Source of the DNA: Thermoplasmata archaeon
GTDB taxonomy: Archaea > Thermoplasmatota > Thermoplasmata > Lutacidiplasmatales > UBA184
Assembly: GCA_035502055.1 (NCBI GenBank)
Contig: DATJVB010000019.1
Span: 1 to 55,704, forward strand
Length of the DNA stretch: 55,704 bases
Direction: 5' to 3'
A program made the position numbers and the translations under genes. The notes under the pieces were generated by a model. The model had not been told where the DNA came from and ran no database searches. It worked only from the letters and a program-made list of their open reading frames with translations. Below are positions 1 through 55,704 of this stretch, one piece after another; positions within the stretch are counted from its first letter, which is position 1; each line of letters starts with the position of its first letter.

Positions 1-32
1 GCGCGCCGCCGTCGGCGCGCCCGCCGGTCGAG

Positions 33-39
33 ATTATAC
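33..39 (+). promoter_or_regulatory. Possible TATA-like element (ATTATAC) upstream of the first gene
   Basis: Only AT-rich patch in nt 1-97. It lies about 60 nt upstream of the ATG at 98, so it implies a roughly 35-nt leader or serves an off-window gene. Confidence 0.2.
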
Positions 40-97
40 GCGCGCGGGCCGATGGGGGGACGTCGCGGGGGCCGGGACCGCGGACGGGACGGATCCG

Positions 98-409
98 ATG
101 GCGTGCGCGCGATGCGGGAGCGAGATCCCGGCGGGAGCCGACGTCTGCCCGAAGTGCGGCTGGCGGCCGAGCGCCTCGACATCGGCGGATCGCCCGTTCG
201 AGGCGTCGGTCGATGCCCTCGCGGAGGACGCCGAACGGGCGGCCCGCGAGCTCGCGAAGGCGACCGCCCAGCTCGCGGCGCGCCTCGCGGCGGGCGCGGG
301 GCGGGCCGCCGACGACCCCCGCGGCGCGGTGAAGGCCGGGCTCAAGCGCGTCGGCCGGGAGCTCGACGCCGTCGCGAAGGACCTTGAAAAGCTCCTCAAG
401 GAAAAGTAG
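98..409 (+). CDS. Zinc-ribbon protein with helical C-terminal half (hypothetical)
   Basis: ATG ORF of 103 aa. N-terminal CxxC-x10-CxxC (CARCGSEIPAGADVCPKCG) is followed by Ala/Glu/Lys-rich amphipathic helices. TAG stop. Confidence 0.6.
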   Translation: MACARCGSEIPAGADVCPKCGWRPSASTSADRPFEASVDALAEDAERAARELAKATAQLAARLAAGAGRAADDPRGAVKAGLKRVGRELDAVAKDLEKLLKEK

Positions 410-416
410 GGCGGGC

Positions 417-776
417 TCAGAGCCCCAGGCTCGTCCCGAGCAGGCTGAACGCCCGGCGGCCGCGGTCCGAGGTAAAACGGATCGACGGCGGTTGGGGGCG
501 GTCCTCCTCGTTGCTCCGGCCCGAGAGGAGGGCCCGGACGAGCCGGCGCTGCTCCCACGCGACGATCACCGTCGGCGGCTCGATCGCGTCCGCCTGCACC
601 GAGACCGAGCCGTCGGCCGCGATGCGGAGGACGGCGCTCTCGGACTCGGTCTGGAACCGCCACGACTGGGGGAAGAGCTCCCCCGGGCCGGCGCCGGTCA
701 TCTCGTCCCGGTGCGCGGCGAGGCGGGCCTCGAGCTGCCGGGCCGCCGCCGCGAGCGCATCGGAAAGCTCGCCCAC
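417..776 (-). CDS. Hypothetical protein (possibly SCP2-like fold)
   Basis: GTG ORF of 119 aa with balanced composition. An AT-rich island sits 26 nt upstream. The fold guess is weak. Confidence 0.5.
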   Translation of the reverse strand: MGELSDALAAAARQLEARLAAHRDEMTGAGPGELFPQSWRFQTESESAVLRIAADGSVSVQADAIEPPTVIVAWEQRRLVRALLSGRSNEEDRPQPPSIRFTSDRGRRAFSLLGTSLGL

Positions 777-797
777 GCCGGTCGAAACGAGCGCGGG

Positions 798-807
798 CCC
801 TTAAGCC
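798..807 (-). promoter_or_regulatory. TATA-like island (GGCTTAAGGG on minus strand), leaderless geometry
   Basis: Centre lies about 26 nt upstream of the GTG at 776. The same CTTAAG core recurs at 53066-53076. Confidence 0.35.
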
Positions 808-841
808 GGGCGGGTCGGCGGGCGGACCGACGGCGGACGGC

Positions 842-1129
842 CTAGACGGCGACCTCGTAGACGGTGGCCGACGCGGAGCCCGGCGAACCGTCCGCGCGCG
901 CGTGGGCGTGCTGGAACGCCGGGCTCGCGACCCAGGCCTCGAACTCCTGCCGGGTCTCCCACCGGGTGAGCACCACGACCTCGCGCCCGTCCGCCTCGCG
1001 CCACACCTCGAGCCCTCGGAAGCCGGGCTGCCGGTCGACGGCGCCGAGACGGTGGCGGAACGCCTCGACGATCCGGTCCGCGTCGGACGGCGCGTCGACC
1101 CGGATCCGGTTCGTGACGACCCACGTCAT
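842..1129 (-). CDS. Antibiotic-biosynthesis-monooxygenase (ABM/IsdG-like) domain protein
   Basis: 95 aa. Typical ABM pattern: VTNRIRV...IVEAF...GFRGLEVW......VVLTRWETRQEFEAWVASPAFQHAH. Confidence 0.7.
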   Translation of the reverse strand: MTWVVTNRIRVDAPSDADRIVEAFRHRLGAVDRQPGFRGLEVWREADGREVVVLTRWETRQEFEAWVASPAFQHAHARADGSPGSASATVYEVAV

Positions 1130-1211
1130 GGGGGCGGCATCGCCCCGGGGAGATGAAGCCTCGCCGCGCCCGCCGGCGCCCGTCTCGGGCCCCCGACCGG
1201 GTCACGCCCGC

Positions 1212-3845
1212 CTAGTGCGGACGCATCGGTCCCGCGTCGGCGTCGTCGTCCGGCGTCTCGGAGTCGGTTTCCGACGCGGCCGTCGCCGACCGGGCCGCAC
1301 GCCGCCGCGCGTACACGGCGAGGCCGATCGCGATCCCCGCGGCGATCACGACGAACGCCCCGATCCACGGGAGCGTCGAGCCGGACACGAGCGACGGCGG
1401 CGGCGGGGTGGGGAGACCGCCGGTGCCCGCCGGCAGGACCGTCACGGCCGTCCAGGCGGTCACGGTGAGACCCGCGGCGTCGGTCGCGTTCACGCGCGCC
1501 TCGTACGACCCCGCGACGTCGTACACGTGGGAGACGGTGAGTCCGGTCGCCGTGCGCCCGTCGCCGAACGACCAGGCGACGGCGTACGGGCCGGTCCCGC
1601 CGTGGACGGTCGCGGTGATTGCCACGGTGCCGCCGAACGGAACCTCCAGCTTCGACACGTTCACCTGGACCGACGGGAGGACGTTCACCGTCACGTTCAC
1701 CCACGCCGTCGCGGAGACGCCGAGCTGGTCGAGCGCCGTGACGGAGACCGGGTACGCGCCGGCGAGCGCGTACGTATGGCTCGGCGCCGCGGCGCTGCTC
1801 GAGGAGCCGTCGCCGAACGTCCAGACGTAGTCGATCGTCCCGGACCCGTTCGTCGCGACGGACGTAAAGCCGATCGGGAGTCCGACGTCGGTCGACGTCA
1901 CGTTCGCGGCGCCGGTCACGCCGACCGGCGCGGCCACCGTCACCGACGTCGTACCGTTCGCGGAGATGCCGAGCGCGTCGACGACGGAGAGGGTGACGGG
2001 GTACGTCCCGGCCGCGGCGTACGCATGCTCGAAGGAGCTCGAACCGGCCATGGTGCCGTCGCCGAGGGACCATGCGAACGTGTACGGAGCGACGCCGCCC
2101 GAGACGCCCGGATCGAACGATTCGGTAAGACCGACCTCCGTCGACGCCGTCCCGAGCCGGATGGCGAGCGCGAGGTGCGGCGCGACGTCCTGACCGAGGT
2201 ACCCGATGATCTGGCCCCCGAGCGAGTCCGTCGCCGACACCGACACTGTGTACTCGCCCGGGGCGGCGTAGGTGTGGTTCACGGAGCGACCGGGGGTCGT
2301 CGTTCCGTCGTCGAACGCCCAGACGTACGCGTACGGCGGGGTCCCGCCCTGGGCCGTCGCCGTGAACGCGATCGGGACCGACACCTCCGACGCCTCGAGC
2401 GACGAGCTGGGCGATATGCCGCTCGGCCGCGGGTAGACCCGGATGTAGACGAGCGGGCTCATCGCCGAGAGGCCGGCGGCGTCGGTGACCGTCACCTGGG
2501 CGGAGTAGTTGCCGACGAGCCCGTACCGGTGGTTGGCGACCGCGCCCGAGCCGCTCGTGTTGTCGCCGAACGCCCAGCTGTACGAGTACGGGGGCGTCCC
2601 GTTGCCCGAGACCGTCGCCGTGAACTGGACCGGGGCGAGGAGCGCCACCTGGGTGCGGTTCGCGAGTCCGATCACGGAGGGGGTCACCCGCTCCCCGAGG
2701 ACCCACGTGTCGGAGGTCGCCCCCCCCGTCGCCGAGGAGTTGCCCCCGAAGACGACGAGCCCGTGCTCATCGGGATCGAACGTCGAGGCGGCGCCGGCCC
2801 GGGGCGTCGGGGCGGAGGAGAGGCTCAGGTTGCTCCACGTATCGTTCGCAAACCGCCAGGTGTCGTTGTAGAACGTCGCACCGGACCAGGTCGATCGCCC
2901 GCCGAACAGCGTGACCGCCCCGGAGAGCGGGTCGAACCCCGACGCGGGATAGTAGCGGGCGGGCGGGGACTCGGCCGGATGGAGGAGCGTCCACGCGCCG
3001 CTCGCGAACTCGTACGTGTCGAGGGAGCCGCCGACCCACGCCGCGAGGACGACCGTCGCGTCGGGAGCGTCGAAGGCGAGGCCGGCGCAGCAGAGACCGC
3101 TCGCGAGCCCCACGTTCACGCCGAGGTCGGTCCACGTCGCGTTCGCCAGCAGGTACGTCCCGCGCGCCGACGTGCCGTTGGCGTCGAGGCCGCCGACGAG
3201 GACGAGCGCGCTCGCGGCCGGGTCGTAGGCGACCGCCGCCGATGCGACCGCCGGGGGGCTTCCCGCGAGCGAGGCGCTGAGGTCCTCCCAGCTTCCGTCG
3301 GAGAAGAGCCACGTCGCCGTCGCCTCGACCGGTCCGGTCGGCGACGCCACCAGGCCGACCGCGAGCACGATCCCGCCGAGGTCGGGGTCGTACGCCATCG
3401 CGGGCCCGACGACCGCGGGCGGGCCGAACGCGGTCGTCACGTTCCGCCACGTCCCGTTCGCGAACTCCCAGGTATCGTTGAGCCAGCGCGACGCGCCGTC
3501 GCCCCACCCCCCGAACAGTACCGACAGGTTGTCCGCCGCGTCGAACTCGAGCGCCGCCCCGGTGCGGGGGCTCGGCGCGTCGCCCACGTGCGCGGAGATG
3601 TCGGTCCAGTACTCCGTCACCGTCTGCGGCGTCGCGGATGGGGCTCCCGCCGCGGTCCCCGGCACGACGGTCGTAAGGGGCGCGATCGAACGCGCGCCGT
3701 CGACAGCGGCGTCCCCGGCCGGCACGGAGGCCAGCCCCGGCGCGGCGGTAGGGAGGTGGGCGCCGACGCCGGGAACCAGGAACCCGAGCGCGAGCGCTAC
3801 GGCGATGGCGTTGGCGGGCCATCGCCCGGCAGATCCGACGGCCAA
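1212..3845 (-). CDS. Secreted, C-terminally anchored surface protein: six Kelch-like blades plus five PKD domains
   Basis: Trimmed from the 1,509-aa track ORF. The upstream part is antisense to the gltD-like gene. The first usable in-frame start before the signal peptide is TTG at 3843-3845, giving (M)AVGSAGRWPANAIAVALALGFLVPGVGA. Kelch signature DTWxFxxGxW occurs six times and WxFGDG PKD cores five times. The protein ends in a TM helix, RRR and an acidic tail. Confidence 0.85.
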   Translation of the reverse strand: MAVGSAGRWPANAIAVALALGFLVPGVGAHLPTAAPGLASVPAGDAAVDGARSIAPLTTVVPGTAAGAPSATPQTVTEYWTDISAHVGDAPSPRTGAALEFDAADNLSVLFGGWGDGASRWLNDTWEFANGTWRNVTTAFGPPAVVGPAMAYDPDLGGIVLAVGLVASPTGPVEATATWLFSDGSWEDLSASLAGSPPAVASAAVAYDPAASALVLVGGLDANGTSARGTYLLANATWTDLGVNVGLASGLCCAGLAFDAPDATVVLAAWVGGSLDTYEFASGAWTLLHPAESPPARYYPASGFDPLSGAVTLFGGRSTWSGATFYNDTWRFANDTWSNLSLSSAPTPRAGAASTFDPDEHGLVVFGGNSSATGGATSDTWVLGERVTPSVIGLANRTQVALLAPVQFTATVSGNGTPPYSYSWAFGDNTSGSGAVANHRYGLVGNYSAQVTVTDAAGLSAMSPLVYIRVYPRPSGISPSSSLEASEVSVPIAFTATAQGGTPPYAYVWAFDDGTTTPGRSVNHTYAAPGEYTVSVSATDSLGGQIIGYLGQDVAPHLALAIRLGTASTEVGLTESFDPGVSGGVAPYTFAWSLGDGTMAGSSSFEHAYAAAGTYPVTLSVVDALGISANGTTSVTVAAPVGVTGAANVTSTDVGLPIGFTSVATNGSGTIDYVWTFGDGSSSSAAAPSHTYALAGAYPVSVTALDQLGVSATAWVNVTVNVLPSVQVNVSKLEVPFGGTVAITATVHGGTGPYAVAWSFGDGRTATGLTVSHVYDVAGSYEARVNATDAAGLTVTAWTAVTVLPAGTGGLPTPPPPSLVSGSTLPWIGAFVVIAAGIAIGLAVYARRRAARSATAASETDSETPDDDADAGPMRPH
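1430..2687 (-). repeat. Five tandem PKD-type Ig domains (protein-level tandem repeat)
   Basis: Cores WAFGDNTSG, WAFDDGTTT, WSLGDGTMA, WTFGDGSSS and WSFGDGRTA are spaced about 84 aa apart. Boundaries are approximate. Confidence 0.75.
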
Positions 3846-3980
3846 GGGAGCTCTCCCCCGACGAGCGGCCCCGCTTACATGTAGTACGCGGGGCCTCCCC
3901 GGGGGTCCGCCCGCGACGACCCTATACCCGCGAGGGCGTATGGGGCCCCGTACCGGGGCCGCCGATCCCCGGCCGATCCG

Positions 3981-5417
3981 ATGGAGAACCAACGGTACGT
4001 CCGCACCGAGATCCCGGAGGAGACCCCGGAGGAACGGTCGAGCGGATTCGGCGAGATCCTGTACCCGTACACGCGCGAGCAGGCGGTGCTCGAGGCCCGT
4101 CGCTGCCTCCAGTGCGCGATGCCGTTCTGCGTCCAGGCGTGCCCGATCACCCAGGACTGCCGCGGCTACATCGACCTCATCGCGCAGGAGCGGTTCGACG
4201 ACGCCGCGCGGCTCACCCTCCGGGAGAACCCGCTCGCGACCGTCCTCTGCAAGACGTGCTACCACTACTGCGAGGAGGACTGCGTCATGGGCGGGCGGGG
4301 GGTCCCGATCGCGATCCGCCACCTCAAGCGCGCCGCGCTCGAGCTCGGCCGGTCCGACGTCGCGTACGCGCCGGGGGCCCCTCGGAACGAGCGGGTGGCG
4401 GTGATCGGCGGCGGACCGGCCGGCCTCATGGCGGCGTGGGAGCTCGCGCTGCGCGGCTACGGGGTGACGGTCTTCGAGGCGGAGCCGTTCCTCGGAGGGC
4501 AGATCGAGACGATCCCGAAGTACCATCTCGATGGGAGCGAGCTCTCGACGGACGTGGCCCGGTTCTCGAAGCTCGACGTCACCTTCCGGACGGGCCGAAA
4601 GGCCGGGACCGATTTCACGCCCGAAAGCCTCCTCGCCGAGGGGTACCTCGCCGTCTATGTGGCGGTCGGCGCGTCGGACCCCCGCCTCCTCGGCATCCCG
4701 GGCGAGGAGCTTCCGGGGGTCTACGCGGCCCTCCCGTTCCTCCTCGGGGTGAACCACGGGCCCGACGGGGGGTTGTTCGGCCGGAAGGGCCGGCGGATCG
4801 TGGTGATCGGCGGCGGCGACGTGGCGCTCGACGCCGCCCGGTCGAGCCTCCGGCTGTCGGCCCATGGGGACGTGACGGTGATCTACCGGAAGTCCCGGGA
4901 CCAGATGCCGGCCGGGCCGGAGGAGGTCGAGGGGGGATCGACCGAGGGGGTCAACTTCCTGTTCGAGCGGTCGCCGGTGCGGATCGTCGGGAAGGGCCAG
5001 GTCGAGGGGATCGTCGTCGCCCGGACCCAGAACGGGCCGCCCGACGCGCGCGGCCGGCCGACGGCCTCGCTCGTGCCGGGGTCGGAGGAGACGATCCCGT
5101 GCGACACGGTCATCGTCGCCGTCGGCGAGCGCGCCGATCTCTCGGAGTTCCCGCCCGAGCTCGGTTTCGTCATCGGGGGGTCCGGGGCCCCGCAGGGGCC
5201 GAGCCCCGACTGGATGACGAAGGTCGAGGGGGTGTTCGCCTCCGGCGGCAAGTCGGTCGTCTACGCGATGGCGGCCGGGACCCGGGCGGCGGAGGCGATC
5301 GAGGCGTACATCGCGAAGAAGAAGGGCCGGCCCCCGCGCGCGCGGCCCGACCCGTTCGGAGGTCCGGAGCCCCCGGGGCTCCCGCCGGGGTACGGCGGCC
5401 CCACCTGGCACTTCTGA
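3981..5417 (+). CDS. GltD/SudA/NfnB-family NAD(P)H-dependent FAD/Fe-S oxidoreductase (glutamate synthase small-chain-like)
   Basis: 478 aa. N-terminal Fe-S cysteines (CLQCAMPFCVQACP), two dinucleotide folds (VIGGGPAGL and VVIGGGDVALDAA) and a typical GltD C-terminus. Confidence 0.85.
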   Translation: MENQRYVRTEIPEETPEERSSGFGEILYPYTREQAVLEARRCLQCAMPFCVQACPITQDCRGYIDLIAQERFDDAARLTLRENPLATVLCKTCYHYCEEDCVMGGRGVPIAIRHLKRAALELGRSDVAYAPGAPRNERVAVIGGGPAGLMAAWELALRGYGVTVFEAEPFLGGQIETIPKYHLDGSELSTDVARFSKLDVTFRTGRKAGTDFTPESLLAEGYLAVYVAVGASDPRLLGIPGEELPGVYAALPFLLGVNHGPDGGLFGRKGRRIVVIGGGDVALDAARSSLRLSAHGDVTVIYRKSRDQMPAGPEEVEGGSTEGVNFLFERSPVRIVGKGQVEGIVVARTQNGPPDARGRPTASLVPGSEETIPCDTVIVAVGERADLSEFPPELGFVIGGSGAPQGPSPDWMTKVEGVFASGGKSVVYAMAAGTRAAEAIEAYIAKKKGRPPRARPDPFGGPEPPGLPPGYGGPTWHF

Positions 5418-5452
5418 CCCGCGTTGGCGGGTCGGATACCGTCTCGGCGCCC

Positions 5453-6004
5453 TTAGGCGCCGCCCGGTCCGAGCGGGGCCCCGCAGGTCTCGCACCGCGT
5501 CGCCGCGACGGGGCTGAGATGCCCGCAGTAGTCGCACTTCGGCATCTGCGACCGGTCGACCGCGGCGCCCCCTCCTCCGGGGCCGAACCCGGGAGGCGGC
5601 GGCGGGGCGTTCGCCCGGGCGGCGGTGATCGCCGTCGCGAACGCGGCCGCGTCCGGCGTCGCGAGGGCGATCCGCCGGGAGAGGAGTTCGATCTCGAGGA
5701 CCGGCCCGCGGGGTCCCTGCGTCGCCGCCGCGCTCCGGCACCGCCAGAGCGGGATGCGGAGCTCGCCGGGGAATCCGGGCCGACCGCCGCCGCCGCCGCG
5801 CGGCCCCCAGCCGGGGCGGCGACGGGGCGGTCCTCCGAACATCGGCCGGCCGGGGCGGGCCATCATCGGGCCGCCCCCGCCCTCCGCCTCGAAGACGATC
5901 GCCTGGTTCGTGACGGTGAGGCCGCCGGCCCGCTCCATCGGCGGTCCGACCCAGACCGCCGGCCCGCTTCGGAGGACCGCCTCGCCGGGAAGGAGGTTCG
6001 GCAT
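5453..6004 (-). CDS. PH/GRAM-like domain protein with Gly/Arg/Pro-rich insert and C-terminal zinc ribbon
   Basis: Trimmed to ATG at 6002-6004, the first start downstream of AT-rich island 6045-6054. 183 aa. C-terminal CDYCGHLSPVAATRCETCG. Confidence 0.55.
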   Translation of the reverse strand: MPNLLPGEAVLRSGPAVWVGPPMERAGGLTVTNQAIVFEAEGGGGPMMARPGRPMFGGPPRRRPGWGPRGGGGGRPGFPGELRIPLWRCRSAAATQGPRGPVLEIELLSRRIALATPDAAAFATAITAARANAPPPPPGFGPGGGGAAVDRSQMPKCDYCGHLSPVAATRCETCGAPLGPGGA

Positions 6005-6082
6005 CGCCGTCGTGCGCGCTCCGGGCCCGGCGGAGGCGAGCGGGAGAATAACGTCTGGGGCCGCCGACGGCCGGGCGAACGC

Positions 6083-6091
6083 CGATATAGG
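6083..6091 (+). promoter_or_regulatory. TATA-like island (CGATATAGG), leaderless geometry for the 6113 operon
   Basis: Centre lies 26 nt upstream of GTG 6113, in the divergent intergenic region shared with the 6004 gene. Confidence 0.4.
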
Positions 6092-6112
6092 TCGAGGCGC
6101 CTCCTCTCCGGC

Positions 6113-6328
6113 GTGACCCCGGCCGAGCGGGAGCTCCTCACGGGGATGGGCAACTGCTACGAGGCGTGCCACGCGACGTTCGAGGAGACCCTCGAGATGG
6201 TCGGCGGGAACCGGGGGCTGACGCCGGACGAGGTGCGCGCGCGGCTCGCGGCGATCCGCGCCCGATACGCGGACGAGCCCGAGTACCGGCGGCTGCGCGC
6301 CCGCCTCCCCGAGGAGTTCCCCTTCTAG
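6113..6328 (+). CDS. Small protein (71 aa) with CX3CH motif, hypothetical
   Basis: C-terminal real part of a 738-aa shadow ORF. GTG 6113 sits 26 nt after the TATA-like island; alternative ATG at 6146. Sequence ...GNCYEACHATFEETLEMVGG...EEFPF. Confidence 0.4.
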   Translation: MTPAERELLTGMGNCYEACHATFEETLEMVGGNRGLTPDEVRARLAAIRARYADEPEYRRLRARLPEEFPF

Positions 6329-6339
6329 GGGCGCGTCGC

Positions 6340-7242
6340 ATGACCCGGTGCGCCGTCTGTCGAATGGGGTTCGGCCCCGCGGACCTCGGGGCCGTGGCGG
6401 ACCACCTGCTGGCCGCGTCCGCCGCGAGCGACCCCGCGCACGTCCGGTGGCTCAACCAGTCGATCTCGCGCCGACGGATGGACCGCGCGGAACTTACCGC
6501 CGCACTCGGAGCCCTCTACGCGATTCCGCCGGACGGACTCGCCGCCTGGATCCGCGGCCGGTTCGTCGCCCGATTCTTCGGTGCGCGACCCCATCCGTTC
6601 GTCGTCGCGCTCCAGCACCCCACGCCGGCGACGCTCGCGGGGTACGCGGTGGAGCACCAGCACTTCCTGCGTCAGTGGGTCCGCTCGTGCGGGTACGTCC
6701 TCGCCCGCTCGGACCGGGACGACGTCGCGCGGTACGAGCTCGAGAACCTCACGACCGAGTTCTCGGGCGCCGGCGACGACCACCCGTCGCACTACGAGCT
6801 CCTCCTCCGGATGGGCGAGTCCGTGGGGGTCCCCCGCGACGTCCTGCGGGCGACCCCGCCGCTCCCGGCGACGGCGCGGGCGATCGCGGAGTGGGACGAC
6901 ATCGCCGCGCGGGAGCCGTGGGTCGCCGCCATGGCCGCGATGCACGCGCTCGAGCTCATCGCCCACCGCGATCTCGCCCCGTTCGGCGCGACGGTCCACT
7001 ACTTCGACCCCGCCATTCTCGACGACGAATCGATCCCGGCCGCCGCGCGCGCGTTCCTCCGCGAGGGGTACGAGGCGGACGTCGGCCACGCGGAGGAGGC
7101 GCTCGCCCTGGTGGAGCGGTACGCGACCGAATTGGGCCGGGTCGAGGACGTGCAGGCGGTCTTCCTCCGTTCGATGGACCTGTTCGACGACTACCTGGGA
7201 GCCCGGCTCGAGCGGGCGGAGCAGTATGGACCCGCCGGCTGA
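6340..7242 (+). CDS. Heme-oxygenase-like fold iron-containing redox enzyme (PqqC/CADD/TenA-like) with N-terminal Cys-pair extension
   Basis: ATG 6340, 300 aa. Helical core carries candidate metal ligands AVEHQH, ELENLTTE, HPSHYELLL, MHALELIAH and REGYEADVGHAEE. The N-terminus is MTRCAVCRMGF. Confidence 0.7.
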   Translation: MTRCAVCRMGFGPADLGAVADHLLAASAASDPAHVRWLNQSISRRRMDRAELTAALGALYAIPPDGLAAWIRGRFVARFFGARPHPFVVALQHPTPATLAGYAVEHQHFLRQWVRSCGYVLARSDRDDVARYELENLTTEFSGAGDDHPSHYELLLRMGESVGVPRDVLRATPPLPATARAIAEWDDIAAREPWVAAMAAMHALELIAHRDLAPFGATVHYFDPAILDDESIPAAARAFLREGYEADVGHAEEALALVERYATELGRVEDVQAVFLRSMDLFDDYLGARLERAEQYGPAG

Positions 7243-8611
7243 GGGGTGCCCGCTCTGCGGCTCCACGTGGGGCGACTGGTGGGAGGCGATCGACGGTGTC
7301 CCGACGTTCTTCTGCTGCCAGATCTGCGCCATCCAGTGGCGCACGATCCTCGGCGAGGTCCGCCACCGGGCGGGGTGGACCGGCCCGATGGCGGTCGAAC
7401 TGAAGGGGAACCGGTGGGGCCGCACCGGCGTCGCCACGCGCGGCGGGGACGCCGTCCGGTTCTCGGTCGTCTTCACGCCGGACGGGCGGCTCCGCCGGTT
7501 CGATCTCCTCGAACCGCTTCCGACGTCGGCCGCGCCCCCGGCGCCGGCGGCCCCTCCCGAGGCGCCTCCCCCGGCCGCGCCGCCCCCGCCGCCGGTCCCC
7601 CCGGGCCCCGAGACGATGCATCCGAAGCTCGTCGAGCGGCTCGAGTTCGAGGCCGAGACGTACCCGGACCTCACCACGGTCCCCGTCGAGGAGGGTCGGG
7701 AGTTCGTCCGGGAGATGGCCTCCGAGCTCGGCCGCATCGCCGGTCCCGTCCCGTCGGTCTCCCAGATCACCAACTCGAGCTACCGGTGCGGCGACCACCG
7801 GGTACCGGTCCGGATCTATACGCCCGTCGACGGCGATCCGCCGTTCCCGGTCGTCGTCCTCCTGCACGGCGGCGGGTTCGTGTTCGGCGACCTCGACACG
7901 CACGACGGGCTCTCCCGGGAGCTCGCGAACCGGTCCCGCGCGGTCGTGGTCACGGTCGGCTTCCGCCGCGCGCCCGAGTTCCCGTACCCGAACGCCGTCG
8001 AGGACGCCTTCGCGGCGTTCGCCTGGGTGGCGCTCCCGACGACGGCGGCCCGGCTGCAGCTCGACCCCGACCGCCTCGCGGTCGTCGGGGACGACACCGG
8101 TGCGGCGCTCGCGCTCGCGGCGGCGATGCTCGCCCGGGAGCGGGGGGGTCCCGCGCCCCGCGCCGCCGCGCTCGTCTGCCCCGTCCTTGCCCGGGCGCCC
8201 GACGTCCCGTCGTACCGCGAGTTCGCCGTGGGCGCCGGCCTCGAGGCGGCGTTCCTCGACTGGGCTTGGGCGCAGTACCTCCCGACCGCCGACGACGCGG
8301 CCGACCCGCACGCCGTCCCGTGGGCGGCGACCGACCTCGCCGGGCTGCCGCCGACCCTCCTCCTGACCGCCGGGTGCGACCCCGCGCGGGACGAGGGGGA
8401 AAAGTTCGGGGAGCGGCTTCGGGCCGCCGGCGTCGAGACGACGGTCCGACGGTACTCGGGCATGCTCCACGCCTTCCTCGACTACCGGGGGGTCGTCGAG
8501 GACGGATGGCGCGCGATGGAGGAGCTCGGGGAGTGGCTCCGCGCCGCCCTCGAGCCCGCGCGGACGGCGCCGCCGGCGGCGGCCGCGCCGCCTTCCGCCG
8601 CGACCGGCTGA
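7226..8611 (+). CDS. Fusion protein: Cys-rich Zn-binding domain, Pro-rich linker, alpha/beta-hydrolase fold-3 (HSL-type esterase) domain with GDDTG in place of GDSAG
   Basis: ATG 7226 overlaps the upstream stop by 17 nt. 461 aa. Motifs: CPLCGSTWGDWW...FFCCQIC, then PAPAAPPEAPPPAAPPPPPVPPGP, then HGGGF, GDDTGAALA, DPARDEG and MLHAF. Confidence 0.75.
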   Translation: MDPPAEGCPLCGSTWGDWWEAIDGVPTFFCCQICAIQWRTILGEVRHRAGWTGPMAVELKGNRWGRTGVATRGGDAVRFSVVFTPDGRLRRFDLLEPLPTSAAPPAPAAPPEAPPPAAPPPPPVPPGPETMHPKLVERLEFEAETYPDLTTVPVEEGREFVREMASELGRIAGPVPSVSQITNSSYRCGDHRVPVRIYTPVDGDPPFPVVVLLHGGGFVFGDLDTHDGLSRELANRSRAVVVTVGFRRAPEFPYPNAVEDAFAAFAWVALPTTAARLQLDPDRLAVVGDDTGAALALAAAMLARERGGPAPRAAALVCPVLARAPDVPSYREFAVGAGLEAAFLDWAWAQYLPTADDAADPHAVPWAATDLAGLPPTLLLTAGCDPARDEGEKFGERLRAAGVETTVRRYSGMLHAFLDYRGVVEDGWRAMEELGEWLRAALEPARTAPPAAAAPPSAATG

Positions 8612-8624
8612 CCCCCGCGCCGGC

Positions 8625-9461
8625 CTACCGCTCCGCGAGGACGTGGACGACCTCGCCGGGGAGCCGGATCCCGTCGGCCGTCGCGTGCGACGCGAGCGCG
8701 TCGCGCGCCTCCCGAAGGACGACGGCCCGGACCTCGGGATCCTCCTCCGCGAGCGAGTGCCCGAGCGGCGTCCCTTCGAGGAGAAGCTCAAGGTACTCCT
8801 CGGCGCTCCGGAACATCCAGGCGTGCTCGACGCGACGCTCGCGGGCGGTGCGGAACCCGGCCTCGGTGAGGAGCCGGACGAGCTCGCCCGGCCCCCCGAG
8901 CTCGTACGGCGTCGGGAGGTAGCCCCCCTCGTCCGGCTCCGCGTGACGGAGCATCGGCCCGACGACGACGTCGAGGAGGGGAACCCGATCCCCCGGACCC
9001 CAGACGGCGATCGCGCACCGGCCGCCGGGCCGGAGCACCCGGCGGGCCTCGCGGGCCGCCCCCTCGGGGTCGGTGAAGATCTGGAATCCGAAGCGGCACG
9101 CGATCCCGTCGAACCGCCCGTCCGCGAAGTCGAGGTGGCCGGAGTCCATCACCCGGAACTCCACGTTCTCGAGGGAGGCCGCCCGGCCGGCGGCGTCGGC
9201 GAGCCGGACCATCTCCTCGGAGAGGTCGATGCCGGTGACCCGGCCGGACGGGCCGATCGCGCGGGCGATCGTGAGGGCCGGTTCGCCCGGGCCGGTCCCC
9301 AGGTCGAGGATCGACTCCCCGGCCGCCGGCGCGAGGTCGGCGAGGAGGTCCGGGTTCACGCGATCGTAGAGCGCCGCGAGACCCAGGTACCGTGTCGCGG
9401 CCCCGTTCCACGTCGTGCGGGTGTACTCCCGGTAGCTGTCCTCGGTGTACCGCCAGGGCAT
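8625..9461 (-). CDS. Class I SAM-dependent methyltransferase
   Basis: 278 aa. Motif I ILDLGTGPGEPA, post-I GIDLSEEM, RVLRPGGRCAI. Confidence 0.85.
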   Translation of the reverse strand: MPWRYTEDSYREYTRTTWNGAATRYLGLAALYDRVNPDLLADLAPAAGESILDLGTGPGEPALTIARAIGPSGRVTGIDLSEEMVRLADAAGRAASLENVEFRVMDSGHLDFADGRFDGIACRFGFQIFTDPEGAAREARRVLRPGGRCAIAVWGPGDRVPLLDVVVGPMLRHAEPDEGGYLPTPYELGGPGELVRLLTEAGFRTARERRVEHAWMFRSAEEYLELLLEGTPLGHSLAEEDPEVRAVVLREARDALASHATADGIRLPGEVVHVLAER

Positions 9462-9482
9462 CGGCCGGCGAACGCCGAGGGG

Positions 9483-9490
9483 CCTATCTA
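9483..9490 (-). promoter_or_regulatory. TATA-like island (TAGATAGG on minus strand), leaderless geometry
   Basis: Centre lies 26 nt upstream of ATG 9461. Confidence 0.35.
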
Positions 9491-9516
9491 CCCTCGCCCG
9501 GACACCGGTTGACGGG

Positions 9517-9741
9517 TCAGCTCGTGTGCGCGGTCCGGTTGTGGCGGGCGAGCGCGCTCACGTGCGGGAACCGGCGGCGGCAGACCGAGCAGGTGACCGG
9601 CGTGTGCCCCGACGGGGACGGCGGCGGCTCCGCCCCGTGGGCGTCGAGCCGGTGCTCGGCGAGCGCCTCCGCGTCCGGGAACTGCCGCCCGCACTCGGAG
9701 CAGAGGGCCCGCGCCTCGTCGTAGTCGACGTACGGGGCCAT
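9517..9741 (-). CDS. Two-finger classical C2H2 zinc-finger protein
   Basis: 74 aa. Both CSECGRQFPDAEALAEHRLDAH and CSVCRRRFPHVSALARHNRTAH fit C-x2-C-x3-F-x5-L-x2-H-x4-H. Confidence 0.7.
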   Translation of the reverse strand: MAPYVDYDEARALCSECGRQFPDAEALAEHRLDAHGAEPPPSPSGHTPVTCSVCRRRFPHVSALARHNRTAHTS

Positions 9742-9784
9742 CCCGGACCCCAGCGCGTTCCCCTGTATCCACGTTGGGGCCGGG

Positions 9785-10339
9785 TCAGGCGCGGCCGGGG
9801 GCGGCCGCCGCCGCGCTCCGCATCCCGCCCAGCACGAGCGCGGGGGCGACGAGCGCGAGCACCGGGACCGCGAGGAGCACGAGGTCGACCGCGGGCACCA
9901 CTTTGAGGGCCGCGAGGACCGGCCCGGCGATCACGAGGAGGAGGACGGCGTACAGCACGCTCGCGGCCCCGACCGACGCCCGGTGGAACCGTCGCCCGGC
10001 GAGCGCGAGCCCGACGACCAGGCCGACCCCGCCGACCCAGCCGAGCGCGAGGCCCGCGATCGCCGTCCAGACGCCGAGCGGCTGCCCCGACCGAAGGCAG
10101 CCGAGCGCCTCGGTCGGCCGCCCGTCGGCGCAGCCCAAGAGCTGGTCGGACGACCCGACGATCACCGCGGCGGCGACGAGCAGCAGGAGGAACCCGAACG
10201 TGCCGACGAGGCAGAGGGCGGAGGCCGTCACGAACCGACGGTCGGCCGCGCGGAGCGCGGCGAACCCCCGCCGGTACACGAACAGGCTGAGGAGGAAGAG
10301 GAGGCCGCCGGCGAGGACGAAGACCGCGAGGTCCCGCAC
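9785..10339 (-). CDS. Multi-pass membrane protein (DUF973-like guess)
   Basis: GTG start, 184 aa, with about five hydrophobic helices. The true N-terminus is uncertain; see the finding on 10340-10606. Confidence 0.6.
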   Translation of the reverse strand: MRDLAVFVLAGGLLFLLSLFVYRRGFAALRAADRRFVTASALCLVGTFGFLLLLVAAAVIVGSSDQLLGCADGRPTEALGCLRSGQPLGVWTAIAGLALGWVGGVGLVVGLALAGRRFHRASVGAASVLYAVLLLVIAGPVLAALKVVPAVDLVLLAVPVLALVAPALVLGGMRSAAAAAPGRA

Positions 10340-10603
10340 GAGGGAGGGCCCGAACGCGAACGGTCCGGTCGGGTCGTTGGCCGAGAGTTCGAGGAGGGCG
10401 ACCGGAAAGACCGTCGCGAGGAGAGCCCCCGCGACGCCGAGTCCCCCGCCCAGGGCGAGCCGGGCGGCGCCGGCCCGGTCGGCCTCCGCCTCCGCTCCGC
10501 GGTCGTCCGACGTCGGCGTGGACGCTCCCCGGCCGAAAGGCGCCCGTCCCGGGCTATCTATCTGCTGGCGGACGGGCGGCCGGCCGGGGGGCGCCCCGGT
10601 CGC

Positions 10604-11416
10604 CTACGAGAGGTCGACCGAGGCGAGCCCGCCCCCGAGGGGAGCGTACGGGTTCCCGAAGTCGACTTCGGACCAGGCGATCGCGCCCGAGAGGTTGCAG
10701 TAGTCGTACGCGTCGGCGACGACGACCGTCGAGACCGTGTAGGTGTCCCCCGAGGTGACGGCGAAGCCGGCGGTGATCGTGAACGTCGCCCCGTGGGAGT
10801 GCTGGAACGTCGTCCCCGTGGTCGTCGTCGACGCCCAGATCTGGACCGAGCCGGCGGTCGCGTTGTAGACGAAGCTGTTCGTCGTGACGTCGTAGAGCCA
10901 GATCGAGAGACCCATGTAGTTCTCGGCGTACGCCGCCGAGGTCGAGCCCGTGCCGCCCGAGACGGTCGACCGCGCGGTCCAGTTGATCGGCCAGCTCGCG
11001 GTCGCGGTGATCCAGCCCGAGGTGGGGCCGGAGAACTTGAACCCGCTGAACCCGAGCTGCTGCATCGTCTCGCCCCACGTCGCCCCGAGGCCGCAGTTCC
11101 CCGCGACGGCGCGGACCCACCCGGCGACCTGGCCGGTCGTGAGGTCGACGCTCGGGCCCTGGGTGTCGTTGGCGTACGCGTGGCACCCGGTCGAGCTCAC
11201 GTCGTCGGTGAAGACCTTCGCGAGGTTGTGGAACGGCGTCACGAAGTTGATCGAGCTTGTCGCGCCCGCCATCGGTGCGCCGACGAGGAGGAGGGCCACG
11301 AGACCGGTCATCCCTCCGGCGCCGATCGCCCCGCCGAGGCGGAGTCGGCCGGCCCAGGAGCGGCCCATCGTTCGGCGCCCGCGCGCGCGGACCTGGTTCG
11401 GTGCGGTTGCGTGCAT
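10604..11416 (-). CDS. Secreted beta-rich orphan protein
   Basis: Trimmed from the track ORF. ATG 11416 is the first AUG after the strong TATA at 11482-11493; alternative ATG at 11368. Signal peptide ...GMTGLVALLLVGAPMAGA/TSS. Four Cys. No family recognised. Confidence 0.65.
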   Translation of the reverse strand: MHATAPNQVRARGRRTMGRSWAGRLRLGGAIGAGGMTGLVALLLVGAPMAGATSSINFVTPFHNLAKVFTDDVSSTGCHAYANDTQGPSVDLTTGQVAGWVRAVAGNCGLGATWGETMQQLGFSGFKFSGPTSGWITATASWPINWTARSTVSGGTGSTSAAYAENYMGLSIWLYDVTTNSFVYNATAGSVQIWASTTTTGTTFQHSHGATFTITAGFAVTSGDTYTVSTVVVADAYDYCNLSGAIAWSEVDFGNPYAPLGGGLASVDLS

Positions 11417-11481
11417 TCCCGGTGTCGCGGTGCGCGTCGGTGCGGACCGATGCGCACGGGACAGCGGGAGACCCAGGTCCG

Positions 11482-11493
11482 AGTATATAGATT
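11482..11493 (-). promoter_or_regulatory. Strong TATA box (AATCTATATACT on minus strand)
   Basis: Best TATA match in the window. It lies in the 213-nt gap upstream of the secreted orphan gene. Confidence 0.5.
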
Positions 11494-11581
11494 CGCGCTG
11501 GAATCGGACGGACCGACGCAGTACGGCGGTCGGAGTGCGATTTCCGCTACCCTCGGGGCGGCCCACCCCCGGGGTCGCGGA

Positions 11582-12088
11582 TCACTCCTGAAGGGTCGCG
11601 AGGAGGCGGACCTGGACCGTCCGGTTGATGAGCGGGCCCCCCGAGAGCGCCGTGTTGCCGATCATGACGACGCGGCCGTCGGCCGTCACGACCCACGTAT
11701 TCCGCAGCGCGACCCGCGCCACGGTGCCCCGGATGCCGCTGAACTCGATCTCGTCCCCGACGTGGAGCATCCCGTCCCGGAGGAGGAGGATGCCCGAGAG
11801 GATGTTCGAGAACAGCGACTGGAGGGAGAGCGAGAGGAGGAGGCCGACGAGCCCCGTGATCGTCACGACGGTGAACACCGAGGCGATGCCGGTGAGGTAC
11901 ACGGAGGCGAGCGCGGCGACGCCGATCCACGATGCGCGGAGGACGTCGCGGATCTCGCGAAGGGTGTTCGGCCGGGCCCCCGCCCGGGTCGCGATCGAGC
12001 GGATGACCCGGCTCGCCCCCTCGCCGACGAGTGCGACGCCGACGATCGCCCCGCCGACTTCGGCGCCGAGGACGACCCAGTCCGTCAT
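11582..12088 (-). CDS. Small-conductance mechanosensitive channel (MscS family, short form)
   Basis: Start set at ATG 12086-12088 (MTDWVVLG), 168 aa. TM helices are followed by the MscS beta-domain pattern LLLRDGMLHVGDEIEFSGIRGTVARVALRNTWV. Confidence 0.75.
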   Translation of the reverse strand: MTDWVVLGAEVGGAIVGVALVGEGASRVIRSIATRAGARPNTLREIRDVLRASWIGVAALASVYLTGIASVFTVVTITGLVGLLLSLSLQSLFSNILSGILLLRDGMLHVGDEIEFSGIRGTVARVALRNTWVVTADGRVVMIGNTALSGGPLINRTVQVRLLATLQE

Positions 12089-12162
12089 CGCCGCCCGGCC
12101 GTGCGACGGGCGTCCCGGGCCTTGAACCAATCCCCCGACAGGAGGAGGGGGCCCGGGCTACG

Positions 12163-12894
12163 CTACAGCCCGGGCACCGAGAGGAGGTGCCCGATGAGGA
12201 ATCCCGCGAACCCGCCGGCGATCCCGATGACGGCGAGCTGGATCCCGTCCCGGAGCCACTGGCCGGCGGTCATCCGAGCCTCGTACCATCCGATCGCGAA
12301 CAGCGTGACCGCGCTCGCCACGACGGCGAGGATCGCCCCGAGGACGAGGTCGTTCCCCACGAACAGGAACGGGACGAGGGGGATCCCGTGGCCGAGGACG
12401 GTCGCCCCCCCGACGATGATCGCGCTCGTCCGGGCCGCGTCCTCCTCGACGGGGGCGAGCTTGAGCTCGAACGACATCATGAACTCGAGCATGGCCGTCG
12501 GATTGCGGCAGATCCGGTCGAGGAGGTCGTCCAGGTCCGCGCCCGTGTACCCCCAGCCGGCGAGGACCTCCCGGACCTCGGCCCTCTCGATGTCGGGCAC
12601 CTCGGCCATCTCGCGGATCTCCCGCCGTCGCTCGTTGAGGTAGAGCCTTCGCCGGGAAAGGGTCGACGTGTACGCGACCGCCCCCATGGCGATCGACTCC
12701 GCGCCCATCGCCGAGAGCGTCGCGACGAAGACGATCCGGATGTCCGACGTCGCCGCCACGAGGCCGAGCACGATTCCGAGGACGTTGATGATCCCGTCCT
12801 GGCCCCCGAGGATGAAGTCCGAGAGAAGCGTGGGATGCGGATGGGCCTCGTGCCAGACTGCCTGCTTGCCGAGGGGACGCGCGTCGGACGCCAT
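12163..12894 (-). CDS. VIT1/CCC1-family iron/manganese transporter
   Basis: Start at ATG 12892-12894, 243 aa. Motifs: SDFILGGQDGIINVLGIVLG, a central cytoplasmic helical segment and C-terminal TM helices. Confidence 0.85.
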   Translation of the reverse strand: MASDARPLGKQAVWHEAHPHPTLLSDFILGGQDGIINVLGIVLGLVAATSDIRIVFVATLSAMGAESIAMGAVAYTSTLSRRRLYLNERRREIREMAEVPDIERAEVREVLAGWGYTGADLDDLLDRICRNPTAMLEFMMSFELKLAPVEEDAARTSAIIVGGATVLGHGIPLVPFLFVGNDLVLGAILAVVASAVTLFAIGWYEARMTAGQWLRDGIQLAVIGIAGGFAGFLIGHLLSVPGL

Positions 12895-13063
12895 GGTCGA
12901 GCCGGCGGAGCGGTCCGGTCGGCCCCCCGCCGGGGACCGCGCTAGCGGCCGCAGCGGATAACGGTCCCGGCCCGCCCGGCCGGGGCCGGCCCCGCGGAAC
13001 CTCCGTGGCGCGGGAGGCATACCTACAAGGGGGGCGTCGGGGGTAACAACCCGGGGGTGGACG

Positions 13064-13678
13064 GTGCCGAGCCCCCGCGACCGGCGCGACGCGTTCGTTC
13101 GGGCCGCCGGGCTTCGCGACCTGGGCGCTCTCGTGCGGCTCTACCGCTCTCAGCTCGCCGACGGGACGCCGGTCCGGCTCGACCCGTTCCCGTTCGATCG
13201 CCCGCGCCTGGTCCTCCTCCTCTTCGCCCTCCTCGCGATCCAACCGGGCGTCGGCGTCCTCCGGCGGATCGCGCCCGGGTGGGCGACGTGGGTGATCGTC
13301 GCCGGGCCGAACGCCGCGCGCCCGCCCGTCGGCGTCGGGTTCGTCCATCAGGTCCGCGGGCCGGACGGCCGCTGGATCGGTCGCACGGGACTCCTGGTCG
13401 GCGCCCCGCATCAGCGGCAGGGGTGGGGTACGGCGATCAAGATCGCGCAGCTGCGCCTGTGCCGGGCGCAGGGGATCCCCCGCATCCAGGCGTTCCTCTC
13501 GCCCGAGAACGCGGGGTCGGCCCGGGTGAACCGAGGGGTCGGGCTCGCGATCCGCTCGCCGGGACCGGGGGACCCGTCCCGGGACCGGCCGTACTTGATC
13601 GCCGAAGGCGACGTCGACGCGGTACTAAGGGCGCTCGATGCGACGGCCTCGCCCGCCGACTCGGTCCCCCCGGGGTGA
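13064..13678 (+). CDS. GNAT-family N-acetyltransferase (divergent)
   Basis: GTG start, 204 aa. Acetyl-CoA loop-like HQRQGWGTAI. Confidence 0.6.
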   Translation: MPSPRDRRDAFVRAAGLRDLGALVRLYRSQLADGTPVRLDPFPFDRPRLVLLLFALLAIQPGVGVLRRIAPGWATWVIVAGPNAARPPVGVGFVHQVRGPDGRWIGRTGLLVGAPHQRQGWGTAIKIAQLRLCRAQGIPRIQAFLSPENAGSARVNRGVGLAIRSPGPGDPSRDRPYLIAEGDVDAVLRALDATASPADSVPPG

Positions 13679-13780
13679 CCCCGGACCGTGGCCGAGACAT
13701 GCCGTTATGGGCCTCCGGCGCACGGGCGGTCAGAGGCCCCCCGTCGGCGCGTCCGCGCGCCCCGAAGGGACGCCCCCGGG

Positions 13781-15817
13781 ATGTCACCGATGCACCGAGC
13801 CCCCCGCGCCGGCTGGCGGCGGGTCCGCGGCGTCGCTCCGGCCGCGACGGTGGGGGTGTCGGTGCTGACACTCGTCCTCCTGCTCCCGGGGGCGGCCCCG
13901 CGCGGGGTGCCCCCCGCCGGGCCCGGGGCGGTCGCCCCGTCGGAGCGGACGGTCGCCGCAGCCTGTTCGACGGTGAACTACACGAGCACCGTCGACGACT
14001 TCCTTCTCAGCTACGCCGAGTGCCTGCCGGACGCGTTCTCGAACTCGACCCCGCATCCGCTCGCCGTCCTCTTGCACGGCCTTTCGCTCACCGAGACGAC
14101 GCCGATGTCGGGAGGGTACCCCACGCCGTACAACTCGACGTACGTGACGCTGTTCGCGCAGGCCGGGTTCATCCTGCTCGTCCTCAACACCCGGACGGGA
14201 TCCGGCTTCTACGTGAACTCGCCGTTCACCGGACCGCAGGAGCAGGACGTCTGGGATGCGATCGCCTCCGAGGAGCGCCGTCACCCGGTGAGCGCGGTCG
14301 ACGTCTTCGGCAGCAGCATGGGCAGCATGGGGGCGTGGCTCCTCGCGGGCCACCATCCGGGGGCGATCCGGGCGATCGGCGCGGTGCTCAGCTTCTCGGA
14401 CTACTTCGAGGAGTACGCCTACGCGACCGCCGCCGGTCCGAACTCCGCCCCGCTCGCCGCCGACCTCCTCGCGTCGATCTCGGGCGGACGGCTGCCGAAC
14501 CAGTCCGCGCTCGCGGAGCGGCTGTGGGGCTACCTGTCGACGCCCCGCCTGGATCCCGAGAACTACAGCAACGTGACGATGTACGTGGTGCACGGCGGCG
14601 TCGACGAGGAGTCGCCGAACAACCTCTCCCTGTGGGGGTACCTGCAAGCGAACAATTCGCTCCTCAACACCACCTGCCTCGTCGCCTCGGCGATCGGCGA
14701 GCCCGCGAACTGCACCGACCCGATGCTCGATCTCGCCGCCCTCCATCCGGGCGAGTACCGGTTCCGGTACATCTTCGAGCCCGAAGGGATCCACACCGAC
14801 GACGAGCTCAACGTGAGCGACATGCTCGCCTTCTGGAAAGGCGAGGTCCCGACCGGAGTCTACTGGGCGACCCCCGGCGGACCGCCGACGGACCCGCCCC
14901 AGCCCGTCCTCGGCTTCGCGACGTCCCCGCGAGGGTGCGGCACGATCGCCGTCGATGGCGTCGCGCACGCTTACGGGGATCTCGTGACCCTCGCTCCCGG
15001 GGGGCACGCCGTATCGACGTCGCCGTGCCCGGGCCGGGTCCTCGCCAACCTCACCGCGGTCGGCGCGGCGACGATCGGCCCGGGCGCCACCTCGCTCTCG
15101 GTCGCGGGCACGGCGGTCCTCGTCGCCACGTTCGCTCTTCCCGCCGCGGCGAACGTGACCGTCTCGGTCGATCCGGCCGCGTGCGGTCCCGTGGACCTGG
15201 GAGGCGAGGCGTACCTCTCGGGGGCGACGGCGGCGATCCGCGCGGGGCTCTTCCCGCTTCTCGCGCTCCCGTGCCCCGGATACATGTTCTCGGGCTGGAC
15301 CACCGACGGGGCGGTCTCCGTCGACCAGCCGGCCGCCGAGAGCGCGACCCTCTCCGTCAACGGGTCGGGGTCGGTCGGCGCGACGTTCGCGCCCGAGCCG
15401 ACCGACGAACCCCTACCGGCGGCGACGGTCTCGATCGCCGTCGAGCCGGCGACGTGCGGACCGGCGGTCCGGCTCGACGGCCTCGCCTACGCGAACGGCT
15501 CGGCGGTCTCGCTCCCCACGGGCGCCCACGCGGTCGCGGCCGGGTCGTGCGAGGGCGAGGCGTTCGTCGAGTGGTCCGCGGACGGCGCGGTCTCCGTCGC
15601 CCGCGCCGACGCGACGTCGACGAACGCGACGGTCGACGGGAACGGCTCAATCCTCGCGTTGTACGCGCCCGCGACGCCGGGCCCCGGGGCCGCCGCGGCG
15701 ACGGCGCCGCCGATCGGGGTTTCGATCGGCGTGCTGGCGGCCGTCGGCGCCGGGGCCGCGGTGCTCGTCGGCGCGGCGGCGACGACCTCCCGACGGCGAC
15801 GTCCGAGACGACCGTAG
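13781..15817 (+). CDS. Secreted alpha/beta hydrolase (esterase/peptidase-like) with three Cys-pair beta modules and C-terminal TM anchor
   Basis: ATG 13781 gives signal peptide MSPMHRAPRAGWRRVRGVAPAATVGVSVLTLVLLLPGAAP. Nucleophile elbow FGSSMGSMG has Ser179 at 14315-14317. Candidate Asp (HGGVDEE) and His (PEGIHTDD). TM helix plus SRRRRPRRP tail. Confidence 0.8.
   Translation: MSPMHRAPRAGWRRVRGVAPAATVGVSVLTLVLLLPGAAPRGVPPAGPGAVAPSERTVAAACSTVNYTSTVDDFLLSYAECLPDAFSNSTPHPLAVLLHGLSLTETTPMSGGYPTPYNSTYVTLFAQAGFILLVLNTRTGSGFYVNSPFTGPQEQDVWDAIASEERRHPVSAVDVFGSSMGSMGAWLLAGHHPGAIRAIGAVLSFSDYFEEYAYATAAGPNSAPLAADLLASISGGRLPNQSALAERLWGYLSTPRLDPENYSNVTMYVVHGGVDEESPNNLSLWGYLQANNSLLNTTCLVASAIGEPANCTDPMLDLAALHPGEYRFRYIFEPEGIHTDDELNVSDMLAFWKGEVPTGVYWATPGGPPTDPPQPVLGFATSPRGCGTIAVDGVAHAYGDLVTLAPGGHAVSTSPCPGRVLANLTAVGAATIGPGATSLSVAGTAVLVATFALPAAANVTVSVDPAACGPVDLGGEAYLSGATAAIRAGLFPLLALPCPGYMFSGWTTDGAVSVDQPAAESATLSVNGSGSVGATFAPEPTDEPLPAATVSIAVEPATCGPAVRLDGLAYANGSAVSLPTGAHAVAAGSCEGEAFVEWSADGAVSVARADATSTNATVDGNGSILALYAPATPGPGAAAATAPPIGVSIGVLAAVGAGAAVLVGAAATTSRRRRPRRP
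14912..15667 (+). repeat. Three tandem 75-80-aa modules, each with two Cys (divergent InlB-B-repeat-like)
   Basis: CGTIAVDGVAHAYGD...SPCPG; ACGPVDLGGEAYLSG...LPCPGYMFSGWTTDG; TCGPAVRLDGLAYANG...GSCEGEAFVEWSADG. Confidence 0.65.
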
Positions 15818-15927
15818 TGGCCGCCCGGCCGGCGCCGCCCTACGCCGGCCGCCGCACCTTCCTACCCCGGACCCCCCATCCGGAGGTGACGGGGCCCCTT
15901 GGATGGCGGGACGAACGGATTTGAGGC

Positions 15928-15942
15928 GGGAGACGGTCTCCC
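15928..15942. promoter_or_regulatory. Perfect 7-1-7 palindrome GGGAGAC-G-GTCTCCC just upstream of the F420-reductase-like gene
   Basis: Read directly from the sequence. It ends 13 nt before ATG 15956, between a weak AT patch (15917-15925) and the start codon. Confidence 0.3.
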
Positions 15943-15955
15943 TTCGGGGGGACCG

Positions 15956-16603
15956 ATGCGGGTCGGGGTGTTGGGGAGCGGCGAGGTGGGCCAGACGCTG
16001 GGGAGCGGGTTCGCGGAAGCGGGCCACGACGTGGTCGTCGGGACTCGCGAGCCGGACCGTCCCGCGCTCGCCGCGTGGCGCGACCAGGTCGGCCGGCGGA
16101 TCCGGCTCGCGTCGTTCTCCGATGCCGCGCGGCACGGCGAGTGGCTCGTCCTCGCCGTCGGCGGCGGCGTCGCCGAGGCCGTCGTCGACCTCGCGGGGCC
16201 CGCCCACCTCGCCGGCAAGCTCCTCCTCGACGTGACGAACCCGCTCGACTTCTCCCGCGGGATGCCGCCCGGGCTCCTGTTCGGGATGACCGACTCCGTC
16301 GGGGAGCGCCTCCAGCGCAAGCTGCCCAACACCCGGGTGGTGAAGGTGTTCAACACCGTCCCGAGAACGCTGATGGTCCACCCGCGCCTCGCCGGCGGCG
16401 GGGCGCGGATGCTCATCGCCGGGGACGACGCGGCGGCGAAGGCGCAGACGGCGGAGATCCTCGCCGCGTTCGGATGGCCGGGCGTGATCGACGTGGGGGG
16501 GATCGAGGCGGCCCGCTGGCTCGAGGCGCTCGTGCCGCTCTGGGTGCGCGTCGGGGCGTCGATGCAGAACTTCGACTTCTGCTTCGGCGTCGCCACGCGC
16601 TAG
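15956..16603 (+). CDS. NADPH-dependent F420 reductase (NpdG)-like NAD(P)-binding oxidoreductase
   Basis: Start at ATG 15956 (MRVGVLGSGEVGQTLG Rossmann motif), 215 aa. Confidence 0.8.
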   Translation: MRVGVLGSGEVGQTLGSGFAEAGHDVVVGTREPDRPALAAWRDQVGRRIRLASFSDAARHGEWLVLAVGGGVAEAVVDLAGPAHLAGKLLLDVTNPLDFSRGMPPGLLFGMTDSVGERLQRKLPNTRVVKVFNTVPRTLMVHPRLAGGGARMLIAGDDAAAKAQTAEILAAFGWPGVIDVGGIEAARWLEALVPLWVRVGASMQNFDFCFGVATR

Positions 16604-16615
16604 CGCCGGGATCCC

Positions 16616-18361
16616 TCACCAGCCGACCGGCTCGCCCGCGTTCTCCCGGTCGAGCCAGCGCTGAAGGGGCTCGAAGTACTCGAGGAGCGCGGCGGCGTCC
16701 ATCCGGCGCTCCCCCGTCGCCGCCTCGAGGGCGTCGGGCCACGGCTCCCGCTGGCCCATCGCGAGGAGACGGGAGAGCCGGTCCCCCGCCGCCGTCGACC
16801 CGAAGATCGATGCCGCGTGCAGGGGCCCGGTCGCGCCGGCCTCGCGCGCGAGCGCCCGGTGGAACTGGAACTGGAGGATGTGGGCGAGGAAGTACCGCAT
16901 GTACGGGACGTTCCCCGGGACGTGCGCCTTCGCGCCCGGATCGAACGCGGGGTCGGACCGGTCCCCGGGGGGCGCTACGCCCTGGTACTCCCGTCGGAGG
17001 GCCCACCACGAGGTGTTGAGCCGCTCGGCGGGGATCTCCCCGGAGAAGACGCGCCACCGCCACCGGTCGATCCCGAGGCCGAACGGGAGGAACGCGATCT
17101 TCTCGAGCGCCTGGACGAGGAGCGGACCGATCCCCGCATCGTCCTGCGCCGCGGCCGGATCGAGGAGGCCGACCCGGGCGAGGTACGCCGGGGTGACGGA
17201 CAGGGCGATCGTGTCGCCGATCGCCTCGTGGAAGCCGTCGTGGGCCCCGTCGCGGAAGAGGAACGGCAGCGGCGCGTACGCCCACTGGTAGTAGTTGTGG
17301 CCGAGCTCGTGGTGGATCACCCGGAGCTCCTCCCCCGTCGGGTCGATGCACATCTTGATCCGGAGGTCGTCGACGAAGTCGATGTCCCAGGCGCTCGCGT
17401 GGCAGACGACCTCCCGGTCCGGGGGACGGACGAACATCGACCGCTCCCAGAACGACGGCGGGAGGGGCCGCAGCCCGAGCGAGACGAAGAACCGTTCCGC
17501 GAGGCGGACCATCTCGGTCGGCCCGTACCCCTTCGCCCGCAGCGCGGCGGTGAGGTCCGGCGGGGCGGGGGCGTCCCGGGGCCCGACGAGGTCGATCACG
17601 TGCTCCCAGCTCTGGGCCCACAGGTTCCCGAGGAGGTGGGCCGGGATCGGGCCCCGCGGCGGGACCGTCGCCGCGCCGTACCGCTCGACGAGCCGCCGGC
17701 GGACGTACGCGTGCAGCGACCGGTAGAGCGGCCTCACCTGCTGCCACAGGCGCTCGACCTCCGCCTCGAACGCGTCGGGCGGCATGTCGTACCGCGCCCG
17801 CCACATCGCCCCCATGTCGGCGAAGCCGACCTCCCGGGCCCCCTGGTTGCCGAGCGCGACGTACCGGAGGAACTCGTCGCGCACGAGCCGGCCCGTCTCG
17901 TGCCAGCCGGTCCAGACGTCCTCGAGGAGCGCGGGATCGCGGCTCTCGACGAGGAGCTGCCCGAGCGCCTGCACGTCGAGCGCCGCGCTCCGGCCCTTCG
18001 GCGCGTAGCGGGCCTTCCCGTACTTCCCGCCCATCGACGCGACGACGCGCGTGAGCTCGGCGGCGAGCGCCGGGTCGGCGGGGGTCACGAGCGACAGCGA
18101 CCGGCGGAGGAGCTCGATCTTGCGGCGGTCCGCGGCGGTCGCCGGCCGGTCGGCGAGCCGCGCGGCCGCGCCCATCGCGTCGACGGTCGCGCGGATGAGC
18201 CGGGCCTGCGCCTGGGCCGACAGGATCTCGGTGTCGTCGGTGATGTGCGTCGCGGCGACCCAGTCGGCGCGCTGCGACTCGATCGACAGCTCGAGGAGCG
18301 CGGGCTCCACCGTGCCGAGGAGCGCCGCGATCGCGGGGTCGGAGGTCGTCGGCGAGGTCAT
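16616..18361 (-). CDS. Peptidyl-dipeptidase A (angiotensin-converting-enzyme-like, peptidase family M2)
   Basis: Trimmed to ATG 18359-18361, 581 aa. Motifs: HHELGHNYY (HEXXH at 17297-17311), HEAIGD, YMRYFLAHILQFQFH and ACE-like helices throughout. No signal peptide is visible. Confidence 0.9.
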   Translation of the reverse strand: MTSPTTSDPAIAALLGTVEPALLELSIESQRADWVAATHITDDTEILSAQAQARLIRATVDAMGAAARLADRPATAADRRKIELLRRSLSLVTPADPALAAELTRVVASMGGKYGKARYAPKGRSAALDVQALGQLLVESRDPALLEDVWTGWHETGRLVRDEFLRYVALGNQGAREVGFADMGAMWRARYDMPPDAFEAEVERLWQQVRPLYRSLHAYVRRRLVERYGAATVPPRGPIPAHLLGNLWAQSWEHVIDLVGPRDAPAPPDLTAALRAKGYGPTEMVRLAERFFVSLGLRPLPPSFWERSMFVRPPDREVVCHASAWDIDFVDDLRIKMCIDPTGEELRVIHHELGHNYYQWAYAPLPFLFRDGAHDGFHEAIGDTIALSVTPAYLARVGLLDPAAAQDDAGIGPLLVQALEKIAFLPFGLGIDRWRWRVFSGEIPAERLNTSWWALRREYQGVAPPGDRSDPAFDPGAKAHVPGNVPYMRYFLAHILQFQFHRALAREAGATGPLHAASIFGSTAAGDRLSRLLAMGQREPWPDALEAATGERRMDAAALLEYFEPLQRWLDRENAGEPVGW

Positions 18362-18382
18362 GCCCCGCGAGACGGACGGCGG

Positions 18383-18392
18383 GTTATCAAGG
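18383..18392 (-). promoter_or_regulatory. TATA-like island (CCTTGATAAC on minus strand), leaderless geometry for the M2 peptidase
   Basis: Centre lies 26 nt upstream of ATG 18361. Confidence 0.35.
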
Positions 18393-18469
18393 GACGGGGG
18401 TCGCGCCGGGCCCGCCGGTCCGCGGGCAAGGCGTTTTCCGTCCCGACGGTACGGTGGAGCGGTCGTCCG

Positions 18470-19066
18470 ATGCCGACGCGCGCCCCCTCCGTCCGACGCC
18501 CGCGGCGACGCGCCGTCGCCCGGGGCGAGTCCGCGCCGGCGGCGCGGCGGCCGCTCGGTTTCTACGGGTTCCACGTCCGGGACGTGATGACGCGCGACGT
18601 CGTCACCGTCGGCGCCGGCGAGTCGCTGCGCGTCGCCGCGCGCCGGATGGTCACCGCGCGGGTCTCGGGCCTCCCCGTGGTCGGGACGGGCGGACGCCTG
18701 GTCGGCGTCGTCTCGCAGAAGGACCTGTTCCGCCTCCTGAGCGCCCGCGCCGGGGGCGCCGTCCCGGCGGGCCTCCTGGAGGCGATCCTCAACGGCGGGG
18801 TCGACGCGCCCCCGCAGCTCACCGAGGCGGCCCGGCGGCTCGCGGACGCCCGGGTGCGCGATGCGATGAGCCGCCCGCCGATCTCGGTCCCCCCGACCGC
18901 CACCCTCGACGAGGCGATCGGGCTCCTGCTGTCGAGCCGGATCAACCGGCTCCCCGTCGTCCAGAACGGCCGCATCGTCGGGATCGTCACCCGGCACGAT
19001 CTGCTCGCGGGCGTCGGCCGGACCGCCGAGGACGCGGCCGGCGAGCGCGGCCGCGGCCCCGGGTAG
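18470..19066 (+). CDS. CBS-domain pair protein
   Basis: Real C-terminal part of a 749-aa shadow ORF. Two CBS motifs: VMTRDVVTV...GLPVV...GVVSQKDL and AMSRPPISV...NRLPVV...GIVTRHDL. The start could also be 18584 or 18587. Confidence 0.8.
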   Translation: MPTRAPSVRRPRRRAVARGESAPAARRPLGFYGFHVRDVMTRDVVTVGAGESLRVAARRMVTARVSGLPVVGTGGRLVGVVSQKDLFRLLSARAGGAVPAGLLEAILNGGVDAPPQLTEAARRLADARVRDAMSRPPISVPPTATLDEAIGLLLSSRINRLPVVQNGRIVGIVTRHDLLAGVGRTAEDAAGERGRGPG

Positions 19067-19072
19067 CCCGGG

Positions 19073-20671
19073 CTACAGCGGGATCGGGACGCCGGGCCGC
19101 GGCGACGCGACGCGGACCCCCTCCGGACCGAGGACCGCCTCGTACCGGCCGGGGGCCTCGGTGTGGACCGGCACGACGAGCCGCGCGCGCGAGCGGCGCA
19201 CGAGGTCCAGGAGCTCCGCCTCGGTCGCGTGGCCGGACGCGTGGAACCCGGGATCGTATCGGATCGCGCCGTCCGGGCCATCGCAGTGGAAGCCGACGCA
19301 GTGCATCTCGGCCCACGCGATCCAGTTCTCCAGCCGGCGGAAGTCGATCTCCTGCTCCTCCCCGTGCGCCTCGCTCGACGAGTAAAGCCAGACGCCGCCC
19401 CGGGCCGCCGACTTGAGGTCGACGAGGTCGTTCGCGTCGAAGAAGCTGAAGCAGACGATCCACCGCCCGGGGGCGCGCTCGATCTCGGCGGGGCCGACGA
19501 GCGCGTCCGGGAACGCGGCGACGACGCGCTCGAGCCAGGTCGGCGGGCGGGCGGTCGTCGGCTCCTCCCAGATCCGCATCGCCCCCGGACCGAACTGCGT
19601 CGGCACGCGCGGATCGACCGCCGCGAGGAGGCGGAGGAGGTGGGCGTCCTTCCCCGTGACCACGAGGGATCGCCCCGTCTCCTGGGCGATCGCGCGGAAC
19701 GTGATGAGCCGCTCGATGTTCCTCGGCCCGAAGTCGGCGACGACGAGCCGGCCGGCGTGCGACCGGACCACCTCCTCCGCGTTCCGCCGGACGTCGTCCT
19801 CCGTCGTCGTCGGGCCGGCGGGCCCATCGCCGGGCCGGGCGAGGCGCGTCCCCTCCACGAGCAGCACGTCCGGCGCGCGTTCCTCGAGCCGGCGGACGAA
19901 CGCCTCGGTCTCCCGGCCGCGCCCCCCGTGGAACCGCACGTCGCCCGTGTACGCGATCCGGGCGCCGTCGACGTCCAAAAGGAACGCGGTGGAACCGAGG
20001 AGCGAGTGGTCCACGGGCGGCGCGTCGAGGCCGATCGCCCGGACCAGCGGGTCCCCCGCCGCCGGCCCCGGCGCGGGACCCTCGAAGGCGGCGCGCTTCG
20101 ACGGCGGCTCCGCGAGGAGCGCCGCGAGGGGGTCGGGAAGATCGCCGAGGAGGCGGAACGGACGACGGAGACGGCCCGCGCCGCGGGCCGAGGCCAACCG
20201 GCGTTCGTCGACGGCGGTCCGCTCCGCGACGTACACGATCTCGCTCGAGAGGTCGGTCTTCCCGGTCTCCTGGACGGCCCGGAGCGTCGCCACCGTCGCC
20301 GGCGACGCGTAGACGGGGAGCCGGGGGTCGAGGTAGGCGAGCGCCCCGCAGTGATCGAGGTGGGCGTGGGTGAGGAGGACCCCGTCCGGGGGTTCGCCCG
20401 GAAAGCCCTCGTCCCCGCGCGGAAACTCCGTCGGGGGGAACAGGTCCGGTCGGTAGAACCCGCGCCGTCGGGGGAGGAGTCCCACGGCGAGGAGGTCGGT
20501 CATCCCCCGGCTGGGCCGGGGGTGGAGGTACTCCTCGTAGAACGCCCCCATCCGCTTGTAGTTCGTCCCGAAATCGAGGAGGACCCGGTGGGAACCGGTG
20601 TCGACGAGGATCTTCGTGCCGCCGATCGACGCTTCGCCGTCGAGGACGCAGACCGACGCCGTCGGCGGCAC
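19073..20671 (-). CDS. rnj: Ribonuclease J-like MBL/beta-CASP hydrolase
   Basis: GTG start, 532 aa. Motifs: THAHLDHCGA, a beta-CASP region, HASGHATEAELLDLV and VVPVHTE. Confidence 0.75.
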   Translation of the reverse strand: MPPTASVCVLDGEASIGGTKILVDTGSHRVLLDFGTNYKRMGAFYEEYLHPRPSRGMTDLLAVGLLPRRRGFYRPDLFPPTEFPRGDEGFPGEPPDGVLLTHAHLDHCGALAYLDPRLPVYASPATVATLRAVQETGKTDLSSEIVYVAERTAVDERRLASARGAGRLRRPFRLLGDLPDPLAALLAEPPSKRAAFEGPAPGPAAGDPLVRAIGLDAPPVDHSLLGSTAFLLDVDGARIAYTGDVRFHGGRGRETEAFVRRLEERAPDVLLVEGTRLARPGDGPAGPTTTEDDVRRNAEEVVRSHAGRLVVADFGPRNIERLITFRAIAQETGRSLVVTGKDAHLLRLLAAVDPRVPTQFGPGAMRIWEEPTTARPPTWLERVVAAFPDALVGPAEIERAPGRWIVCFSFFDANDLVDLKSAARGGVWLYSSSEAHGEEQEIDFRRLENWIAWAEMHCVGFHCDGPDGAIRYDPGFHASGHATEAELLDLVRRSRARLVVPVHTEAPGRYEAVLGPEGVRVASPRPGVPIPL

Positions 20672-20730
20672 GGCCGGGGGACGGGAGACGGCCCCGATAA
20701 CCCCGGCCCCCGCGGGCCGGGCCGGCGGCG

Positions 20731-21126
20731 CTACGGGGCGAGCCGCGACTCGACCTCGATCCAGATCCCGTCCGGGTCCCGGACGAACCCGATCCGGTAC
20801 CGGCTCGTCGGACCGGCCTCGGTCCAGGCGGGGATCGCGACCTCGGCGCCGAGCGCGACGAGCCGTTCGATCGACGCGTCGGCGTCGTCGACCTCCACGC
20901 CGAGGTGGTCGAGCTCGGCCCCCGGGACGTACTCCGTCGCGTACGGCGATCCCGGCGGGTACCAGTTGAGCTCGAGCTTCTGCCGCGACCGGGGGTCCTC
21001 GAGCTCGACGAAGACGCCCCCGTGACGCATCGTTCCCCGGGGACCGGCGACGAGGCCCAAGCCGTCCTCGTAGAACCGGATCGATCGGTCGAGGTCCCGC
21101 ACCCGGACGCCGACGTAGGCGAGCAT
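20731..21126 (-). CDS. VOC-family glyoxalase I-like protein
   Basis: ATG 21124-21126, 131 aa. Motifs: MLAYVGVRVRDLDRSIRFYEDGLGL...LDHLGVEVDD...VRDPDGIWIEV. Confidence 0.85.
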   Translation of the reverse strand: MLAYVGVRVRDLDRSIRFYEDGLGLVAGPRGTMRHGGVFVELEDPRSRQKLELNWYPPGSPYATEYVPGAELDHLGVEVDDADASIERLVALGAEVAIPAWTEAGPTSRYRIGFVRDPDGIWIEVESRLAP

Positions 21127-21152
21127 CGCGACCGGCGCGAGCGCCGCCGGGC

Positions 21153-22376
21153 TCAAAGCCCCGCGGCCCCGGGGACGGGACCCGGACGGGTCCGCGGGAG
21201 AGCGGCGAGCAGGACGAGCGGGAGGAGCGTGGCGGCGCCGAGGGCGAGCCACGCCGCCGTGTAGCCGGGGCCGGCGATGAGGACGCCGGCCGCGAGCGAC
21301 ACGAGCGAACCTCCTCCGATCTGGATCGCGTTGAACAGCCCGATCGCGAGCGGCACGTCGGAGGCGGGAAGCCCCGGAAGGTACGGCGCGAGCACGTACA
21401 TCATCGCGTACGTGGCGCCGTAGCTGAACGCGAACACCGTCGCGATCGCCGCGACCGCGACGAGCCCCGCGTACGGGACCAGGAAGAGGAGGAGCCCGCC
21501 GATCGCCGTCGCGACGGCCATCTGGCTGCGCCGGTGGACCGACCGCTCGGTGAGCGCCCCGCCGACCGGACCCCCGAACAGGCTCGGGAAGACGAACAAC
21601 GACGCGACGCCGCCCGCGAGCGCGGGACTCCACCCGCGGACCGCCTCCGCGAACGGAACGAAGTACTGTCCGGCGGAGAGGGAGGCCCCCTCGAGCCCGA
21701 CGAAGGCGAACCCCATCGCCCAGACCGCGGGTGACCGGAGCGCGGGGCTCGAGAGGGGAGGCCGTCGCGCGCCCGCGGGGGGGGCCGCGGAGCGGGGCAC
21801 CCACGGTACCGCGATCGCCGTGGCACCGAGGAGGAGGAGCCCGCCCGTCGCGAGGGCCGTCCGCCAGCCGACCGCCGGCACGAGGACGGCGGTCGCAAAG
21901 ACGCCGATCGCCGCCCCGAGGCTGAACGCCGAGCTGAACGTCCCGACGGCGATCCCGCGTCGCCCCGGGGGCCGCAGGGCGGCAACGAGCCCGATCGCCG
22001 GGGCGAAGAAGAGACCGGCGCCCGCCCCGGCGACGGCGCGGAGCGCGACGAGCAGGGCGAACGACGGCGCGGCGGCCGCGGCGAGGCCGGCGCCGCCCAG
22101 GACCGTGACACCGAGGAGGGCGATCGGCCGGGGGCCGTACCGGCTCGCGAGGAGCCCGGCCGGCACCTGGAGGAGGCCGGCGCCCGCGAGGAACGCCGCG
22201 AGGAGGACCCCCCACTCCGCCGGCCCTATCGCGAGCTCCTGCCCGAGGGCGGGGAGCGCGGGGCCGACGTCGAACCAGTTGTAGGCGTACGCGACGCGCA
22301 GGACGATCAGGAGCGCCAGCGCCCGGCGAGCCCCCTCCGGCACGGCGGCGCGGTCGGGGGGAGGCGGGCCGGCCAC
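21153..22376 (-). CDS. MFS transporter
   Basis: About 12 hydrophobic helices. The start is uncertain: GTG 22376 or GTG 22343. The upstream part of the 555-aa track ORF overlaps the neighbouring gene. Confidence 0.8.
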   Translation of the reverse strand: MAGPPPPDRAAVPEGARRALALLIVLRVAYAYNWFDVGPALPALGQELAIGPAEWGVLLAAFLAGAGLLQVPAGLLASRYGPRPIALLGVTVLGGAGLAAAAAPSFALLVALRAVAGAGAGLFFAPAIGLVAALRPPGRRGIAVGTFSSAFSLGAAIGVFATAVLVPAVGWRTALATGGLLLLGATAIAVPWVPRSAAPPAGARRPPLSSPALRSPAVWAMGFAFVGLEGASLSAGQYFVPFAEAVRGWSPALAGGVASLFVFPSLFGGPVGGALTERSVHRRSQMAVATAIGGLLLFLVPYAGLVAVAAIATVFAFSYGATYAMMYVLAPYLPGLPASDVPLAIGLFNAIQIGGGSLVSLAAGVLIAGPGYTAAWLALGAATLLPLVLLAALPRTRPGPVPGAAGL

Positions 22377-22413
22377 TCCGTCGCCCCCGCCGCCGGCCCC
22401 GCGCGGGGCCCGC

Positions 22414-23025
22414 CTACTCGGAGCGGAGGAGGAGTCCGAACCGGCCGTCGAGGTACGGGCCCATCTGGGGGTACTGCTCCCGGATCTCCTCGAGCGCCCC
22501 CACGACCGCTTCCCGGACCGGCGCCCGGGGATCCGATCCGAGTTCGGCGATCCCTTCGACGGCCTCGGTGGGGTAGCGTCCTCCGATCGCCCCGAGGGCC
22601 CGGGCGACACCGGCCCGCGCGCGCGTCTCGGGGTTCTTCGTCCATTCCCGCAACCACGGGAGGACGACCTCGGGCCGGATCGCGAGCAGGTGGGGCACGG
22701 TGACGCGGCTCCACCGGTCGTCGATGGCCGGATCCGGGTCCCCGATGAACCGCTCCACGCGTCCGAGCAGGTGCCGCACGCGGGCCTCGTCGGTCGTCGC
22801 CGCCGGCTGCTCGCAGGCACGCAGGGTGACCTCGCGGATCCGGCGGTCCGGATCGAGGGCCCACTCCTGGGTCGCGTCGAGGACGGCGTCGAACTCCTCC
22901 TCGAGCAGTTGGGTCAGTCGCGTCGTCGCCGCGGTACGGGCGGATTCGTCGTCCGACGCGGCGAGCCGTCGGATCTGTCCCAACACCTCGGGCAGGGAGG
23001 CGTTCGTTGGGGCATTCTCGTTCAT
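22414..23025 (-). CDS. HEAT/ARM-repeat protein (DNA-alkylation-repair-like guess)
   Basis: ATG 23023-23025 (MNENAPTNASLPEVL), 203 aa, all-helical repeats. An AT-rich island sits about 25 nt upstream. Confidence 0.5.
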   Translation of the reverse strand: MNENAPTNASLPEVLGQIRRLAASDDESARTAATTRLTQLLEEEFDAVLDATQEWALDPDRRIREVTLRACEQPAATTDEARVRHLLGRVERFIGDPDPAIDDRWSRVTVPHLLAIRPEVVLPWLREWTKNPETRARAGVARALGAIGGRYPTEAVEGIAELGSDPRAPVREAVVGALEEIREQYPQMGPYLDGRFGLLLRSE

Positions 23026-23040
23026 CGCCGGCCCCAAGGA

Positions 23041-23064
23041 GTCGTACTTCTTTACCCTTGAAGG
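23041..23064. promoter_or_regulatory. AT-rich bidirectional promoter island (GTCGTACTTCTTTACCCTTGAAGG)
   Basis: Only low-GC patch between the divergent genes at 23025 (-) and 23206 (+). Confidence 0.35.
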
Positions 23065-23205
23065 TCCGCCGGGGGCGGGCGCCGCAGGCGCCTGGGAGGA
23101 ACGACGGCCGACTTCGAGCGCGGAACGGACCCGCTGTGGGCCGGCCCCCGGGACCCGATCGTCCTCCTGCCGACCGAAGGAGGCGGGCGGGACGCTTGGG
23201 CCGCG

Positions 23206-23658
23206 GTGCGACCGCGGCTCGAGTCCGCCCTCGAGCTCGTTTCCCCCGGCGACCCGATCCCGGACGCCGCGGCGTTCGCCCGCGTCCTCCGGGTGGGGGG
23301 ACGGTACCCCGTCCATCTGGTCGCGGAAGGGGCGTCGATCCACCTCGCCCTCGCGATCGCGGACGCGGACCCGGACCTGCTGCGCAGCCTCGTCCTCGTA
23401 GACCCGGCGCCGGTCCCCCCGGCCCCGCCCGAGGGGGAGCGGGTGTCGGTCGACTTCCTAGGTCCGGCCGTTGTCGTGGCGGGCGCCGAGGGGAGCGCCG
23501 ACACCATCGCACGATGCAGGGCCCTCGTCGCTCGCCTCCCGGGGGGCCGCCTTCTGCTTCTACCGGGCACTGGAGACGGCGTCGCCCGGACGGATCCCGG
23601 CCGCCTCGCCGCGGTCATCCTCATGATATGCGTCGAGCGGGATGTTCCCGGCGCATGA
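23206..23658 (+). pseudogene. Alpha/beta-hydrolase-fold remnant lacking Ser and His catalytic residues and a canonical start for its N-terminal strands
   Basis: The frame is open from 23062 and encodes DPIVLLPTEGGGRDAW, a hydrolase beta-strand and oxyanion region. The first ATG/GTG/TTG is GTG 23206. The nucleophile elbow reads VAEGAS and the His position reads GTGDG. It may still be expressed as a 150-aa protein. Confidence 0.4.
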
Positions 23659-24218
23659 CCCTCGCCCAGCGGTCCTCCCGCGGGGCCCGGGTCGCCGCGC
23701 GCGTCCCGGTCTCGTACTCGTTCCGTCGGGCGGGAACCGACGACGTGGACCTGCTGACGGAGCACCGGATCGCGATGTATCGCGCGATCCGCCGGTTCCC
23801 GCCGTCGATTTGGCCCGAGCACCGGCGGCGGTACCGCCGATGGCTGCGTTCGCGCCTCCGGACCGGGGCGGTGGTCGGGTACGTCGTCTCCGGCGCCGAC
23901 CGCGAACCGGTCGCGAGCGGTCTCCTCTGGTTCCAGCCCACCCAGCCTCGGCCGGGCGCCCCCCAGGAGACAACCCCCTACGTCTTCTCCATGTACACGC
24001 GGCAGGGGCACCGGGGCCACGGGCTCGCGACCGCGATCGTGGCCCGGCTCGTCCGGATCGCCCGCCGGCGCGGGTATGGACGGGTCGTCCTGCATGCCTC
24101 GGTACAGGGGCGTTCGGTCTACCGGAAGCTGGGGTTCCAGCGGACGCACGAGATGCGGCTCATCCTCCGGCGGGCTCCCGGCCGGGCCTCGCGAGCCGGC
24201 CGGCCGAATCGGTCATAG
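23655..24218 (+). CDS. GNAT-family N-acetyltransferase
   Basis: ATG 23655 overlaps the upstream TGA as ATGA. 187 aa. Motif RQGHRGHGLATAIVARLV. Confidence 0.8.
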   Translation: MTLAQRSSRGARVAARVPVSYSFRRAGTDDVDLLTEHRIAMYRAIRRFPPSIWPEHRRRYRRWLRSRLRTGAVVGYVVSGADREPVASGLLWFQPTQPRPGAPQETTPYVFSMYTRQGHRGHGLATAIVARLVRIARRRGYGRVVLHASVQGRSVYRKLGFQRTHEMRLILRRAPGRASRAGRPNRS

Positions 24219-24250
24219 CCCGGGTCCGCCATGGCGTCCCGGGGGACCCC

Positions 24251-24490
24251 ATGGCAAGAACGGAGCGAGCGGGCGAAGCACCCGGACTGAGCGGCATCGT
24301 AGAGGCACTCACGGACAAGCAGGGTCAGATCGATCTCCGCCTCGACCACGTGGGCGTGTCGATCCCCGGCTGGCCGATCGGGATCGAGCTCAACGGCATC
24401 GTGACGGTGTCGGTCCATCTCCGGGAGCTCGCGGAGGAGGAGCGCCGGGCCCACATCGCCCGGACCGTCGCCGCGGTGCGGCCGGCGTAA
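24251..24490 (+). CDS. Small hypothetical protein (79 aa)
   Basis: ATG ORF at the end of a shadow ORF with balanced composition (LRLDHVGVSIPGWPIGIELNGIVTVSVHLRELAEEE). No family recognised. Confidence 0.45.
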   Translation: MARTERAGEAPGLSGIVEALTDKQGQIDLRLDHVGVSIPGWPIGIELNGIVTVSVHLRELAEEERRAHIARTVAAVRPA

Positions 24491-24549
24491 GCCCCGGTCT
24501 CTCCCGGCCGCTTGCGCGTGATTCCCGCCGGGCCGGCACGGCCGTCAGG

Positions 24550-24557
24550 TCTATAAT
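24550..24557 (+). promoter_or_regulatory. TATA box (TCTATAAT), leaderless geometry for the thermopsin-like gene
   Basis: Centre lies 28 nt upstream of GTG 24582. Confidence 0.45.
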
Positions 24558-24581
24558 CCCACGACGGGTCGTTCCGGCGCC

Positions 24582-26765
24582 GTGCTCCGACCCGTCCGCC
24601 GGCCCCGCGTGGTGGGCCCCGCGCTGATCGCGATCGCCGTCCTCCTCACGCTGCCGACGGGACTCGCGACCGCCGGCGCGGGACCGGCCCCCGCGACGCC
24701 GCACCGGGGCGCCGGTGGCGGTCCGGCGAGCGGCGCCCCCGGCCCAGCCGCGGGCCCGACGGGCCCGGTCCTCGTCTCCCGCCCCGCGGTCCTCCCCGCG
24801 GGAGAGAGCCGGCCGCTCGCGAGCGCCGTCGACCCGTACTTCCGCTCCGGGGAGCCCGCACCGATGGGGATCGCCGACTACGGCATCAACGCGCAGGGGA
24901 TCGGCTACTCCTACTCGACACCGATCTTCCAGTCGTACGCCAACATCAGCCGCCTCCTCGCCTGGGCGCCGACGGACACGGAGGCGAACAGCGTCGTCAC
25001 GTTCCAGCTCAACGTCGTGGTGAAGCTCGTCCGCCCCGCCCCGTCGTCCGGGACGTACGCGTTCTGGATCCAGGACGTCGTCGACGTCGACACCGCGGCG
25101 AACGGCTACTACTTCCTCGACAACATCTGGAACCTGAGCGCCGGCACCGGTGCGATGGACAGCCACTCGGTCCAAGGGAAGGGGACGGTCTGCACGTACT
25201 CGTCGTGCGGCCTCTCGTGGTACTACTACACCGCGCCCACGAACACGCCGGGCGACGGGGCGGTCCGGAGCTACCCCACGGTCCTCGAGGAGCGGGTGCA
25301 GACCGGCCTCACGGCCGGGAACGTCCCGTACGTCGGGTTCGAGTACTTCGACCCCGGCGTGGGGTGGATCACGTACGACAACTGCACGTTCCCGTTCGCG
25401 AGCGGCTTCACCGACGCGGGGTTCACCGTCGACGGGAGCCAGTACACGCCGATCGGCGTGTTCTGGAACGCCGAGTGGGACTACACGGGGACGTCGGGGT
25501 CGTCGGCGCAGGTCGACCGGAACACGTCGATGCAGATGGGGCTCGAGTACTGGAACGGCCACGACTTCCAGGCGCTACCGGAGGCGTACGACTTCGGCGC
25601 GAACACGGCCGAGGTCATCCAGGGGGTCCACGTCGGGCTCTCGGACGGATCCGCGAACGGCTCGCTGACGGCGAACGTCTCGAACGGCAGCGGTGAGCTC
25701 GATGAGCTGTACACGAACTCCGACGTCGCCACGCTCCAGGTCTCGACGCCGGACACGGCGAGCGGCACGATCGCGATCGGAGGCGCGCCGCACCCGTACC
25801 TCGGGGGGTCGGCGACGTTCACGCTCGCCCCGGGGACGTACCCGGTCGTCCTCGAGGGCCCGGACGGCGTCGTCGACGCGACCAACGTGACGCTCGCCGC
25901 CGGCGGAACGACCGACCTCACCCTTCGGACCCCGCCGCCGCCCGCGCTGTACTCCGTCTCCGTCGTCTCCTCCGGCCTCCCGCCCGGGACGGCGTTCGGG
26001 CTCACGCTCGGCGGGAGCAGCTACTCGATCTCCGGGAACGGCTACGAGCTCCCCGACCGTCCGAACGGGACGTACGACTTCGCGATCACGCCGATCGCCG
26101 GCTACACGACGAGCGCGTACCGGGGCACCCTCACCGTCGACGGGGCGTCCGTCGAGCTGCGCGTCGCGTGGACCCAGGTCGTCTACCCCGTCACCTTCAC
26201 CGAGTCCGGTCTCCCCGACGGGACGGCCTGGTCGGTCGTCCTCGACGGGAGCTCGATCGTCGCCGACGGCCCGTCGGTCACCGTCTCCGAGGCGAACGGC
26301 TCGATCCCGTACGCGATCGACGTCGGGATCACGTACGAGGCGAACCCCGCGACCGGAACGGTCGCCGTCGACGGGGGCCCCGTCGGCGTGCCGCTGTCGT
26401 TCACGCTGCGCCCGGGATACATCACCGGTACCGTCGACCCGCCGAGCGCGACCGTCCTCCTGGACGGGCAGGCGGTGACCGTCGAGGACGGCGTGTTCAA
26501 CGTCTCCGTCGTCCCGGGAAGCTACACCCTCGAGGTGATCGGGACGGGGTTCGCGACCTCGTTCGAGAACGTCTCGGTGGGGCCCGGCGCGACGACGTCC
26601 GTCGCCCTCGACCTCACCCCCGCTCCCGGCGCGGGCGGCGGATCGCCCGCCGCCTCGTCCGGCCCGACGATCGGGTTCGTGGAGGCGCTCCTCGTCATCG
26701 GCGCGGCGGTCGCCGTGGCCGCGGGGCTCCTCGGCGTCGTCGCGTGGCGCCGGCGGGCCCGCTGA
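24582..26765 (+). CDS. Thermopsin-family (peptidase A5) protease with C-terminal beta modules and TM anchor
   Basis: 727 aa. Signal peptide; PMGIADYGI, FQLNVVV and FWIQDVVDV thermopsin-like core. Modules VVSSGLPPGTAFGLTLGG and FTESGLPDGTAWSVVLDG. A CarboxypepD_reg-like module, a TM helix and WRRRAR tail. Confidence 0.8.
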   Translation: MLRPVRRPRVVGPALIAIAVLLTLPTGLATAGAGPAPATPHRGAGGGPASGAPGPAAGPTGPVLVSRPAVLPAGESRPLASAVDPYFRSGEPAPMGIADYGINAQGIGYSYSTPIFQSYANISRLLAWAPTDTEANSVVTFQLNVVVKLVRPAPSSGTYAFWIQDVVDVDTAANGYYFLDNIWNLSAGTGAMDSHSVQGKGTVCTYSSCGLSWYYYTAPTNTPGDGAVRSYPTVLEERVQTGLTAGNVPYVGFEYFDPGVGWITYDNCTFPFASGFTDAGFTVDGSQYTPIGVFWNAEWDYTGTSGSSAQVDRNTSMQMGLEYWNGHDFQALPEAYDFGANTAEVIQGVHVGLSDGSANGSLTANVSNGSGELDELYTNSDVATLQVSTPDTASGTIAIGGAPHPYLGGSATFTLAPGTYPVVLEGPDGVVDATNVTLAAGGTTDLTLRTPPPPALYSVSVVSSGLPPGTAFGLTLGGSSYSISGNGYELPDRPNGTYDFAITPIAGYTTSAYRGTLTVDGASVELRVAWTQVVYPVTFTESGLPDGTAWSVVLDGSSIVADGPSVTVSEANGSIPYAIDVGITYEANPATGTVAVDGGPVGVPLSFTLRPGYITGTVDPPSATVLLDGQAVTVEDGVFNVSVVPGSYTLEVIGTGFATSFENVSVGPGATTSVALDLTPAPGAGGGSPAASSGPTIGFVEALLVIGAAVAVAAGLLGVVAWRRRAR

Positions 26766-26772
26766 TCCGCCG

Positions 26773-27762
26773 TCAGGCGGTCGGCCGCCGGTACGCGGGG
26801 ACCGTCCACGCCCGGCGCGTCGTCGCCCGGCCGTCCGGCGCGAGGCGGACCCGGACGCCGAACGCCCGTCCGAAGGCGCTCACCTCGAGGGAGTACCACG
26901 TCGCCGACCACGCGCCGTCGGCCTCGGAGCGGGCCTCCCCGAAGTGGTACGTCTGGTCCAAGAGGCCGCTCGCGCGGCGCGCGATCGGGTACGACCGGGC
27001 GAGCGCGGCCGCCGCGTCGGTGACCGGCCCCGTCCCGCCGTCCGGCTCGATCGGCACGTCGATCGACCGGACCGGCCCGACGAGGCCCCGGCCGAACCGG
27101 TACAGGGCGAACGTCGTCCGGATCCGGCCCGCGGCGCGGACCTCCGAGAGGAGGAGCCAGTCGATCGGGTTCGTGAGCGGGACCGGCACGTCGAACGGCC
27201 CGTACGACCGGAGCCGGCGGCCGATCCACAGCCGGGCCGCGAGGCGGAGGGCGAAGTACGCGGCGTAGAACGCCATGAGGCCGTAGACCGTGAGGAGGTA
27301 GACCGGGAACGGCACCCGGCCCCGCTCGACGGCGAGGAGGAGGTAGAACGCGCCGATCGAGACGACGAGCGTGACGAAGTTGACCGCCCGGTCCGCGTCG
27401 AGCTCGAGCCGCGCCTCGGAGAACGGGAGGAGCGGCGGGACGCTGAAGTGGGTGAACCCGTCGGCCGCCACGTGGCCGAGCCCGGCGAGCTCCATCACGA
27501 CCACGTAGACGACCGGGTCGCCGGGCGCGAGCCGGGGCGCGAGGAGGCCGCCGCCGACGAGCGCGACGACGGTGACGCCGAGGATCGAGTGGGTGATCCC
27601 GTGGTGGCGGAGGATCGGGAACCGCCGGGCGAGGGGGAAGAGGAGGATGTCGGCGTCCGGGAGCCCGCCCGCGAGGGCGCCGGCGGCGAGGTACGTGGGG
27701 TTCGGACCGGCCACGCCGAAGGCGAGCAGGTAGCCGAGGAGCACGTGGGTGAACAGGTCCAC
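26773..27762 (-). CDS. Membrane-bound metal-dependent hydrolase (YdjM/DUF457-like) with soluble C-terminal domain
   Basis: GTG start, 329 aa. N-terminus MDLFTHVLLGYLL...HHGITHS...DGFTH is typical of DUF457. Confidence 0.7.
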   Translation of the reverse strand: MDLFTHVLLGYLLAFGVAGPNPTYLAAGALAGGLPDADILLFPLARRFPILRHHGITHSILGVTVVALVGGGLLAPRLAPGDPVVYVVVMELAGLGHVAADGFTHFSVPPLLPFSEARLELDADRAVNFVTLVVSIGAFYLLLAVERGRVPFPVYLLTVYGLMAFYAAYFALRLAARLWIGRRLRSYGPFDVPVPLTNPIDWLLLSEVRAAGRIRTTFALYRFGRGLVGPVRSIDVPIEPDGGTGPVTDAAAALARSYPIARRASGLLDQTYHFGEARSEADGAWSATWYSLEVSAFGRAFGVRVRLAPDGRATTRRAWTVPAYRRPTA

Positions 27763-27778
27763 GGGCGCCCCGGGGGGG

Positions 27779-28045
27779 CTAGAGGAGCCCCTCCTCCATC
27801 ACCTCGACGGAGGCGACGTGGGGGACCTTCGCGAGCGCCGCCTCCGCCTGCGGGAGGACCCCGCCGGCGTCCGGCATCACGACCGAGACGAGGAGGGACC
27901 TCAGGCCGTAGGCGATCTCCTTCACCTGGAGGCCCCGTAGGCGGACCGTCGTGGGGAGCGCCGCGCGGACCGCCTCGCCCATCGATCGCATGTCCGTCTC
28001 GACGCCCTCGGGCATCAGCCGGAACAGGACCGCGACCTCGCCCAT
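27779..28045 (-). CDS. ef1b: Translation elongation factor aEF-1 beta
   Basis: 88 aa. MGEVAVLFRLMPEGVETDM...AYGLRSLLVSVVMPD...VASVEV. Confidence 0.9.
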   Translation of the reverse strand: MGEVAVLFRLMPEGVETDMRSMGEAVRAALPTTVRLRGLQVKEIAYGLRSLLVSVVMPDAGGVLPQAEAALAKVPHVASVEVMEEGLL

Positions 28046-28052
28046 GGGGCGG

Positions 28053-28223
28053 CTACGGGCCCTCGAACCCGCACTGCCGGCACTTGTAGAGGACGCTCTG
28101 GTCGCGGCACCGGGGGCACCGGCCGATCGTGGTCGCCCCGCAGTCCGGGCACGGGAAGTGCGTCGCCCCGCGGGCGGAAAGGGCGAGCCCGCACGAGCTG
28201 CAGTTCACGTCGATCGCGCCCAC
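28053..28223 (-). CDS. Zn-ribbon protein of the type usually encoded next to aEF-1beta (DUF1610/COG2888-like)
   Basis: GTG 28221-28223 (alternative 28208), about 56 aa. Four CxxC pairs: CSSC...CPDC...CPRC...CRQC. Confidence 0.75.
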   Translation of the reverse strand: MGAIDVNCSSCGLALSARGATHFPCPDCGATTIGRCPRCRDQSVLYKCRQCGFEGP

Positions 28224-28231
28224 GGCCCCCC

Positions 28232-29059
28232 CTACTTGCGCCCGCGCCGGCGGCGGCGGCCGCCCACCAGGCTCACCCATATAAAGATGGCCAGGACGAA
28301 CGCCGCCGCCCCGGCGATGTACCACGGCGTGTCGTCCGGCGGCGCCGGCTGGACGTAGAACGTCTGCGTGTAGACCTGCTGGCCGCCCGGGAAGCCGACG
28401 AGGCCGTGCTCGCCGGCGACGTTGATCGAGAACGCGTGCCAGCCGGGCGAAAGGTCCGTCGCCACGTACCGGAACGAGAGCGGGTAGCTCTGGCCCGGGG
28501 TGAGCGACGGCACCGCGATCGAGCCGACCGGCGACCCGTCCAGCGTCACCGTGAGCGCGAAGGCGCTCACCGACGCGCCGCTCCCGACGAGCAGCGTCGT
28601 CGACAGGACGAACGGCTCCACGATCTCGACGAGCAGCGAGACGTTCGTCGTCGCGTTGACGCCGTTCAGCGTCGAGTTGATGGTCACCGTGAGCGTCACC
28701 GGCTCGGTGATGTTCCCCGCGGACAGGGTGAGGTTGATCGAGCCGTTCACGAGGACGCCGGTCGACGCGGGGCCGAAGGCGAGCCCCGTCGTGTTGACGG
28801 CGTAGAAGCTCGCGGAGTAGGTGTAGGTCCCGACGACCGTCCCGTTGAGCGCCTCGGCCGGCCCGCCGGTCGCGCTGATCTCGTACGACCGCGACTGGAG
28901 GGTGCCGATCGTCGTCGGTCCGGCGATGTTCGCGCTGAGCGGCGGGTACTGGCCCGCGCCCCGGGCCGGGGCCGCGAGCGCCGCGAGGCCGGCGGTAGCG
29001 GCGAGGAGGACGAGGCCGAGCGCGACGGCGGCGCCCGGCGCGGACCGGCGGCTCCTCAT
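28232..29059 (-). CDS. Sequon-rich secreted protein with C-terminal TM anchor, translationally coupled to aglB
   Basis: ATG 29057-29059 overlaps the aglB TGA as ATGA. 275 aa. Signal peptide MRSRRSAPGAAVALGLVLLAATAGLAALAAPARGA. Eight N-x-S/T sequons in about 100 aa. TM helix plus GGRRRRRGRK. Confidence 0.75.
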   Translation of the reverse strand: MRSRRSAPGAAVALGLVLLAATAGLAALAAPARGAGQYPPLSANIAGPTTIGTLQSRSYEISATGGPAEALNGTVVGTYTYSASFYAVNTTGLAFGPASTGVLVNGSINLTLSAGNITEPVTLTVTINSTLNGVNATTNVSLLVEIVEPFVLSTTLLVGSGASVSAFALTVTLDGSPVGSIAVPSLTPGQSYPLSFRYVATDLSPGWHAFSINVAGEHGLVGFPGGQQVYTQTFYVQPAPPDDTPWYIAGAAAFVLAIFIWVSLVGGRRRRRGRK

Positions 29060-32000
29060 CGGCGGCTCCACCGGCGGGTCCGCCACCACCGGTAGACGAC
29101 GAGCCCCACGAGGAGCGCGAACGTCGGCGAGAACGCGAGCACCGGCACGAGCCAGTCGGGGTACGGGCTCGGCGCGCCGACGGACGGTCCGGTGACGGTG
29201 AGGCCGGTGCCGTTCCCGAGCGAGACCGAGAGGACCGGGACGGGCAGTTTGAGCGTCGTCCGGGCCGAGAGGGTGCCGTTCGAGCCGACGAGGGCGAGGT
29301 CGACCTCCCCCGGCGCGACGGCGTACGGCGTCGTCGCGTTGAGCTTCACGGAGAACGTCGTGTTCGACTGGGGCGCGAGCGACGGCGGCGCGGTCACGGC
29401 GCCGGACCCCTGGTCGATCTCGGCCGTCCAGCCGTCGGCGGCGAGCGCGATCGGGTTCTCGACGGTGATCGTCTCGCGGACCGCGACGTTGCCGAGGTTC
29501 GCGATCCAGAACGAGACCGTCCCGCTCTTCGGCGCCACGCTCGTCCCGGACGCGGAGACCCCCGCCGACATCGAGACGTACGGCTCCGTCGCGATCGTCC
29601 AGACGGTCGCCGGCCCCGCGGCGGTGCCGTTCGCGTACTCGGCGAGGAGGCTCGCCGCCGGCGGCGCGGCGAGGGTGCCGGCCGGCACCCGCACCGTCGC
29701 GTCGACGGTCACGGAGTCGTTGCCGGGAAGCACGCCGAGGGAGGCGTTCGCCGGCGTGAGCGTGAAGTTCCAGGTCGAGGGGCTGCCGAGGAACGAGACC
29801 GCCGCCGGGGCGTTCCCGACGTTCCGGGCCACGAAGATGCCGTTCACCGTCTGCCCGCCGGGCACGACGAACGGGCCCGGGGTCACGAGGGTGAGGACCA
29901 CGCGGGGGGAGAGGTCGAAGGCGAGCCCGAGGTGCGTCGCCGCGTTCCCGGCGGCGAGCACGACGCTCGTCGACGCCGTGGCGTTCGCGCTGACGCCGTA
30001 CGGGCTCCCCGTCGACCGGGCCGAGACCGTGTAGATCCCGACGGGCAGCGCGAGCGCGAGGGGAGCGCCGAAGGCGGCCCCGGCGATCGTGAGGTTCGCC
30101 CCGGAGGCGCTCGCGACGGTGAGCGTCGGCGCCGAGACCGCCGCGCTCGACTGGGGCCGGGCGATCGTGACGGTGTCGGTCCACGTCGGCACGAGGGTGA
30201 GGGCGAGCGCCGTCGGGGCCGTCGCCGACACCGTGACCCGCGTGAGGTTGGCGAGGTTCGCGAACCCGGTGCCGCCCGTCGCGTACACCGCGTACGAGCC
30301 CGGCGCGAGGGAGGCGCTGAACGCCCCCGACGGGGCGGCGACGGAGACCGTGGCCGTCGACGGGTACGGCCCGACGAGCTCGATCGAGGCGGCGGCGGGA
30401 CCGGGGTACGCCCGGGCGACGACGGTGCCGTTGAGCGTCGCGGTGAGGGCCGTTCCCTCGAGGGTGACCTGGCAACCGGAGACGGGATACGCCGCGAAGC
30501 AGGTCGCGCCGGCGCTGGCGACGAACACCTCGTAGCGGGCCGTCGAGCCCACGCCGACGAGCTGCGTCGTGTTGACGAGCACCGTGTACGTGGCGTTCGC
30601 CGGCACCTCCGCCGTGAAGTTGCCGCCCACCGCGGCGGCGGCGACGGTGACGCCGGGGGGCCCGGCGAGCGTGACGCCGACGGTCCCGTTCGGCGGTCCT
30701 CCGGTCGAGAGGGCCAGCGAGCCGTTCAGCTCCGCAGCGGCCGACGTGACGGCGACCGCGGGCTGGATCGCGCCCGTCGCGTTGATCGTGACGGTGGAGA
30801 GCCCCGTGTACGTCGTCCCCGCGGACGACCCGTTGCCGGCGGCGACGCCCCGGGCGAAGGCCGTGTACGTCCCCGGCGGGGCGAAGAAGCCGGTCGTGAA
30901 GGTGTCCCCGCCGACGGTGAGATTCGCGGTGGCCGAGGAGAGCGAGAGGGCGACCGACGCGTTGAGGAGCCCCGTCGGCAGGACGAGCCCCCCGGCCGAG
31001 TCGACCTCGTGCCGGACCGTGAGGGTGAACGTCTCGCCCGCGGATCCGATGCCGATCGTCGCGTTGATCGGCGACGTCGGCCGAAGGAGGCCCGGGGCCA
31101 CGGGCGACGGGCCCCACGCCGTCACGGAGTACGTCCCGGGCGCGACGGAGAACGAGAACGTGGGACCGCCCGTCGCGTTCACCGTCGACGCCGTCGCGCT
31201 CTCGGCGGTGAAGTTGACGGTGACCTTCGACCCGCCGGGCAGCCCGAAGACGGTGAGGTTCACGGGGACCGGTGTGAGGCGGAGCGGGATCGTCGTCGCG
31301 GCCGTCAGGTCCGACGGGGTGAGCCCGCACGCGGCGTACGGCTCGAACCCCTCGGCCGCCACGGAGAGGCAGTACGAGGTGCCGGTCGGCACCGTCGCCG
31401 GGACCGTGAACGAGACGTTCCCGGCGCCGGTTGAGAGGGCGGCGACCGACCACCCCGTCGAGAGCCCGAGGCGGACTTCGGCGCGGGCGGCCGGGAAGAA
31501 CCCCGGCCCGTTGGTGTACGTCGGCGTGCCGACCTCCGCCGAGACCACCACCGACGGGCCGACCGGGAGATCGACGGTCGTCGGATAGACGAGGGTCACG
31601 TTCTTCGCCGCGGAGAGGACCGGCGCCGTCGCGTCCGTCGTGCTCGTCGGTTGGATCGCGAGGAGGCTGTACGTGCCCTGGGGCAGGTAGAGCGCCCAGT
31701 CGCCGGAGGCGTTCGCCACCGCGATCACGGACGCCCCGCGCGTGTCGTAGGCGGTGACCTTGGTCGGCGTCGTCGCCGAGGAGCTGCCGGCGGTCCCGTT
31801 CAGGCGGACGGCGGGGGCGAGGGAGAGGGGCGCGAGCTCGAGCGCGCCGACGCCGCTCGGGAGGTACGCCGACGAGAACCCGGCCTCGAGCGTCGTCCCG
31901 ACGAGCCCGAGCGCGTACAGGGAGTAGTTGCCCGTCGGGACCGTCGCCGAGACGAACCCGAAGGCGTTCGACGTGAAGACCGTCGAGTTCTGGGGGGAGA

Positions 32001-32982
32001 GCGGCGGGGCGGCGCCGATCGGCGCCGTCGACCCGTTGCCGGTCCCGGAGGAGCCGTTCCCCGCCGCGGCCGAGGCGATCGGGGTGAACCGGACGGGGAT
32101 CCCGGCGACCGGCTCGTCGTTCGCGAGGACCGCGACCTCGACCGTCGTCACCGGGACCGCGGTGAGGTTGACGACGGTCCGGGTGCCGGCGGTGGTGATC
32201 GAGAATGGGACCGCGACGGTCCCCCAGCCCATCGACGCCTCGGCGGCCCGGACGGAGTAGTTCCCCGGTCCAAGGTTCGGGATCGCGTACTCCCCGCTCT
32301 CGTTCGTGACCGCGGTGCCGACGACGCCGGTCGGCCCGCTCACGGTCACCGTGGCCCCCTGCGCGCCGAACCCGCCCTGCGGGATGAACACCTTCCCCGA
32401 GAGCGACGCGGGCGTGAGACCCGTCGTCGCGTTCTGCGTCGCCCCGGTGGAGAGCGTGAGCATCGGCTCGGTGAAGTTGGCGCCCTGGTAGCGCACCGAC
32501 ATGTTGTACACGCCGGGGGCGAGGCCGGTGACCGAGAACGCGCCGCTCGCGTCGGTCGGGACGGTGCGGGCGCCGCCGGGGCCCCCCCACAGGACGACCG
32601 ACGCGCCCGGGACGACCGAGTCGGTCCCCGCGATGTACGACGAGTTGTTCGCGTTGTTCCAGTAGAGGAAGCCGCTCACGGTCGCCGGCGCGAGGACGAT
32701 CGGCCGGACCAGGGCCGGGCTCTCCGGGTTGAGGCCCTGCGACGCCGCGATCGGGAGGTGGAGCGACACGAGCGTCGTCCCGCCCGACTCCGTGAGCGGG
32801 TTGAACGAGCCGGTGGTGACGTTGACCGTGTCGTTCCCGGGCGGGAGGACGACGGAGTACACCCCGTGGGCGTCGGTCTGGGCGATCATGTGGGGGATCC
32901 CCCAGCCGTCGTACACGGTCACGAGGGCGCCCGCGACGGGCGCCCCGCCGGGGAGCGTCACCGTCCCCGTCATCGTCTGGCC
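29056..32982 (-). repeat. Array of carboxypeptidase-regulatory/Ig-like beta-sandwich modules forming the AglB C-terminal extension
   Basis: Recurrent pattern GTVxxxxGxPVAGAxVTV...TDAxGxYSxxLxPGxY. About 40 N-x-S/T sequons by hand count. Boundaries are approximate. Confidence 0.6.
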
Positions 32983-35718
32983 CGCGTAGTACTCGAGGAT
33001 CGTCTCGCCGCCGCCGCCGTTGACCCCGTAGTACGCCGACGGGTCCGCGGTCACGGTGCCGTTCTGCGCTTTCGCGAGGGCCTGGGCGTCGACCAAGTTC
33101 TTCGCGACGTAGCAGTTCGGATGGCTCGCCGGGTCCGCGTAGGGGCAGTAGTACGCCGTCCGGTAGACCACCTGGAAGTGCTCGAGCATCCAGCCCGGCT
33201 CCGGCAGGTTGGACGCGATCGAGTTCCCGACGAAGGTGGTGAGTCCGGGGATGCCGTCGCCCTGGCCGATATCCGAGCCGTTGTACCCCGCGAAGATGTG
33301 GTAGATCATCGAGTTATAGAACGCGGGATAGTACTGGATGTTGTAGTTCGTCGCGAGGACCCCGGGCGGAACGCTCCCGAGGGGGTACGTCGAGCCGTCG
33401 GAGCCCGTCACGGTGACGCTGTAGTACGACGTCGGGACGCCGCCCGAGCCGATGACCCGGTCCGTGAGGTCGGCGGGAGCGTAGAAGATCCCGGTCGACG
33501 AGCCCGCGACGGGGAAGAGGCGGCTGTCGACCATCGCGTAGCGGATCGACCAGCCCGTGTACGATTGGACGTCGTCGTACACCTGCGCGACGCCCGAGAT
33601 CGGGAGGGTGGAGGCGAGGAAGTACGACGTCGCGTCGTACAGCGCGTTGGTGGCGTCCAGGTGGCTCGCATCGACGGCGAGGTACCGGTCGGGGTGGCCG
33701 ATGACGAGGGGGATGTCGTTCGACGCGTTGACGAGGAGGTTGTTGAGCTGGCCCACGTCGACGTGGTCCCGGACGAGCACCTGGGCGAGCCCGCTCGGGA
33801 GGTAGTGGCTCCCGGTCTCGGTGAGCTCGGCGGTCAACAGCCGGGTCGTGAGGATGCCGATCGCCAGCGACTCGTTCTGGGCGAGGAGGAAGTTCCCCGC
33901 CGGGTCGATCCCGTTCTGGAAGTTGTCCGCGACCGTCGGATGGTCCCCCTGGGCGACGGCCTGGAACCCGTAGTCCCACCAGCTCACGAACGCGGGTCGA
34001 TCGGGCGGCGGCAGGTTCTGGTCCTGCCCGGCGAGCCAATTGTAGCCGTCCTCGTCGTACTGGTTCGGCGTGTCGAGCTGCGTCCCCGCCGCCCCGAGAT
34101 AGAACGTCGACGCCGACGCCGGATTGGTCCGAAGGGGCGGGGGGAGCGTGTTGTACACCTGGAGGTTCGCGTTCGACTTCTCGTTGTACGGGATCCCCGC
34201 ATCGATGGCGTACCAGACGTTCGGGAGGACGACGATGAGGAGGAGGAGCATCACGAGCACGTGCCGGATCTTGAACGCGCGCCGGAAGGCGGCCCACTGG
34301 GAGCGCCGGTCGGCGAGCGAGGCGACGTTCCGCCGGAGGGTCGAGTAGCCGCCGACGTCGATCGCCCGGACGATCGCCTCCCCGGCGAGGAGCGAGAACG
34401 CGGCGGAGCCGAGGAAGAAGAACTTCGCGGCCGAGACCGGGAGGTACACCGACACCACCGCGAAGACGAGGAAGAGGAGGCTCGTCCGCCGGAAGCGGGT
34501 GCGCGTCGTCTGCCACGTGTACAGCGCGAGCCCGACGAACGCGAGGAAGAACGTGACGACCCCGTAGCCGAGGATCAGCTGGTCGATCGACGGGGCCTGC
34601 GCCTCGGCGACGGTCGAGTAGACGAGGGTCTTGACGAAGTACCCCTGGCCCGTGACGAGGGTGATGAACGAGGCCGGGGCGATGAGGTACAGGATCCCGC
34701 TCGCGGCCCCCCCGATCGCGGCGAGCACCGGGAGCGAGACGACCCACGGGTAGTCCCGCAGGAACAGGAACGGGGTGACGACCAGGAGGGCGCCGAAGTA
34801 GAGGAGGAGGGGGATGTCGAACCACCCCGCGAACAGCCCCTGCCGGAGGTAGTACGGCATCGCCATCGGGAACCCGACGAGCCCGACGATCCACACCGCG
34901 ACGTAGAGGCCGAACGAGTCGACGCGCCGGATCCGCTCGATGACGAGCGCGACGGCGAGGAAGATGACGATCGTCGCGACGACGAAGGTGTACCCTTGCC
35001 ACGCGAGGGCGAGCGTGCCGAACGAGACGCCGGCGAAGACGGCCCACTTGACGGCGGTCCGTTCGGTCCGAAGGAACCCCTTGAGGCCGGCGACGATCGA
35101 CCGGGGGCTCCGGTAGCTCTCGACCCACCGGTGGGAGCCGACCGCCTTGAACGTCCGGAGGAGACTGTAGACGGTGAGCAGGATGAAGAACGTGTAGAAC
35201 GCGAGGTAGTTCGCGTACCCGAAGGTCGACGAGTCGATGTTCGCGACCATGAGCGGGTAGAGGAACGCCGCGACGATCCCCATCCGCCGGGAGCTCGCCT
35301 CGCGGCCGATGAGGTAGACCGGGAACACCCCGAGCCCGGCCCAGATCGGCCCCCCGGCGTCGAGGAACCAGGCGCCGGCGGTCACCGCGTTCCCGCCGAA
35401 CAGCGGCGCGAACAGGATGCCGAGGACCGCGTTCATCCAGTCGAACAGCGGCTCCCTCGGGTTCACCGCCCCGATCGGGTAGTTGAGGAGCGTGTCCCGG
35501 CCGAGGTTGTGGTGGTTGAGGATGATGTACTCCATCACCCGGGAGTGGTAGAACGAGTCGGAGCCGCCGCCGTAGACGTTGAACGGGCCCCACAGCTCGA
35601 CGACCTGGGCCATGAAGACGGTCCGGATGAGGATCGCCACGCTGAACGCCGTGACGAGGAGCGCCGCCGTGACGCCGTGGCGGCGCCACCAACCTACCGT
35701 CGGAGCTTCGGGCGGCAT
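29056..35718 (-). CDS. aglB: Archaeal oligosaccharyltransferase AglB (STT3 family), giant 2,220-aa form
   Basis: Single uninterrupted ORF. Multi-TM N-terminus with GGSDSFYHSR (aa 51-60) and STVAE (aa 368-372). WWDYG at aa 580-584 (nt 33967-33981), then DNFQNG. The C-terminal roughly 1,300 aa are repetitive beta modules ending in a TM helix. Confidence 0.9.
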   Translation of the reverse strand: MPPEAPTVGWWRRHGVTAALLVTAFSVAILIRTVFMAQVVELWGPFNVYGGGSDSFYHSRVMEYIILNHHNLGRDTLLNYPIGAVNPREPLFDWMNAVLGILFAPLFGGNAVTAGAWFLDAGGPIWAGLGVFPVYLIGREASSRRMGIVAAFLYPLMVANIDSSTFGYANYLAFYTFFILLTVYSLLRTFKAVGSHRWVESYRSPRSIVAGLKGFLRTERTAVKWAVFAGVSFGTLALAWQGYTFVVATIVIFLAVALVIERIRRVDSFGLYVAVWIVGLVGFPMAMPYYLRQGLFAGWFDIPLLLYFGALLVVTPFLFLRDYPWVVSLPVLAAIGGAASGILYLIAPASFITLVTGQGYFVKTLVYSTVAEAQAPSIDQLILGYGVVTFFLAFVGLALYTWQTTRTRFRRTSLLFLVFAVVSVYLPVSAAKFFFLGSAAFSLLAGEAIVRAIDVGGYSTLRRNVASLADRRSQWAAFRRAFKIRHVLVMLLLLIVVLPNVWYAIDAGIPYNEKSNANLQVYNTLPPPLRTNPASASTFYLGAAGTQLDTPNQYDEDGYNWLAGQDQNLPPPDRPAFVSWWDYGFQAVAQGDHPTVADNFQNGIDPAGNFLLAQNESLAIGILTTRLLTAELTETGSHYLPSGLAQVLVRDHVDVGQLNNLLVNASNDIPLVIGHPDRYLAVDASHLDATNALYDATSYFLASTLPISGVAQVYDDVQSYTGWSIRYAMVDSRLFPVAGSSTGIFYAPADLTDRVIGSGGVPTSYYSVTVTGSDGSTYPLGSVPPGVLATNYNIQYYPAFYNSMIYHIFAGYNGSDIGQGDGIPGLTTFVGNSIASNLPEPGWMLEHFQVVYRTAYYCPYADPASHPNCYVAKNLVDAQALAKAQNGTVTADPSAYYGVNGGGGETILEYYAGQTMTGTVTLPGGAPVAGALVTVYDGWGIPHMIAQTDAHGVYSVVLPPGNDTVNVTTGSFNPLTESGGTTLVSLHLPIAASQGLNPESPALVRPIVLAPATVSGFLYWNNANNSSYIAGTDSVVPGASVVLWGGPGGARTVPTDASGAFSVTGLAPGVYNMSVRYQGANFTEPMLTLSTGATQNATTGLTPASLSGKVFIPQGGFGAQGATVTVSGPTGVVGTAVTNESGEYAIPNLGPGNYSVRAAEASMGWGTVAVPFSITTAGTRTVVNLTAVPVTTVEVAVLANDEPVAGIPVRFTPIASAAAGNGSSGTGNGSTAPIGAAPPLSPQNSTVFTSNAFGFVSATVPTGNYSLYALGLVGTTLEAGFSSAYLPSGVGALELAPLSLAPAVRLNGTAGSSSATTPTKVTAYDTRGASVIAVANASGDWALYLPQGTYSLLAIQPTSTTDATAPVLSAAKNVTLVYPTTVDLPVGPSVVVSAEVGTPTYTNGPGFFPAARAEVRLGLSTGWSVAALSTGAGNVSFTVPATVPTGTSYCLSVAAEGFEPYAACGLTPSDLTAATTIPLRLTPVPVNLTVFGLPGGSKVTVNFTAESATASTVNATGGPTFSFSVAPGTYSVTAWGPSPVAPGLLRPTSPINATIGIGSAGETFTLTVRHEVDSAGGLVLPTGLLNASVALSLSSATANLTVGGDTFTTGFFAPPGTYTAFARGVAAGNGSSAGTTYTGLSTVTINATGAIQPAVAVTSAAAELNGSLALSTGGPPNGTVGVTLAGPPGVTVAAAAVGGNFTAEVPANATYTVLVNTTQLVGVGSTARYEVFVASAGATCFAAYPVSGCQVTLEGTALTATLNGTVVARAYPGPAAASIELVGPYPSTATVSVAAPSGAFSASLAPGSYAVYATGGTGFANLANLTRVTVSATAPTALALTLVPTWTDTVTIARPQSSAAVSAPTLTVASASGANLTIAGAAFGAPLALALPVGIYTVSARSTGSPYGVSANATASTSVVLAAGNAATHLGLAFDLSPRVVLTLVTPGPFVVPGGQTVNGIFVARNVGNAPAAVSFLGSPSTWNFTLTPANASLGVLPGNDSVTVDATVRVPAGTLAAPPAASLLAEYANGTAAGPATVWTIATEPYVSMSAGVSASGTSVAPKSGTVSFWIANLGNVAVRETITVENPIALAADGWTAEIDQGSGAVTAPPSLAPQSNTTFSVKLNATTPYAVAPGEVDLALVGSNGTLSARTTLKLPVPVLSVSLGNGTGLTVTGPSVGAPSPYPDWLVPVLAFSPTFALLVGLVVYRWWRTRRWSRR

Positions 35719-35760
35719 GAGAGAACGCCGGAAACCGGCGGCGCGCGAGACCGAGGGGGT

Positions 35761-35779
35761 GTATAAATAGCCTTATACC
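35761..35779 (-). promoter_or_regulatory. AT-rich promoter island with TATA box (GGTATAAGGCTATTTATAC on minus strand) upstream of aglB
   Basis: Most AT-rich 19-mer near aglB. TATTTATAC is centred about 47 nt upstream of ATG 35718, implying a roughly 20-nt leader. Confidence 0.5.
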
Positions 35780-35843
35780 GGCGGCGGCGCGCGCGCCCGC
35801 CGGCGGCCCGCGCCCCGCTCGGAACTCGGCGGCGGGCGACGGG

Positions 35844-36374
35844 TCACGCGTCCGACGGGGTCGCCCGGAACCGGTAGAAGACCCGCCCGCCCGGCACGTC
35901 GAACGGCTCGACGGTGACGGGCAGCCCAACGCGGCACTCGGTCCACGGCCGGCCGACGATCCGCCCGAAGATCCGCATCGGCACGCCGTCGAGGTCGACG
36001 AGCCCGACGACGAGCGGCACGTCGCGCTCCATGCCGAGGGGGGCGCCGGCGAGCACCGCGCTGAAGGCGTACACGTGGCCCGTGCCGGGAAGGTCGATCC
36101 ACTCGAGGTCGCTCGTGTGGCACCGCGGGCAGGCGAGCCTCGGCGGCCAGAGGAGCGCCCCGTCGCGGCGGCAGCGCGTCGTCGAGAGCCGACCCCGGCG
36201 CAGGGTCTCGAAGAACGGGGTGAGCCGCGTCTCCGAGGGTCCCTCGCGCGGATAGAAGTCGAGGAGGTACGGGACCGCCGGGTCCCCGGACGGCGCCGGC
36301 GCCGCGGGCGGCGGGACGGTCTCGGCCGCGGTACGCGGCCGGCGCCGGGCGGCGGGCGGCGCGGGCTCGGTCAT
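35844..36374 (-). CDS. DUF35 Zn-ribbon/OB-fold protein (thiolase/HMG-CoA-synthase scaffold type)
   Basis: ATG 36372-36374 overlaps the thiolase TGA. 176 aa. Motifs: CRRDGALLWPPRLACPRC, then an OB-fold ...GHVYAFSAV...VVGLVDLDGVPMRIFGRIV. Confidence 0.85.
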   Translation of the reverse strand: MTEPAPPAARRRPRTAAETVPPPAAPAPSGDPAVPYLLDFYPREGPSETRLTPFFETLRRGRLSTTRCRRDGALLWPPRLACPRCHTSDLEWIDLPGTGHVYAFSAVLAGAPLGMERDVPLVVGLVDLDGVPMRIFGRIVGRPWTECRVGLPVTVEPFDVPGGRVFYRFRATPSDA

Positions 36375-37561
36375 GCGGGGGGCGCCTCCCGGCCGTAGAC
36401 CATCACCGAGTGGACGTTCGCGCTGCCGCTGAGATTGTGGACGAGCGCCCAGTCGGGATCCGGCACCCGCCGGGCGGCCGGGGTCCGGCCGGCGAACTGT
36501 TCGAACACCTCGACCGCTTGGGCGATCCCGGTCGCGCCGAGGGGGTGCCCGCACCCGAGGAGCCCGCCGCGCGGGTTGACGACGAGGTCCCCCCCGAGGT
36601 CGGACCGGCCGTCGAGCGCGAACCGGCCGCCCTCGCCGCGGGCGCAGAGGCCGAGCATCTCGTACTCGACGATCTCGGAGATCGTGAAGCAGTCGTGGAG
36701 CTCGGCGAAATCGAGCGCCTCGACGGAGATCCCCGCGCCGTCGAGCGCCTCGCCGGAGGCGCGTCGGAGGCCGGCCCAGTCGGTGAGCGGTCCCGCGTTC
36801 GCGAGGTTGTGGAAGTCGGCCGACTGGCCCGTCCCGCGGACCCAGGCGGGTGCGTCGGTGAACCGGCGGACCCGGTCCCGCGCCGCCAGCACGACCGCCG
36901 CCGCCCCGTCGGTCATGGAGGAGCAGTCCCCGAGCTTGAGCGGCGGGGCGACGAGGGGCATCCGCATCAGCTTCTCGCGCGAGAACGTCTTCGCGTGGAA
37001 CTGCGCCGTGGGGTTCGCGTTGGCGAACCGGTGGTTCTTCTCCGACACCGCGGCGAGCATCTCCTCGGTCGTCCCGTGCTCGAGCATGTGCCGCTGGGCG
37101 ACCATGGCGAAGAACGGCGGCGCCGTCGCCCCGTGGGGGCCGTCCCAGGCGCGGTCGAGGACGCACGCCATGGACGTGTTCGCCTCGGCCATCGACGGGA
37201 GGTTCATCTTCTCGATGCCGACGGCGACGGCGACGTCCGACAGCCCCGAGGCGATCGCGGCGTATGCCGAGCGTATCGCCGACTGGCCGGACGCGCAGGC
37301 GAGCTCGGTCCGTTGCACGACCCGCGTGGGGAAGATCCCGAGGTGCTCCGCCGCGAGCGGCGCGACGTGGGACTGGAAGGCGAACCGCTCCGGCTGCGCG
37401 GCGCCGACGAACAGCGAGTCGGGCGTCTCCGACGCGAGGGCCGGCACCGCCGCGTAGAGGGCGGCCCCGATCTCCTCGGCGAGCTCGGGCCACGTGAGGT
37501 CGCGGACCCCCCAGGGGCCCGTGACGCCGCCCACGACCGCGACGGCCCGTCCCGTCGTCAT
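36371..37561 (-). CDS. Thiolase (archaeal acetyl-CoA acetyltransferase, SCP-x type)
   Basis: 396 aa. Active-site Cys context TELACASGQSAI, plus GLLGCGHPLGATG. Confidence 0.9.
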   Translation of the reverse strand: MTTGRAVAVVGGVTGPWGVRDLTWPELAEEIGAALYAAVPALASETPDSLFVGAAQPERFAFQSHVAPLAAEHLGIFPTRVVQRTELACASGQSAIRSAYAAIASGLSDVAVAVGIEKMNLPSMAEANTSMACVLDRAWDGPHGATAPPFFAMVAQRHMLEHGTTEEMLAAVSEKNHRFANANPTAQFHAKTFSREKLMRMPLVAPPLKLGDCSSMTDGAAAVVLAARDRVRRFTDAPAWVRGTGQSADFHNLANAGPLTDWAGLRRASGEALDGAGISVEALDFAELHDCFTISEIVEYEMLGLCARGEGGRFALDGRSDLGGDLVVNPRGGLLGCGHPLGATGIAQAVEVFEQFAGRTPAARRVPDPDWALVHNLSGSANVHSVMVYGREAPPA

Positions 37562-38691
37562 GCGCGCTCCGCCCGCACGGCGTCGGCGACGCGGTCCCCC
37601 GCGCCGCTCGTCCGCACGGTGCCGCCCTGGTCGTACGTTCGGGCCGAACCGTCGGCGAGCACGCGCGCGAGCGCCCGCTCGAGCCGGTCCGCCTGGCCGA
37701 CGAGGCGCCCGTCCTGGTGCCGGTCGCCGAGCCACCGGAGCATCATCTCCACGGCGAAGAACGTCGCGAACGGGTTCACCTGGTCCTTCCCCGCGTACTT
37801 GGGCGCGCTGCCGTGAACCGGCTCGAACATGCCGTGGGCCTCGCCGATGTTCCCGCCGGCCGCGAACCCCATGCCGCCCTGGAGGACCGACGCGAGGTCG
37901 GTGATGATGTCGCCCATCATGTTCGTCGACACCACGACGTTGTACTGCTCCGGGTCGCGGACGAGCCACTGGGTGAAGGCGTCGACGTACGCGTAGTCGC
38001 GCTCGATCTCCGGGTACTCCCGGCCGACCCGGTCGAACGTCTCCCGGAAGAAGCGGCACCCCTCGAGGACGTTCGACTTGTCGACGCAGGTGACCCGCTT
38101 CACGCCGTCGCGGGGCGCGCCGCGGGGGCGACGCCGCGCGAGCTCGAACGCGTAGCGGACCACCCGCTCCGCCCCCTTGCGCGTGATGATCCGCGTGTCG
38201 ACGGCGGCCTCCGTCGCGTCGGCGCGCCGGAGCCGGCCGTGCATCGGGGTGTACAGGTCCTCGGTGTTCTCGCGGACGATCACGAGGTCCACGTGCTCGG
38301 GCGACCAGACGGTCCGGTACTCTCCGCTGATCCGGTGGCGGACGCCGGGGTAGAGCCGGCAGGGGCGAACGTTCGCGTACAGGTCGAGGCTCTGCCTAAG
38401 CCCGAGGACGAGCGCCGCCCCGGCGATGTCGCCGGACGGGAGGCTCACGCCGGGCCAGCCGACCGCGCCGAGCAGGATCGCGTCGGCCGCGCGCGCCGCG
38501 GCCTCGGTCTCGGGCTCCCACTCGCGGCCGTGCGCCTGGTAGTACTGCGCGCCGCCGGGCCGTTCGTCGAGGTGCCACGGCGCCGGTGCCCCCTCGGCGA
38601 GGGCGTCGAGCACCTTGCGGCCCTCGCGGACGACCTCGGGCCCGGTCCCGTCCCCCGGCAGGAGGAGCACGGCGTAGCCGGTCTCCCTCAT
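37558..38691 (-). CDS. leuB: Isopropylmalate/homoisocitrate/tartrate dehydrogenase-family beta-decarboxylating dehydrogenase
   Basis: 377 aa. Motifs: LLPGDGTGPEV, VRENTEDLY, MMGDIITDLAS, GSAPKYAGKD. The substrate cannot be assigned by eye. Confidence 0.85.
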   Translation of the reverse strand: MRETGYAVLLLPGDGTGPEVVREGRKVLDALAEGAPAPWHLDERPGGAQYYQAHGREWEPETEAAARAADAILLGAVGWPGVSLPSGDIAGAALVLGLRQSLDLYANVRPCRLYPGVRHRISGEYRTVWSPEHVDLVIVRENTEDLYTPMHGRLRRADATEAAVDTRIITRKGAERVVRYAFELARRRPRGAPRDGVKRVTCVDKSNVLEGCRFFRETFDRVGREYPEIERDYAYVDAFTQWLVRDPEQYNVVVSTNMMGDIITDLASVLQGGMGFAAGGNIGEAHGMFEPVHGSAPKYAGKDQVNPFATFFAVEMMLRWLGDRHQDGRLVGQADRLERALARVLADGSARTYDQGGTVRTSGAGDRVADAVRAERA

Positions 38692-39215
38692 GGACGGGGG
38701 CCCGGCGCAGGGGGGGACGCCGCGAGCTCCCGGCGGACCTTCTCGACGAGGCCGCCGGCCTCGAGGAGATCGAGCAGGTGCGGCGGAAGGGGCGGGAAGC
38801 GGACCGACGCGCCGGTCCGGTCGTTCGTCACCGTGCCGCCCTCGAGGTCGAGGCGCGCGGTATCGCCGGTCTCGAAGATCGCCCGGACCCCGCGTGCCTC
38901 GATCGCCGGGAGACCGAGGTTGATCGCGTTGCGGAAGAAGATGCGGGCGAACGAGTCGGCGACGATCGCGGCGACGCCGATGGCGCGCAGCGCCTGGGGG
39001 GCGTGCTCGCGGCTCGATCCGCTGCCGAAGTTCTCGTCGGCGATGACGATGTCGCCCGCGCGGGCCTGCGCCGCGAACTCCGGGAGCGCGATCTCGAAGA
39101 CGTGCTTCTTGAGCTCGTTGGGGTCGATGACCGTGAGGTACTTCCCGCCGATGATCTGGTCCGTGTCGACGTCCTTCCCCAGCGTCCAGACGCGGCCGAC
39201 GAGGAGCTTCTCCAT
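38688..39215 (-). CDS. leuD: 3-isopropylmalate/homoaconitate dehydratase small subunit
   Basis: 175 aa. Motifs: GKDVDTDQIIGGKYLTV, ENFGSGSSREHAPQAL. Confidence 0.9.
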   Translation of the reverse strand: MEKLLVGRVWTLGKDVDTDQIIGGKYLTVIDPNELKKHVFEIALPEFAAQARAGDIVIADENFGSGSSREHAPQALRAIGVAAIVADSFARIFFRNAINLGLPAIEARGVRAIFETGDTARLDLEGGTVTNDRTGASVRFPPLPPHLLDLLEAGGLVEKVRRELAASPPAPGPRP

Positions 39216-39228
39216 GCCGCGCGGCCCC

Positions 39229-40512
39229 CTAGGCCATCTCCCGGGGATCGGTGATCTCCCCGCGGATGGCGGCGGCGACGACCGCGGCGGGCGACATGAG
39301 GTAGATCCGGGCCTCCTTCGGCCCCATCCGGCCGGGGAAGTTCCGGTTCGACGACGAGGCGCACACCTCGTCCGGCGCGAGGATCCCCATGTTGCCCCCG
39401 AAGCAGGCGGAGCAGCTCGAGTTGGTGAACACCGCCCCCGCCTCGGTGAACGTCTCGATGATCCCCTCTTTGAGGCACTGCTCGTAGATCGGCGTCGAGG
39501 CCGGCGAGACGATGAACCGGACCCCGGCGTGGACCTTCTCGCCCTTCAACAGCGCGGCCCCCTCCCGGATGTCCTCGATCCGGGCGTTGGTGCAGGAGCC
39601 GAGGAACGCCTGGTCGATCTTGACGTGCTCCCGCGCGACGTCCGGCAGAGGGCGCACGTTGTCCGGGGAGTACGGGCAGGCGACCATCGGCGGCATGCCG
39701 GTCACGTCGAGGGAGACGGTCCGCTCGTACGTCGCGTCGGCGTCGGGCTGGAGGGGGCGCATCGGATGCTTCGCGATCGGGCGGAGGTACTCCTCGGTGG
39801 TGGCGTCGGGGGCGACCATCCCGCACTTCGCGCCCATCTCGGTCGTCATGTTGCAGATCGTGAACCGCTCCGGCATCGAGAACCGGGCGATCGTCGGGCC
39901 CCCGTACTCGACGGCCTTGTACGTCGCGCCCGTCGTCTTGATCTCCCCGAGCAGCCGCAGGACGACGTCCTTCGCGGTGACGCCGGGCCCGAGCGAGCCC
40001 TTCACGTCCACGCGGACCGTCGGCGGGACCTTGAGCCACAGGCGTCCGAGCGCGAGGACCGCCGCCATCTCGGTGGGTCCGATCCCCGCCGCCACGGCGC
40101 CGACGGCCCCGAGCATGTTGGTGTGGGAGTCGGTGCCGACGGCGAGGTCGCCGGGGACGACCCAGCCGTGCTCGGCGAGGATCTGATGGCAGATCCCGTG
40201 GTTCCCCACGTCGTAGAAGTGGCGCAGCCCCTGCTCCGCCGCGAACTTCCGGAGGATCCGGTGGAGGACCGCCGCCCCCTCCGTCGACGCCGGGACCCAA
40301 TGGTCGATCGCGATCACGACGCGCTCCGGGTCCCAGACCCGCGGGGCCCCCATCGCGTGGAACGGGCCCACGGTCTGGGCCCCCTGTTCGTGCATCATGG
40401 CGAGATCGACGCGGCCGTCGACGATCTGGCCGGGGACGGCCCGGTCGATGCCGCCCGCCCGGGCGAGGATCTTCTCCGCGAGGGTCGCCCCGGCGCCGTT
40501 CCCGACCGTCAT
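39229..40512 (-). CDS. leuC: 3-isopropylmalate/homoaconitate dehydratase large subunit (archaeal short form)
   Basis: ATG 40510-40512, 427 aa. Motifs: DHWVPAS, GTDSHT, GSCTNARIEDI, SSCSACFG, SSSNRNFPGRMG. Confidence 0.9.
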   Translation of the reverse strand: MTVGNGAGATLAEKILARAGGIDRAVPGQIVDGRVDLAMMHEQGAQTVGPFHAMGAPRVWDPERVVIAIDHWVPASTEGAAVLHRILRKFAAEQGLRHFYDVGNHGICHQILAEHGWVVPGDLAVGTDSHTNMLGAVGAVAAGIGPTEMAAVLALGRLWLKVPPTVRVDVKGSLGPGVTAKDVVLRLLGEIKTTGATYKAVEYGGPTIARFSMPERFTICNMTTEMGAKCGMVAPDATTEEYLRPIAKHPMRPLQPDADATYERTVSLDVTGMPPMVACPYSPDNVRPLPDVAREHVKIDQAFLGSCTNARIEDIREGAALLKGEKVHAGVRFIVSPASTPIYEQCLKEGIIETFTEAGAVFTNSSCSACFGGNMGILAPDEVCASSSNRNFPGRMGPKEARIYLMSPAAVVAAAIRGEITDPREMA

Positions 40513-41753
40513 GCCGCCTTCCCCTGGACCGAGTCGACGAGCTCCCAGAACGTCGCGTCGGGGATTCCGGGCCGATCGAACCGGTGACGGTACTCGGTCA
40601 GGAACCGGCGGTCGTCCTGCTTCGTCCGTGCCTCCGCGAGCCGCTTCACGCGGTCCAGGAGCGCCGCGGTCTCCGCCTCCGTGAGCGCGACCCCGCGCTC
40701 CTTGAGCTTCTCGACCACGGCGGCCTTCCCCGTATGCTTCCCGAGGACCATCTGGCGGGTCCGGCCGACGCGCTCGGGCTGCAGCGGCTCGTAGGTGAGG
40801 GTGTGGGCGAGGATGCCGTGGGTGTGGATCCCGGCCTCGTGCGAGAACGCGTTGTACCCGACGAGGGCCTTGTTCGCCGCGATGGGGACGCCGCTCAGCT
40901 CTTCGACGAGCCGGGAGAGCCCGTACAGCTTCTCGAGCGCGAGGCCCGTCCGGACCCCGTAGAGCGACTCGACGGCGACGGCCACCTCCTCGAGCGACGC
41001 GTTCCCGGCCCGTTCGCCCAGGCCGTTCACGCAGACGTGCGGCGCGTTGACCCCCTCCTCGAGCGCGGTCAACGTGTTCGCGGTCGCGAGGCCGAAGTCG
41101 TTGTGGCAGTGGACCGACCAGTCGGTGGGGTTGACGCGACGCTTGAACTCCCGAAGGAACCAGCGGAACGTGAGGGGCGTCATGATCCCCACCGTGTCCG
41201 CGACGACCAGCCGGTCCGCCCCCGCTTCCTGGACGGCGTGGTACAGCCGCTCGATGAACGGCCACGGCGCCCGGACGGTGTCCTCCGTCACGAACGCGAC
41301 GTGCAGCCCCGCCTCTTTCGCGCGTCGGACCGACGCGACCGAGGCGGCGACGACCTCGTCCTGGGTCATCCGGAGCTTGTACTGGAGGTGCACGTTGCTC
41401 GCCGCGACGAAGATCGCCGCGTGGGTGACGCCGCTCGCGGCGATCGCGTCGACGTCGGCGAGGACCGTCCGCCCGGCGGCGAGGATCTTCGCCTTCAGGC
41501 CCGCCTCCGCGACCCGGCGGACCGCCGCCGCTTCCTCCGCGCTCACGACGGGGATCCCGGCGTTCAGCACCGAGACGCCGACCGCGTCGAGCGCCTCGGC
41601 GATGCGGAGCTTCTCCTCGGGCGAGAACCGGACCCCCGGCATCTGCTCGCCGTCGCGGAGGGTCTCGTCCCAGAACACGAGGGGGCGCGCGAACGTCCGC
41701 TCCGACGCGGTCGCCTCGTGGTAGTTCTCTACGAGGGCCGGGTCCGTCGACAT
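40509..41753 (-). CDS. 2-isopropylmalate/homocitrate/citramalate synthase-family enzyme (short form without LeuA regulatory domain)
   Basis: ATG 41751-41753 (alternative TTG 41765), 414 aa. Motifs: DETLRDGEQ, HCHNDFGLATANT, GLGERAGNASLEE. Confidence 0.9.
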   Translation of the reverse strand: MSTDPALVENYHEATASERTFARPLVFWDETLRDGEQMPGVRFSPEEKLRIAEALDAVGVSVLNAGIPVVSAEEAAAVRRVAEAGLKAKILAAGRTVLADVDAIAASGVTHAAIFVAASNVHLQYKLRMTQDEVVAASVASVRRAKEAGLHVAFVTEDTVRAPWPFIERLYHAVQEAGADRLVVADTVGIMTPLTFRWFLREFKRRVNPTDWSVHCHNDFGLATANTLTALEEGVNAPHVCVNGLGERAGNASLEEVAVAVESLYGVRTGLALEKLYGLSRLVEELSGVPIAANKALVGYNAFSHEAGIHTHGILAHTLTYEPLQPERVGRTRQMVLGKHTGKAAVVEKLKERGVALTEAETAALLDRVKRLAEARTKQDDRRFLTEYRHRFDRPGIPDATFWELVDSVQGKAA

Positions 41754-41867
41754 CGCGCGGTTCAAGGTCGGACCGGCGACATAAGCTTGACCGGACTCGA
41801 CGAGCCACGTTAGCGTACCGCCGGCCGGCGGGCGCCCGGACGCGACGGCGCGCCGCGCGCGCCCCCA

Positions 41868-41880
41868 CCCTTAAATACGG
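41868..41880 (+). promoter_or_regulatory. TATA-like element (CCCTTAAATACGG) upstream of the 2-oxoacid:ferredoxin oxidoreductase operon
   Basis: AT-rich patch in the 165-nt divergent intergenic region. It is centred about 26 nt before the uORF ATG at 41899. Confidence 0.4.
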
Positions 41881-41930
41881 TCGGCGACTCGAAAATCCAT
41901 GAGGAAGCGAGAGCCTCCTCACGCGATCCG

Positions 41931-43727
41931 ATGACAAGCCCGGCAACAGCGGCCGCCCCGTCGTCCGCGGAGAGCGGCCCCGGCCAGGACCGGCCGGTGA
42001 AGGAGCTCCACGACCTCGCGGTCATGATCGGCGGCCAAGGCGGCGACGGGACGCTCACGGTCTCGGACCTCCTCGGCCGGTACTTCCGGCTCAAGGGGCT
42101 GCACGTCTACACGTCGAGGAACGTGCTGTCCCGGATCCGGGGCGGGCACGCCGACGCGTCGGTCCGGGCCTCCCGGGAGCCGATCGCGGCGATGAAGTCG
42201 CACGTCGAGCTCCTCCTCGCGTTCGACAAGGAGGCGGTCGACGTGGGGCGCGGGGAGCTCGCCGACGACGGCATGGTCCTCTACGATTCGTCGGTGTTCC
42301 AGATCGACCTGCCGAACGCCGTCGGGTTCCCGTTCGCGACGCTCGCGGGCGGGAGCCTCGGCGCGCCGATCTACAAGAACACCGCCGCGTACGGCGCGAT
42401 CTCCGTCATGATGGGGTTCGACGCCGCGACGACCCGGCAGGTCATCGAGTCCCGGTTCAAGCGCCGGAGCCAGGAACTGTACGAGAAGAACGAGCGGGCG
42501 CTCGAGCTCGGTCGCAAGGCGGCGACCGAGTACGGCGCCTCGCGGGCGATCCACCGATGGAACGTGAGCGACGGCGACGCCCACAACCTCGTGCTCACGA
42601 CGGGCAACCAGGCGGTCGCCCTGGGGTTCGTCGTCGGCGGGGGCCGGTTCTTCGCCGGCTACCCGATCACGCCCGCCACGGAGATCATGGAGTACCTGAT
42701 GCGCTACCTTCCGCCGTTCCACGGGGTCGTCCGCCAGGCGGAGGACGAGCTCGCGGCGATCAACATGGTGATCGGCGCATCGTACGCCGGGGTCCGGGCG
42801 ATGACCTCCACGAGCGGGCCGGGGCTTTCCCTCATGACCGAGGGGATCGGCCACGCCGGCGCGGCGGAGATCCCGATCGTCGTCGCCGACTGCCAGCGCG
42901 TGGGGCCGTCGACCGGCGAGCCGACGCGGCACGAGCAGTCGGACGTCGTCCACTTGGCGAACCTCGGCCACGGCGAGTTCCCCCGGTTCATCCTCGCCCC
43001 CGGGACGATCGACGACTGCTTCCACCTCACGGTCCAGGCGCTCAACCTCGCCGAGCGGTGGCGACTCCCCGTCCTCCTGCTCCTCGACCAGGCGCTCTGC
43101 CAGAACACCGTGAGCGCCCCGCCGCTCACCCTCGACGGGGTCCGGGTCGAGCGGCCGAACCTCCTCACGCCGGAGGCGATCGCGCAACTATCGGCGTACA
43201 AGTCCTACCAGCTCGATCCCGAGGGGCGCTCCCCGTACGTCCCGCCCGGCACGCCGGGGGTGCACGCGCAGATCACGGGCAACGAGCACGACGAGTGGGG
43301 CCACGTCTCGGTGAACCCCGTGAACCGCCGCAAGATGATGGAGAAGCGACTCGGGAAGATGGTCTGGGCACGCCCCGAGCTGCCGCCGCCGCGGCTGTAC
43401 GGAGAGCCGTCGGCGCGCACCGGCCTCATCGGCTTCGGGAGCACGTGGGGACCGATCCGCGAGGCGCAGGAGCTGCTCTCGGCCCGGGGGGTCCCGACCC
43501 GGTTCTACCAGGCCCGTACGATCTTCCCCGTGCCGACGGAGACGCTCGGGCCGTTCCTCGAGGGCGTCGACGTCGCCTACGTGATCGAGCACAATTTCAC
43601 GGGCCAGTTCGCGCGCCTCGTCCGGGAGCACCTGCCCCAGCACCACGCGAAGCTCCAGTCGATCACGAAGAGCGACGGCTTCTCGTTCCGCGCGCCGGAG
43701 CTCGCGGCGCAGGTCCGGGGGGGCTGA
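41931..43727 (+). CDS. 2-oxoacid:ferredoxin oxidoreductase, fused gamma/alpha subunit
   Basis: 598 aa. Motifs: IGGQGGDG, GYPITPATEI, EDELAAINMVIGASYAG. In-frame alternative start at GTG 41997. Confidence 0.9.
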   Translation: MTSPATAAAPSSAESGPGQDRPVKELHDLAVMIGGQGGDGTLTVSDLLGRYFRLKGLHVYTSRNVLSRIRGGHADASVRASREPIAAMKSHVELLLAFDKEAVDVGRGELADDGMVLYDSSVFQIDLPNAVGFPFATLAGGSLGAPIYKNTAAYGAISVMMGFDAATTRQVIESRFKRRSQELYEKNERALELGRKAATEYGASRAIHRWNVSDGDAHNLVLTTGNQAVALGFVVGGGRFFAGYPITPATEIMEYLMRYLPPFHGVVRQAEDELAAINMVIGASYAGVRAMTSTSGPGLSLMTEGIGHAGAAEIPIVVADCQRVGPSTGEPTRHEQSDVVHLANLGHGEFPRFILAPGTIDDCFHLTVQALNLAERWRLPVLLLLDQALCQNTVSAPPLTLDGVRVERPNLLTPEAIAQLSAYKSYQLDPEGRSPYVPPGTPGVHAQITGNEHDEWGHVSVNPVNRRKMMEKRLGKMVWARPELPPPRLYGEPSARTGLIGFGSTWGPIREAQELLSARGVPTRFYQARTIFPVPTETLGPFLEGVDVAYVIEHNFTGQFARLVREHLPQHHAKLQSITKSDGFSFRAPELAAQVRGG

Positions 43728-43729
43728 CG

Positions 43730-44599
43730 ATGGAGCTCGCGAAGGCGATCCCGTCGACCTGGTGCCCGGGGTGCGGCGACTTCGGCGTCCTCGCCGCCGT
43801 CAAGAAGGCGGCCGCCGAGGTGAAGGTGCCGCCCCACGAGCTCGTCCTCGTCGGCGGGATCGGCTGCTCCGGGGGGATCCACAATTTCATCGAGGTGAAC
43901 GGGCTCCACGCGCTCCACGGCCGACTCCTGCCGCAGGCCGTCGGCGTGAAGCTCGCGAACCCCCGGCTCACGGTCGTCGCCGCCGGGGGCGACGGCGACG
44001 GGTACGCGATCGGGATGGGGCATTTCATGCACGCGTTCAAGAAGAACGCGTCGATCCTCTACGTCGTCATGAACAACGAGACGTACGGGCTCACGAAGGG
44101 GCAGGCCTCCCCCACGAGTCAGATCGGCTTCGAGGGGAACGTCGAGCATCCGTTCGACGCGATCCTAAGCGCGCTCTCGATCCCGACGCCGGCGTTCATC
44201 GCGCGGACGTTCTCCGGCGACCCCCGCACCATGACCGCGGTCCTGGCGGAGGCGCTCCGGTTCAACCGCGCGGGCCGCGGCTACGCGTTCGTCGAGGACC
44301 TGTCGCCGTGCGTCACCTACAACGACACGTTCAAGGAGTGGCGCGAGAAGATCGTCGACATCGCGAAGCTCCCGGGGTACGATCCCGCGGACCGGAAGGC
44401 GTCGTTCCGGCTCTGCCTCGAGACGATGGAGTCCGGGAAGATCCCGATCGGCGTCATGCACCGGCCGAAGGACGGGGACGCGCACGATCTCGCGCTCGAG
44501 CGCAAGCTGCTCGCCGACGGCGTCGGCCCGGCCGACGCGACCCTCGGCGTCGACGGGAACCGGGCCGCGTACGAGAAGCTCCTCGCGGGCCTCTCGTAG
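43730..44599 (+). CDS. 2-oxoacid:ferredoxin oxidoreductase, beta (TPP-binding) subunit
   Basis: ATG 43730, two nt after the alpha-subunit stop. 289 aa. Motifs: WCPGCGDFG, GGDGDGYAIGMGHF, NNETYGLTKGQ. Confidence 0.9.
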   Translation: MELAKAIPSTWCPGCGDFGVLAAVKKAAAEVKVPPHELVLVGGIGCSGGIHNFIEVNGLHALHGRLLPQAVGVKLANPRLTVVAAGGDGDGYAIGMGHFMHAFKKNASILYVVMNNETYGLTKGQASPTSQIGFEGNVEHPFDAILSALSIPTPAFIARTFSGDPRTMTAVLAEALRFNRAGRGYAFVEDLSPCVTYNDTFKEWREKIVDIAKLPGYDPADRKASFRLCLETMESGKIPIGVMHRPKDGDAHDLALERKLLADGVGPADATLGVDGNRAAYEKLLAGLS

Positions 44600-44620
44600 C
44601 CCGGGGGGCCCCGGGCGGCC

Positions 44621-45973
44621 GTGTGGCTCGGGATCGACGACACCGACAGCCCCGCGGGCGGCTGCACGACGTTCACCCTCCTCTCGGTCCTGGAGGCCGC
44701 CCAGGCGGCCGGGTTCGATCCGATCGGGGACCCCCGGCTCGTCCGGCTCGACCCGAACGTGCCGATGAAGACGCGCGGGAACGCGGCGCTCGCGGCGCGG
44801 TTCGGCCGGGGCCGGGGCCGGCGACGGCGGATCGGCTCGACCCCGACCGGACCGATCTGGTCGTTCCCGCGCGGCGACCCCCTCCCGGCGACGGATCGGG
44901 AGCGACTCGTCGACGTCGCGTGGACGACGGTCCTCCGGACCGCCCGGGTCGGCGATCCGGGGACGGATCCCGTCCTCGTCGCGATGCCCCGGCGCCCTGC
45001 CGGCTCGCTGTACCGGGAGGCCGTCTCCCGGCTCGTCGACACGGTCCCCGTCGTGCGCGAGGTGGAGCGGCTCGGGGGGACGATCCGCCACACCGGCCCC
45101 CTCGGCGGGGCCGTCGGCGCCGCGGCGGCGCTCGCCTGGCCCGGCCGACGGGCGACGTGGGAGCTCATCGCGTACCGGCGTCCGAGCGCCTGGGGGCGGC
45201 CCCGGCGCGTCTCCGCGCGCGCGGTCCGGTCCGCGGAGCGACGGTTCCCGGAATTGTTCGCGTGCTTCGACCCCGACACGCGCCGGCTGCTCGTCGCACC
45301 GCACACCCCGTGCCCGATCCTGTTCGGTCTGCGGGCGACGCGCCCGGGCCGGCTGCCGAAGATCGCGGCGCGCGTCGGCTCGGAGCCTGTCGACCGGTGG
45401 GTCGTCTTCCGGACGAACCAGGGGACCGGGGATCACCTCGTGCCGCGCGCGATCCCGGAGCTCCGGCCGTTCGATGCGGCGCGGCTTCGGGGGCGGATCG
45501 ATGGGACCCCCATCCGCCTGCCGGGCGGGCACGTCCGGTTCCCGCTCCGGGGGCCCGACGGGGCGACCATCGACTGCCTCGCCTTCGAGCCGACGAAGAC
45601 GCTACCCCGGATCGTCTCCACGCTGGTGCGGGGAGACCGCGTCGAACTGTGGGGGGGACGCGGGGCCGACGCGGCGTTTCGGCTCGAAGGGGTCCGCCTC
45701 CTCGCGCTCGCCCCCTCGTCCGGGCCGCCGCGGCCCCCCCGATGCCCGGGGTGCGGCTCGCGGACCCGGTCGCTCGGCCGGGGGCGCGGCTTCCGGTGCG
45801 CCGCGTGCCGGCGGCGGCTGCCGCTCGAGGCGGGCCTCCCCACGCCGCGGGCCCGACCGCCGTCGGGGACCCACCAGCCGACCCTCTCGGCGCGCCGGCA
45901 TCTCGCCCCGGTCGCGCGCGGCCCGGCCCCGACGCACCTTCCCCTCCCCCGAGCCCCGGGTAGGGGAAACTGA
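44621..45973 (+). CDS. tiaS: tRNA(Ile2) 2-agmatinylcytidine synthetase TiaS
   Basis: GTG start, 450 aa. N-terminus MWLGIDDTDSPAGGCTTF, OB-like middle region and C-terminal Zn ribbon CPGCGSRTRSLGRGRGFRCAAC. Confidence 0.85.
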   Translation: MWLGIDDTDSPAGGCTTFTLLSVLEAAQAAGFDPIGDPRLVRLDPNVPMKTRGNAALAARFGRGRGRRRRIGSTPTGPIWSFPRGDPLPATDRERLVDVAWTTVLRTARVGDPGTDPVLVAMPRRPAGSLYREAVSRLVDTVPVVREVERLGGTIRHTGPLGGAVGAAAALAWPGRRATWELIAYRRPSAWGRPRRVSARAVRSAERRFPELFACFDPDTRRLLVAPHTPCPILFGLRATRPGRLPKIAARVGSEPVDRWVVFRTNQGTGDHLVPRAIPELRPFDAARLRGRIDGTPIRLPGGHVRFPLRGPDGATIDCLAFEPTKTLPRIVSTLVRGDRVELWGGRGADAAFRLEGVRLLALAPSSGPPRPPRCPGCGSRTRSLGRGRGFRCAACRRRLPLEAGLPTPRARPPSGTHQPTLSARRHLAPVARGPAPTHLPLPRAPGRGN

Positions 45974-46009
45974 TTAGGCGGTGCGGCGTCGTCCAACGAT
46001 GGGTATCCC

Positions 46010-46945
46010 ATGATCGGCCCCCGCGCCCGGACCGCGATGCTGTTCGCGGCGATCCTCGCCCTGTTCGTCACGGTGGGCGGGATCCTGGGAGCGTTCGTCT
46101 TCGGATCGTTCTGGGGCGGGCTCGCCGTCGCCCTCGGGCTCTCCCTCGTCCTCAATCTGGTCTCGTACTACGGGTGCGACCGGTTCGTCCTCTGGGCGAA
46201 CCGGGCGCAGATCGTCACCGAGGCGGAGGCCCCGCGCCTCGGGCGGATCGTCCGGGAGCTCGCGCCGATGTTCGGCGTCGTCGAGCCCCGCCTCGCGATC
46301 ATCCCGACGCAGACGCCGAACGCCTTCGCGACCGGCCGCGACGAGCGGCACGCCGTCGTGGCCGCGACGGAGGGGATCCTCCGCCGGCTCGACGACCGTC
46401 AGCTGCGCGCCGTGCTCGCCCACGAGCTCGCCCACGTGAAGGACCGGGACGTCCTCGTCATGACGTTCGCGGCGACGCTCGCCGGCGCGATCTCGTACGC
46501 CGCCCAGATGGTCTTCTTCTCCGCGCTGTTCGGCGGGGGAAACCGGAACGGATCGAACGGCCTCGTCGTCCTGTTCGCCGCGATCACCGCGCCGATCGCC
46601 GCCGCGCTCATCCAGCTCGCGATCTCCCGGTCCCGGGAGCTCCGGGCCGACGAGGTCGGCGCCCGGACGATCCGGGACCCGATCGCTCTCGCCGACGCCC
46701 TCGGGACCCTCGAGGCGGCGAACGCCGCGCGCCCGATGGGGTTCGGCTCGCCGGCGTCGTCGAGCCTCTTCATCGTGAACCCGTTCCGCGGGGGATCGTT
46801 CGCCGCCCTCTTCTCGACGCACCCGCCGACCGAGGAGCGGATCCGACGCCTTCGGTCGATGCAGGCCGACTTCGCCTACCGGCCGACGATCGTATCGCCC
46901 GGCGGCGCCCGGTTCGCCGGGCGGCCGGCCCGACCGATCCGCTAG
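46010..46945 (+). CDS. htpX: Zinc metalloprotease HtpX (peptidase M48)
   Basis: 311 aa. TM helices, HELAHVKDRD and a downstream E ligand (SRSRELRADE). Confidence 0.9.
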   Translation: MIGPRARTAMLFAAILALFVTVGGILGAFVFGSFWGGLAVALGLSLVLNLVSYYGCDRFVLWANRAQIVTEAEAPRLGRIVRELAPMFGVVEPRLAIIPTQTPNAFATGRDERHAVVAATEGILRRLDDRQLRAVLAHELAHVKDRDVLVMTFAATLAGAISYAAQMVFFSALFGGGNRNGSNGLVVLFAAITAPIAAALIQLAISRSRELRADEVGARTIRDPIALADALGTLEAANAARPMGFGSPASSSLFIVNPFRGGSFAALFSTHPPTEERIRRLRSMQADFAYRPTIVSPGGARFAGRPARPIR

Positions 46946-46954
46946 CGGAGCGCC

Positions 46955-48055
46955 GTGATCGGTTGTCCGGCGTGCGGGCTCGAGAACGCCGACGACGCGA
47001 CGGCATGCGCCCGCTGCCATCTCGCGGTCGAGCTGTTCGGGGCCGTCCGGGAGGCGACCGCCGACGAGGCGGACCGCGACCCCCGGTTCACCCAGACGAT
47101 CGGCGAGATCCTCTCCCAGCTCGGCGACGACCCGCCGCCCGCTTCCGAGCCCGAGACCGGCCGGGCCGCGCTCCTTTACTCCCACCGGTTCCCCGCGCCT
47201 CCCGCCCCCCGGGGCGACCTCCCCGCGAGCCGGCCGCCGGGGCCGGTGACGGGACTCCCCGCCCTCCCGCCGGCCGGGGACGTCCCGCTCCTCCTCCGCC
47301 AGGTGAACGACTACCTGCAGCTCGCGCGCCGCCAGGGCCTCGAGCTCGCGCCGTTCACCGACCGGGCCCGCGCCGCCGTCGCGAGCCAGGACCGGTCGAC
47401 GCTGGAGGCGCTCTCCCGGGACCTGTTCGTCCACCTCGCCGCGGCGCTGACCGACGTCTACGAGACCGCCGTCGGCCGTCGGAACGACCTCGCGGGACTC
47501 GTCCCGACCGGCTCCGTCGACCTCGAGCTCGAAGGCTGCCGCGCGTCGCTCGCGCTCGGCGATCTCGCGGGCGCCCAGCGCCGGCTCCGGCACGTCGAGG
47601 AGCTCGTCGCCGACCTCGAGGACCGGTGGGCGACCGTCGAGATCCTCGTGACCGAGGCGGACCTGATCGCGGAGACGATCCGCCTCCTGGGCGGCGACCC
47701 GCAGCCGGCCCTCGGCCCCCTCGCCGAGGGGCGCCGGCGCGCGCGCGAAGGCGACCGGGCCGGGGCGGAGCCGGTCCTCGCCCGGGCGACCCTCGCCCTC
47801 TGGACGATCCTCGCGCCGATGTTCCAGCAGGAGCTCACCCGGCTGCGGCCGGCGATCGTCGCCCGCCGGCAGCGCGGCGACGACATGCGGCCCGCGATCG
47901 AGTCGCTCCGCGCCCTCGGCCGCGACCTCCGCCACCGCAACTACGCGAGCGCGGTCCTCGCCTTCCGACGGCTCCGGGAGGCGACCGGCGGCGGCGGGGC
48001 GCTCGACGGGGGCGCCCCCGTCGCCGCCGCGGCGCCGCCGGACGTGGGGACGTAG
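46955..48055 (+). CDS. Zinc-ribbon plus all-helical (TPR-like) protein, hypothetical
   Basis: GTG start 9 nt after the htpX stop, 366 aa. Motif CPACGLENADDATACARCH, then a Pro-rich linker and about 250 aa of helices. Confidence 0.55.
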   Translation: MIGCPACGLENADDATACARCHLAVELFGAVREATADEADRDPRFTQTIGEILSQLGDDPPPASEPETGRAALLYSHRFPAPPAPRGDLPASRPPGPVTGLPALPPAGDVPLLLRQVNDYLQLARRQGLELAPFTDRARAAVASQDRSTLEALSRDLFVHLAAALTDVYETAVGRRNDLAGLVPTGSVDLELEGCRASLALGDLAGAQRRLRHVEELVADLEDRWATVEILVTEADLIAETIRLLGGDPQPALGPLAEGRRRAREGDRAGAEPVLARATLALWTILAPMFQQELTRLRPAIVARRQRGDDMRPAIESLRALGRDLRHRNYASAVLAFRRLREATGGGGALDGGAPVAAAAPPDVGT

Positions 48056-48075
48056 GGCCGGCGGGCCTCGGGCGG

Positions 48076-48085
48076 TTCATTAATC
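48076..48085 (+). promoter_or_regulatory. TATA-like island (TTCATTAATC), leaderless geometry for hisS
   Basis: Centre lies 29 nt upstream of ATG 48110. Confidence 0.4.
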
Positions 48086-48109
48086 CGCCCGCCCGCTCGT
48101 CCTCCGGCG

Positions 48110-49405
48110 ATGCCGTTCGAGGCGCTCCGCGGCTTCCGGGACTACCCCGCCCCCGACGCGGGCGCCCGGTCCGAGCTCCGTCGGCGGATGCGCTCCGTCG
48201 CCCGGCGGTGCGGGTTCGTCGAGGTCGAGACCCCGAGCCTGGAGTCGCTCGAGCTCCTGAAGGCGAAGAGCGGCGACGAGATCGTCCGCCAGCTGTTCGA
48301 GTTCACCGACAAGGGCGGGCGCGCCGTCGCGCTCACCCCCGAGTCGACCCCGTCGGTCGCCCGGATGTTCATCGACCGCGCGAAGGCCGAGCCGATGCCG
48401 GCGAAGTGGTTCACCGTGGCCCGGCTGTGGCGGTACGAGGAGCCCCAGTCGGGCCGGACGCGCGAGTTCTCCCAGTTCAACCTCGACGTGTTCGGCGTCC
48501 CGGGACCGGCCGCGGAGGTGGAGCTGCTCGCGACGGCGTCGCTCCTCCTCGACGAGATCGGCGCGCAGGGGCTCTACGGCTTCCGGATCAACGACCGCGC
48601 CCTCGCCGAGGGGCTCGGCCGGGGGCTCGGCGTCACCGACCCGGCCCGGTACTTCCGCGCCCTCGACCGGTTCGAGAAGGCGCCCCGGGCCGAGTCGGAG
48701 CGCGAGCTCGCCGCCGCCGGCGTCGACCCGGAGGGGATCGACCGGCTCGGAGCGCTCATCGCGGCGGCGTCCGACCCGGCCGGCGACCCGGCGGCGGTCC
48801 TCGAGGCGATCGGCGCCCGGGCCGTCGGGCCGGAGGCGGCGGAGGGCCGCGCCCGGCTCGAGACGATCCTCCGCCTCGCCGGCCGGGCCGGGCTCGGCGA
48901 CCGGCTCCGGCTCGATCCGAGCCTCGTCCGGGGGCTCGCCTACTACACGTCGACGGTGTTCGAGGCGTTCGACCGGGCGGGGGACCTCCGCTCGCTGTTC
49001 GGCGGAGGCCGGTACGACCGGCTCGTCGAGACGCTCGGGGGCCCGCCGACGCCCGCCTGCGGCCTCGCCGTCGGCGACCAGACGCTCGAGCTCCTCCTTC
49101 GGCAGGGGGGGCGGTGGCCGGACGGCGAGCCGCCGCTCGACACGTACGTCGTCGCGGTCACCGAGGCGGAGGCGCCCGAGGCGACGGAATGGGTCCAGCG
49201 GCTCCGGCGCGCCGGCGTGAGCGCCGACGGCGACCTCCTGGGCCGGTCGCTCTCCCGCCAGCTCAAGGAGGCGGCGCGTCGGAAGGCTCGCCGGGCGCTG
49301 ATCCTCGGTCCCCGGGAGCGGGCGAAGGGGACGGTCGTGGAGCGGGACCTGACGACGGGGGCGCAGACGGAGCGGCCGAGCTCGGAGGTGCTACCACCGG
49401 CGTGA
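48110..49405 (+). CDS. hisS: Histidine--tRNA ligase
   Basis: 431 aa. Class II motifs: RGFRDY, LWRYEEPQSGRTREFSQFNLD, GGGRYD, plus an anticodon-binding C-terminus. Confidence 0.9.
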   Translation: MPFEALRGFRDYPAPDAGARSELRRRMRSVARRCGFVEVETPSLESLELLKAKSGDEIVRQLFEFTDKGGRAVALTPESTPSVARMFIDRAKAEPMPAKWFTVARLWRYEEPQSGRTREFSQFNLDVFGVPGPAAEVELLATASLLLDEIGAQGLYGFRINDRALAEGLGRGLGVTDPARYFRALDRFEKAPRAESERELAAAGVDPEGIDRLGALIAAASDPAGDPAAVLEAIGARAVGPEAAEGRARLETILRLAGRAGLGDRLRLDPSLVRGLAYYTSTVFEAFDRAGDLRSLFGGGRYDRLVETLGGPPTPACGLAVGDQTLELLLRQGGRWPDGEPPLDTYVVAVTEAEAPEATEWVQRLRRAGVSADGDLLGRSLSRQLKEAARRKARRALILGPRERAKGTVVERDLTTGAQTERPSSEVLPPA

Positions 49406-50147
49406 TCGACTCGATCGTCGCGCCGTCCCAGAGGAGGATCCCGGGCGGCGAGTCGGCCCCGTCGACGAACCCGTACCAGTAGACGACGGCCCCTTCGCCG
49501 AAGATCTCGGTGTACGGACCCAGCTGCCGGCGCAGGTTCTTCCGGAGCTCCACGTCGTCCCCGAAGTTCGCCTTCGACTCGATCCAGGTGAGCTTCTGCC
49601 CGTAGAAGACGATCGGCCGGTCGAGGAGCGCGTCGGGGGTCTTCGCGTACCGGCCCCGGAGGTCCTTCTCGGTCCGGTATCCGATCCCGTGCGCGTCGAG
49701 CCAGCCGTACAGCCGTTCCTCGCCGCGCCGCCCCCGCTCCCGCTGGAGCTCCATCCCCTGCGGCGAGTAGATCGGGTCCGCCTGGATCAGCTCCGCGACC
49801 TCCCGGCGGATCCGCTCGTCGGGCCCGAGCTCGGGGTGGAGGAACGTCTGCCAGACCTTCTTGCGGGGGATGTGGAGCTCCTGGAGGACCATCTGGCCCA
49901 GAAGGACCGGCGGGAACCGCCACTCCCGGGCGATGTCGAGGATCGACCGCCCGCGGCGCCACTGCCCGACGAGGCGCGGGATCTGCCGCTTCAGCACGTA
50001 GAACCGCCGCGTCGCGTCCCGCGTGACCCGGTGGGTGTGGATCACGAACAAGAGTTCCGGGTCGAGGCTCTCCTCGCGGGCGATGCGGACGACGTCCTCG
50101 TACGTCGCGAGGGCGTCGTACAGACGTTGGTAGGTCGAACGGTCCAT
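49263..50147 (-). CDS. TPD-motif PD-(D/E)xK nuclease-like protein (CDIN1/C15orf41 family)
   Basis: 294 aa. YAKTPDALLDRPIVFYGQKLTWIESK (TPD motif, D...ExK). The last roughly 45 aa are Pro/Ser/Ala low complexity encoded antisense to the hisS 3' end. Confidence 0.7.
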   Translation of the reverse strand: MDRSTYQRLYDALATYEDVVRIAREESLDPELLFVIHTHRVTRDATRRFYVLKRQIPRLVGQWRRGRSILDIAREWRFPPVLLGQMVLQELHIPRKKVWQTFLHPELGPDERIRREVAELIQADPIYSPQGMELQRERGRRGEERLYGWLDAHGIGYRTEKDLRGRYAKTPDALLDRPIVFYGQKLTWIESKANFGDDVELRKNLRRQLGPYTEIFGEGAVVYWYGFVDGADSPPGILLWDGATIESITPVVAPPSSAAPSAPPSSGPAPRPSPSPAPGDRGSAPGEPSDAPPP

Positions 50148-50281
50148 GGCCGGACGGCGCGGAAACGCGACCGCCCTCGGGGGCCGCTGAGCCGGGACGC
50201 TCTAAAACGTTTGGTCCCGGGGAACGGGTCCCGGGCCGAGCCCCCCGCCTCCCCCCGGACGCCCGGCCGCCCGCCGGTCCC

Positions 50282-51088
50282 CTAGTCCCGCCAGTCGAGC
50301 CCGACGGTGCGGAGCCCGACCTTCGGGATCGGGGGGGTGCGCCGCTTGTGGCGGTTCGCCCGGACGCGCGCGTCGACGCGGCGGACCGTCTCGGGATCGG
50401 TCCCCGCCGCCGCGGCGATCGTCTCGACCGGCGCGAGCTGCTCGAGCCCGAGGAGGATCCGGTCGAGGAGGTCGTAGGAGAGGCCGATCTCGCCCTCGTC
50501 GGTCTGCCCCTCCCAGAAGCCCGCGGTAGGGACCCGCTCCCGGATCCGCGCCGGGAGGTCGAGCTCCGCCGCGAGGGCGCGGACCTGGGTCTTGTACAGG
50601 TCCCCGATCGGCAGGAGGTCGACGCCGCCGTCCCCGTACTTCGTGAAGTAGCCGAGGAGGATCTCCGACTTGTTCCCCGTCCCGACGACCCGGCGGCCCC
50701 GCTCCCGCGCGAGCGTGTAGAGGAGGAGCATCCGGGCCCGCGCCTTCACGTTCCCCGCCGTCGTCCGGTCGACGGGGGCCGGGAGGACCGACCGGACCGC
50801 CGCCTCGATCGGCCCGATCGGCACCTCGCACCGCTCGACCCCGAGCGCGTCGGCGTAACCCCGGGTCTCCTCGAGGAGGGCCGGCGGGTACGCGTCGTCG
50901 GGGAGGAGGACCGCGAGCACCCGCTCCGGCCCGAGCGCGTCCCGCGCGAGGCGGGCGACGAGGGCGGAGTCGATGCCGCCGGAGAGCGCCACGATCGCGC
51001 CGTCGCTCGCGGCGGGGCCCGCCTCGGCGCGAAGGAACCGGTCGATCGTCGACCGCGCGTGGGAAGGCAGATGGACGTCGAGGTTCAT
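50282..51088 (-). CDS. nadE: NH3-dependent NAD+ synthetase
   Basis: ATG 51086-51088 overlaps the upstream TGA. 268 aa. Motifs: ALSGGIDSALVA (PP-loop), GTGNKSE, GYFTKYGDGG. Confidence 0.9.
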   Translation of the reverse strand: MNLDVHLPSHARSTIDRFLRAEAGPAASDGAIVALSGGIDSALVARLARDALGPERVLAVLLPDDAYPPALLEETRGYADALGVERCEVPIGPIEAAVRSVLPAPVDRTTAGNVKARARMLLLYTLARERGRRVVGTGNKSEILLGYFTKYGDGGVDLLPIGDLYKTQVRALAAELDLPARIRERVPTAGFWEGQTDEGEIGLSYDLLDRILLGLEQLAPVETIAAAAGTDPETVRRVDARVRANRHKRRTPPIPKVGLRTVGLDWRD

Positions 51089-52104
51089 GCCTCGACCCCG
51101 ACCGGCTCGAGGGCCCCCTCCGTCGCCCATCGGTCCCGGCAGGCGCAGGCGAGGCCGTCGAGCACGTCGAACCGCTGGTCGAGGGCCGCCTCCTCGAGCG
51201 CCGCGAGCACCCGCCGGTCGCAGGCGCCGCAGTTGTGCGGGCCGCGCGGCTGGCCGCCGGCGGTCGGGAACGTCACGAGCCGCGTCGTCCCCCGGAGGGG
51301 CGCCGCGCGGCGCATCGCCTCGACGAGGCTCCAGAGCCACGGGGGCCGGTACCGGCCGCGGCGGTACAGCCACTCGACAACCGTCCCGCCCTGGATGTGG
51401 ACCGGGTTCACGCTCAGCGTGTCGAACCACGGGCGGGCCGCGGCGACGGAGGCGACCACGTCCTCGACGGCCTCGCGCTCCGTGAGGTACGGGGGCTTGA
51501 GGAGGAGATACCCCTTCGGCGAGGCGCCCGCCGAACGGATCCGGGCCGCCGCGTCGAAGTACTCGCGCGGCGACGCCCCCTTGTTGACGAACCGTTCCAG
51601 GACGACCGGGTCGGCGCTCTCGAGGCCCTCGGCGACCTCGAGGCGCCCGCCGAACGCGTCGCGCAGGGCCCCCACCGTCGCGTCCGTCGCGAACTCGGGG
51701 AGCGTCTCGACGAGGAGCCGGCGCGCGCGGCCGGCGAACGCCCGGCCGATCCGGTCGCGCGAGGCGGGGTCGACCTCGCGGTCGTCGAAGAAGCTTCCCG
51801 AGGTGTAGATCTTGACGTACGGCTCGTCCCGGTACCGCGCCATCGCGGCGTCGAGCTGCGCCGCCAGCTCCTCCGGCGCCGCCGAGCGGCCGAGGGTGTC
51901 GCGGGCGTAGCCGCACATCGAGCACCCCTTGAGGTCGGCCCAGTAGCACCCGCGGGTGCGCAGGATCAGCACGAACGCCCGGACCCGCGCTCCGTCGAGC
52001 GCCTCCGCCTCGGTCCACTGGTTCACGAACGCCCCGGCCGAGCCGGCGGGGGCCGGCGGGGGCCGTCGCTCCCGCGCGAGCGACCGGGCGACGGACTCGG
52101 GCAC
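51085..52104 (-). CDS. Archaeosine-biosynthesis radical SAM protein RaSEA (TIGR01210-like)
   Basis: GTG start, 339 aa. Motifs: TRGCYWADLKGCSMCGY and C-terminal CGACD...CAC. Confidence 0.8.
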   Translation of the reverse strand: MPESVARSLARERRPPPAPAGSAGAFVNQWTEAEALDGARVRAFVLILRTRGCYWADLKGCSMCGYARDTLGRSAAPEELAAQLDAAMARYRDEPYVKIYTSGSFFDDREVDPASRDRIGRAFAGRARRLLVETLPEFATDATVGALRDAFGGRLEVAEGLESADPVVLERFVNKGASPREYFDAAARIRSAGASPKGYLLLKPPYLTEREAVEDVVASVAAARPWFDTLSVNPVHIQGGTVVEWLYRRGRYRPPWLWSLVEAMRRAAPLRGTTRLVTFPTAGGQPRGPHNCGACDRRVLAALEEAALDQRFDVLDGLACACRDRWATEGALEPVGVEA

Positions 52105-52788
52105 CTACGACTCCTCGACCTCGACCTCGACGAGGTCGTCGTCGCGCAGGTGGAGGGTGTCCCGCAGGCAGACCGGGGCGATGAGCTCGAGTACATCCTT
52201 GTGGTGCGACCGGTCCGGCACGATGAGGTGGCACGGGCGGCCGCCGAGCCGCGCGGTGAGGCACGTCGCCCCGCCGAACGTCCGCCCCGACGCCTCGAAG
52301 CCGTCGATCCGTATCCCCGTCCACTGTCGGAGCCGCCCGAGCGTCGCGACCTCCTCGGCGCCGACGCGCACGTTGAGCGTCCCCGGGTACGGCTCGTAGC
52401 CGAGCCGGGGGACGAATTGGACGACGTACCCCGGCTGGCTCAGGTAGTACCGGCCCTCGCCCAAGCCGCTCGCGACCCGGCCGCGGATCCGGACCGCCGC
52501 CGGCCCCTCGAACAGCCGGCGGAGCGGGTGGTACTCGCGCGACAGCGCCTCCCATCCGTCGGGCGTGACGGTGAGCCGCTGGCGGCGCGCGGCGAGCTGC
52601 CGGGCGAGGTAGCCGCGGCGCTCGAGGCCGACGAGGTACCGGTCCGCCGCCTGCTGGCTCACACCGAGCCGCCGGCCCGCCTCGCCGCTCGACATCTCGA
52701 CCGGCGCGCGCGCCGCGCCGAGCCCGGCGAGGAGTCGGAGGAGCGTGAACTCCTCCATCTTGAGCCGCGCGTCGCGCGGGGAGGACAC
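52105..52788 (-). CDS. rbkR: RbkR: wHTH regulator fused to CTP-dependent riboflavin kinase
   Basis: 227 aa (alternative ATG 52758). N-terminal wHTH LGVSQQAADRYLVGLERRGYL. C-terminal RibK barrel GEGRYYLSQPGY...PYPGTLNV. Confidence 0.85.
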   Translation of the reverse strand: MSSPRDARLKMEEFTLLRLLAGLGAARAPVEMSSGEAGRRLGVSQQAADRYLVGLERRGYLARQLAARRQRLTVTPDGWEALSREYHPLRRLFEGPAAVRIRGRVASGLGEGRYYLSQPGYVVQFVPRLGYEPYPGTLNVRVGAEEVATLGRLRQWTGIRIDGFEASGRTFGGATCLTARLGGRPCHLIVPDRSHHKDVLELIAPVCLRDTLHLRDDDLVEVEVEES

Positions 52789-52799
52789 GGAGGGGCCCC

Positions 52800-53042
52800 C
52801 TAGTGGCCCCGGACCGGGGCGCCGCCGGGGAAGTGCGCCGACTGGATGTTCGATCCCCGAAGGACCACCCGGCCGAGGCGGCGCGTCGACTCGGGGCGGG
52901 ACTCCTCGGCCTCCTCGAGCGCGAGGTTGAGGTGCTCGTCGACCCCGATCAGCCGGCCCGTGAGGGTCCGGCCGTCCTTGAGCCGGAGCGCGACCGGCTG
53001 CGAGACGAGCCGGGAGAGAAGTTCGACCGGGGAGCCGGCCAT
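52800..53042 (-). CDS. Sm-like archaeal protein (LSm/SmAP)
   Basis: 80 aa. Sm1/Sm2 pattern VALRLKDGRTLTGRLIGVDEHLNLAL...VVLRGSNI. Confidence 0.85.
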   Translation of the reverse strand: MAGSPVELLSRLVSQPVALRLKDGRTLTGRLIGVDEHLNLALEEAEESRPESTRRLGRVVLRGSNIQSAHFPGGAPVRGH

Positions 53043-53065
53043 CGGGCTCGGGACCGAAGGGCTCG

Positions 53066-53076
53066 CTTAAGCCTTT
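53066..53076 (-). promoter_or_regulatory. TATA-like island (AAAGGCTTAAG on minus strand), leaderless geometry for the Sm operon
   Basis: Centre lies about 29 nt upstream of ATG 53042. Confidence 0.35.
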
Positions 53077-53135
53077 GCCGGCGCCGGGCGCGAACGCTAT
53101 CAGGGCGGGGCCGACTGGGGGCGCCCGACCGACCG

Positions 53136-54263
53136 ATGTCCGCGCCCGCGCGACCTTCCGGGGGCCTCGGCGACGTGGTGCTGGGCGAATCCCACCTCAG
53201 CCTCGTCGCCGGCGAGACCGGGGGGCTCGTCTACCGGGGGTACGACATCCGCGAGCTCGCCGGACGGGCCTCCTACGAGGGCGTCGTCCACCTGCTCTGG
53301 CACGGCGAGGCGCCGGCGACCGACCCGCCCGCCGAGCTCGCGCGCGCGATCGCCGCGCGACGCGCCCTGCCCGACGGCGTCGTCCGCGTCGTCGACGCCC
53401 TCGCGCCCGAACTCCCTCCGCTGGAGGCGCTCCGCACGGGCCTCTCCGCCCTCGGCGACGGGACGTATCCGTACCCGCCGACGATCGAGCAGGGGATCGA
53501 TCTCGTCGCCCGGACCCCGACGGTACTCGCGCGGCACGTCCGCCGCGCCCGCGGCGAGCCGCCGGTCGAGCCCCGCCCGGCGCTGGGTCAGGTCGCGAAC
53601 TTCCTCTGGATGCTCACCGGGCGCGCGCCGGAGCCGGAGCGCGTCCGGGCCCTCGAGACGTACTTCGTGCTGCTCGCCGACCACGGCATGAACGCCTCGA
53701 CGTTCGCGCTCCGGATCGTCATCTCGACGCAGTCGGACCTCTTCTCGGCCGCCACGGCGGCGCTCGGAGCCCTCAAGGGCCCGGCGCACGGCGGGGCGCC
53801 GGCGCGCGTCTCGGCGATGCTCGACGCCGTCGGGAGCCCGGAGCGGGCGCCCGACTGGATCCGGGCGCAGCTCGACCAGAAGGCCCGGCTGTTCGGGTTC
53901 GGCCACCGGGCGTACAAGGCGGAGGATCCCCGCGGGCTCCTCCTGCATGACGTCGCCCGGCGCGTCGCCGATCCCCGCCGGCTCGAGCTGGCCGAGGCCG
54001 TCGAGCGGGCGGGCGTCGAGGAGCTGCGGAGGCGCAAACCGAACGAACGCCTGTACGCGAACGTCGAGTTCTACAGCGCCGTCGTCCTGGAGGCCGTCGG
54101 CCTTCCGCCCGAGCTGTTCACGCCGACGTTCGCCGTCGCGCGGACCGCCGGATGGGTCGCCCACTCCCTCGAGCAGGCCGCGTCGAACCGGCTCATCCGG
54201 CCGGATGTCCGGTACGTCGGACCTCCGCCCGGTCGGCGGTGGCCGAACCTCCCGGCCCCCTAG
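53136..54263 (+). CDS. gltA: Citrate synthase
   Basis: ATG 53136, 375 aa. Motifs: LLADHGMNASTF, GPAHGGA, GFGHRAYK, plus the C-terminal arginine region. Confidence 0.9.
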   Translation: MSAPARPSGGLGDVVLGESHLSLVAGETGGLVYRGYDIRELAGRASYEGVVHLLWHGEAPATDPPAELARAIAARRALPDGVVRVVDALAPELPPLEALRTGLSALGDGTYPYPPTIEQGIDLVARTPTVLARHVRRARGEPPVEPRPALGQVANFLWMLTGRAPEPERVRALETYFVLLADHGMNASTFALRIVISTQSDLFSAATAALGALKGPAHGGAPARVSAMLDAVGSPERAPDWIRAQLDQKARLFGFGHRAYKAEDPRGLLLHDVARRVADPRRLELAEAVERAGVEELRRRKPNERLYANVEFYSAVVLEAVGLPPELFTPTFAVARTAGWVAHSLEQAASNRLIRPDVRYVGPPPGRRWPNLPAP

Positions 54264-54422
54264 GGTCGCGGCGAATCCCGTCGGACCGCTCGGTCCGTCC
54301 GACGCCACCGCGCGGCCGCCGCCTCCGAGCGCTCCGGGAAGCCGGTCGTTCCGCCGGCGCCGGAATGGATCGACCGCCGCGGCCCGCCGGATCGGCGGTG
54401 CGGGCGGCCGGAGGGAGCGCCC

Positions 54423-55704
54423 CTAGGCGTTGCCCTTCTCTTCGCCCGGCTCCTTGTCGACGACCTTGAAATCGGCGTCGACCGGGGTCTCCCCGGGTCG
54501 GCGTCCGCCGCTCGGCGTCGCGGGACCGCCGCCGCCCTGGCCGGAGGACGTCGCGCCGCCGGCCTCCGAGCGGCCGGCCTCGTACATCCGCTGGGCGACC
54601 GCGTGGAGGGTCCGGGTGAGATCGTCCATCCGCTCCTTGAGCACGCCGAGGTCCTTCTCGCCGAGCGCGGTGCGCAGCGCCGCGACCTTCTGGGTGATCT
54701 CCTGGCGGTCCGCCTCCGAGATCTTCCCCTCGCCGTCGGCGAGGAGCCGCTCCGCGTCGTAGGCGAGGGTCTCGGCCCGGTTGCGGGCCTCGACCGCCGC
54801 CGCGCGCTCGCGGTCCTTCGCGGCGAACTCCTCCGCCTGGTGGACCATCCGGTCGACCTCCTCCTTCGAGAGCTTCGTCGACGCGGTGATCGTGATCCCC
54901 TGCTTCTTCCCCGTCGCGAGGTCCTTCGCCGAGACGTTGAGGATCCCGTTCGCGTCGATGTCGAACGACACCTCGACCTGCGGCGTGCCGCGGGGCGCGG
55001 GCGGGATGCCCGTCAGCATGAAGCTTCCGAGCGAGACGTTGTCCGCCGAGAGCGGCCGCTCGCCCTGGAAGACCTTGATCTCGACGGAGTTCTGGGAGTC
55101 GGCCGCCGTCGTGAAGATCTGGGCCTTGCGGGTCGGGATCGTCGTGTTCCGCTCGATGAGCTTGGTGAAGACCCCGCCCAACGTCTCGACGCCGAGCGAG
55201 AGCGGCGTCACGTCGAGCAGGAGGACGTCCTTCACCTCGCCGGCGAGGACCCCCGCCTGGATCGCGGCGCCCATGGCGACGCACTCCATCGGGTCGACGC
55301 CACGCTCGATCGAGGGACCGACGAGCTGCTCGACCGTCTTCTGGACGATCGGCATGCGCGTCGGGCCGCCGACGAGGACGATCCGGTCGATCTGACCCTT
55401 CTCGAGCTTCGCGTCGGCGAGGGCCTGCTCGACGGGGCCCCGGCACCGTTCGATCACCGGGCGGATCAGTTCCTCGAGCTGCGCCCGGGAGAGGCTCAGC
55501 GCGAGGTGCTTCGGTCCCTCGGGCGTCGCGGAGAGGAACGGGAGGTTGATCTGGGTCTCGAGCGTGGAGGAGAGCTCGATCTTCGCCTTCTCCGCGGCGT
55601 CGCGGACCCGCTGCATCGCCATCTTGTCCTTCCGGACGTCGATGCCGCTCTCCTTCTGGAACTCGCGGGCGATCCACTCGGTGAGCGCGCTGTCCATGTC
55701 GGTC
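54423..55704 (-). CDS. dnaK: Chaperone DnaK (Hsp70), 3' portion; the gene continues beyond the window edge
   Basis: Substrate-binding and lid domains: VLLLDVTPLSLGVETLGGVFTKLIERNTTIPT, FDIDANGILNVSAKD. The ORF is open at nt 55704. Confidence 0.95.
   Translation of the reverse strand, partial: TDMDSALTEWIAREFQKESGIDVRKDKMAMQRVRDAAEKAKIELSSTLETQINLPFLSATPEGPKHLALSLSRAQLEELIRPVIERCRGPVEQALADAKLEKGQIDRIVLVGGPTRMPIVQKTVEQLVGPSIERGVDPMECVAMGAAIQAGVLAGEVKDVLLLDVTPLSLGVETLGGVFTKLIERNTTIPTRKAQIFTTAADSQNSVEIKVFQGERPLSADNVSLGSFMLTGIPPAPRGTPQVEVSFDIDANGILNVSAKDLATGKKQGITITASTKLSKEEVDRMVHQAEEFAAKDRERAAAVEARNRAETLAYDAERLLADGEGKISEADRQEITQKVAALRTALGEKDLGVLKERMDDLTRTLHAVAQRMYEAGRSEAGGATSSGQGGGGPATPSGGRRPGETPVDADFKVVDKEPGEEKGNA

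Follow-up and report, generated by a model that had tools for sequence, protein, structure and literature searches.

Unusual oxidative chemistry is being discovered at a growing pace in heme-oxygenase-like dimetal enzymes, of which only about a dozen have been characterised. CtCADD and NePabS, UndA, BesC, SznF and HrmI share a seven-helix fold, which is also found in PqqC, an enzyme working without a cofactor. In a recent review the landscape of such enzymes (HDOs) is described as bacterial (PMC13108848). In archaea, Ta0938 and Ta0939 were listed in 2007 among the proteins found only in Thermoplasmatales and Sulfolobales (PMC1852104). Apart from this signature-protein list, our literature search found no published function for Ta0938, Ta0939, SSO2700 or the structure 4LQX.

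Here we describe a locus with three genes, A, B and C, in a stretch of 55,704 nucleotides from a Thermoplasmata archaeon (contig DATJVB010000019.1), which in the following is called the window. A preliminary description, made from the sequence alone, could not match this locus to any described system. With respect to function, this still holds for the literature searched, but the protein family is known to databases and structures are available for SSO2700 (4LQX) and for Ta0938 (2FQH).

Operon structure and promoter

The genes A, B and C form a tightly coupled operon of a high-GC Thermoplasmata archaeon, with a single conserved promoter and with synteny over dozens of genomes (Table 1). The preliminary description had proposed such a three-gene operon, and its gene limits were found as claimed: the 71-aa ORF is followed after 11 nt by the 300-aa ORF, the end of which overlaps the start of the 461-aa fusion by 17 nt. 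Across loci the spacer between A and B is 5-34 nt and the overlap between B and the Ta0938 gene 4-20 nt (start codons as called here). GC3 is 0.99 in A, 0.92 in B and 0.95 in C, compared to a GC2 of 0.50-0.58, a coding signature in all three genes. Rfam and tRNA scans revealed no RNA genes in the whole window.

The TATA-like island noticed earlier upstream of the GTG of gene A is conserved. The four positions -28 to -25 relative to the start of A are 81-100% A/T over 58 distinct homologous loci, while the rest of the 80 nt upstream has approximately 25-30% A/T; a further A/T pair is present at -11/-10. Within the module, the conserved TATA at -28 to -25 precedes gene A only. Its position implies that the predicted transcript would be leaderless or nearly so.

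Table 1. Location of genes, domains and motifs of the module in the window.
Feature	Position	Strand	Description
TATA box GATATA	6084..6089	+	centre approximately 26 nt 5' of the GTG of gene A
Gene A	6113..6328	+	GTG start, 71 aa, orphan protein
Gene B	6340..7242	+	ATG start, 300 aa, zf-C2H2_9 and heme-oxygenase-like (HDO/CADD/PqqC-fold)
N-terminal zinc-finger domain of B (aa 1-60)	6340..6519	+	PF16293; C4, C7, H22, H34
Heme-oxygenase-like helical domain of B (aa 83-289)	6586..7206	+	CtCADD alignment, invariance in 87 sequences
Gene C	7226..8611	+	ATG start, 461 aa, Ta0938 domain, Pro/Ala linker and HSL-type alpha/beta hydrolase
Ta0938 domain (aa 6-93 of C)	7241..7504	+	PF11494, PDB 2FQH
Pro/Ala-rich linker (aa 96-133 of C)	7511..7624	+	read directly in the sequence
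HSL-family (Abhydrolase_3) domain	7646..8551	+	PF07859
Nucleophile elbow G288-D-D290-T-G292	8087..8101	+	aligned to GDSAG/GDSVG of solved esterases

Gene B encodes a zinc-finger protein with a heme-oxygenase-like fold

The product of gene B has hundreds of homologues of approximately 300 aa, many of which are named "TenA family transcriptional regulator" by NCBI; in JGI, homologues are annotated as pyrroloquinoline-quinone synthase. Conservation was analysed in 87 of them with 42-70% identity to the window protein. The preliminary description had noted an additional N-terminal region of about 95 aa. Such a region is present and corresponds to a recognised Pfam zinc-finger domain (zf-C2H2_9, PF16293; 56.8 bits, gathering score 29; E 2.1e-15). 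Its residues C4, C7, H22 and H34 are invariant in the 87 diverse sequences, and in the structural model the domain consists of a beta-hairpin followed by helices.

The best Pfam match of B is TENA_THI-4 (102 bits, gathering score 22; E 4e-29), and Haem_oxygenas_2 (PF14518) is matched with 61.8 bits (gathering score 28.9). The AlphaFold model of B has a pLDDT of 96.8 and superimposes on PDB 4LQX (SSO2700) with a TM-score of 0.93; at the sequence level the two proteins are 48% identical (E 1.8e-114). After 4LQX, Foldseek listed PqqC, CtCADD, TenA, BesC, HrmI and UndA, in this order, and PqqC, CtCADD, BesC, HrmI and UndA matched with a probability of 1.00 and target-normalised TM-scores of 0.5-0.8. 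According to the model and to PF14518, B has the seven-helix heme-oxygenase-like fold. The assignment to the PqqC/CADD/heme-oxygenase-like fold, made previously from short motifs, was thus corroborated by Pfam scores above the cut-offs, by the similarity to 4LQX and by iron-type ligands kept in the alignment. The profile searches that had been proposed as a check (PF14518 and, for gene C, PF07859 and PF11494) all gave matches above the gathering scores, and the proposed structure prediction yielded HDO-type fold neighbours. B is an orthologue of Ta0939 and SSO2700, with which it shares architecture, length and invariant residues; it is a member of this family, with no difference in kind. So far the family is represented by a structural-genomics entry only.

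Ligand positions in B were assigned by alignment to CtCADD (1rcw). E81, H88, E142, H174, D178 and H181 of CtCADD align to E140, H151, E205, G243, D247 and H250 of B, and in the 87 sequences the five candidate ligands and also G243 are invariant. By alignment, therefore, five of six positions of the canonical set of three His and three carboxylates on core helices 1-3 are present, and the set is incomplete. Further invariant residues of the helical domain are H202, E105/H106, E133 and E242, and H202 or H106 might substitute for the missing ligand. It is also possible that the site is mononuclear or non-catalytic. HDO variants with fewer ligands are recognised (PMC13108848).

Compared to the described enzymes, the five positions (E, H, E, D, H) are shared by alignment with CtCADD/NePabS, UndA, BesC, SznF and HrmI. 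However, the identity to CADD-type enzymes and HDOs is only about 20%, the invariant Gly of B takes the place of the first His on core helix 3, and B additionally has a zinc finger at its N-terminus and is obligatorily paired with Ta0938. Lys152 of CADD has no conserved counterpart in B, Tyr27 of CADD lies outside of the region aligned to B, and the family of B is archaeal. PqqC resembles B in its fold (TM 0.60/0.70) and in an HP[FY] motif close to the beginning of the domain, while its sequence match to B is restricted to the N-terminal half (E 4e-3). R50 and H84 of PqqC, which we take to be active-site residues, align to H106 and E140 of B. This replacement suggests that metal-type rather than PqqC-type chemistry was kept in B.

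Gene C combines a Ta0938 domain with an atypical hydrolase

The Cys-rich N-terminal domain of C, previously thought to resemble the Ta0938 family, indeed belongs to it, as revealed by matches to PF11494 (79.4 bits, gathering score 27; E 2.7e-22) and to PDB 2FQH (E 3.8e-22). The N-terminal 95 aa of C match the free-standing Ta0938 with an E-value of about 1e-22, and all five Cys are kept. The domain (model pLDDT 89.9) comprises a CxxC...CCxxC cluster and, C-terminal to it, one helix and a sheet of four strands; C8, C11, W15, C30, C31 and C34 are invariant. For the whole model, Foldseek gave no significant fold neighbours, only a weak resemblance (E > 0.1) to curved-sheet (NTF2/cystatin-like) proteins.

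The cysteine cluster looks TRASH/YHS-like at the sequence level. Matches to TRASH_HVO_1752_C, treated as sub-threshold, were found in 62 of 63 Ta0938 family members (best E 9.9e-5); weak, likewise sub-threshold matches to YHS (19/63, best 0.01) and to Arc_trans_TRASH (7/63) were also detected. The copy in the window gave no TRASH/YHS match. With TRASH/YHS domains, Ta0938 shares the Cys pattern C-x18-C-x3-C with FFCCxxC, a similarity below curated thresholds, while an extra CxxC and the appended helix-plus-sheet half are found in Ta0938 only. Some diiron phenol hydroxylases contain a YHS domain as well.

Ta0938 proteins normally stand alone with a length of about 100 aa, whereas in the window the domain is fused via the Pro-rich linker to an alpha/beta hydrolase. 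We found this fusion only in a small clade (window, loci L005-L009 and L076-L079), and the hydrolase is a late, clade-restricted add-on. Among the fused relatives the linker, which is short in the window, varies in sequence and can be much longer, and the start MDPPxEGC of C is conserved in L005, L007 and L009. The hydrolase part matches Abhydrolase_3 (PF07859) with 206 bits (gathering score 25; E 6.5e-61). With the HSL esterases Est2, Est8 and LipP1 it is 40-45% identical over approximately 290 aa and shares HGGG and the catalytic Asp and His; HGGGF, the Asp in DPARDEG and the His in LHAF have aligned counterparts in 4YPV (Est8) and 4V2I. In contrast to these esterases, the nucleophile elbow reads GDDTG, with the canonical Ser replaced by D290 (codon GAC, 8093-8095), and the score against NCBIfam LipP1 (289 bits) is under the cut-off of 350. 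Asp at this position is also present in L005/L006 and L079, while six fused relatives (L007-L009, L076-L078) retain the Ser. Thus, the architecture proposed in the preliminary description (Ta0938-like domain, Pro linker and HSL-type hydrolase) was found, but without the nucleophile Ser, and due to this replacement the window hydrolase is unlikely to be an ordinary carboxylesterase.

Gene A encodes a rare small protein

Alignment of 58 distinct homologues of A revealed two conserved motifs, GMGNC[YF]xAC, which contains CX3C, and a C-terminal LRxRxPxxFP. The His following CX3C in the window protein is variable (H, G, R, Q or E), so that the motif previously given as CX3CH has to be reduced to CX3C. 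Among 61 loci, 56 have GTG as the aligned start codon and five have ATG. In 53 distinct homologues the differences at codon positions 1, 2 and 3 amount to 0.27, 0.25 and 0.55, respectively; third-position differences are thus about twice those at the other two positions, which indicates that A is under selection as a protein. The family is rare, with 35 representatives among 1.84 billion protein clusters. Searches against Pfam, NCBIfam and PDB profiles, and a Pfam scan of the family member by member, gave no consistent match to a family, only scattered chance matches.

Conservation of the module

All 72 loci for which downstream sequence is available have a Ta0938 gene immediately 3' of B, in agreement with the SSO2700/Ta0939 family, where it is next in every genome checked. 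Gene A is directly 5' of B in 61 of 69 loci; beside B it is absent in the thermoacidophiles (Sulfolobales, Caldivirga, Caldisphaera and Thermoplasmatales-like genomes). The B/Ta0938 pair was likewise detected in S. solfataricus, S. acidocaldarius, M. sedula, Caldivirga, Caldisphaera and a Thaumarchaeota MAG. B together with the Ta0938 domain constitutes the conserved unit, which is common to acidophilic archaea of several phyla. The preliminary description had envisaged that an oxidase, a hydrolase and a small protein work together as a trio, and had proposed a neighbourhood analysis of homologues. Such an analysis supports the neighbourhood of B with Ta0938 and, mostly, with A, but not the trio: the constant partner is Ta0938, the hydrolase is limited to the small clade mentioned above, and A is missing in several lineages.

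Besides A, B and Ta0938, all-against-all ORF clustering in 73 loci revealed no conserved neighbours. Further recurrent ORF clusters in these loci are antisense artefacts of high-GC DNA. A gene for a UbiE-type methyltransferase, convergent after the module, was detected in the window and in Caldisphaera only (27% identity) and does not belong to the system. In the window and in L005, a VIT1 iron/manganese transporter is encoded 3.5 kb from the module, which represents local synteny only.

Discussion

While the arrangement of the genes, the promoter, the synteny, the folds and the conserved residues are observed, what follows on the binding of metal, reactions with O2, complexes and the roles of the partners is inferred. 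The operon would be leaderless and translationally coupled and would consist of an ancient B/Ta0938 core, to which A and the hydrolase were added, and B would be an O2-activating non-heme oxidase or oxygenase with a metal-binding partner; we assign to this reading a probability of roughly 0.55. The core would be an ancient two-gene module of acidophilic archaea, in which the gene of the Ta0938-type partner overlaps the stop codon of B. In B, a C2H2-like zinc finger would be packed on the seven-helix heme-oxygenase-like domain, which probably harbours a dinuclear Fe or Fe/Mn site and acts as an oxidase or oxygenase of the HDO kind. B is proposed to act only when complexed with Ta0938, whose TRASH/YHS-like Cys cluster may bind metal and support the labile cofactor of B, either by delivering or stabilising metal or possibly by transferring electrons; the beta-sheet half of Ta0938 may hold the substrate. 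The CX3C protein A would be a lineage-specific accessory subunit of this complex, and the hydrolase on its flexible proline linker a still later addition. HDO cofactors are labile, and one HDO, MboA, requires a partner protein; against a partner role, the HDOs studied so far need no protein effectors, according to the same review (PMC13108848). In addition, an O2-dependent B fits uneasily with the presence of the B/Ta0938 pair in Caldivirga and Caldisphaera, which are largely anaerobic.

Other readings of the module were considered. B could make 4-aminobenzoate (pABA) self-sacrificially, as a synthase of the CADD/NePabS type, and provide the arylamine of folate-like cofactors in archaea without PabABC, with Ta0938 (and A) assembling or reloading it. 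After 4LQX, the solved sequences closest to B are the 4-aminobenzoate synthases 9pj4 (E 1.9e-5), 1rcw and 8va9 (both about 3e-4), five of six CADD ligands are kept, and the module is self-contained, without a conserved substrate-supplying neighbour, as expected for a protein-derived substrate; in E. coli, CT610 by itself substitutes for PabABC (PMC4161248). On the other hand, B reaches only 26.6 bits against the CADD folate family TIGR04305 (cut-off 200), the amine-donor Lys152 aligns to a variable position, the ligand His174 is a Gly, and CADD has no zinc finger and needs no Ta0938-like partner. We regard this reading as unlikely. With somewhat greater reserve we consider a non-catalytic module, which in acidic habitats rich in metals would buffer, traffic or sense Fe, Mn, Zn or Cu. 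The TRASH/YHS-like signal in 62 of 63 Ta0938 members (sub-threshold), the distribution centred on acidophilic archaea, the Cys/His motifs in all three proteins and the VIT1 gene 3.5 kb away in the window and L005 are in line with this, but the invariant residues W113, N136, W185, W194, Y221, Y244, R289 and R292 of B exceed the needs of metal binding and are enzyme-like, the module contains no DNA-binding or transporter domain, and the VIT1 neighbourhood is only local.

The gene order (small ORF, PqqC-like gene, gene for a protein of about 100 aa) mimics pqqA-pqqC-pqqD. In a pathway resembling that of PQQ, a cofactor would be made from a peptide, with A as precursor, B as the PqqC-like oxidase of the last step and Ta0938 as a chaperone similar to PqqD. 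In spite of the JGI name and of PqqC being the second-best structural neighbour of B, we find this very improbable, as A is missing beside B in the lineages listed above, R50 and H84 of PqqC are replaced, no radical-SAM PqqE-like gene was found among the clustered neighbouring ORFs or the annotated loci examined, nor a pqqD-like gene nearby, B lacks a pqq operon context, and the fold search revealed no resemblance of Ta0938 to PqqD. A further reading, in which B would be a thiaminase II like TenA or, following the NCBI names, a "TenA family transcriptional regulator", is hardly credible, although the best Pfam match and distant TenA fold neighbours point in this direction. TenA uses a catalytic Cys, whereas in the 87 sequences, judged by conservation, no Cys of B besides C4 and C7 of the zinc finger is invariant or nearly so. 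Moreover, TenA structures rank below PqqC and CADD, and no thiamine genes are adjacent to the module.

Returning to B as an oxygenase with a metal-binding partner, one may speculate, rather daringly, that B and Ta0938 constitute an undescribed two-protein oxygenase. The Gly-gapped site of B would be completed in trans by the partner, or the partner would itself be the target, and a protein-derived or sacrificial route would lead to a metabolite specific for acidophilic archaea, with A and the Asp-containing hydrolase as lineage helpers. Candidate products would be the arylamine of modified folates or a precursor of sulfur-containing quinones.

The archaeal clade described here stands out among heme-oxygenase-like proteins by its conservation across phyla, its constant Cys-rich partner, its zinc finger and its non-canonical ligand set. 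Relatives of B and of Ta0938 have solved structures, yet no assigned function was found in the literature. The operon map, with a core pair, an optional small subunit and an optional hydrolase, indicates which proteins to co-express, and the genetically tractable Sulfolobus carries the same B/Ta0938 pair. Should pABA or a quinone precursor prove to be the product, the module might fill a gap in archaeal cofactor biosynthesis.

Organization of the locus and its promoter

The three genes A, B and C, which had been proposed in a preliminary description to form an operon, were confirmed in their positions (see the table). Since the G+C content of the window is ~74%, long stop-free ORFs are frequent on both strands, and thus ORF length by itself is no evidence for a gene. 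However, the three frames have the composition of genuine genes for a genome this rich in G+C, with GC3 values of 0.99 (A), 0.92 (B) and 0.95 (C) at a GC2 of 0.50-0.58. In gene A, differences between 53 distinct homologues fall mostly on the third codon position (0.27, 0.25 and 0.55 for positions 1, 2 and 3).

Positions of features in the window and, where indicated, at homologous loci
Feature	Position	Strand	Remarks
ORF	1212-5741	-	1509 aa; overlaps the GltD-like gene
GltD-like gene	3981-5417	+	Fer4_20 and Pyr_redox_2 domains
Gly/Pro-rich protein	5453-6004	-	183 aa, divergent from A
TATA box GATATA	6084-6089	+	~26 nt 5' of the GTG of A
Gene A	6113-6328	+	GTG start, 71 aa
Gene B	6340-7242	+	ATG start, 300 aa; 11-nt spacer after A
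Gene C	7226-8611	+	ATG start, 461 aa; 17-nt overlap with B
UbiE/COQ5-type methyltransferase	8625-9461	-	convergent, immediately 3' of C
C2H2 zinc finger protein	9517-9741	-	74 aa; Pfam zf-C2H2, E 2.6e-9
MscS-type channel and VIT1-family transporter	11582-13020	-	~3-4.5 kb downstream of C
ORF	29056-35718	-	2220 aa; gene-like codon composition, GC3 0.97
UbiE/COQ5-type methyltransferase, Caldisphaera lagunensis	L074 5307-5858	-	convergent, immediately 3' of the module
Flanking genes, Caldivirga	L071 1-4847, 6401-7288		on both sides of the B-Ta0938 pair

The TATA-like island noticed earlier in front of gene A is kept across loci: when the 80 nt upstream of the start of A were aligned for 58 distinct homologous loci, A/T amounted to 81, 95, 100 and 95% at positions -28 to -25, compared to roughly 25-30% in the remainder. 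Weaker A/T stretches cover -33 to -31 and -11/-10. Gene A starts with GTG in 56 of the 61 aligned loci and with ATG in the remaining five. The A/T pattern is typical of an archaeal TATA box and predicts a leaderless or near-leaderless mRNA starting at A. At -11/-10 (6102-6103 in the window, where the two bases are C and T), A/T reaches 76-79% over the 58 loci, often inside gATTc; this dinucleotide is possibly an initiator or a promoter-proximal element. Across loci, the spacer between A and B measures 5-34 nt, and the gene encoding the Ta0938 domain, with which C begins, shares 4-20 nt with the end of B according to our start-codon calls.

The divergent gene for the Gly/Pro-rich protein and gene A have a 108-nt promoter region in common. 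This protein ends in a zinc-ribbon-like motif (CxxC...CxxC) and has no Pfam match; the position of its gene is kept only in loci L005 and L006.

B and Ta0938 form a conserved gene pair

Altogether 75 loci were gathered from genomes and assemblies (L-numbers) and screened with profiles for A, B and Ta0938. In each of the 72 loci having downstream DNA, B is directly followed by Ta0938, and in 61 of the 69 having upstream DNA it is directly preceded by A; both counts include some loci that represent one genome more than once. Gene A is missing from the 4-5 kb retrieved in S. acidocaldarius, S. solfataricus, M. sedula, Caldivirga and Caldisphaera or in the Thermoplasmatales-like loci L055-L058 and L067; it is present in the Thaumarchaeota MAG locus L072. 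Clustering of all neighbouring ORFs revealed no further conserved gene. Thus, the conserved unit consists of B and Ta0938, with A as a frequent third member. Of the trio, this pair and mostly A are conserved, but the hydrolase part of C is limited to near relatives of the window (L005-L009, and L076-L079 from metagenomes). The pairing agrees with an older source, in which Ta0938 and Ta0939 (the latter, an orthologue of B, as "PQQC") apparently stand in a table of the 30 proteins restricted to Thermoplasmatales and Sulfolobales (PMC1852104).

Homologues of B are many and uniform in Thermoplasmata MAGs (~300 aa, identical three Pfam domains). Starting from the sequence of PDB entry 4LQX, a further search added Saccharolobus, Sulfolobus, Acidianus, Metallosphaera, Sulfodiicoccus, Caldivirga, Caldisphaera, Conexivisphaerales and "Thaumarchaeota" MAGs. 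A full trio, with B 51% identical, was also seen on a low-GC contig labelled Candidatus Heimdallarchaeota (L053, JACZSS010000041.1); either the module extends beyond Thermoplasmata, Thermoproteota and Thaumarchaeota, or this contig is mis-binned.

Protein A is an orphan: a HMMER search through all 1.84 billion representative proteins returned only 35 relatives, and profile searches of Pfam, NCBIfam and PDB gave no consistent match. Conserved are L8-L9, G-M-G-N-C15-x3-C19, F23, T26, M29, R34, L45, Y58, L61-R62 and the C-terminal motif P66-x-x-F-P70. Of the CX3CH motif read in it earlier, the CX3C part is conserved, but the His position is occupied by H, G, R, Q or E.

Fold and candidate metal ligands of B

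The domain assignments made in the preliminary description were all confirmed above the Pfam gathering scores. Protein B, described as PqqC/CADD/heme-oxygenase-like, matches TENA_THI-4 (E 4e-29) and Haem_oxygenas_2 (E 9e-17), and what had appeared as an extra N-terminal region is indeed present, but belongs to the catalogued family zf-C2H2_9 (E 2e-15). Among solved structures, the profile of B best matches 4LQX (E 1.8e-114), a structural-genomics entry for SSO2700 of S. solfataricus, followed by the 4-aminobenzoate synthases 9pj4 (E 1.9e-5) and 1rcw and 8va9 (the CtCADD entries, ~3e-4), and by PqqC (4e-3). The AlphaFold model of B, built on 87 sequences, is confident (mean pLDDT 96.8) and superimposes on 4LQX with a TM score of 0.93; PqqC (0.60 by query, 0.70 by target) and CtCADD (0.59 and 0.80) come next, then TenA, BesC, HrmI and UndA. 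These matches identify the fold as a heme-oxygenase-like seven-helix bundle preceded by a zinc-finger subdomain.

By HMMER alignment, the CtCADD ligands E81, H88, E142, H174, D178 and H181 were transferred to E140, H151, E205, G243, D247 and H250 of B. All six residues, including the Gly, are invariant among 87 sequences 42-70% identical to the window protein, as are H202, E105, H106, E133 and E242; a His at the position of H202 is also found in the synthase 9pj4. R50 and H84 of PqqC, which we take to be active-site residues, align to H106 and E140, so that B retains metal-type residues rather than the cofactor-less chemistry of PqqC. A recent review defines heme-oxygenase-like dimetal oxidases (HDOs) by a set of three His and three carboxylates, with variants recognised (PMC13108848). 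By this definition, B would be HDO-like, with a non-canonical set of five or more candidate ligands.

The Ta0938 domain and the fused hydrolase

Residues 1-95 of C match PF11494 (Ta0938, E 3e-22), the family to which the Cys-rich domain had been tentatively assigned, and the family profile matches structure 2FQH (E 3.8e-22). Invariant are G7, C8, C11, W15, G16, G24, F28, F29, C30, C31, C34, G61 and R66. The model of the domain (pLDDT 89.9) combines a Cys-rich loop/hairpin region with a single long helix and an antiparallel sheet of four strands, and no significant neighbour was found for it with Foldseek. When all 63 aligned members were scanned against Pfam, 62 gave weak matches to a TRASH domain model (best E 9.9e-5), 19 matched YHS and seven the archaeal TRASH model. 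The spacing C11-x18-C30-x3-C34, together with FFCCxxC, agrees with the TRASH/YHS motif. TRASH/YHS domains are linked to metal trafficking and sensing, and YHS is found in some diiron phenol hydroxylases. We consider this resemblance a lead, not membership.

The remainder of C was correctly recognised as an HSL-type alpha/beta hydrolase as far as family (Abhydrolase_3, E 6e-61), HGGG motif, catalytic Asp and His are concerned, and its C-terminal 320 aa are ~40-45% identical to HSL-family esterases. However, the nucleophile Ser is replaced: the elbow reads G-D-D290-T-G in the window versus G-D-S-A/V-G in solved enzymes. The Asp is also found in L005/L006 and L079, which are independent assemblies, so that a sequencing error can be dismissed. 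Ser is retained in six other fused relatives. The window's domain is therefore unlikely to act as a standard serine esterase. Dehalogenases and epoxide hydrolases are examples of alpha/beta hydrolases that use an Asp nucleophile, so the domain may just as well have changed its activity as lost it. The linker is variable in sequence and ranges from short (window) to much longer; the fusion is a recent, variable addition.

Neighbouring genes

The convergent methyltransferase 3' of the module occurs in two loci only and in none of the others, the two copies being 27% identical, and this is probably a coincidence. The protein with two classical C2H2 fingers is uncommon for archaea; within the fetched flanks, homologues lie ~2-5 kb from the module in L005 (64% identity), L019 and L021. 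The VIT1-family iron/manganese transporter is near the module in L005, too, which is local synteny only. In Caldivirga, the only genome in which this arrangement was seen, genes for sulfur relay and redox functions (TusA, two rhodaneses, a DsbH-type thioredoxin, OsmC) lie on both sides of the pair. Most of the 1509-aa ORF is an artefact of the 74% G+C DNA, an antisense stretch free of stops; only its downstream part looks real, by analogy with L005, in which the counterpart carries Kelch and PKD repeats.

Possible function of the module

We propose that B is an O2-using protein with a site for one or two metal ions (Fe or Fe/Mn). Ta0938 would form a complex with B and assist the labile cofactor of B by delivering or stabilising the metal, or perhaps by transferring electrons; alternatively, it could present the substrate. 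A would be an accessory subunit, and the tethered hydrolase may act on, or hold, the same substrate. This scheme builds on the single conserved promoter, the coupled genes, the obligate B-Ta0938 pair across archaeal phyla, the fold of B with its kept carboxylate/His positions and the conserved five-Cys cluster of the partner. As a whole, we give it a probability of about 0.55.

That B is a CADD-like, self-sacrificial pABA synthase would be in line with the 4-aminobenzoate synthases following 4LQX in the profile search, but one CtCADD ligand position carries the invariant Gly; we consider it rather unlikely. A non-catalytic metal-handling module, to which the TRASH/YHS lead could be related, is unlikely. 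The similarity to PqqC might also indicate a PQQ-like pathway for a peptide-derived cofactor, which is very improbable given the metal-type residues at the PqqC positions, and a TenA thiaminase or regulator, as the TENA_THI-4 match could be read, is hardly plausible, TenA ranking behind PqqC and CtCADD among the fold matches.

The module proteins belong to catalogued families, of which the window provides new members, and both B and the Ta0938 domain have relatives of solved structure. In the literature searched, we found no description of B and Ta0938 as strictly coupled parts of a two-component system, of the third small protein with its leaderless promoter, of the invariant Gly at a ligand position or of a Ta0938-hydrolase fusion with an Asp nucleophile. 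As sampled, the distribution is centred on acidophilic archaea, with Sulfolobales, Thermoplasmatales, Caldivirga, Caldisphaera and MAGs having isolate names that suggest peat or soil. This acidophile-centred distribution is a clue to the product of the module.

Follow-up and report, generated by a model that had tools for sequence, protein, structure and literature searches.

A giant AglB, apparently typical of Thermoplasmata: an STT3 core fused to a sequon-dense beta-sandwich array with a C-terminal membrane anchor

We describe a 2,220-aa AglB, encoded in a 55,704-nt stretch of DNA (hereafter the window), in which an STT3 core is fused to about 13 sequon-rich beta-sandwich domains and a second, C-terminal transmembrane (TM) anchor. 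The reading we favor, at a probability of about 55%, is that this is the AglB oligosaccharyltransferase (OST) of a high-GC, soil-dwelling member of Thermoplasmata with affinity to Lutacidiplasmatales, in the giant form typical of its class—an active enzyme carrying a glycosylated arch within the cell's coat. AglB is the one near-universal enzyme of archaeal N-glycosylation, and, to our knowledge, all structural and biochemical models of it are based on enzymes of ~600-1,050 aa. An archaeal class that includes acid-soil Lutacidiplasmatales-type lineages and Ferroplasma uses an AglB of 2,000-2,800 aa anchored at both ends. This architecture links the glycosylation machine physically to a surface glycoprotein module, in organisms with a glycoprotein-dependent envelope; many Thermoplasmata have no cell wall.

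The gene is, as the initial annotation had reported, one uninterrupted minus-strand ORF (29056..35718; 2,220 aa plus the stop codon); its start codon is ATG. The window DNA has a GC content of ~74%, and GC3 lies at 0.92-1.00 in all 22 bins of 100 codons each across the ORF; this uniformly high GC3 indicates a single continuous coding frame without a hidden frameshift, and the codon-position pattern is of the coding type. In ~60 independent MAG assemblies, short-read assemblies and that of Ca. Lutacidiplasma silvani among them, the orthologue is likewise one unbroken ORF of ~2,190-2,430 aa (mostly 2,190-2,270) with a C-terminus identical in kind. The fusion of core, ~1,250-aa array, and second anchor into one polypeptide, proposed from the window sequence, is therefore genuine. 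The related gene is broken into 3-5 ORFs in three long-read loci (L001-L003). Genuine gene splits were considered for these loci and rejected, given that tblastn is colinear end to end, that the switches differ per locus, and that short-read MAGs carry one ORF; frame switches at differing positions in the three loci point to indel errors, and the same contigs (most clearly those of L002 and L003) also break up housekeeping genes. Some 45 nt upstream of the ATG, the AT-rich GGTATAAGGCTATTTATAC (35761..35779, minus strand) stands out against the ~74% GC background and may be an archaeal TATA box, which would give the gene a promoter of its own.

The initial annotation had regarded such a fusion as unusual, and on this point it does not hold: equally long AglBs are common within Thermoplasmatota. 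Besides the ~60 MAGs, which are species-level, 88 of the 134 core-containing representatives that the search added (from clusters at 50% identity) have at least 2,000 aa; among the best 120 database clusters listed, nearly all lie at 2,180-2,230 aa, and hundreds of public sequences share the giant length and architecture. A RefSeq homologue from Ferroplasma sp., which itself comes from a MAG, has 2,056 aa and 70 sequons and is colinear with the window protein; cultured species of Ferroplasma exist. Judged by these sequences, the giant AglB is the standard form across Thermoplasmata archaea. We found no paper describing giant AglBs in the searchable literature, and the sequences are auto-annotated in databases. 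What does stand is that the protein is far longer than any structurally characterized AglB.

The N-terminus of the window protein is an STT3/AglB-family (GT-C) homologue, and the core (aa 1-912) is a 13-TM-type STT3 with a WWDYG catalytic domain. The multi-TM STT3 domain (aa 1 to ~505; 34204..35718, minus strand) is delimited by Pfam STT3, profile alignment, and hydrophobic segments; it is followed by the presumably extracellular catalytic globular domain (aa 506-912; 32983..34203, minus strand), which contains WWDYG and DNFQNG. Pfam STT3 (PF02516) matches aa 52-440 with 26.8 bits against a cut-off of 24.5, placing a detectable STT3 within the N-terminal ~900 aa, where it had been annotated. 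A family profile aligns aa 5-618 to residues 4-596 of A. fulgidus AglB-L (AfAglB-L; 3waj) with an E-value of 4.5e-33 and also matches STT3A, STT3B, and PglB. AfAglB-L is reached only with the family profile—single-sequence phmmer against the PDB retrieves only the small AglB-S C-terminal domains 3vu0 and 3vgp, to which the WWDYG region aligns. The best NCBIfam match is TIGR04154 (archaeo_STT3), with 195.3 bits over aa 19-751; this is under the 450-bit cut-off, too low for membership in that archaeosortase-A-associated STT3 subfamily. Pfam AglB_core-like matches aa 569-623 with 22.1 bits, under its 27-bit cut-off.

The array occupies aa 913-2160 (29239..32982, minus strand) and consists of ~13 beta-sandwich domains, with a disordered Gly/Ser loop at aa 1216-1243. 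Carboxypeptidase-regulatory-type modules had been placed from about aa 913, and CarboxypepD_reg (PF13620) indeed starts at aa 915; it scores 73.1 bits over three stretches, the best at aa 915-978, and CarbopepD_reg_2 (PF13715), with 42.1 bits, matches two stretches, the best at aa 1106-1181. Other Pfam families give single or sub-threshold matches on the array, S-layer Pfam families give none in the window protein, and sequence matches above Pfam cut-offs are limited to the first array units, D1-D3. AF2 models of the array, with pLDDT of 82.9 and 85.3, are all-beta and comprise ~13 units. Where about 40 N-x-S/T sequons had been counted by hand, we count 43 in aa 913-2180, whereas shuffled sequences contain 12.2 +/- 3.0 (z = 10.1); this corresponds to 3.4 sequons per 100 aa, with 1-5 in each domain and 73% of the array's Asn residues lying in sequons.

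Among the 26 sequences compared, the array measures 1,248-1,280 aa in every one and carries 33-47 sequons, with 24 sequon columns conserved; identity is 0.67 in the TM domain, 0.65 in the globular domain, 0.42 in the array, and 0.64 in the anchor. Recent repeat expansion was considered as the origin of the array and rejected: TRF detects three short two-copy repeats of 24-27 nt, which are trivial, and no large-scale DNA tandem repeats, and the domains are mutually 25-38% alike. No stand-alone array homologue, as a possible fusion donor, is present among the best 120 database clusters listed. Foldseek of both models against the PDB returns generic beta-sandwich arrays (TIE, pilins, SlaB, alpha-2-macroglobulin, complement, integrins), and such generic matches permit no functional inference for the array. 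An enzyme-S-layer fusion, as initially suggested, is accordingly not borne out—SlaB is one match among many in a set of generic Ig/CnaB/macroglobulin-type arrays.

Beyond the array, a low-confidence linker (aa 2161-2189; 29152..29238, minus strand; AF2 pLDDT ~48-61) leads to the 14th, C-terminal TM helix (aa 2190-2209; 29092..29151, minus strand; Kyte-Doolittle 2.32); AF2 places helices at model residues 650-655 and 657-674, which correspond to aa 2190-2214. The protein ends, as annotated, in the conserved Trp/Arg tail RWWRTRRWSRR (29059..29091, minus strand), which is near-identical in the ~60 orthologues, and a hydrophobic C-terminal anchor of this kind is present in 86 of the 88 giant homologues of at least 2,000 aa. 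A search for an archaeosortase signal gave no NCBIfam CTERM model at E <= 0.1 and no PGF, PEF, or VPXXXP motif.

Directly downstream lies a gene for a 275-aa surface protein (28232..29059, minus strand), whose start codon and the stop codon of AglB share the sequence ATGA. This gene recurs in L001, again with a 4-nt overlap, and the two genes are probably co-transcribed and translationally coupled. The 275-aa protein begins with a signal peptide and ends in a TM helix and RRRRRGRK; it carries 8 sequons (z = 5.0) and gives a weak CARDB match (20.9 bits, under the 22.7-bit cut-off). Neighboring genes include no glycosylation gene cluster; they comprise leucine/lysine-type biosynthesis genes, a thiolase with DUF35, aEF-1beta, YdjM, and thermopsin. 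Three unrelated surface proteins encoded in the window are enriched in sequons to a similar degree (z = 4.4-8.4; 1.65-2.9 per 100 aa) and share the AglB-like TM-plus-Arg C-terminal anchor. Since these proteins are comparably enriched in sequons and anchored in the same way, the array looks like the organism's ordinary surface-glycoprotein design: a module of that kind fused to an enzyme, and not demonstrably a dedicated substrate, so that the initial view of it as the enzyme's own acceptor is not supported.

The AglB topology implies that ~aa 506-2189 would be extracellular and the tail cytoplasmic. The array would then arch between two membrane anchors, heavily N-glycosylated and with a contour of ~45-50 nm if each domain spans ~3.5-4 nm. 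Such an arch may belong to the glycoprotein coat of the cell and tie the enzyme into it, and AglB itself would glycosylate the sequons of the arch, whether in cis or in trans; we infer this structural or coat role for the array from analogy and conservation patterns. A rather unlikely reading takes the OST itself as a principal structural envelope protein of Thermoplasmata—a fixed-length, 13-domain, heavily self-glycosylated arch, anchored at both ends, would build or space the glycocalyx, and in the Lutacidiplasmatales-type clade the enzyme would work through a non-canonical metal site, with N-Y-L (NYL) in place of the second DXD. Enzyme and a major product would, if this were true, be one molecule.

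A further reading, also rather unlikely, is that the array is not a coat but a cis-acting accessory module that captures or retains nascent substrates, glycans, or partner proteins, with TM14 docked on the STT3 bundle; eukaryotic analogues would be the OST subunits with one membrane pass and a luminal domain, or the NOMO rod, at the ER translocon. Identity is much higher in the C-terminal TM helix and tail than in the array (0.64 versus 0.42), and the fixed number of domains throughout the clade speaks for a defined geometry. The family profile also matches NOMO2 (9c7v_B), with an E-value of 4.4e-21 over ~350 residues; however, this similarity goes no further than the CarboxypepD_reg/transthyretin-like fold, which is widespread, and no binding site or conserved surface has been identified. 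Known AglB-L enzymes already carry 'peripheral' beta units, described as of unknown function (bioRxiv 10.1101/2020.08.18.256065), and the first array module aligns weakly with them.

The favored reading of an active enzyme must also account for the catalytic motifs, whose hallmarks are present where they had been annotated. The first DXD-type motif in external loop 1 (EL1), GGSD54 (35557..35568, minus strand), lies within GGSDSFYH (aa 51-58), aligns with G-N-D47 of AfAglB, and is kept as GGSDS in 188 of 200 family members. In external loop 5 (EL5), the TIXE motif T-V-A-E372 (aa 369-372; 34603..34614, minus strand) aligns to AfAglB TIAE360; the family reads TVAE in 187/200, TIAE in 11/200, and TISE in 2/200, with the Glu invariant (200/200). 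WWDYG (aa 580-584; 33967-33981, minus strand) is kept in all 200 sequences. DNFQNG occupies aa 598-603, and the DGGK position reads A-D598-N-F-Q, much like the NNFQ of AglB-S sequences; a DK or MI motif could not be clearly placed in the window protein from its sequence alone. The exception is the second DXD position, where N170-Y171-L172 (35203..35211, minus strand) replaces both D161 and H163, the metal ligands of AfAglB (PMC8342417). By alignment, the second DXD/DXH/DXE metal-binding motif of EL2 is thus absent, and NYL stands at this position in 185/200 family sequences; distant giant relatives, sister clades of the same giant architecture, retain D-H-D. At the positions of E89 (EL1) and D379 (EL5), 98-99% of the NYL clade have an acidic residue, whereas the DHD clade has non-acidic ones.

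Without the second metal motif of the AfAglB type, activity is not guaranteed, and the STT3 core could be read as a pseudo-enzyme, a 13-TM anchor for the surface array, with another STT3 paralogue performing N-glycosylation. The replaced ligands coordinate metal in AfAglB, and the TIGR04154 score falls far under its cut-off; nevertheless, we consider this reading very unlikely, as D54 (188/200), E372, and WWDYG show little or no variation, conservation within the protein is highest in the TM core, and the sister clades keep DHD. The acidic residues that this clade has gained in EL1 and EL5 point to remodeling rather than decay. Furthermore, the strong sequon enrichment of the organism's surface proteins implies that it has an active OST, and the six-frame translation of the window contains no second WWD[YWF]G match. 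Under the favored reading, the metal site would be remodeled, with N170 and L172 at the second-DXD ligand positions and E89 and D379 as acidic gains, and the enzyme is most likely still active. A clade that lacks the second DXD but retains the first DXD Asp, the TIXE Glu, and WWDYG is naturally suited to testing the accepted model of metal coordination.

The protein could instead be a precursor, cleaved near aa 890-912, once inserted in the membrane, into a normal-sized AglB and a C-terminally anchored surface glycoprotein. Ahead of the first beta-sandwich domain, which starts at aa 913-915, lies a junction at ~aa 889-912 (AQNGT...GGGGETIL...), and the array resembles the organism's stand-alone surface proteins throughout, save for the missing signal peptide. 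Yet neither a split gene nor a stand-alone array homologue was seen among more than 200 relatives, which would be unexpected were the halves independent, and no protease motif was recognized; cleavage is therefore hardly probable. The chance that the long ORF is artefactual, whether through chimeric assembly, through an overlooked frameshift, or as one of the many long spurious ORFs that 74% GC DNA yields, is practically nil, and this reading is already refuted: the three loci with the gene in pieces are outweighed by coding-type codon usage with GC3 of at least 0.92 throughout, by ~60 assemblies agreeing on one ORF, length, and C-terminus, and by breaks that fall at differing places in contigs that also fragment housekeeping genes.

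The closest known system is AfAglB-L (3waj/5gmy/7e9s), and the profile alignment is consistent with a common fold of the STT3 TM domain. The first DXD Asp, the TIXE Glu, and WWDYG are common to the two proteins, and in each of them beta-sandwich 'peripheral' unit(s) come after the C-terminal globular domain; the first array module aligns weakly with the last beta unit of AfAglB-L. The two differ in extent and in the metal site: AfAglB-L, with 875 residues in the PDB, possesses a single peripheral unit and lacks a C-terminal TM helix, whereas the window protein combines ~13 units and 43 sequons with a 14th TM helix that leads into a conserved W/R tail, and the second DXD reads D161-H-H163 in AfAglB but N-Y-L in the window protein.

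NOMO ends with a single C-terminal TM anchor. Like the array, NOMO (9c7v) and the B. anthracis TIE protein (6fwv; the top Foldseek match, E 2e-11) are rods of CarboxypepD_reg/Ig-like beta-sandwich domains; unlike the window AglB, they are stand-alone proteins without a fused enzyme. The fold they share is so widespread that the similarity implies no orthology.

The Sulfolobus SlaB stalk (8qox_B) and the surface proteins of the window have, like the array, sequon-dense beta-sandwich ectodomains. The Foldseek match to SlaB (E 1.9e-8, with TM-scores of 0.13 and 0.17) is a generic fold match, and the array has no coiled-coil stalk, in contrast to SlaB-type proteins. Anchored archaeal surface and S-layer glycoproteins end, as the window AglB does, in a C-terminal TM helix and then a basic tail; they differ at the opposite terminus—these glycoproteins start with a signal peptide, whereas the window AglB starts with a complete OST.

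The giant AglB is encoded by a single ATG-initiated ORF of 2,220 aa on the minus strand, 29056..35718(-). The window has a GC content of ~74% and hence many long spurious ORFs, so we checked codon-position composition: GC3 lies at 0.92-1.00 in all 22 consecutive 100-codon bins, and GC1 equals or exceeds GC2 in most bins, the two being about equal in the Ala/Thr/Gly-rich array. The entire ORF is therefore one coding frame, without the missed frameshift that the initial annotation had asked to exclude. The uninterrupted ORF that it described is thus confirmed, and its motif positions, all on the minus strand, are correct—GGSDSFYH (aa 51-58), TVAE (aa 369-372), WWDYG (aa 580-584, nt 33967-33981), DNFQNG (aa 598-603), and a C-terminal hydrophobic helix (aa 2190-2209) followed by RWWRTRRWSRR.

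Independent assemblies carry the same gene. A scan for homologues in one genome per GTDB species yielded 80 loci, of which nearly all bear Thermoplasmata MAG labels, Candidatus Lutacidiplasma silvani among them. The reading frame was then extended through each locus. Among loci not cut by a contig end, ~60 hold a single uninterrupted ORF, mostly of 2,190-2,270 aa and overall of ~2,190-2,430 aa measured stop-to-stop, with the near-identical C-terminus ...YRWWRTRRW(T/S)RR; short-read assemblies account for many of these. Three long-read loci (L001-L003) have the gene in 3-5 pieces. A real split was rejected, since the window protein aligns colinearly to all three (~aa 4 to 2220), the frame-switch positions differ between them, and housekeeping genes are fragmented as well in L002 and L003. 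The splits are indel errors, and the giant ORF is not an artefact. These three loci lie on long contigs of ENA ERZ25039587 and ERZ25039507, in which many genes (Iso_dh, aconitase, POR, AglB) are broken by frame-shifting indels, most clearly in L002 and L003; protein lengths from contigs of this type (e.g., entries P0003, P0010, and P0011) are misleading.

The architecture is class-wide in Thermoplasmata. With the core as query, phmmer run exhaustively over 1.84 billion representatives (50%-identity clusters) found 283 matches at E <= 1e-30, including 134 newly returned representatives; 88 of these 134 are at least 2,000 aa long (maximum 2,775 aa), and 86 of the 88 end in a hydrophobic segment and basic tail. 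One cluster in this size range holds RefSeq WP_309214711.1 (Ferroplasma sp., 2,056 aa), which aligns colinearly to the window protein, with 27% identity, over the core, the array to ~aa 1352, and a later array stretch near aa 1750. Divergent giants occur in other Thermoplasmata lineages (e.g., loci L078, 2,167 aa, and L083, 2,179 aa), and shorter complete forms of ~1,100-1,250 aa with few beta domains are also present. It is these sequences, together with the ~60 MAG loci, that establish the class-wide distribution; the fusion had been called unusual, a view that does not survive the comparison of AglB lengths, as many AglBs within Thermoplasmatota have equally long arrays. A protein search with the array only returned 214 clusters; the best 120 are nearly all 2,180-2,230 aa, with no stand-alone array among them. 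In public databases, hundreds of giant AglB sequences carry automatic labels ('carboxypeptidase regulatory-like domain-containing protein' and 'STT3 domain-containing protein', for example), and the searched literature, the Lutacidiplasmatales genome paper included, yielded no account of giant or doubly anchored AglBs. We regard the giant AglB as moderately interesting: it is a well-defined form shared across the class, and its putative function could in principle be examined in cultured Thermoplasmatales.

Profile evidence makes the core a divergent yet unmistakable AglB. Pfam STT3 matches aa 52-440 barely above threshold (26.8 against 24.5 bits), an AglB_core-like Pfam match is sub-threshold, the top NCBIfam family, TIGR04154 archaeo_STT3, scores 195 bits (far under its 450-bit cut-off), and single-sequence phmmer against the PDB finds only small AglB-S C-terminal domains around WWDYG. 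A family profile built from 13 relatives matches Archaeoglobus fulgidus AglB-L (AfAglB-L; 3waj, 5gmy) at E 4.5e-33 over aa 5-618, as well as eukaryotic STT3A, STT3B, yeast Stt3, and PglB. The STT3 domain expected in the N-terminal part is thus found.

The long beta-sandwich array and second C-terminal anchor, likewise proposed earlier, are borne out by AlphaFold2 models from 26-sequence alignments: aa 900-1560 (pLDDT 82.9) and aa 1541-2220 (pLDDT 85.3) are both all-beta. Strand patterns in these models give ~13 beta-sandwich domains over aa 913-2160, with one disordered Gly/Ser-rich loop in the array (aa 1216-1243) and a low-confidence linker (aa 2161-2189) before the terminal helix. Pfam matches above curated cut-offs are confined to the first three modules (CarboxypepD_reg and related families). 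The domains are mutually 25-38% identical and no large-scale DNA tandem repeat was found in the array, which argues against recent amplification; the array is old and fixed. Its length is 1,248-1,280 aa across 26 full-length relatives, which on average match the window protein at an identity of 0.67 in the TM core, 0.65 in the globular domain, 0.42 in the array, and 0.64 in the C-terminal anchor.

The array (aa 913-2180, 1,268 aa) contains 43 N-x-S/T sequons, close to the ~40 first counted by hand, at a density of 3.4 per 100 aa; the count expected from composition-preserving shuffles is 12.2 +/- 3.0 (z = 10.1), and 73% of its Asn residues sit in sequons. Relatives' arrays have 33-47, and 24 sequon columns are common to at least 60% of 26 sequences at a mean identity of only 42%. 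The array is almost certainly a glycoprotein. Other predicted surface proteins of the window are also enriched, and cytoplasmic proteins are not: a 709-aa protein with an InlB-B-repeat-like domain (13688-15817(+); 17 sequons, z 8.4), a 727-aa thermopsin-family acid protease with a PEGA domain (24582-26765(+); 12, z 4.4), and the 275-aa protein downstream of AglB (28232-29059(-); 8, z 5.0). All three end in a TM helix and Arg-rich tail. Since the first two share both features, the general design of surface proteins in this organism combines a sequon-rich ectodomain, TM helix, and Arg tail, and the array appears to follow that plan with an oligosaccharyltransferase in place of the signal peptide. 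The proposal that the array is the enzyme's own acceptor is not borne out, as the enrichment is not AglB-specific (z 4.4-8.4 in the other three).

By AglB topology (N-terminus in, C-terminal domain out), ~aa 506-2189 would be extracellular, and TM14 would return the chain to the cytoplasm, placing the Trp/Arg tail at the inner face. The array would then be an arch tethered at both ends and densely N-glycosylated, with a contour of ~45-50 nm if each domain spans ~3.5-4 nm. Trp/Arg motifs are conserved at both predicted cytoplasmic ends, GWWRRHG(W) (aa 7-14, nt 35677-35700(-)) and YRWWRTRRW (aa 2209-2220, nt 29059-29094(-)); the other surface proteins of the window have plain poly-Arg tails instead. 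What is observed is the domain order, conservation pattern, sequon statistics, and distribution across genomes; in our view the arch would most likely be a structural component of the coat of glycoproteins, tying the enzyme into it. An accessory array, with a substrate-handling or NOMO-like role and TM14 docked on the core, seems unlikely; the family profile does match NOMO2 (E 4.4e-21), a likeness that lies in the shared CarboxypepD_reg-type fold.

The catalytic metal of AfAglB has as ligands D47 of the first DXD and D161 and H163 of the second, with E360 of TIXE binding it via water molecules (PMC8342417; PMC7226087). The second DXD aligns with N170-Y-L172 in the window protein (aa 170-172, nt 35203-35211(-)); NYL occurs in 185 of 200 family sequences and D-Y-Q/L in four, D-H-D is kept in a distant giant clade, and the Ferroplasma protein has yet another variant. 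D54 is present in 188/200, and E372 and WWDYG in 200/200. Positions E89 (EL1) and D379 (EL5, just after TVAE) hold acidic residues in 98-99% of NYL-clade sequences and non-acidic ones in the 10 DHD-clade sequences; both are clade-specific acidic gains. We infer that the NYL-clade metal site is remodelled rather than decayed, through gains that may be compensatory; an STT3 core that has become a pseudo-enzyme serving as anchor is decidedly improbable. A precursor that is cleaved is less probable still.

The gene order is IPMDH, thiolase, DUF35/ChsH2, AglB, the 275-aa surface protein, aEF-1beta, YdjM, and thermopsin—housekeeping flanks whose order is conserved in relatives, with no glycosylation gene cluster among the flanking genes. 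An AT-rich island, GGTATAAGGCTATTTATAC (35761-35779(-)), lies ~45 nt upstream of the AglB ATG amid ~74% GC; it probably represents an archaeal TATA box, so that AglB would have its own promoter. The AglB stop overlaps the ATG of the 275-aa protein gene (ATGA); in this protein a signal peptide is followed by a CARDB-like beta-sandwich, and the C-terminus is a TM helix with RRRRRGRK. The protein may be an AglB partner subunit, since the same gene follows AglB with the identical 4-nt overlap in L001. L001 and L002 preserve the synteny from TiaS (tRNA-Ile2 agmatidine synthetase; 44621-45973(+)), an archaeal marker that fits the Thermoplasmata assignment, as far as AglB. Elsewhere, a 793-aa protein (16616-18997(-)) matches Peptidase_M2, the angiotensin-converting-enzyme family, over its full length (E 1e-202), an unexpected family in an archaeal genome fragment.

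In Foldseek searches of both array models against the PDB, all matches are multi-domain beta-sandwich proteins of a generic kind, among them B. anthracis TIE, Gram-positive pilins, the Sulfolobus SlaB stalk, alpha-2-macroglobulin, complement proteins, and integrins. Long AglBs are already known to carry 'peripheral' units (bioRxiv 10.1101/2020.08.18.256065). As the first array module can be weakly aligned to the final beta unit of AfAglB-L, the array looks like an extreme elaboration of these units.
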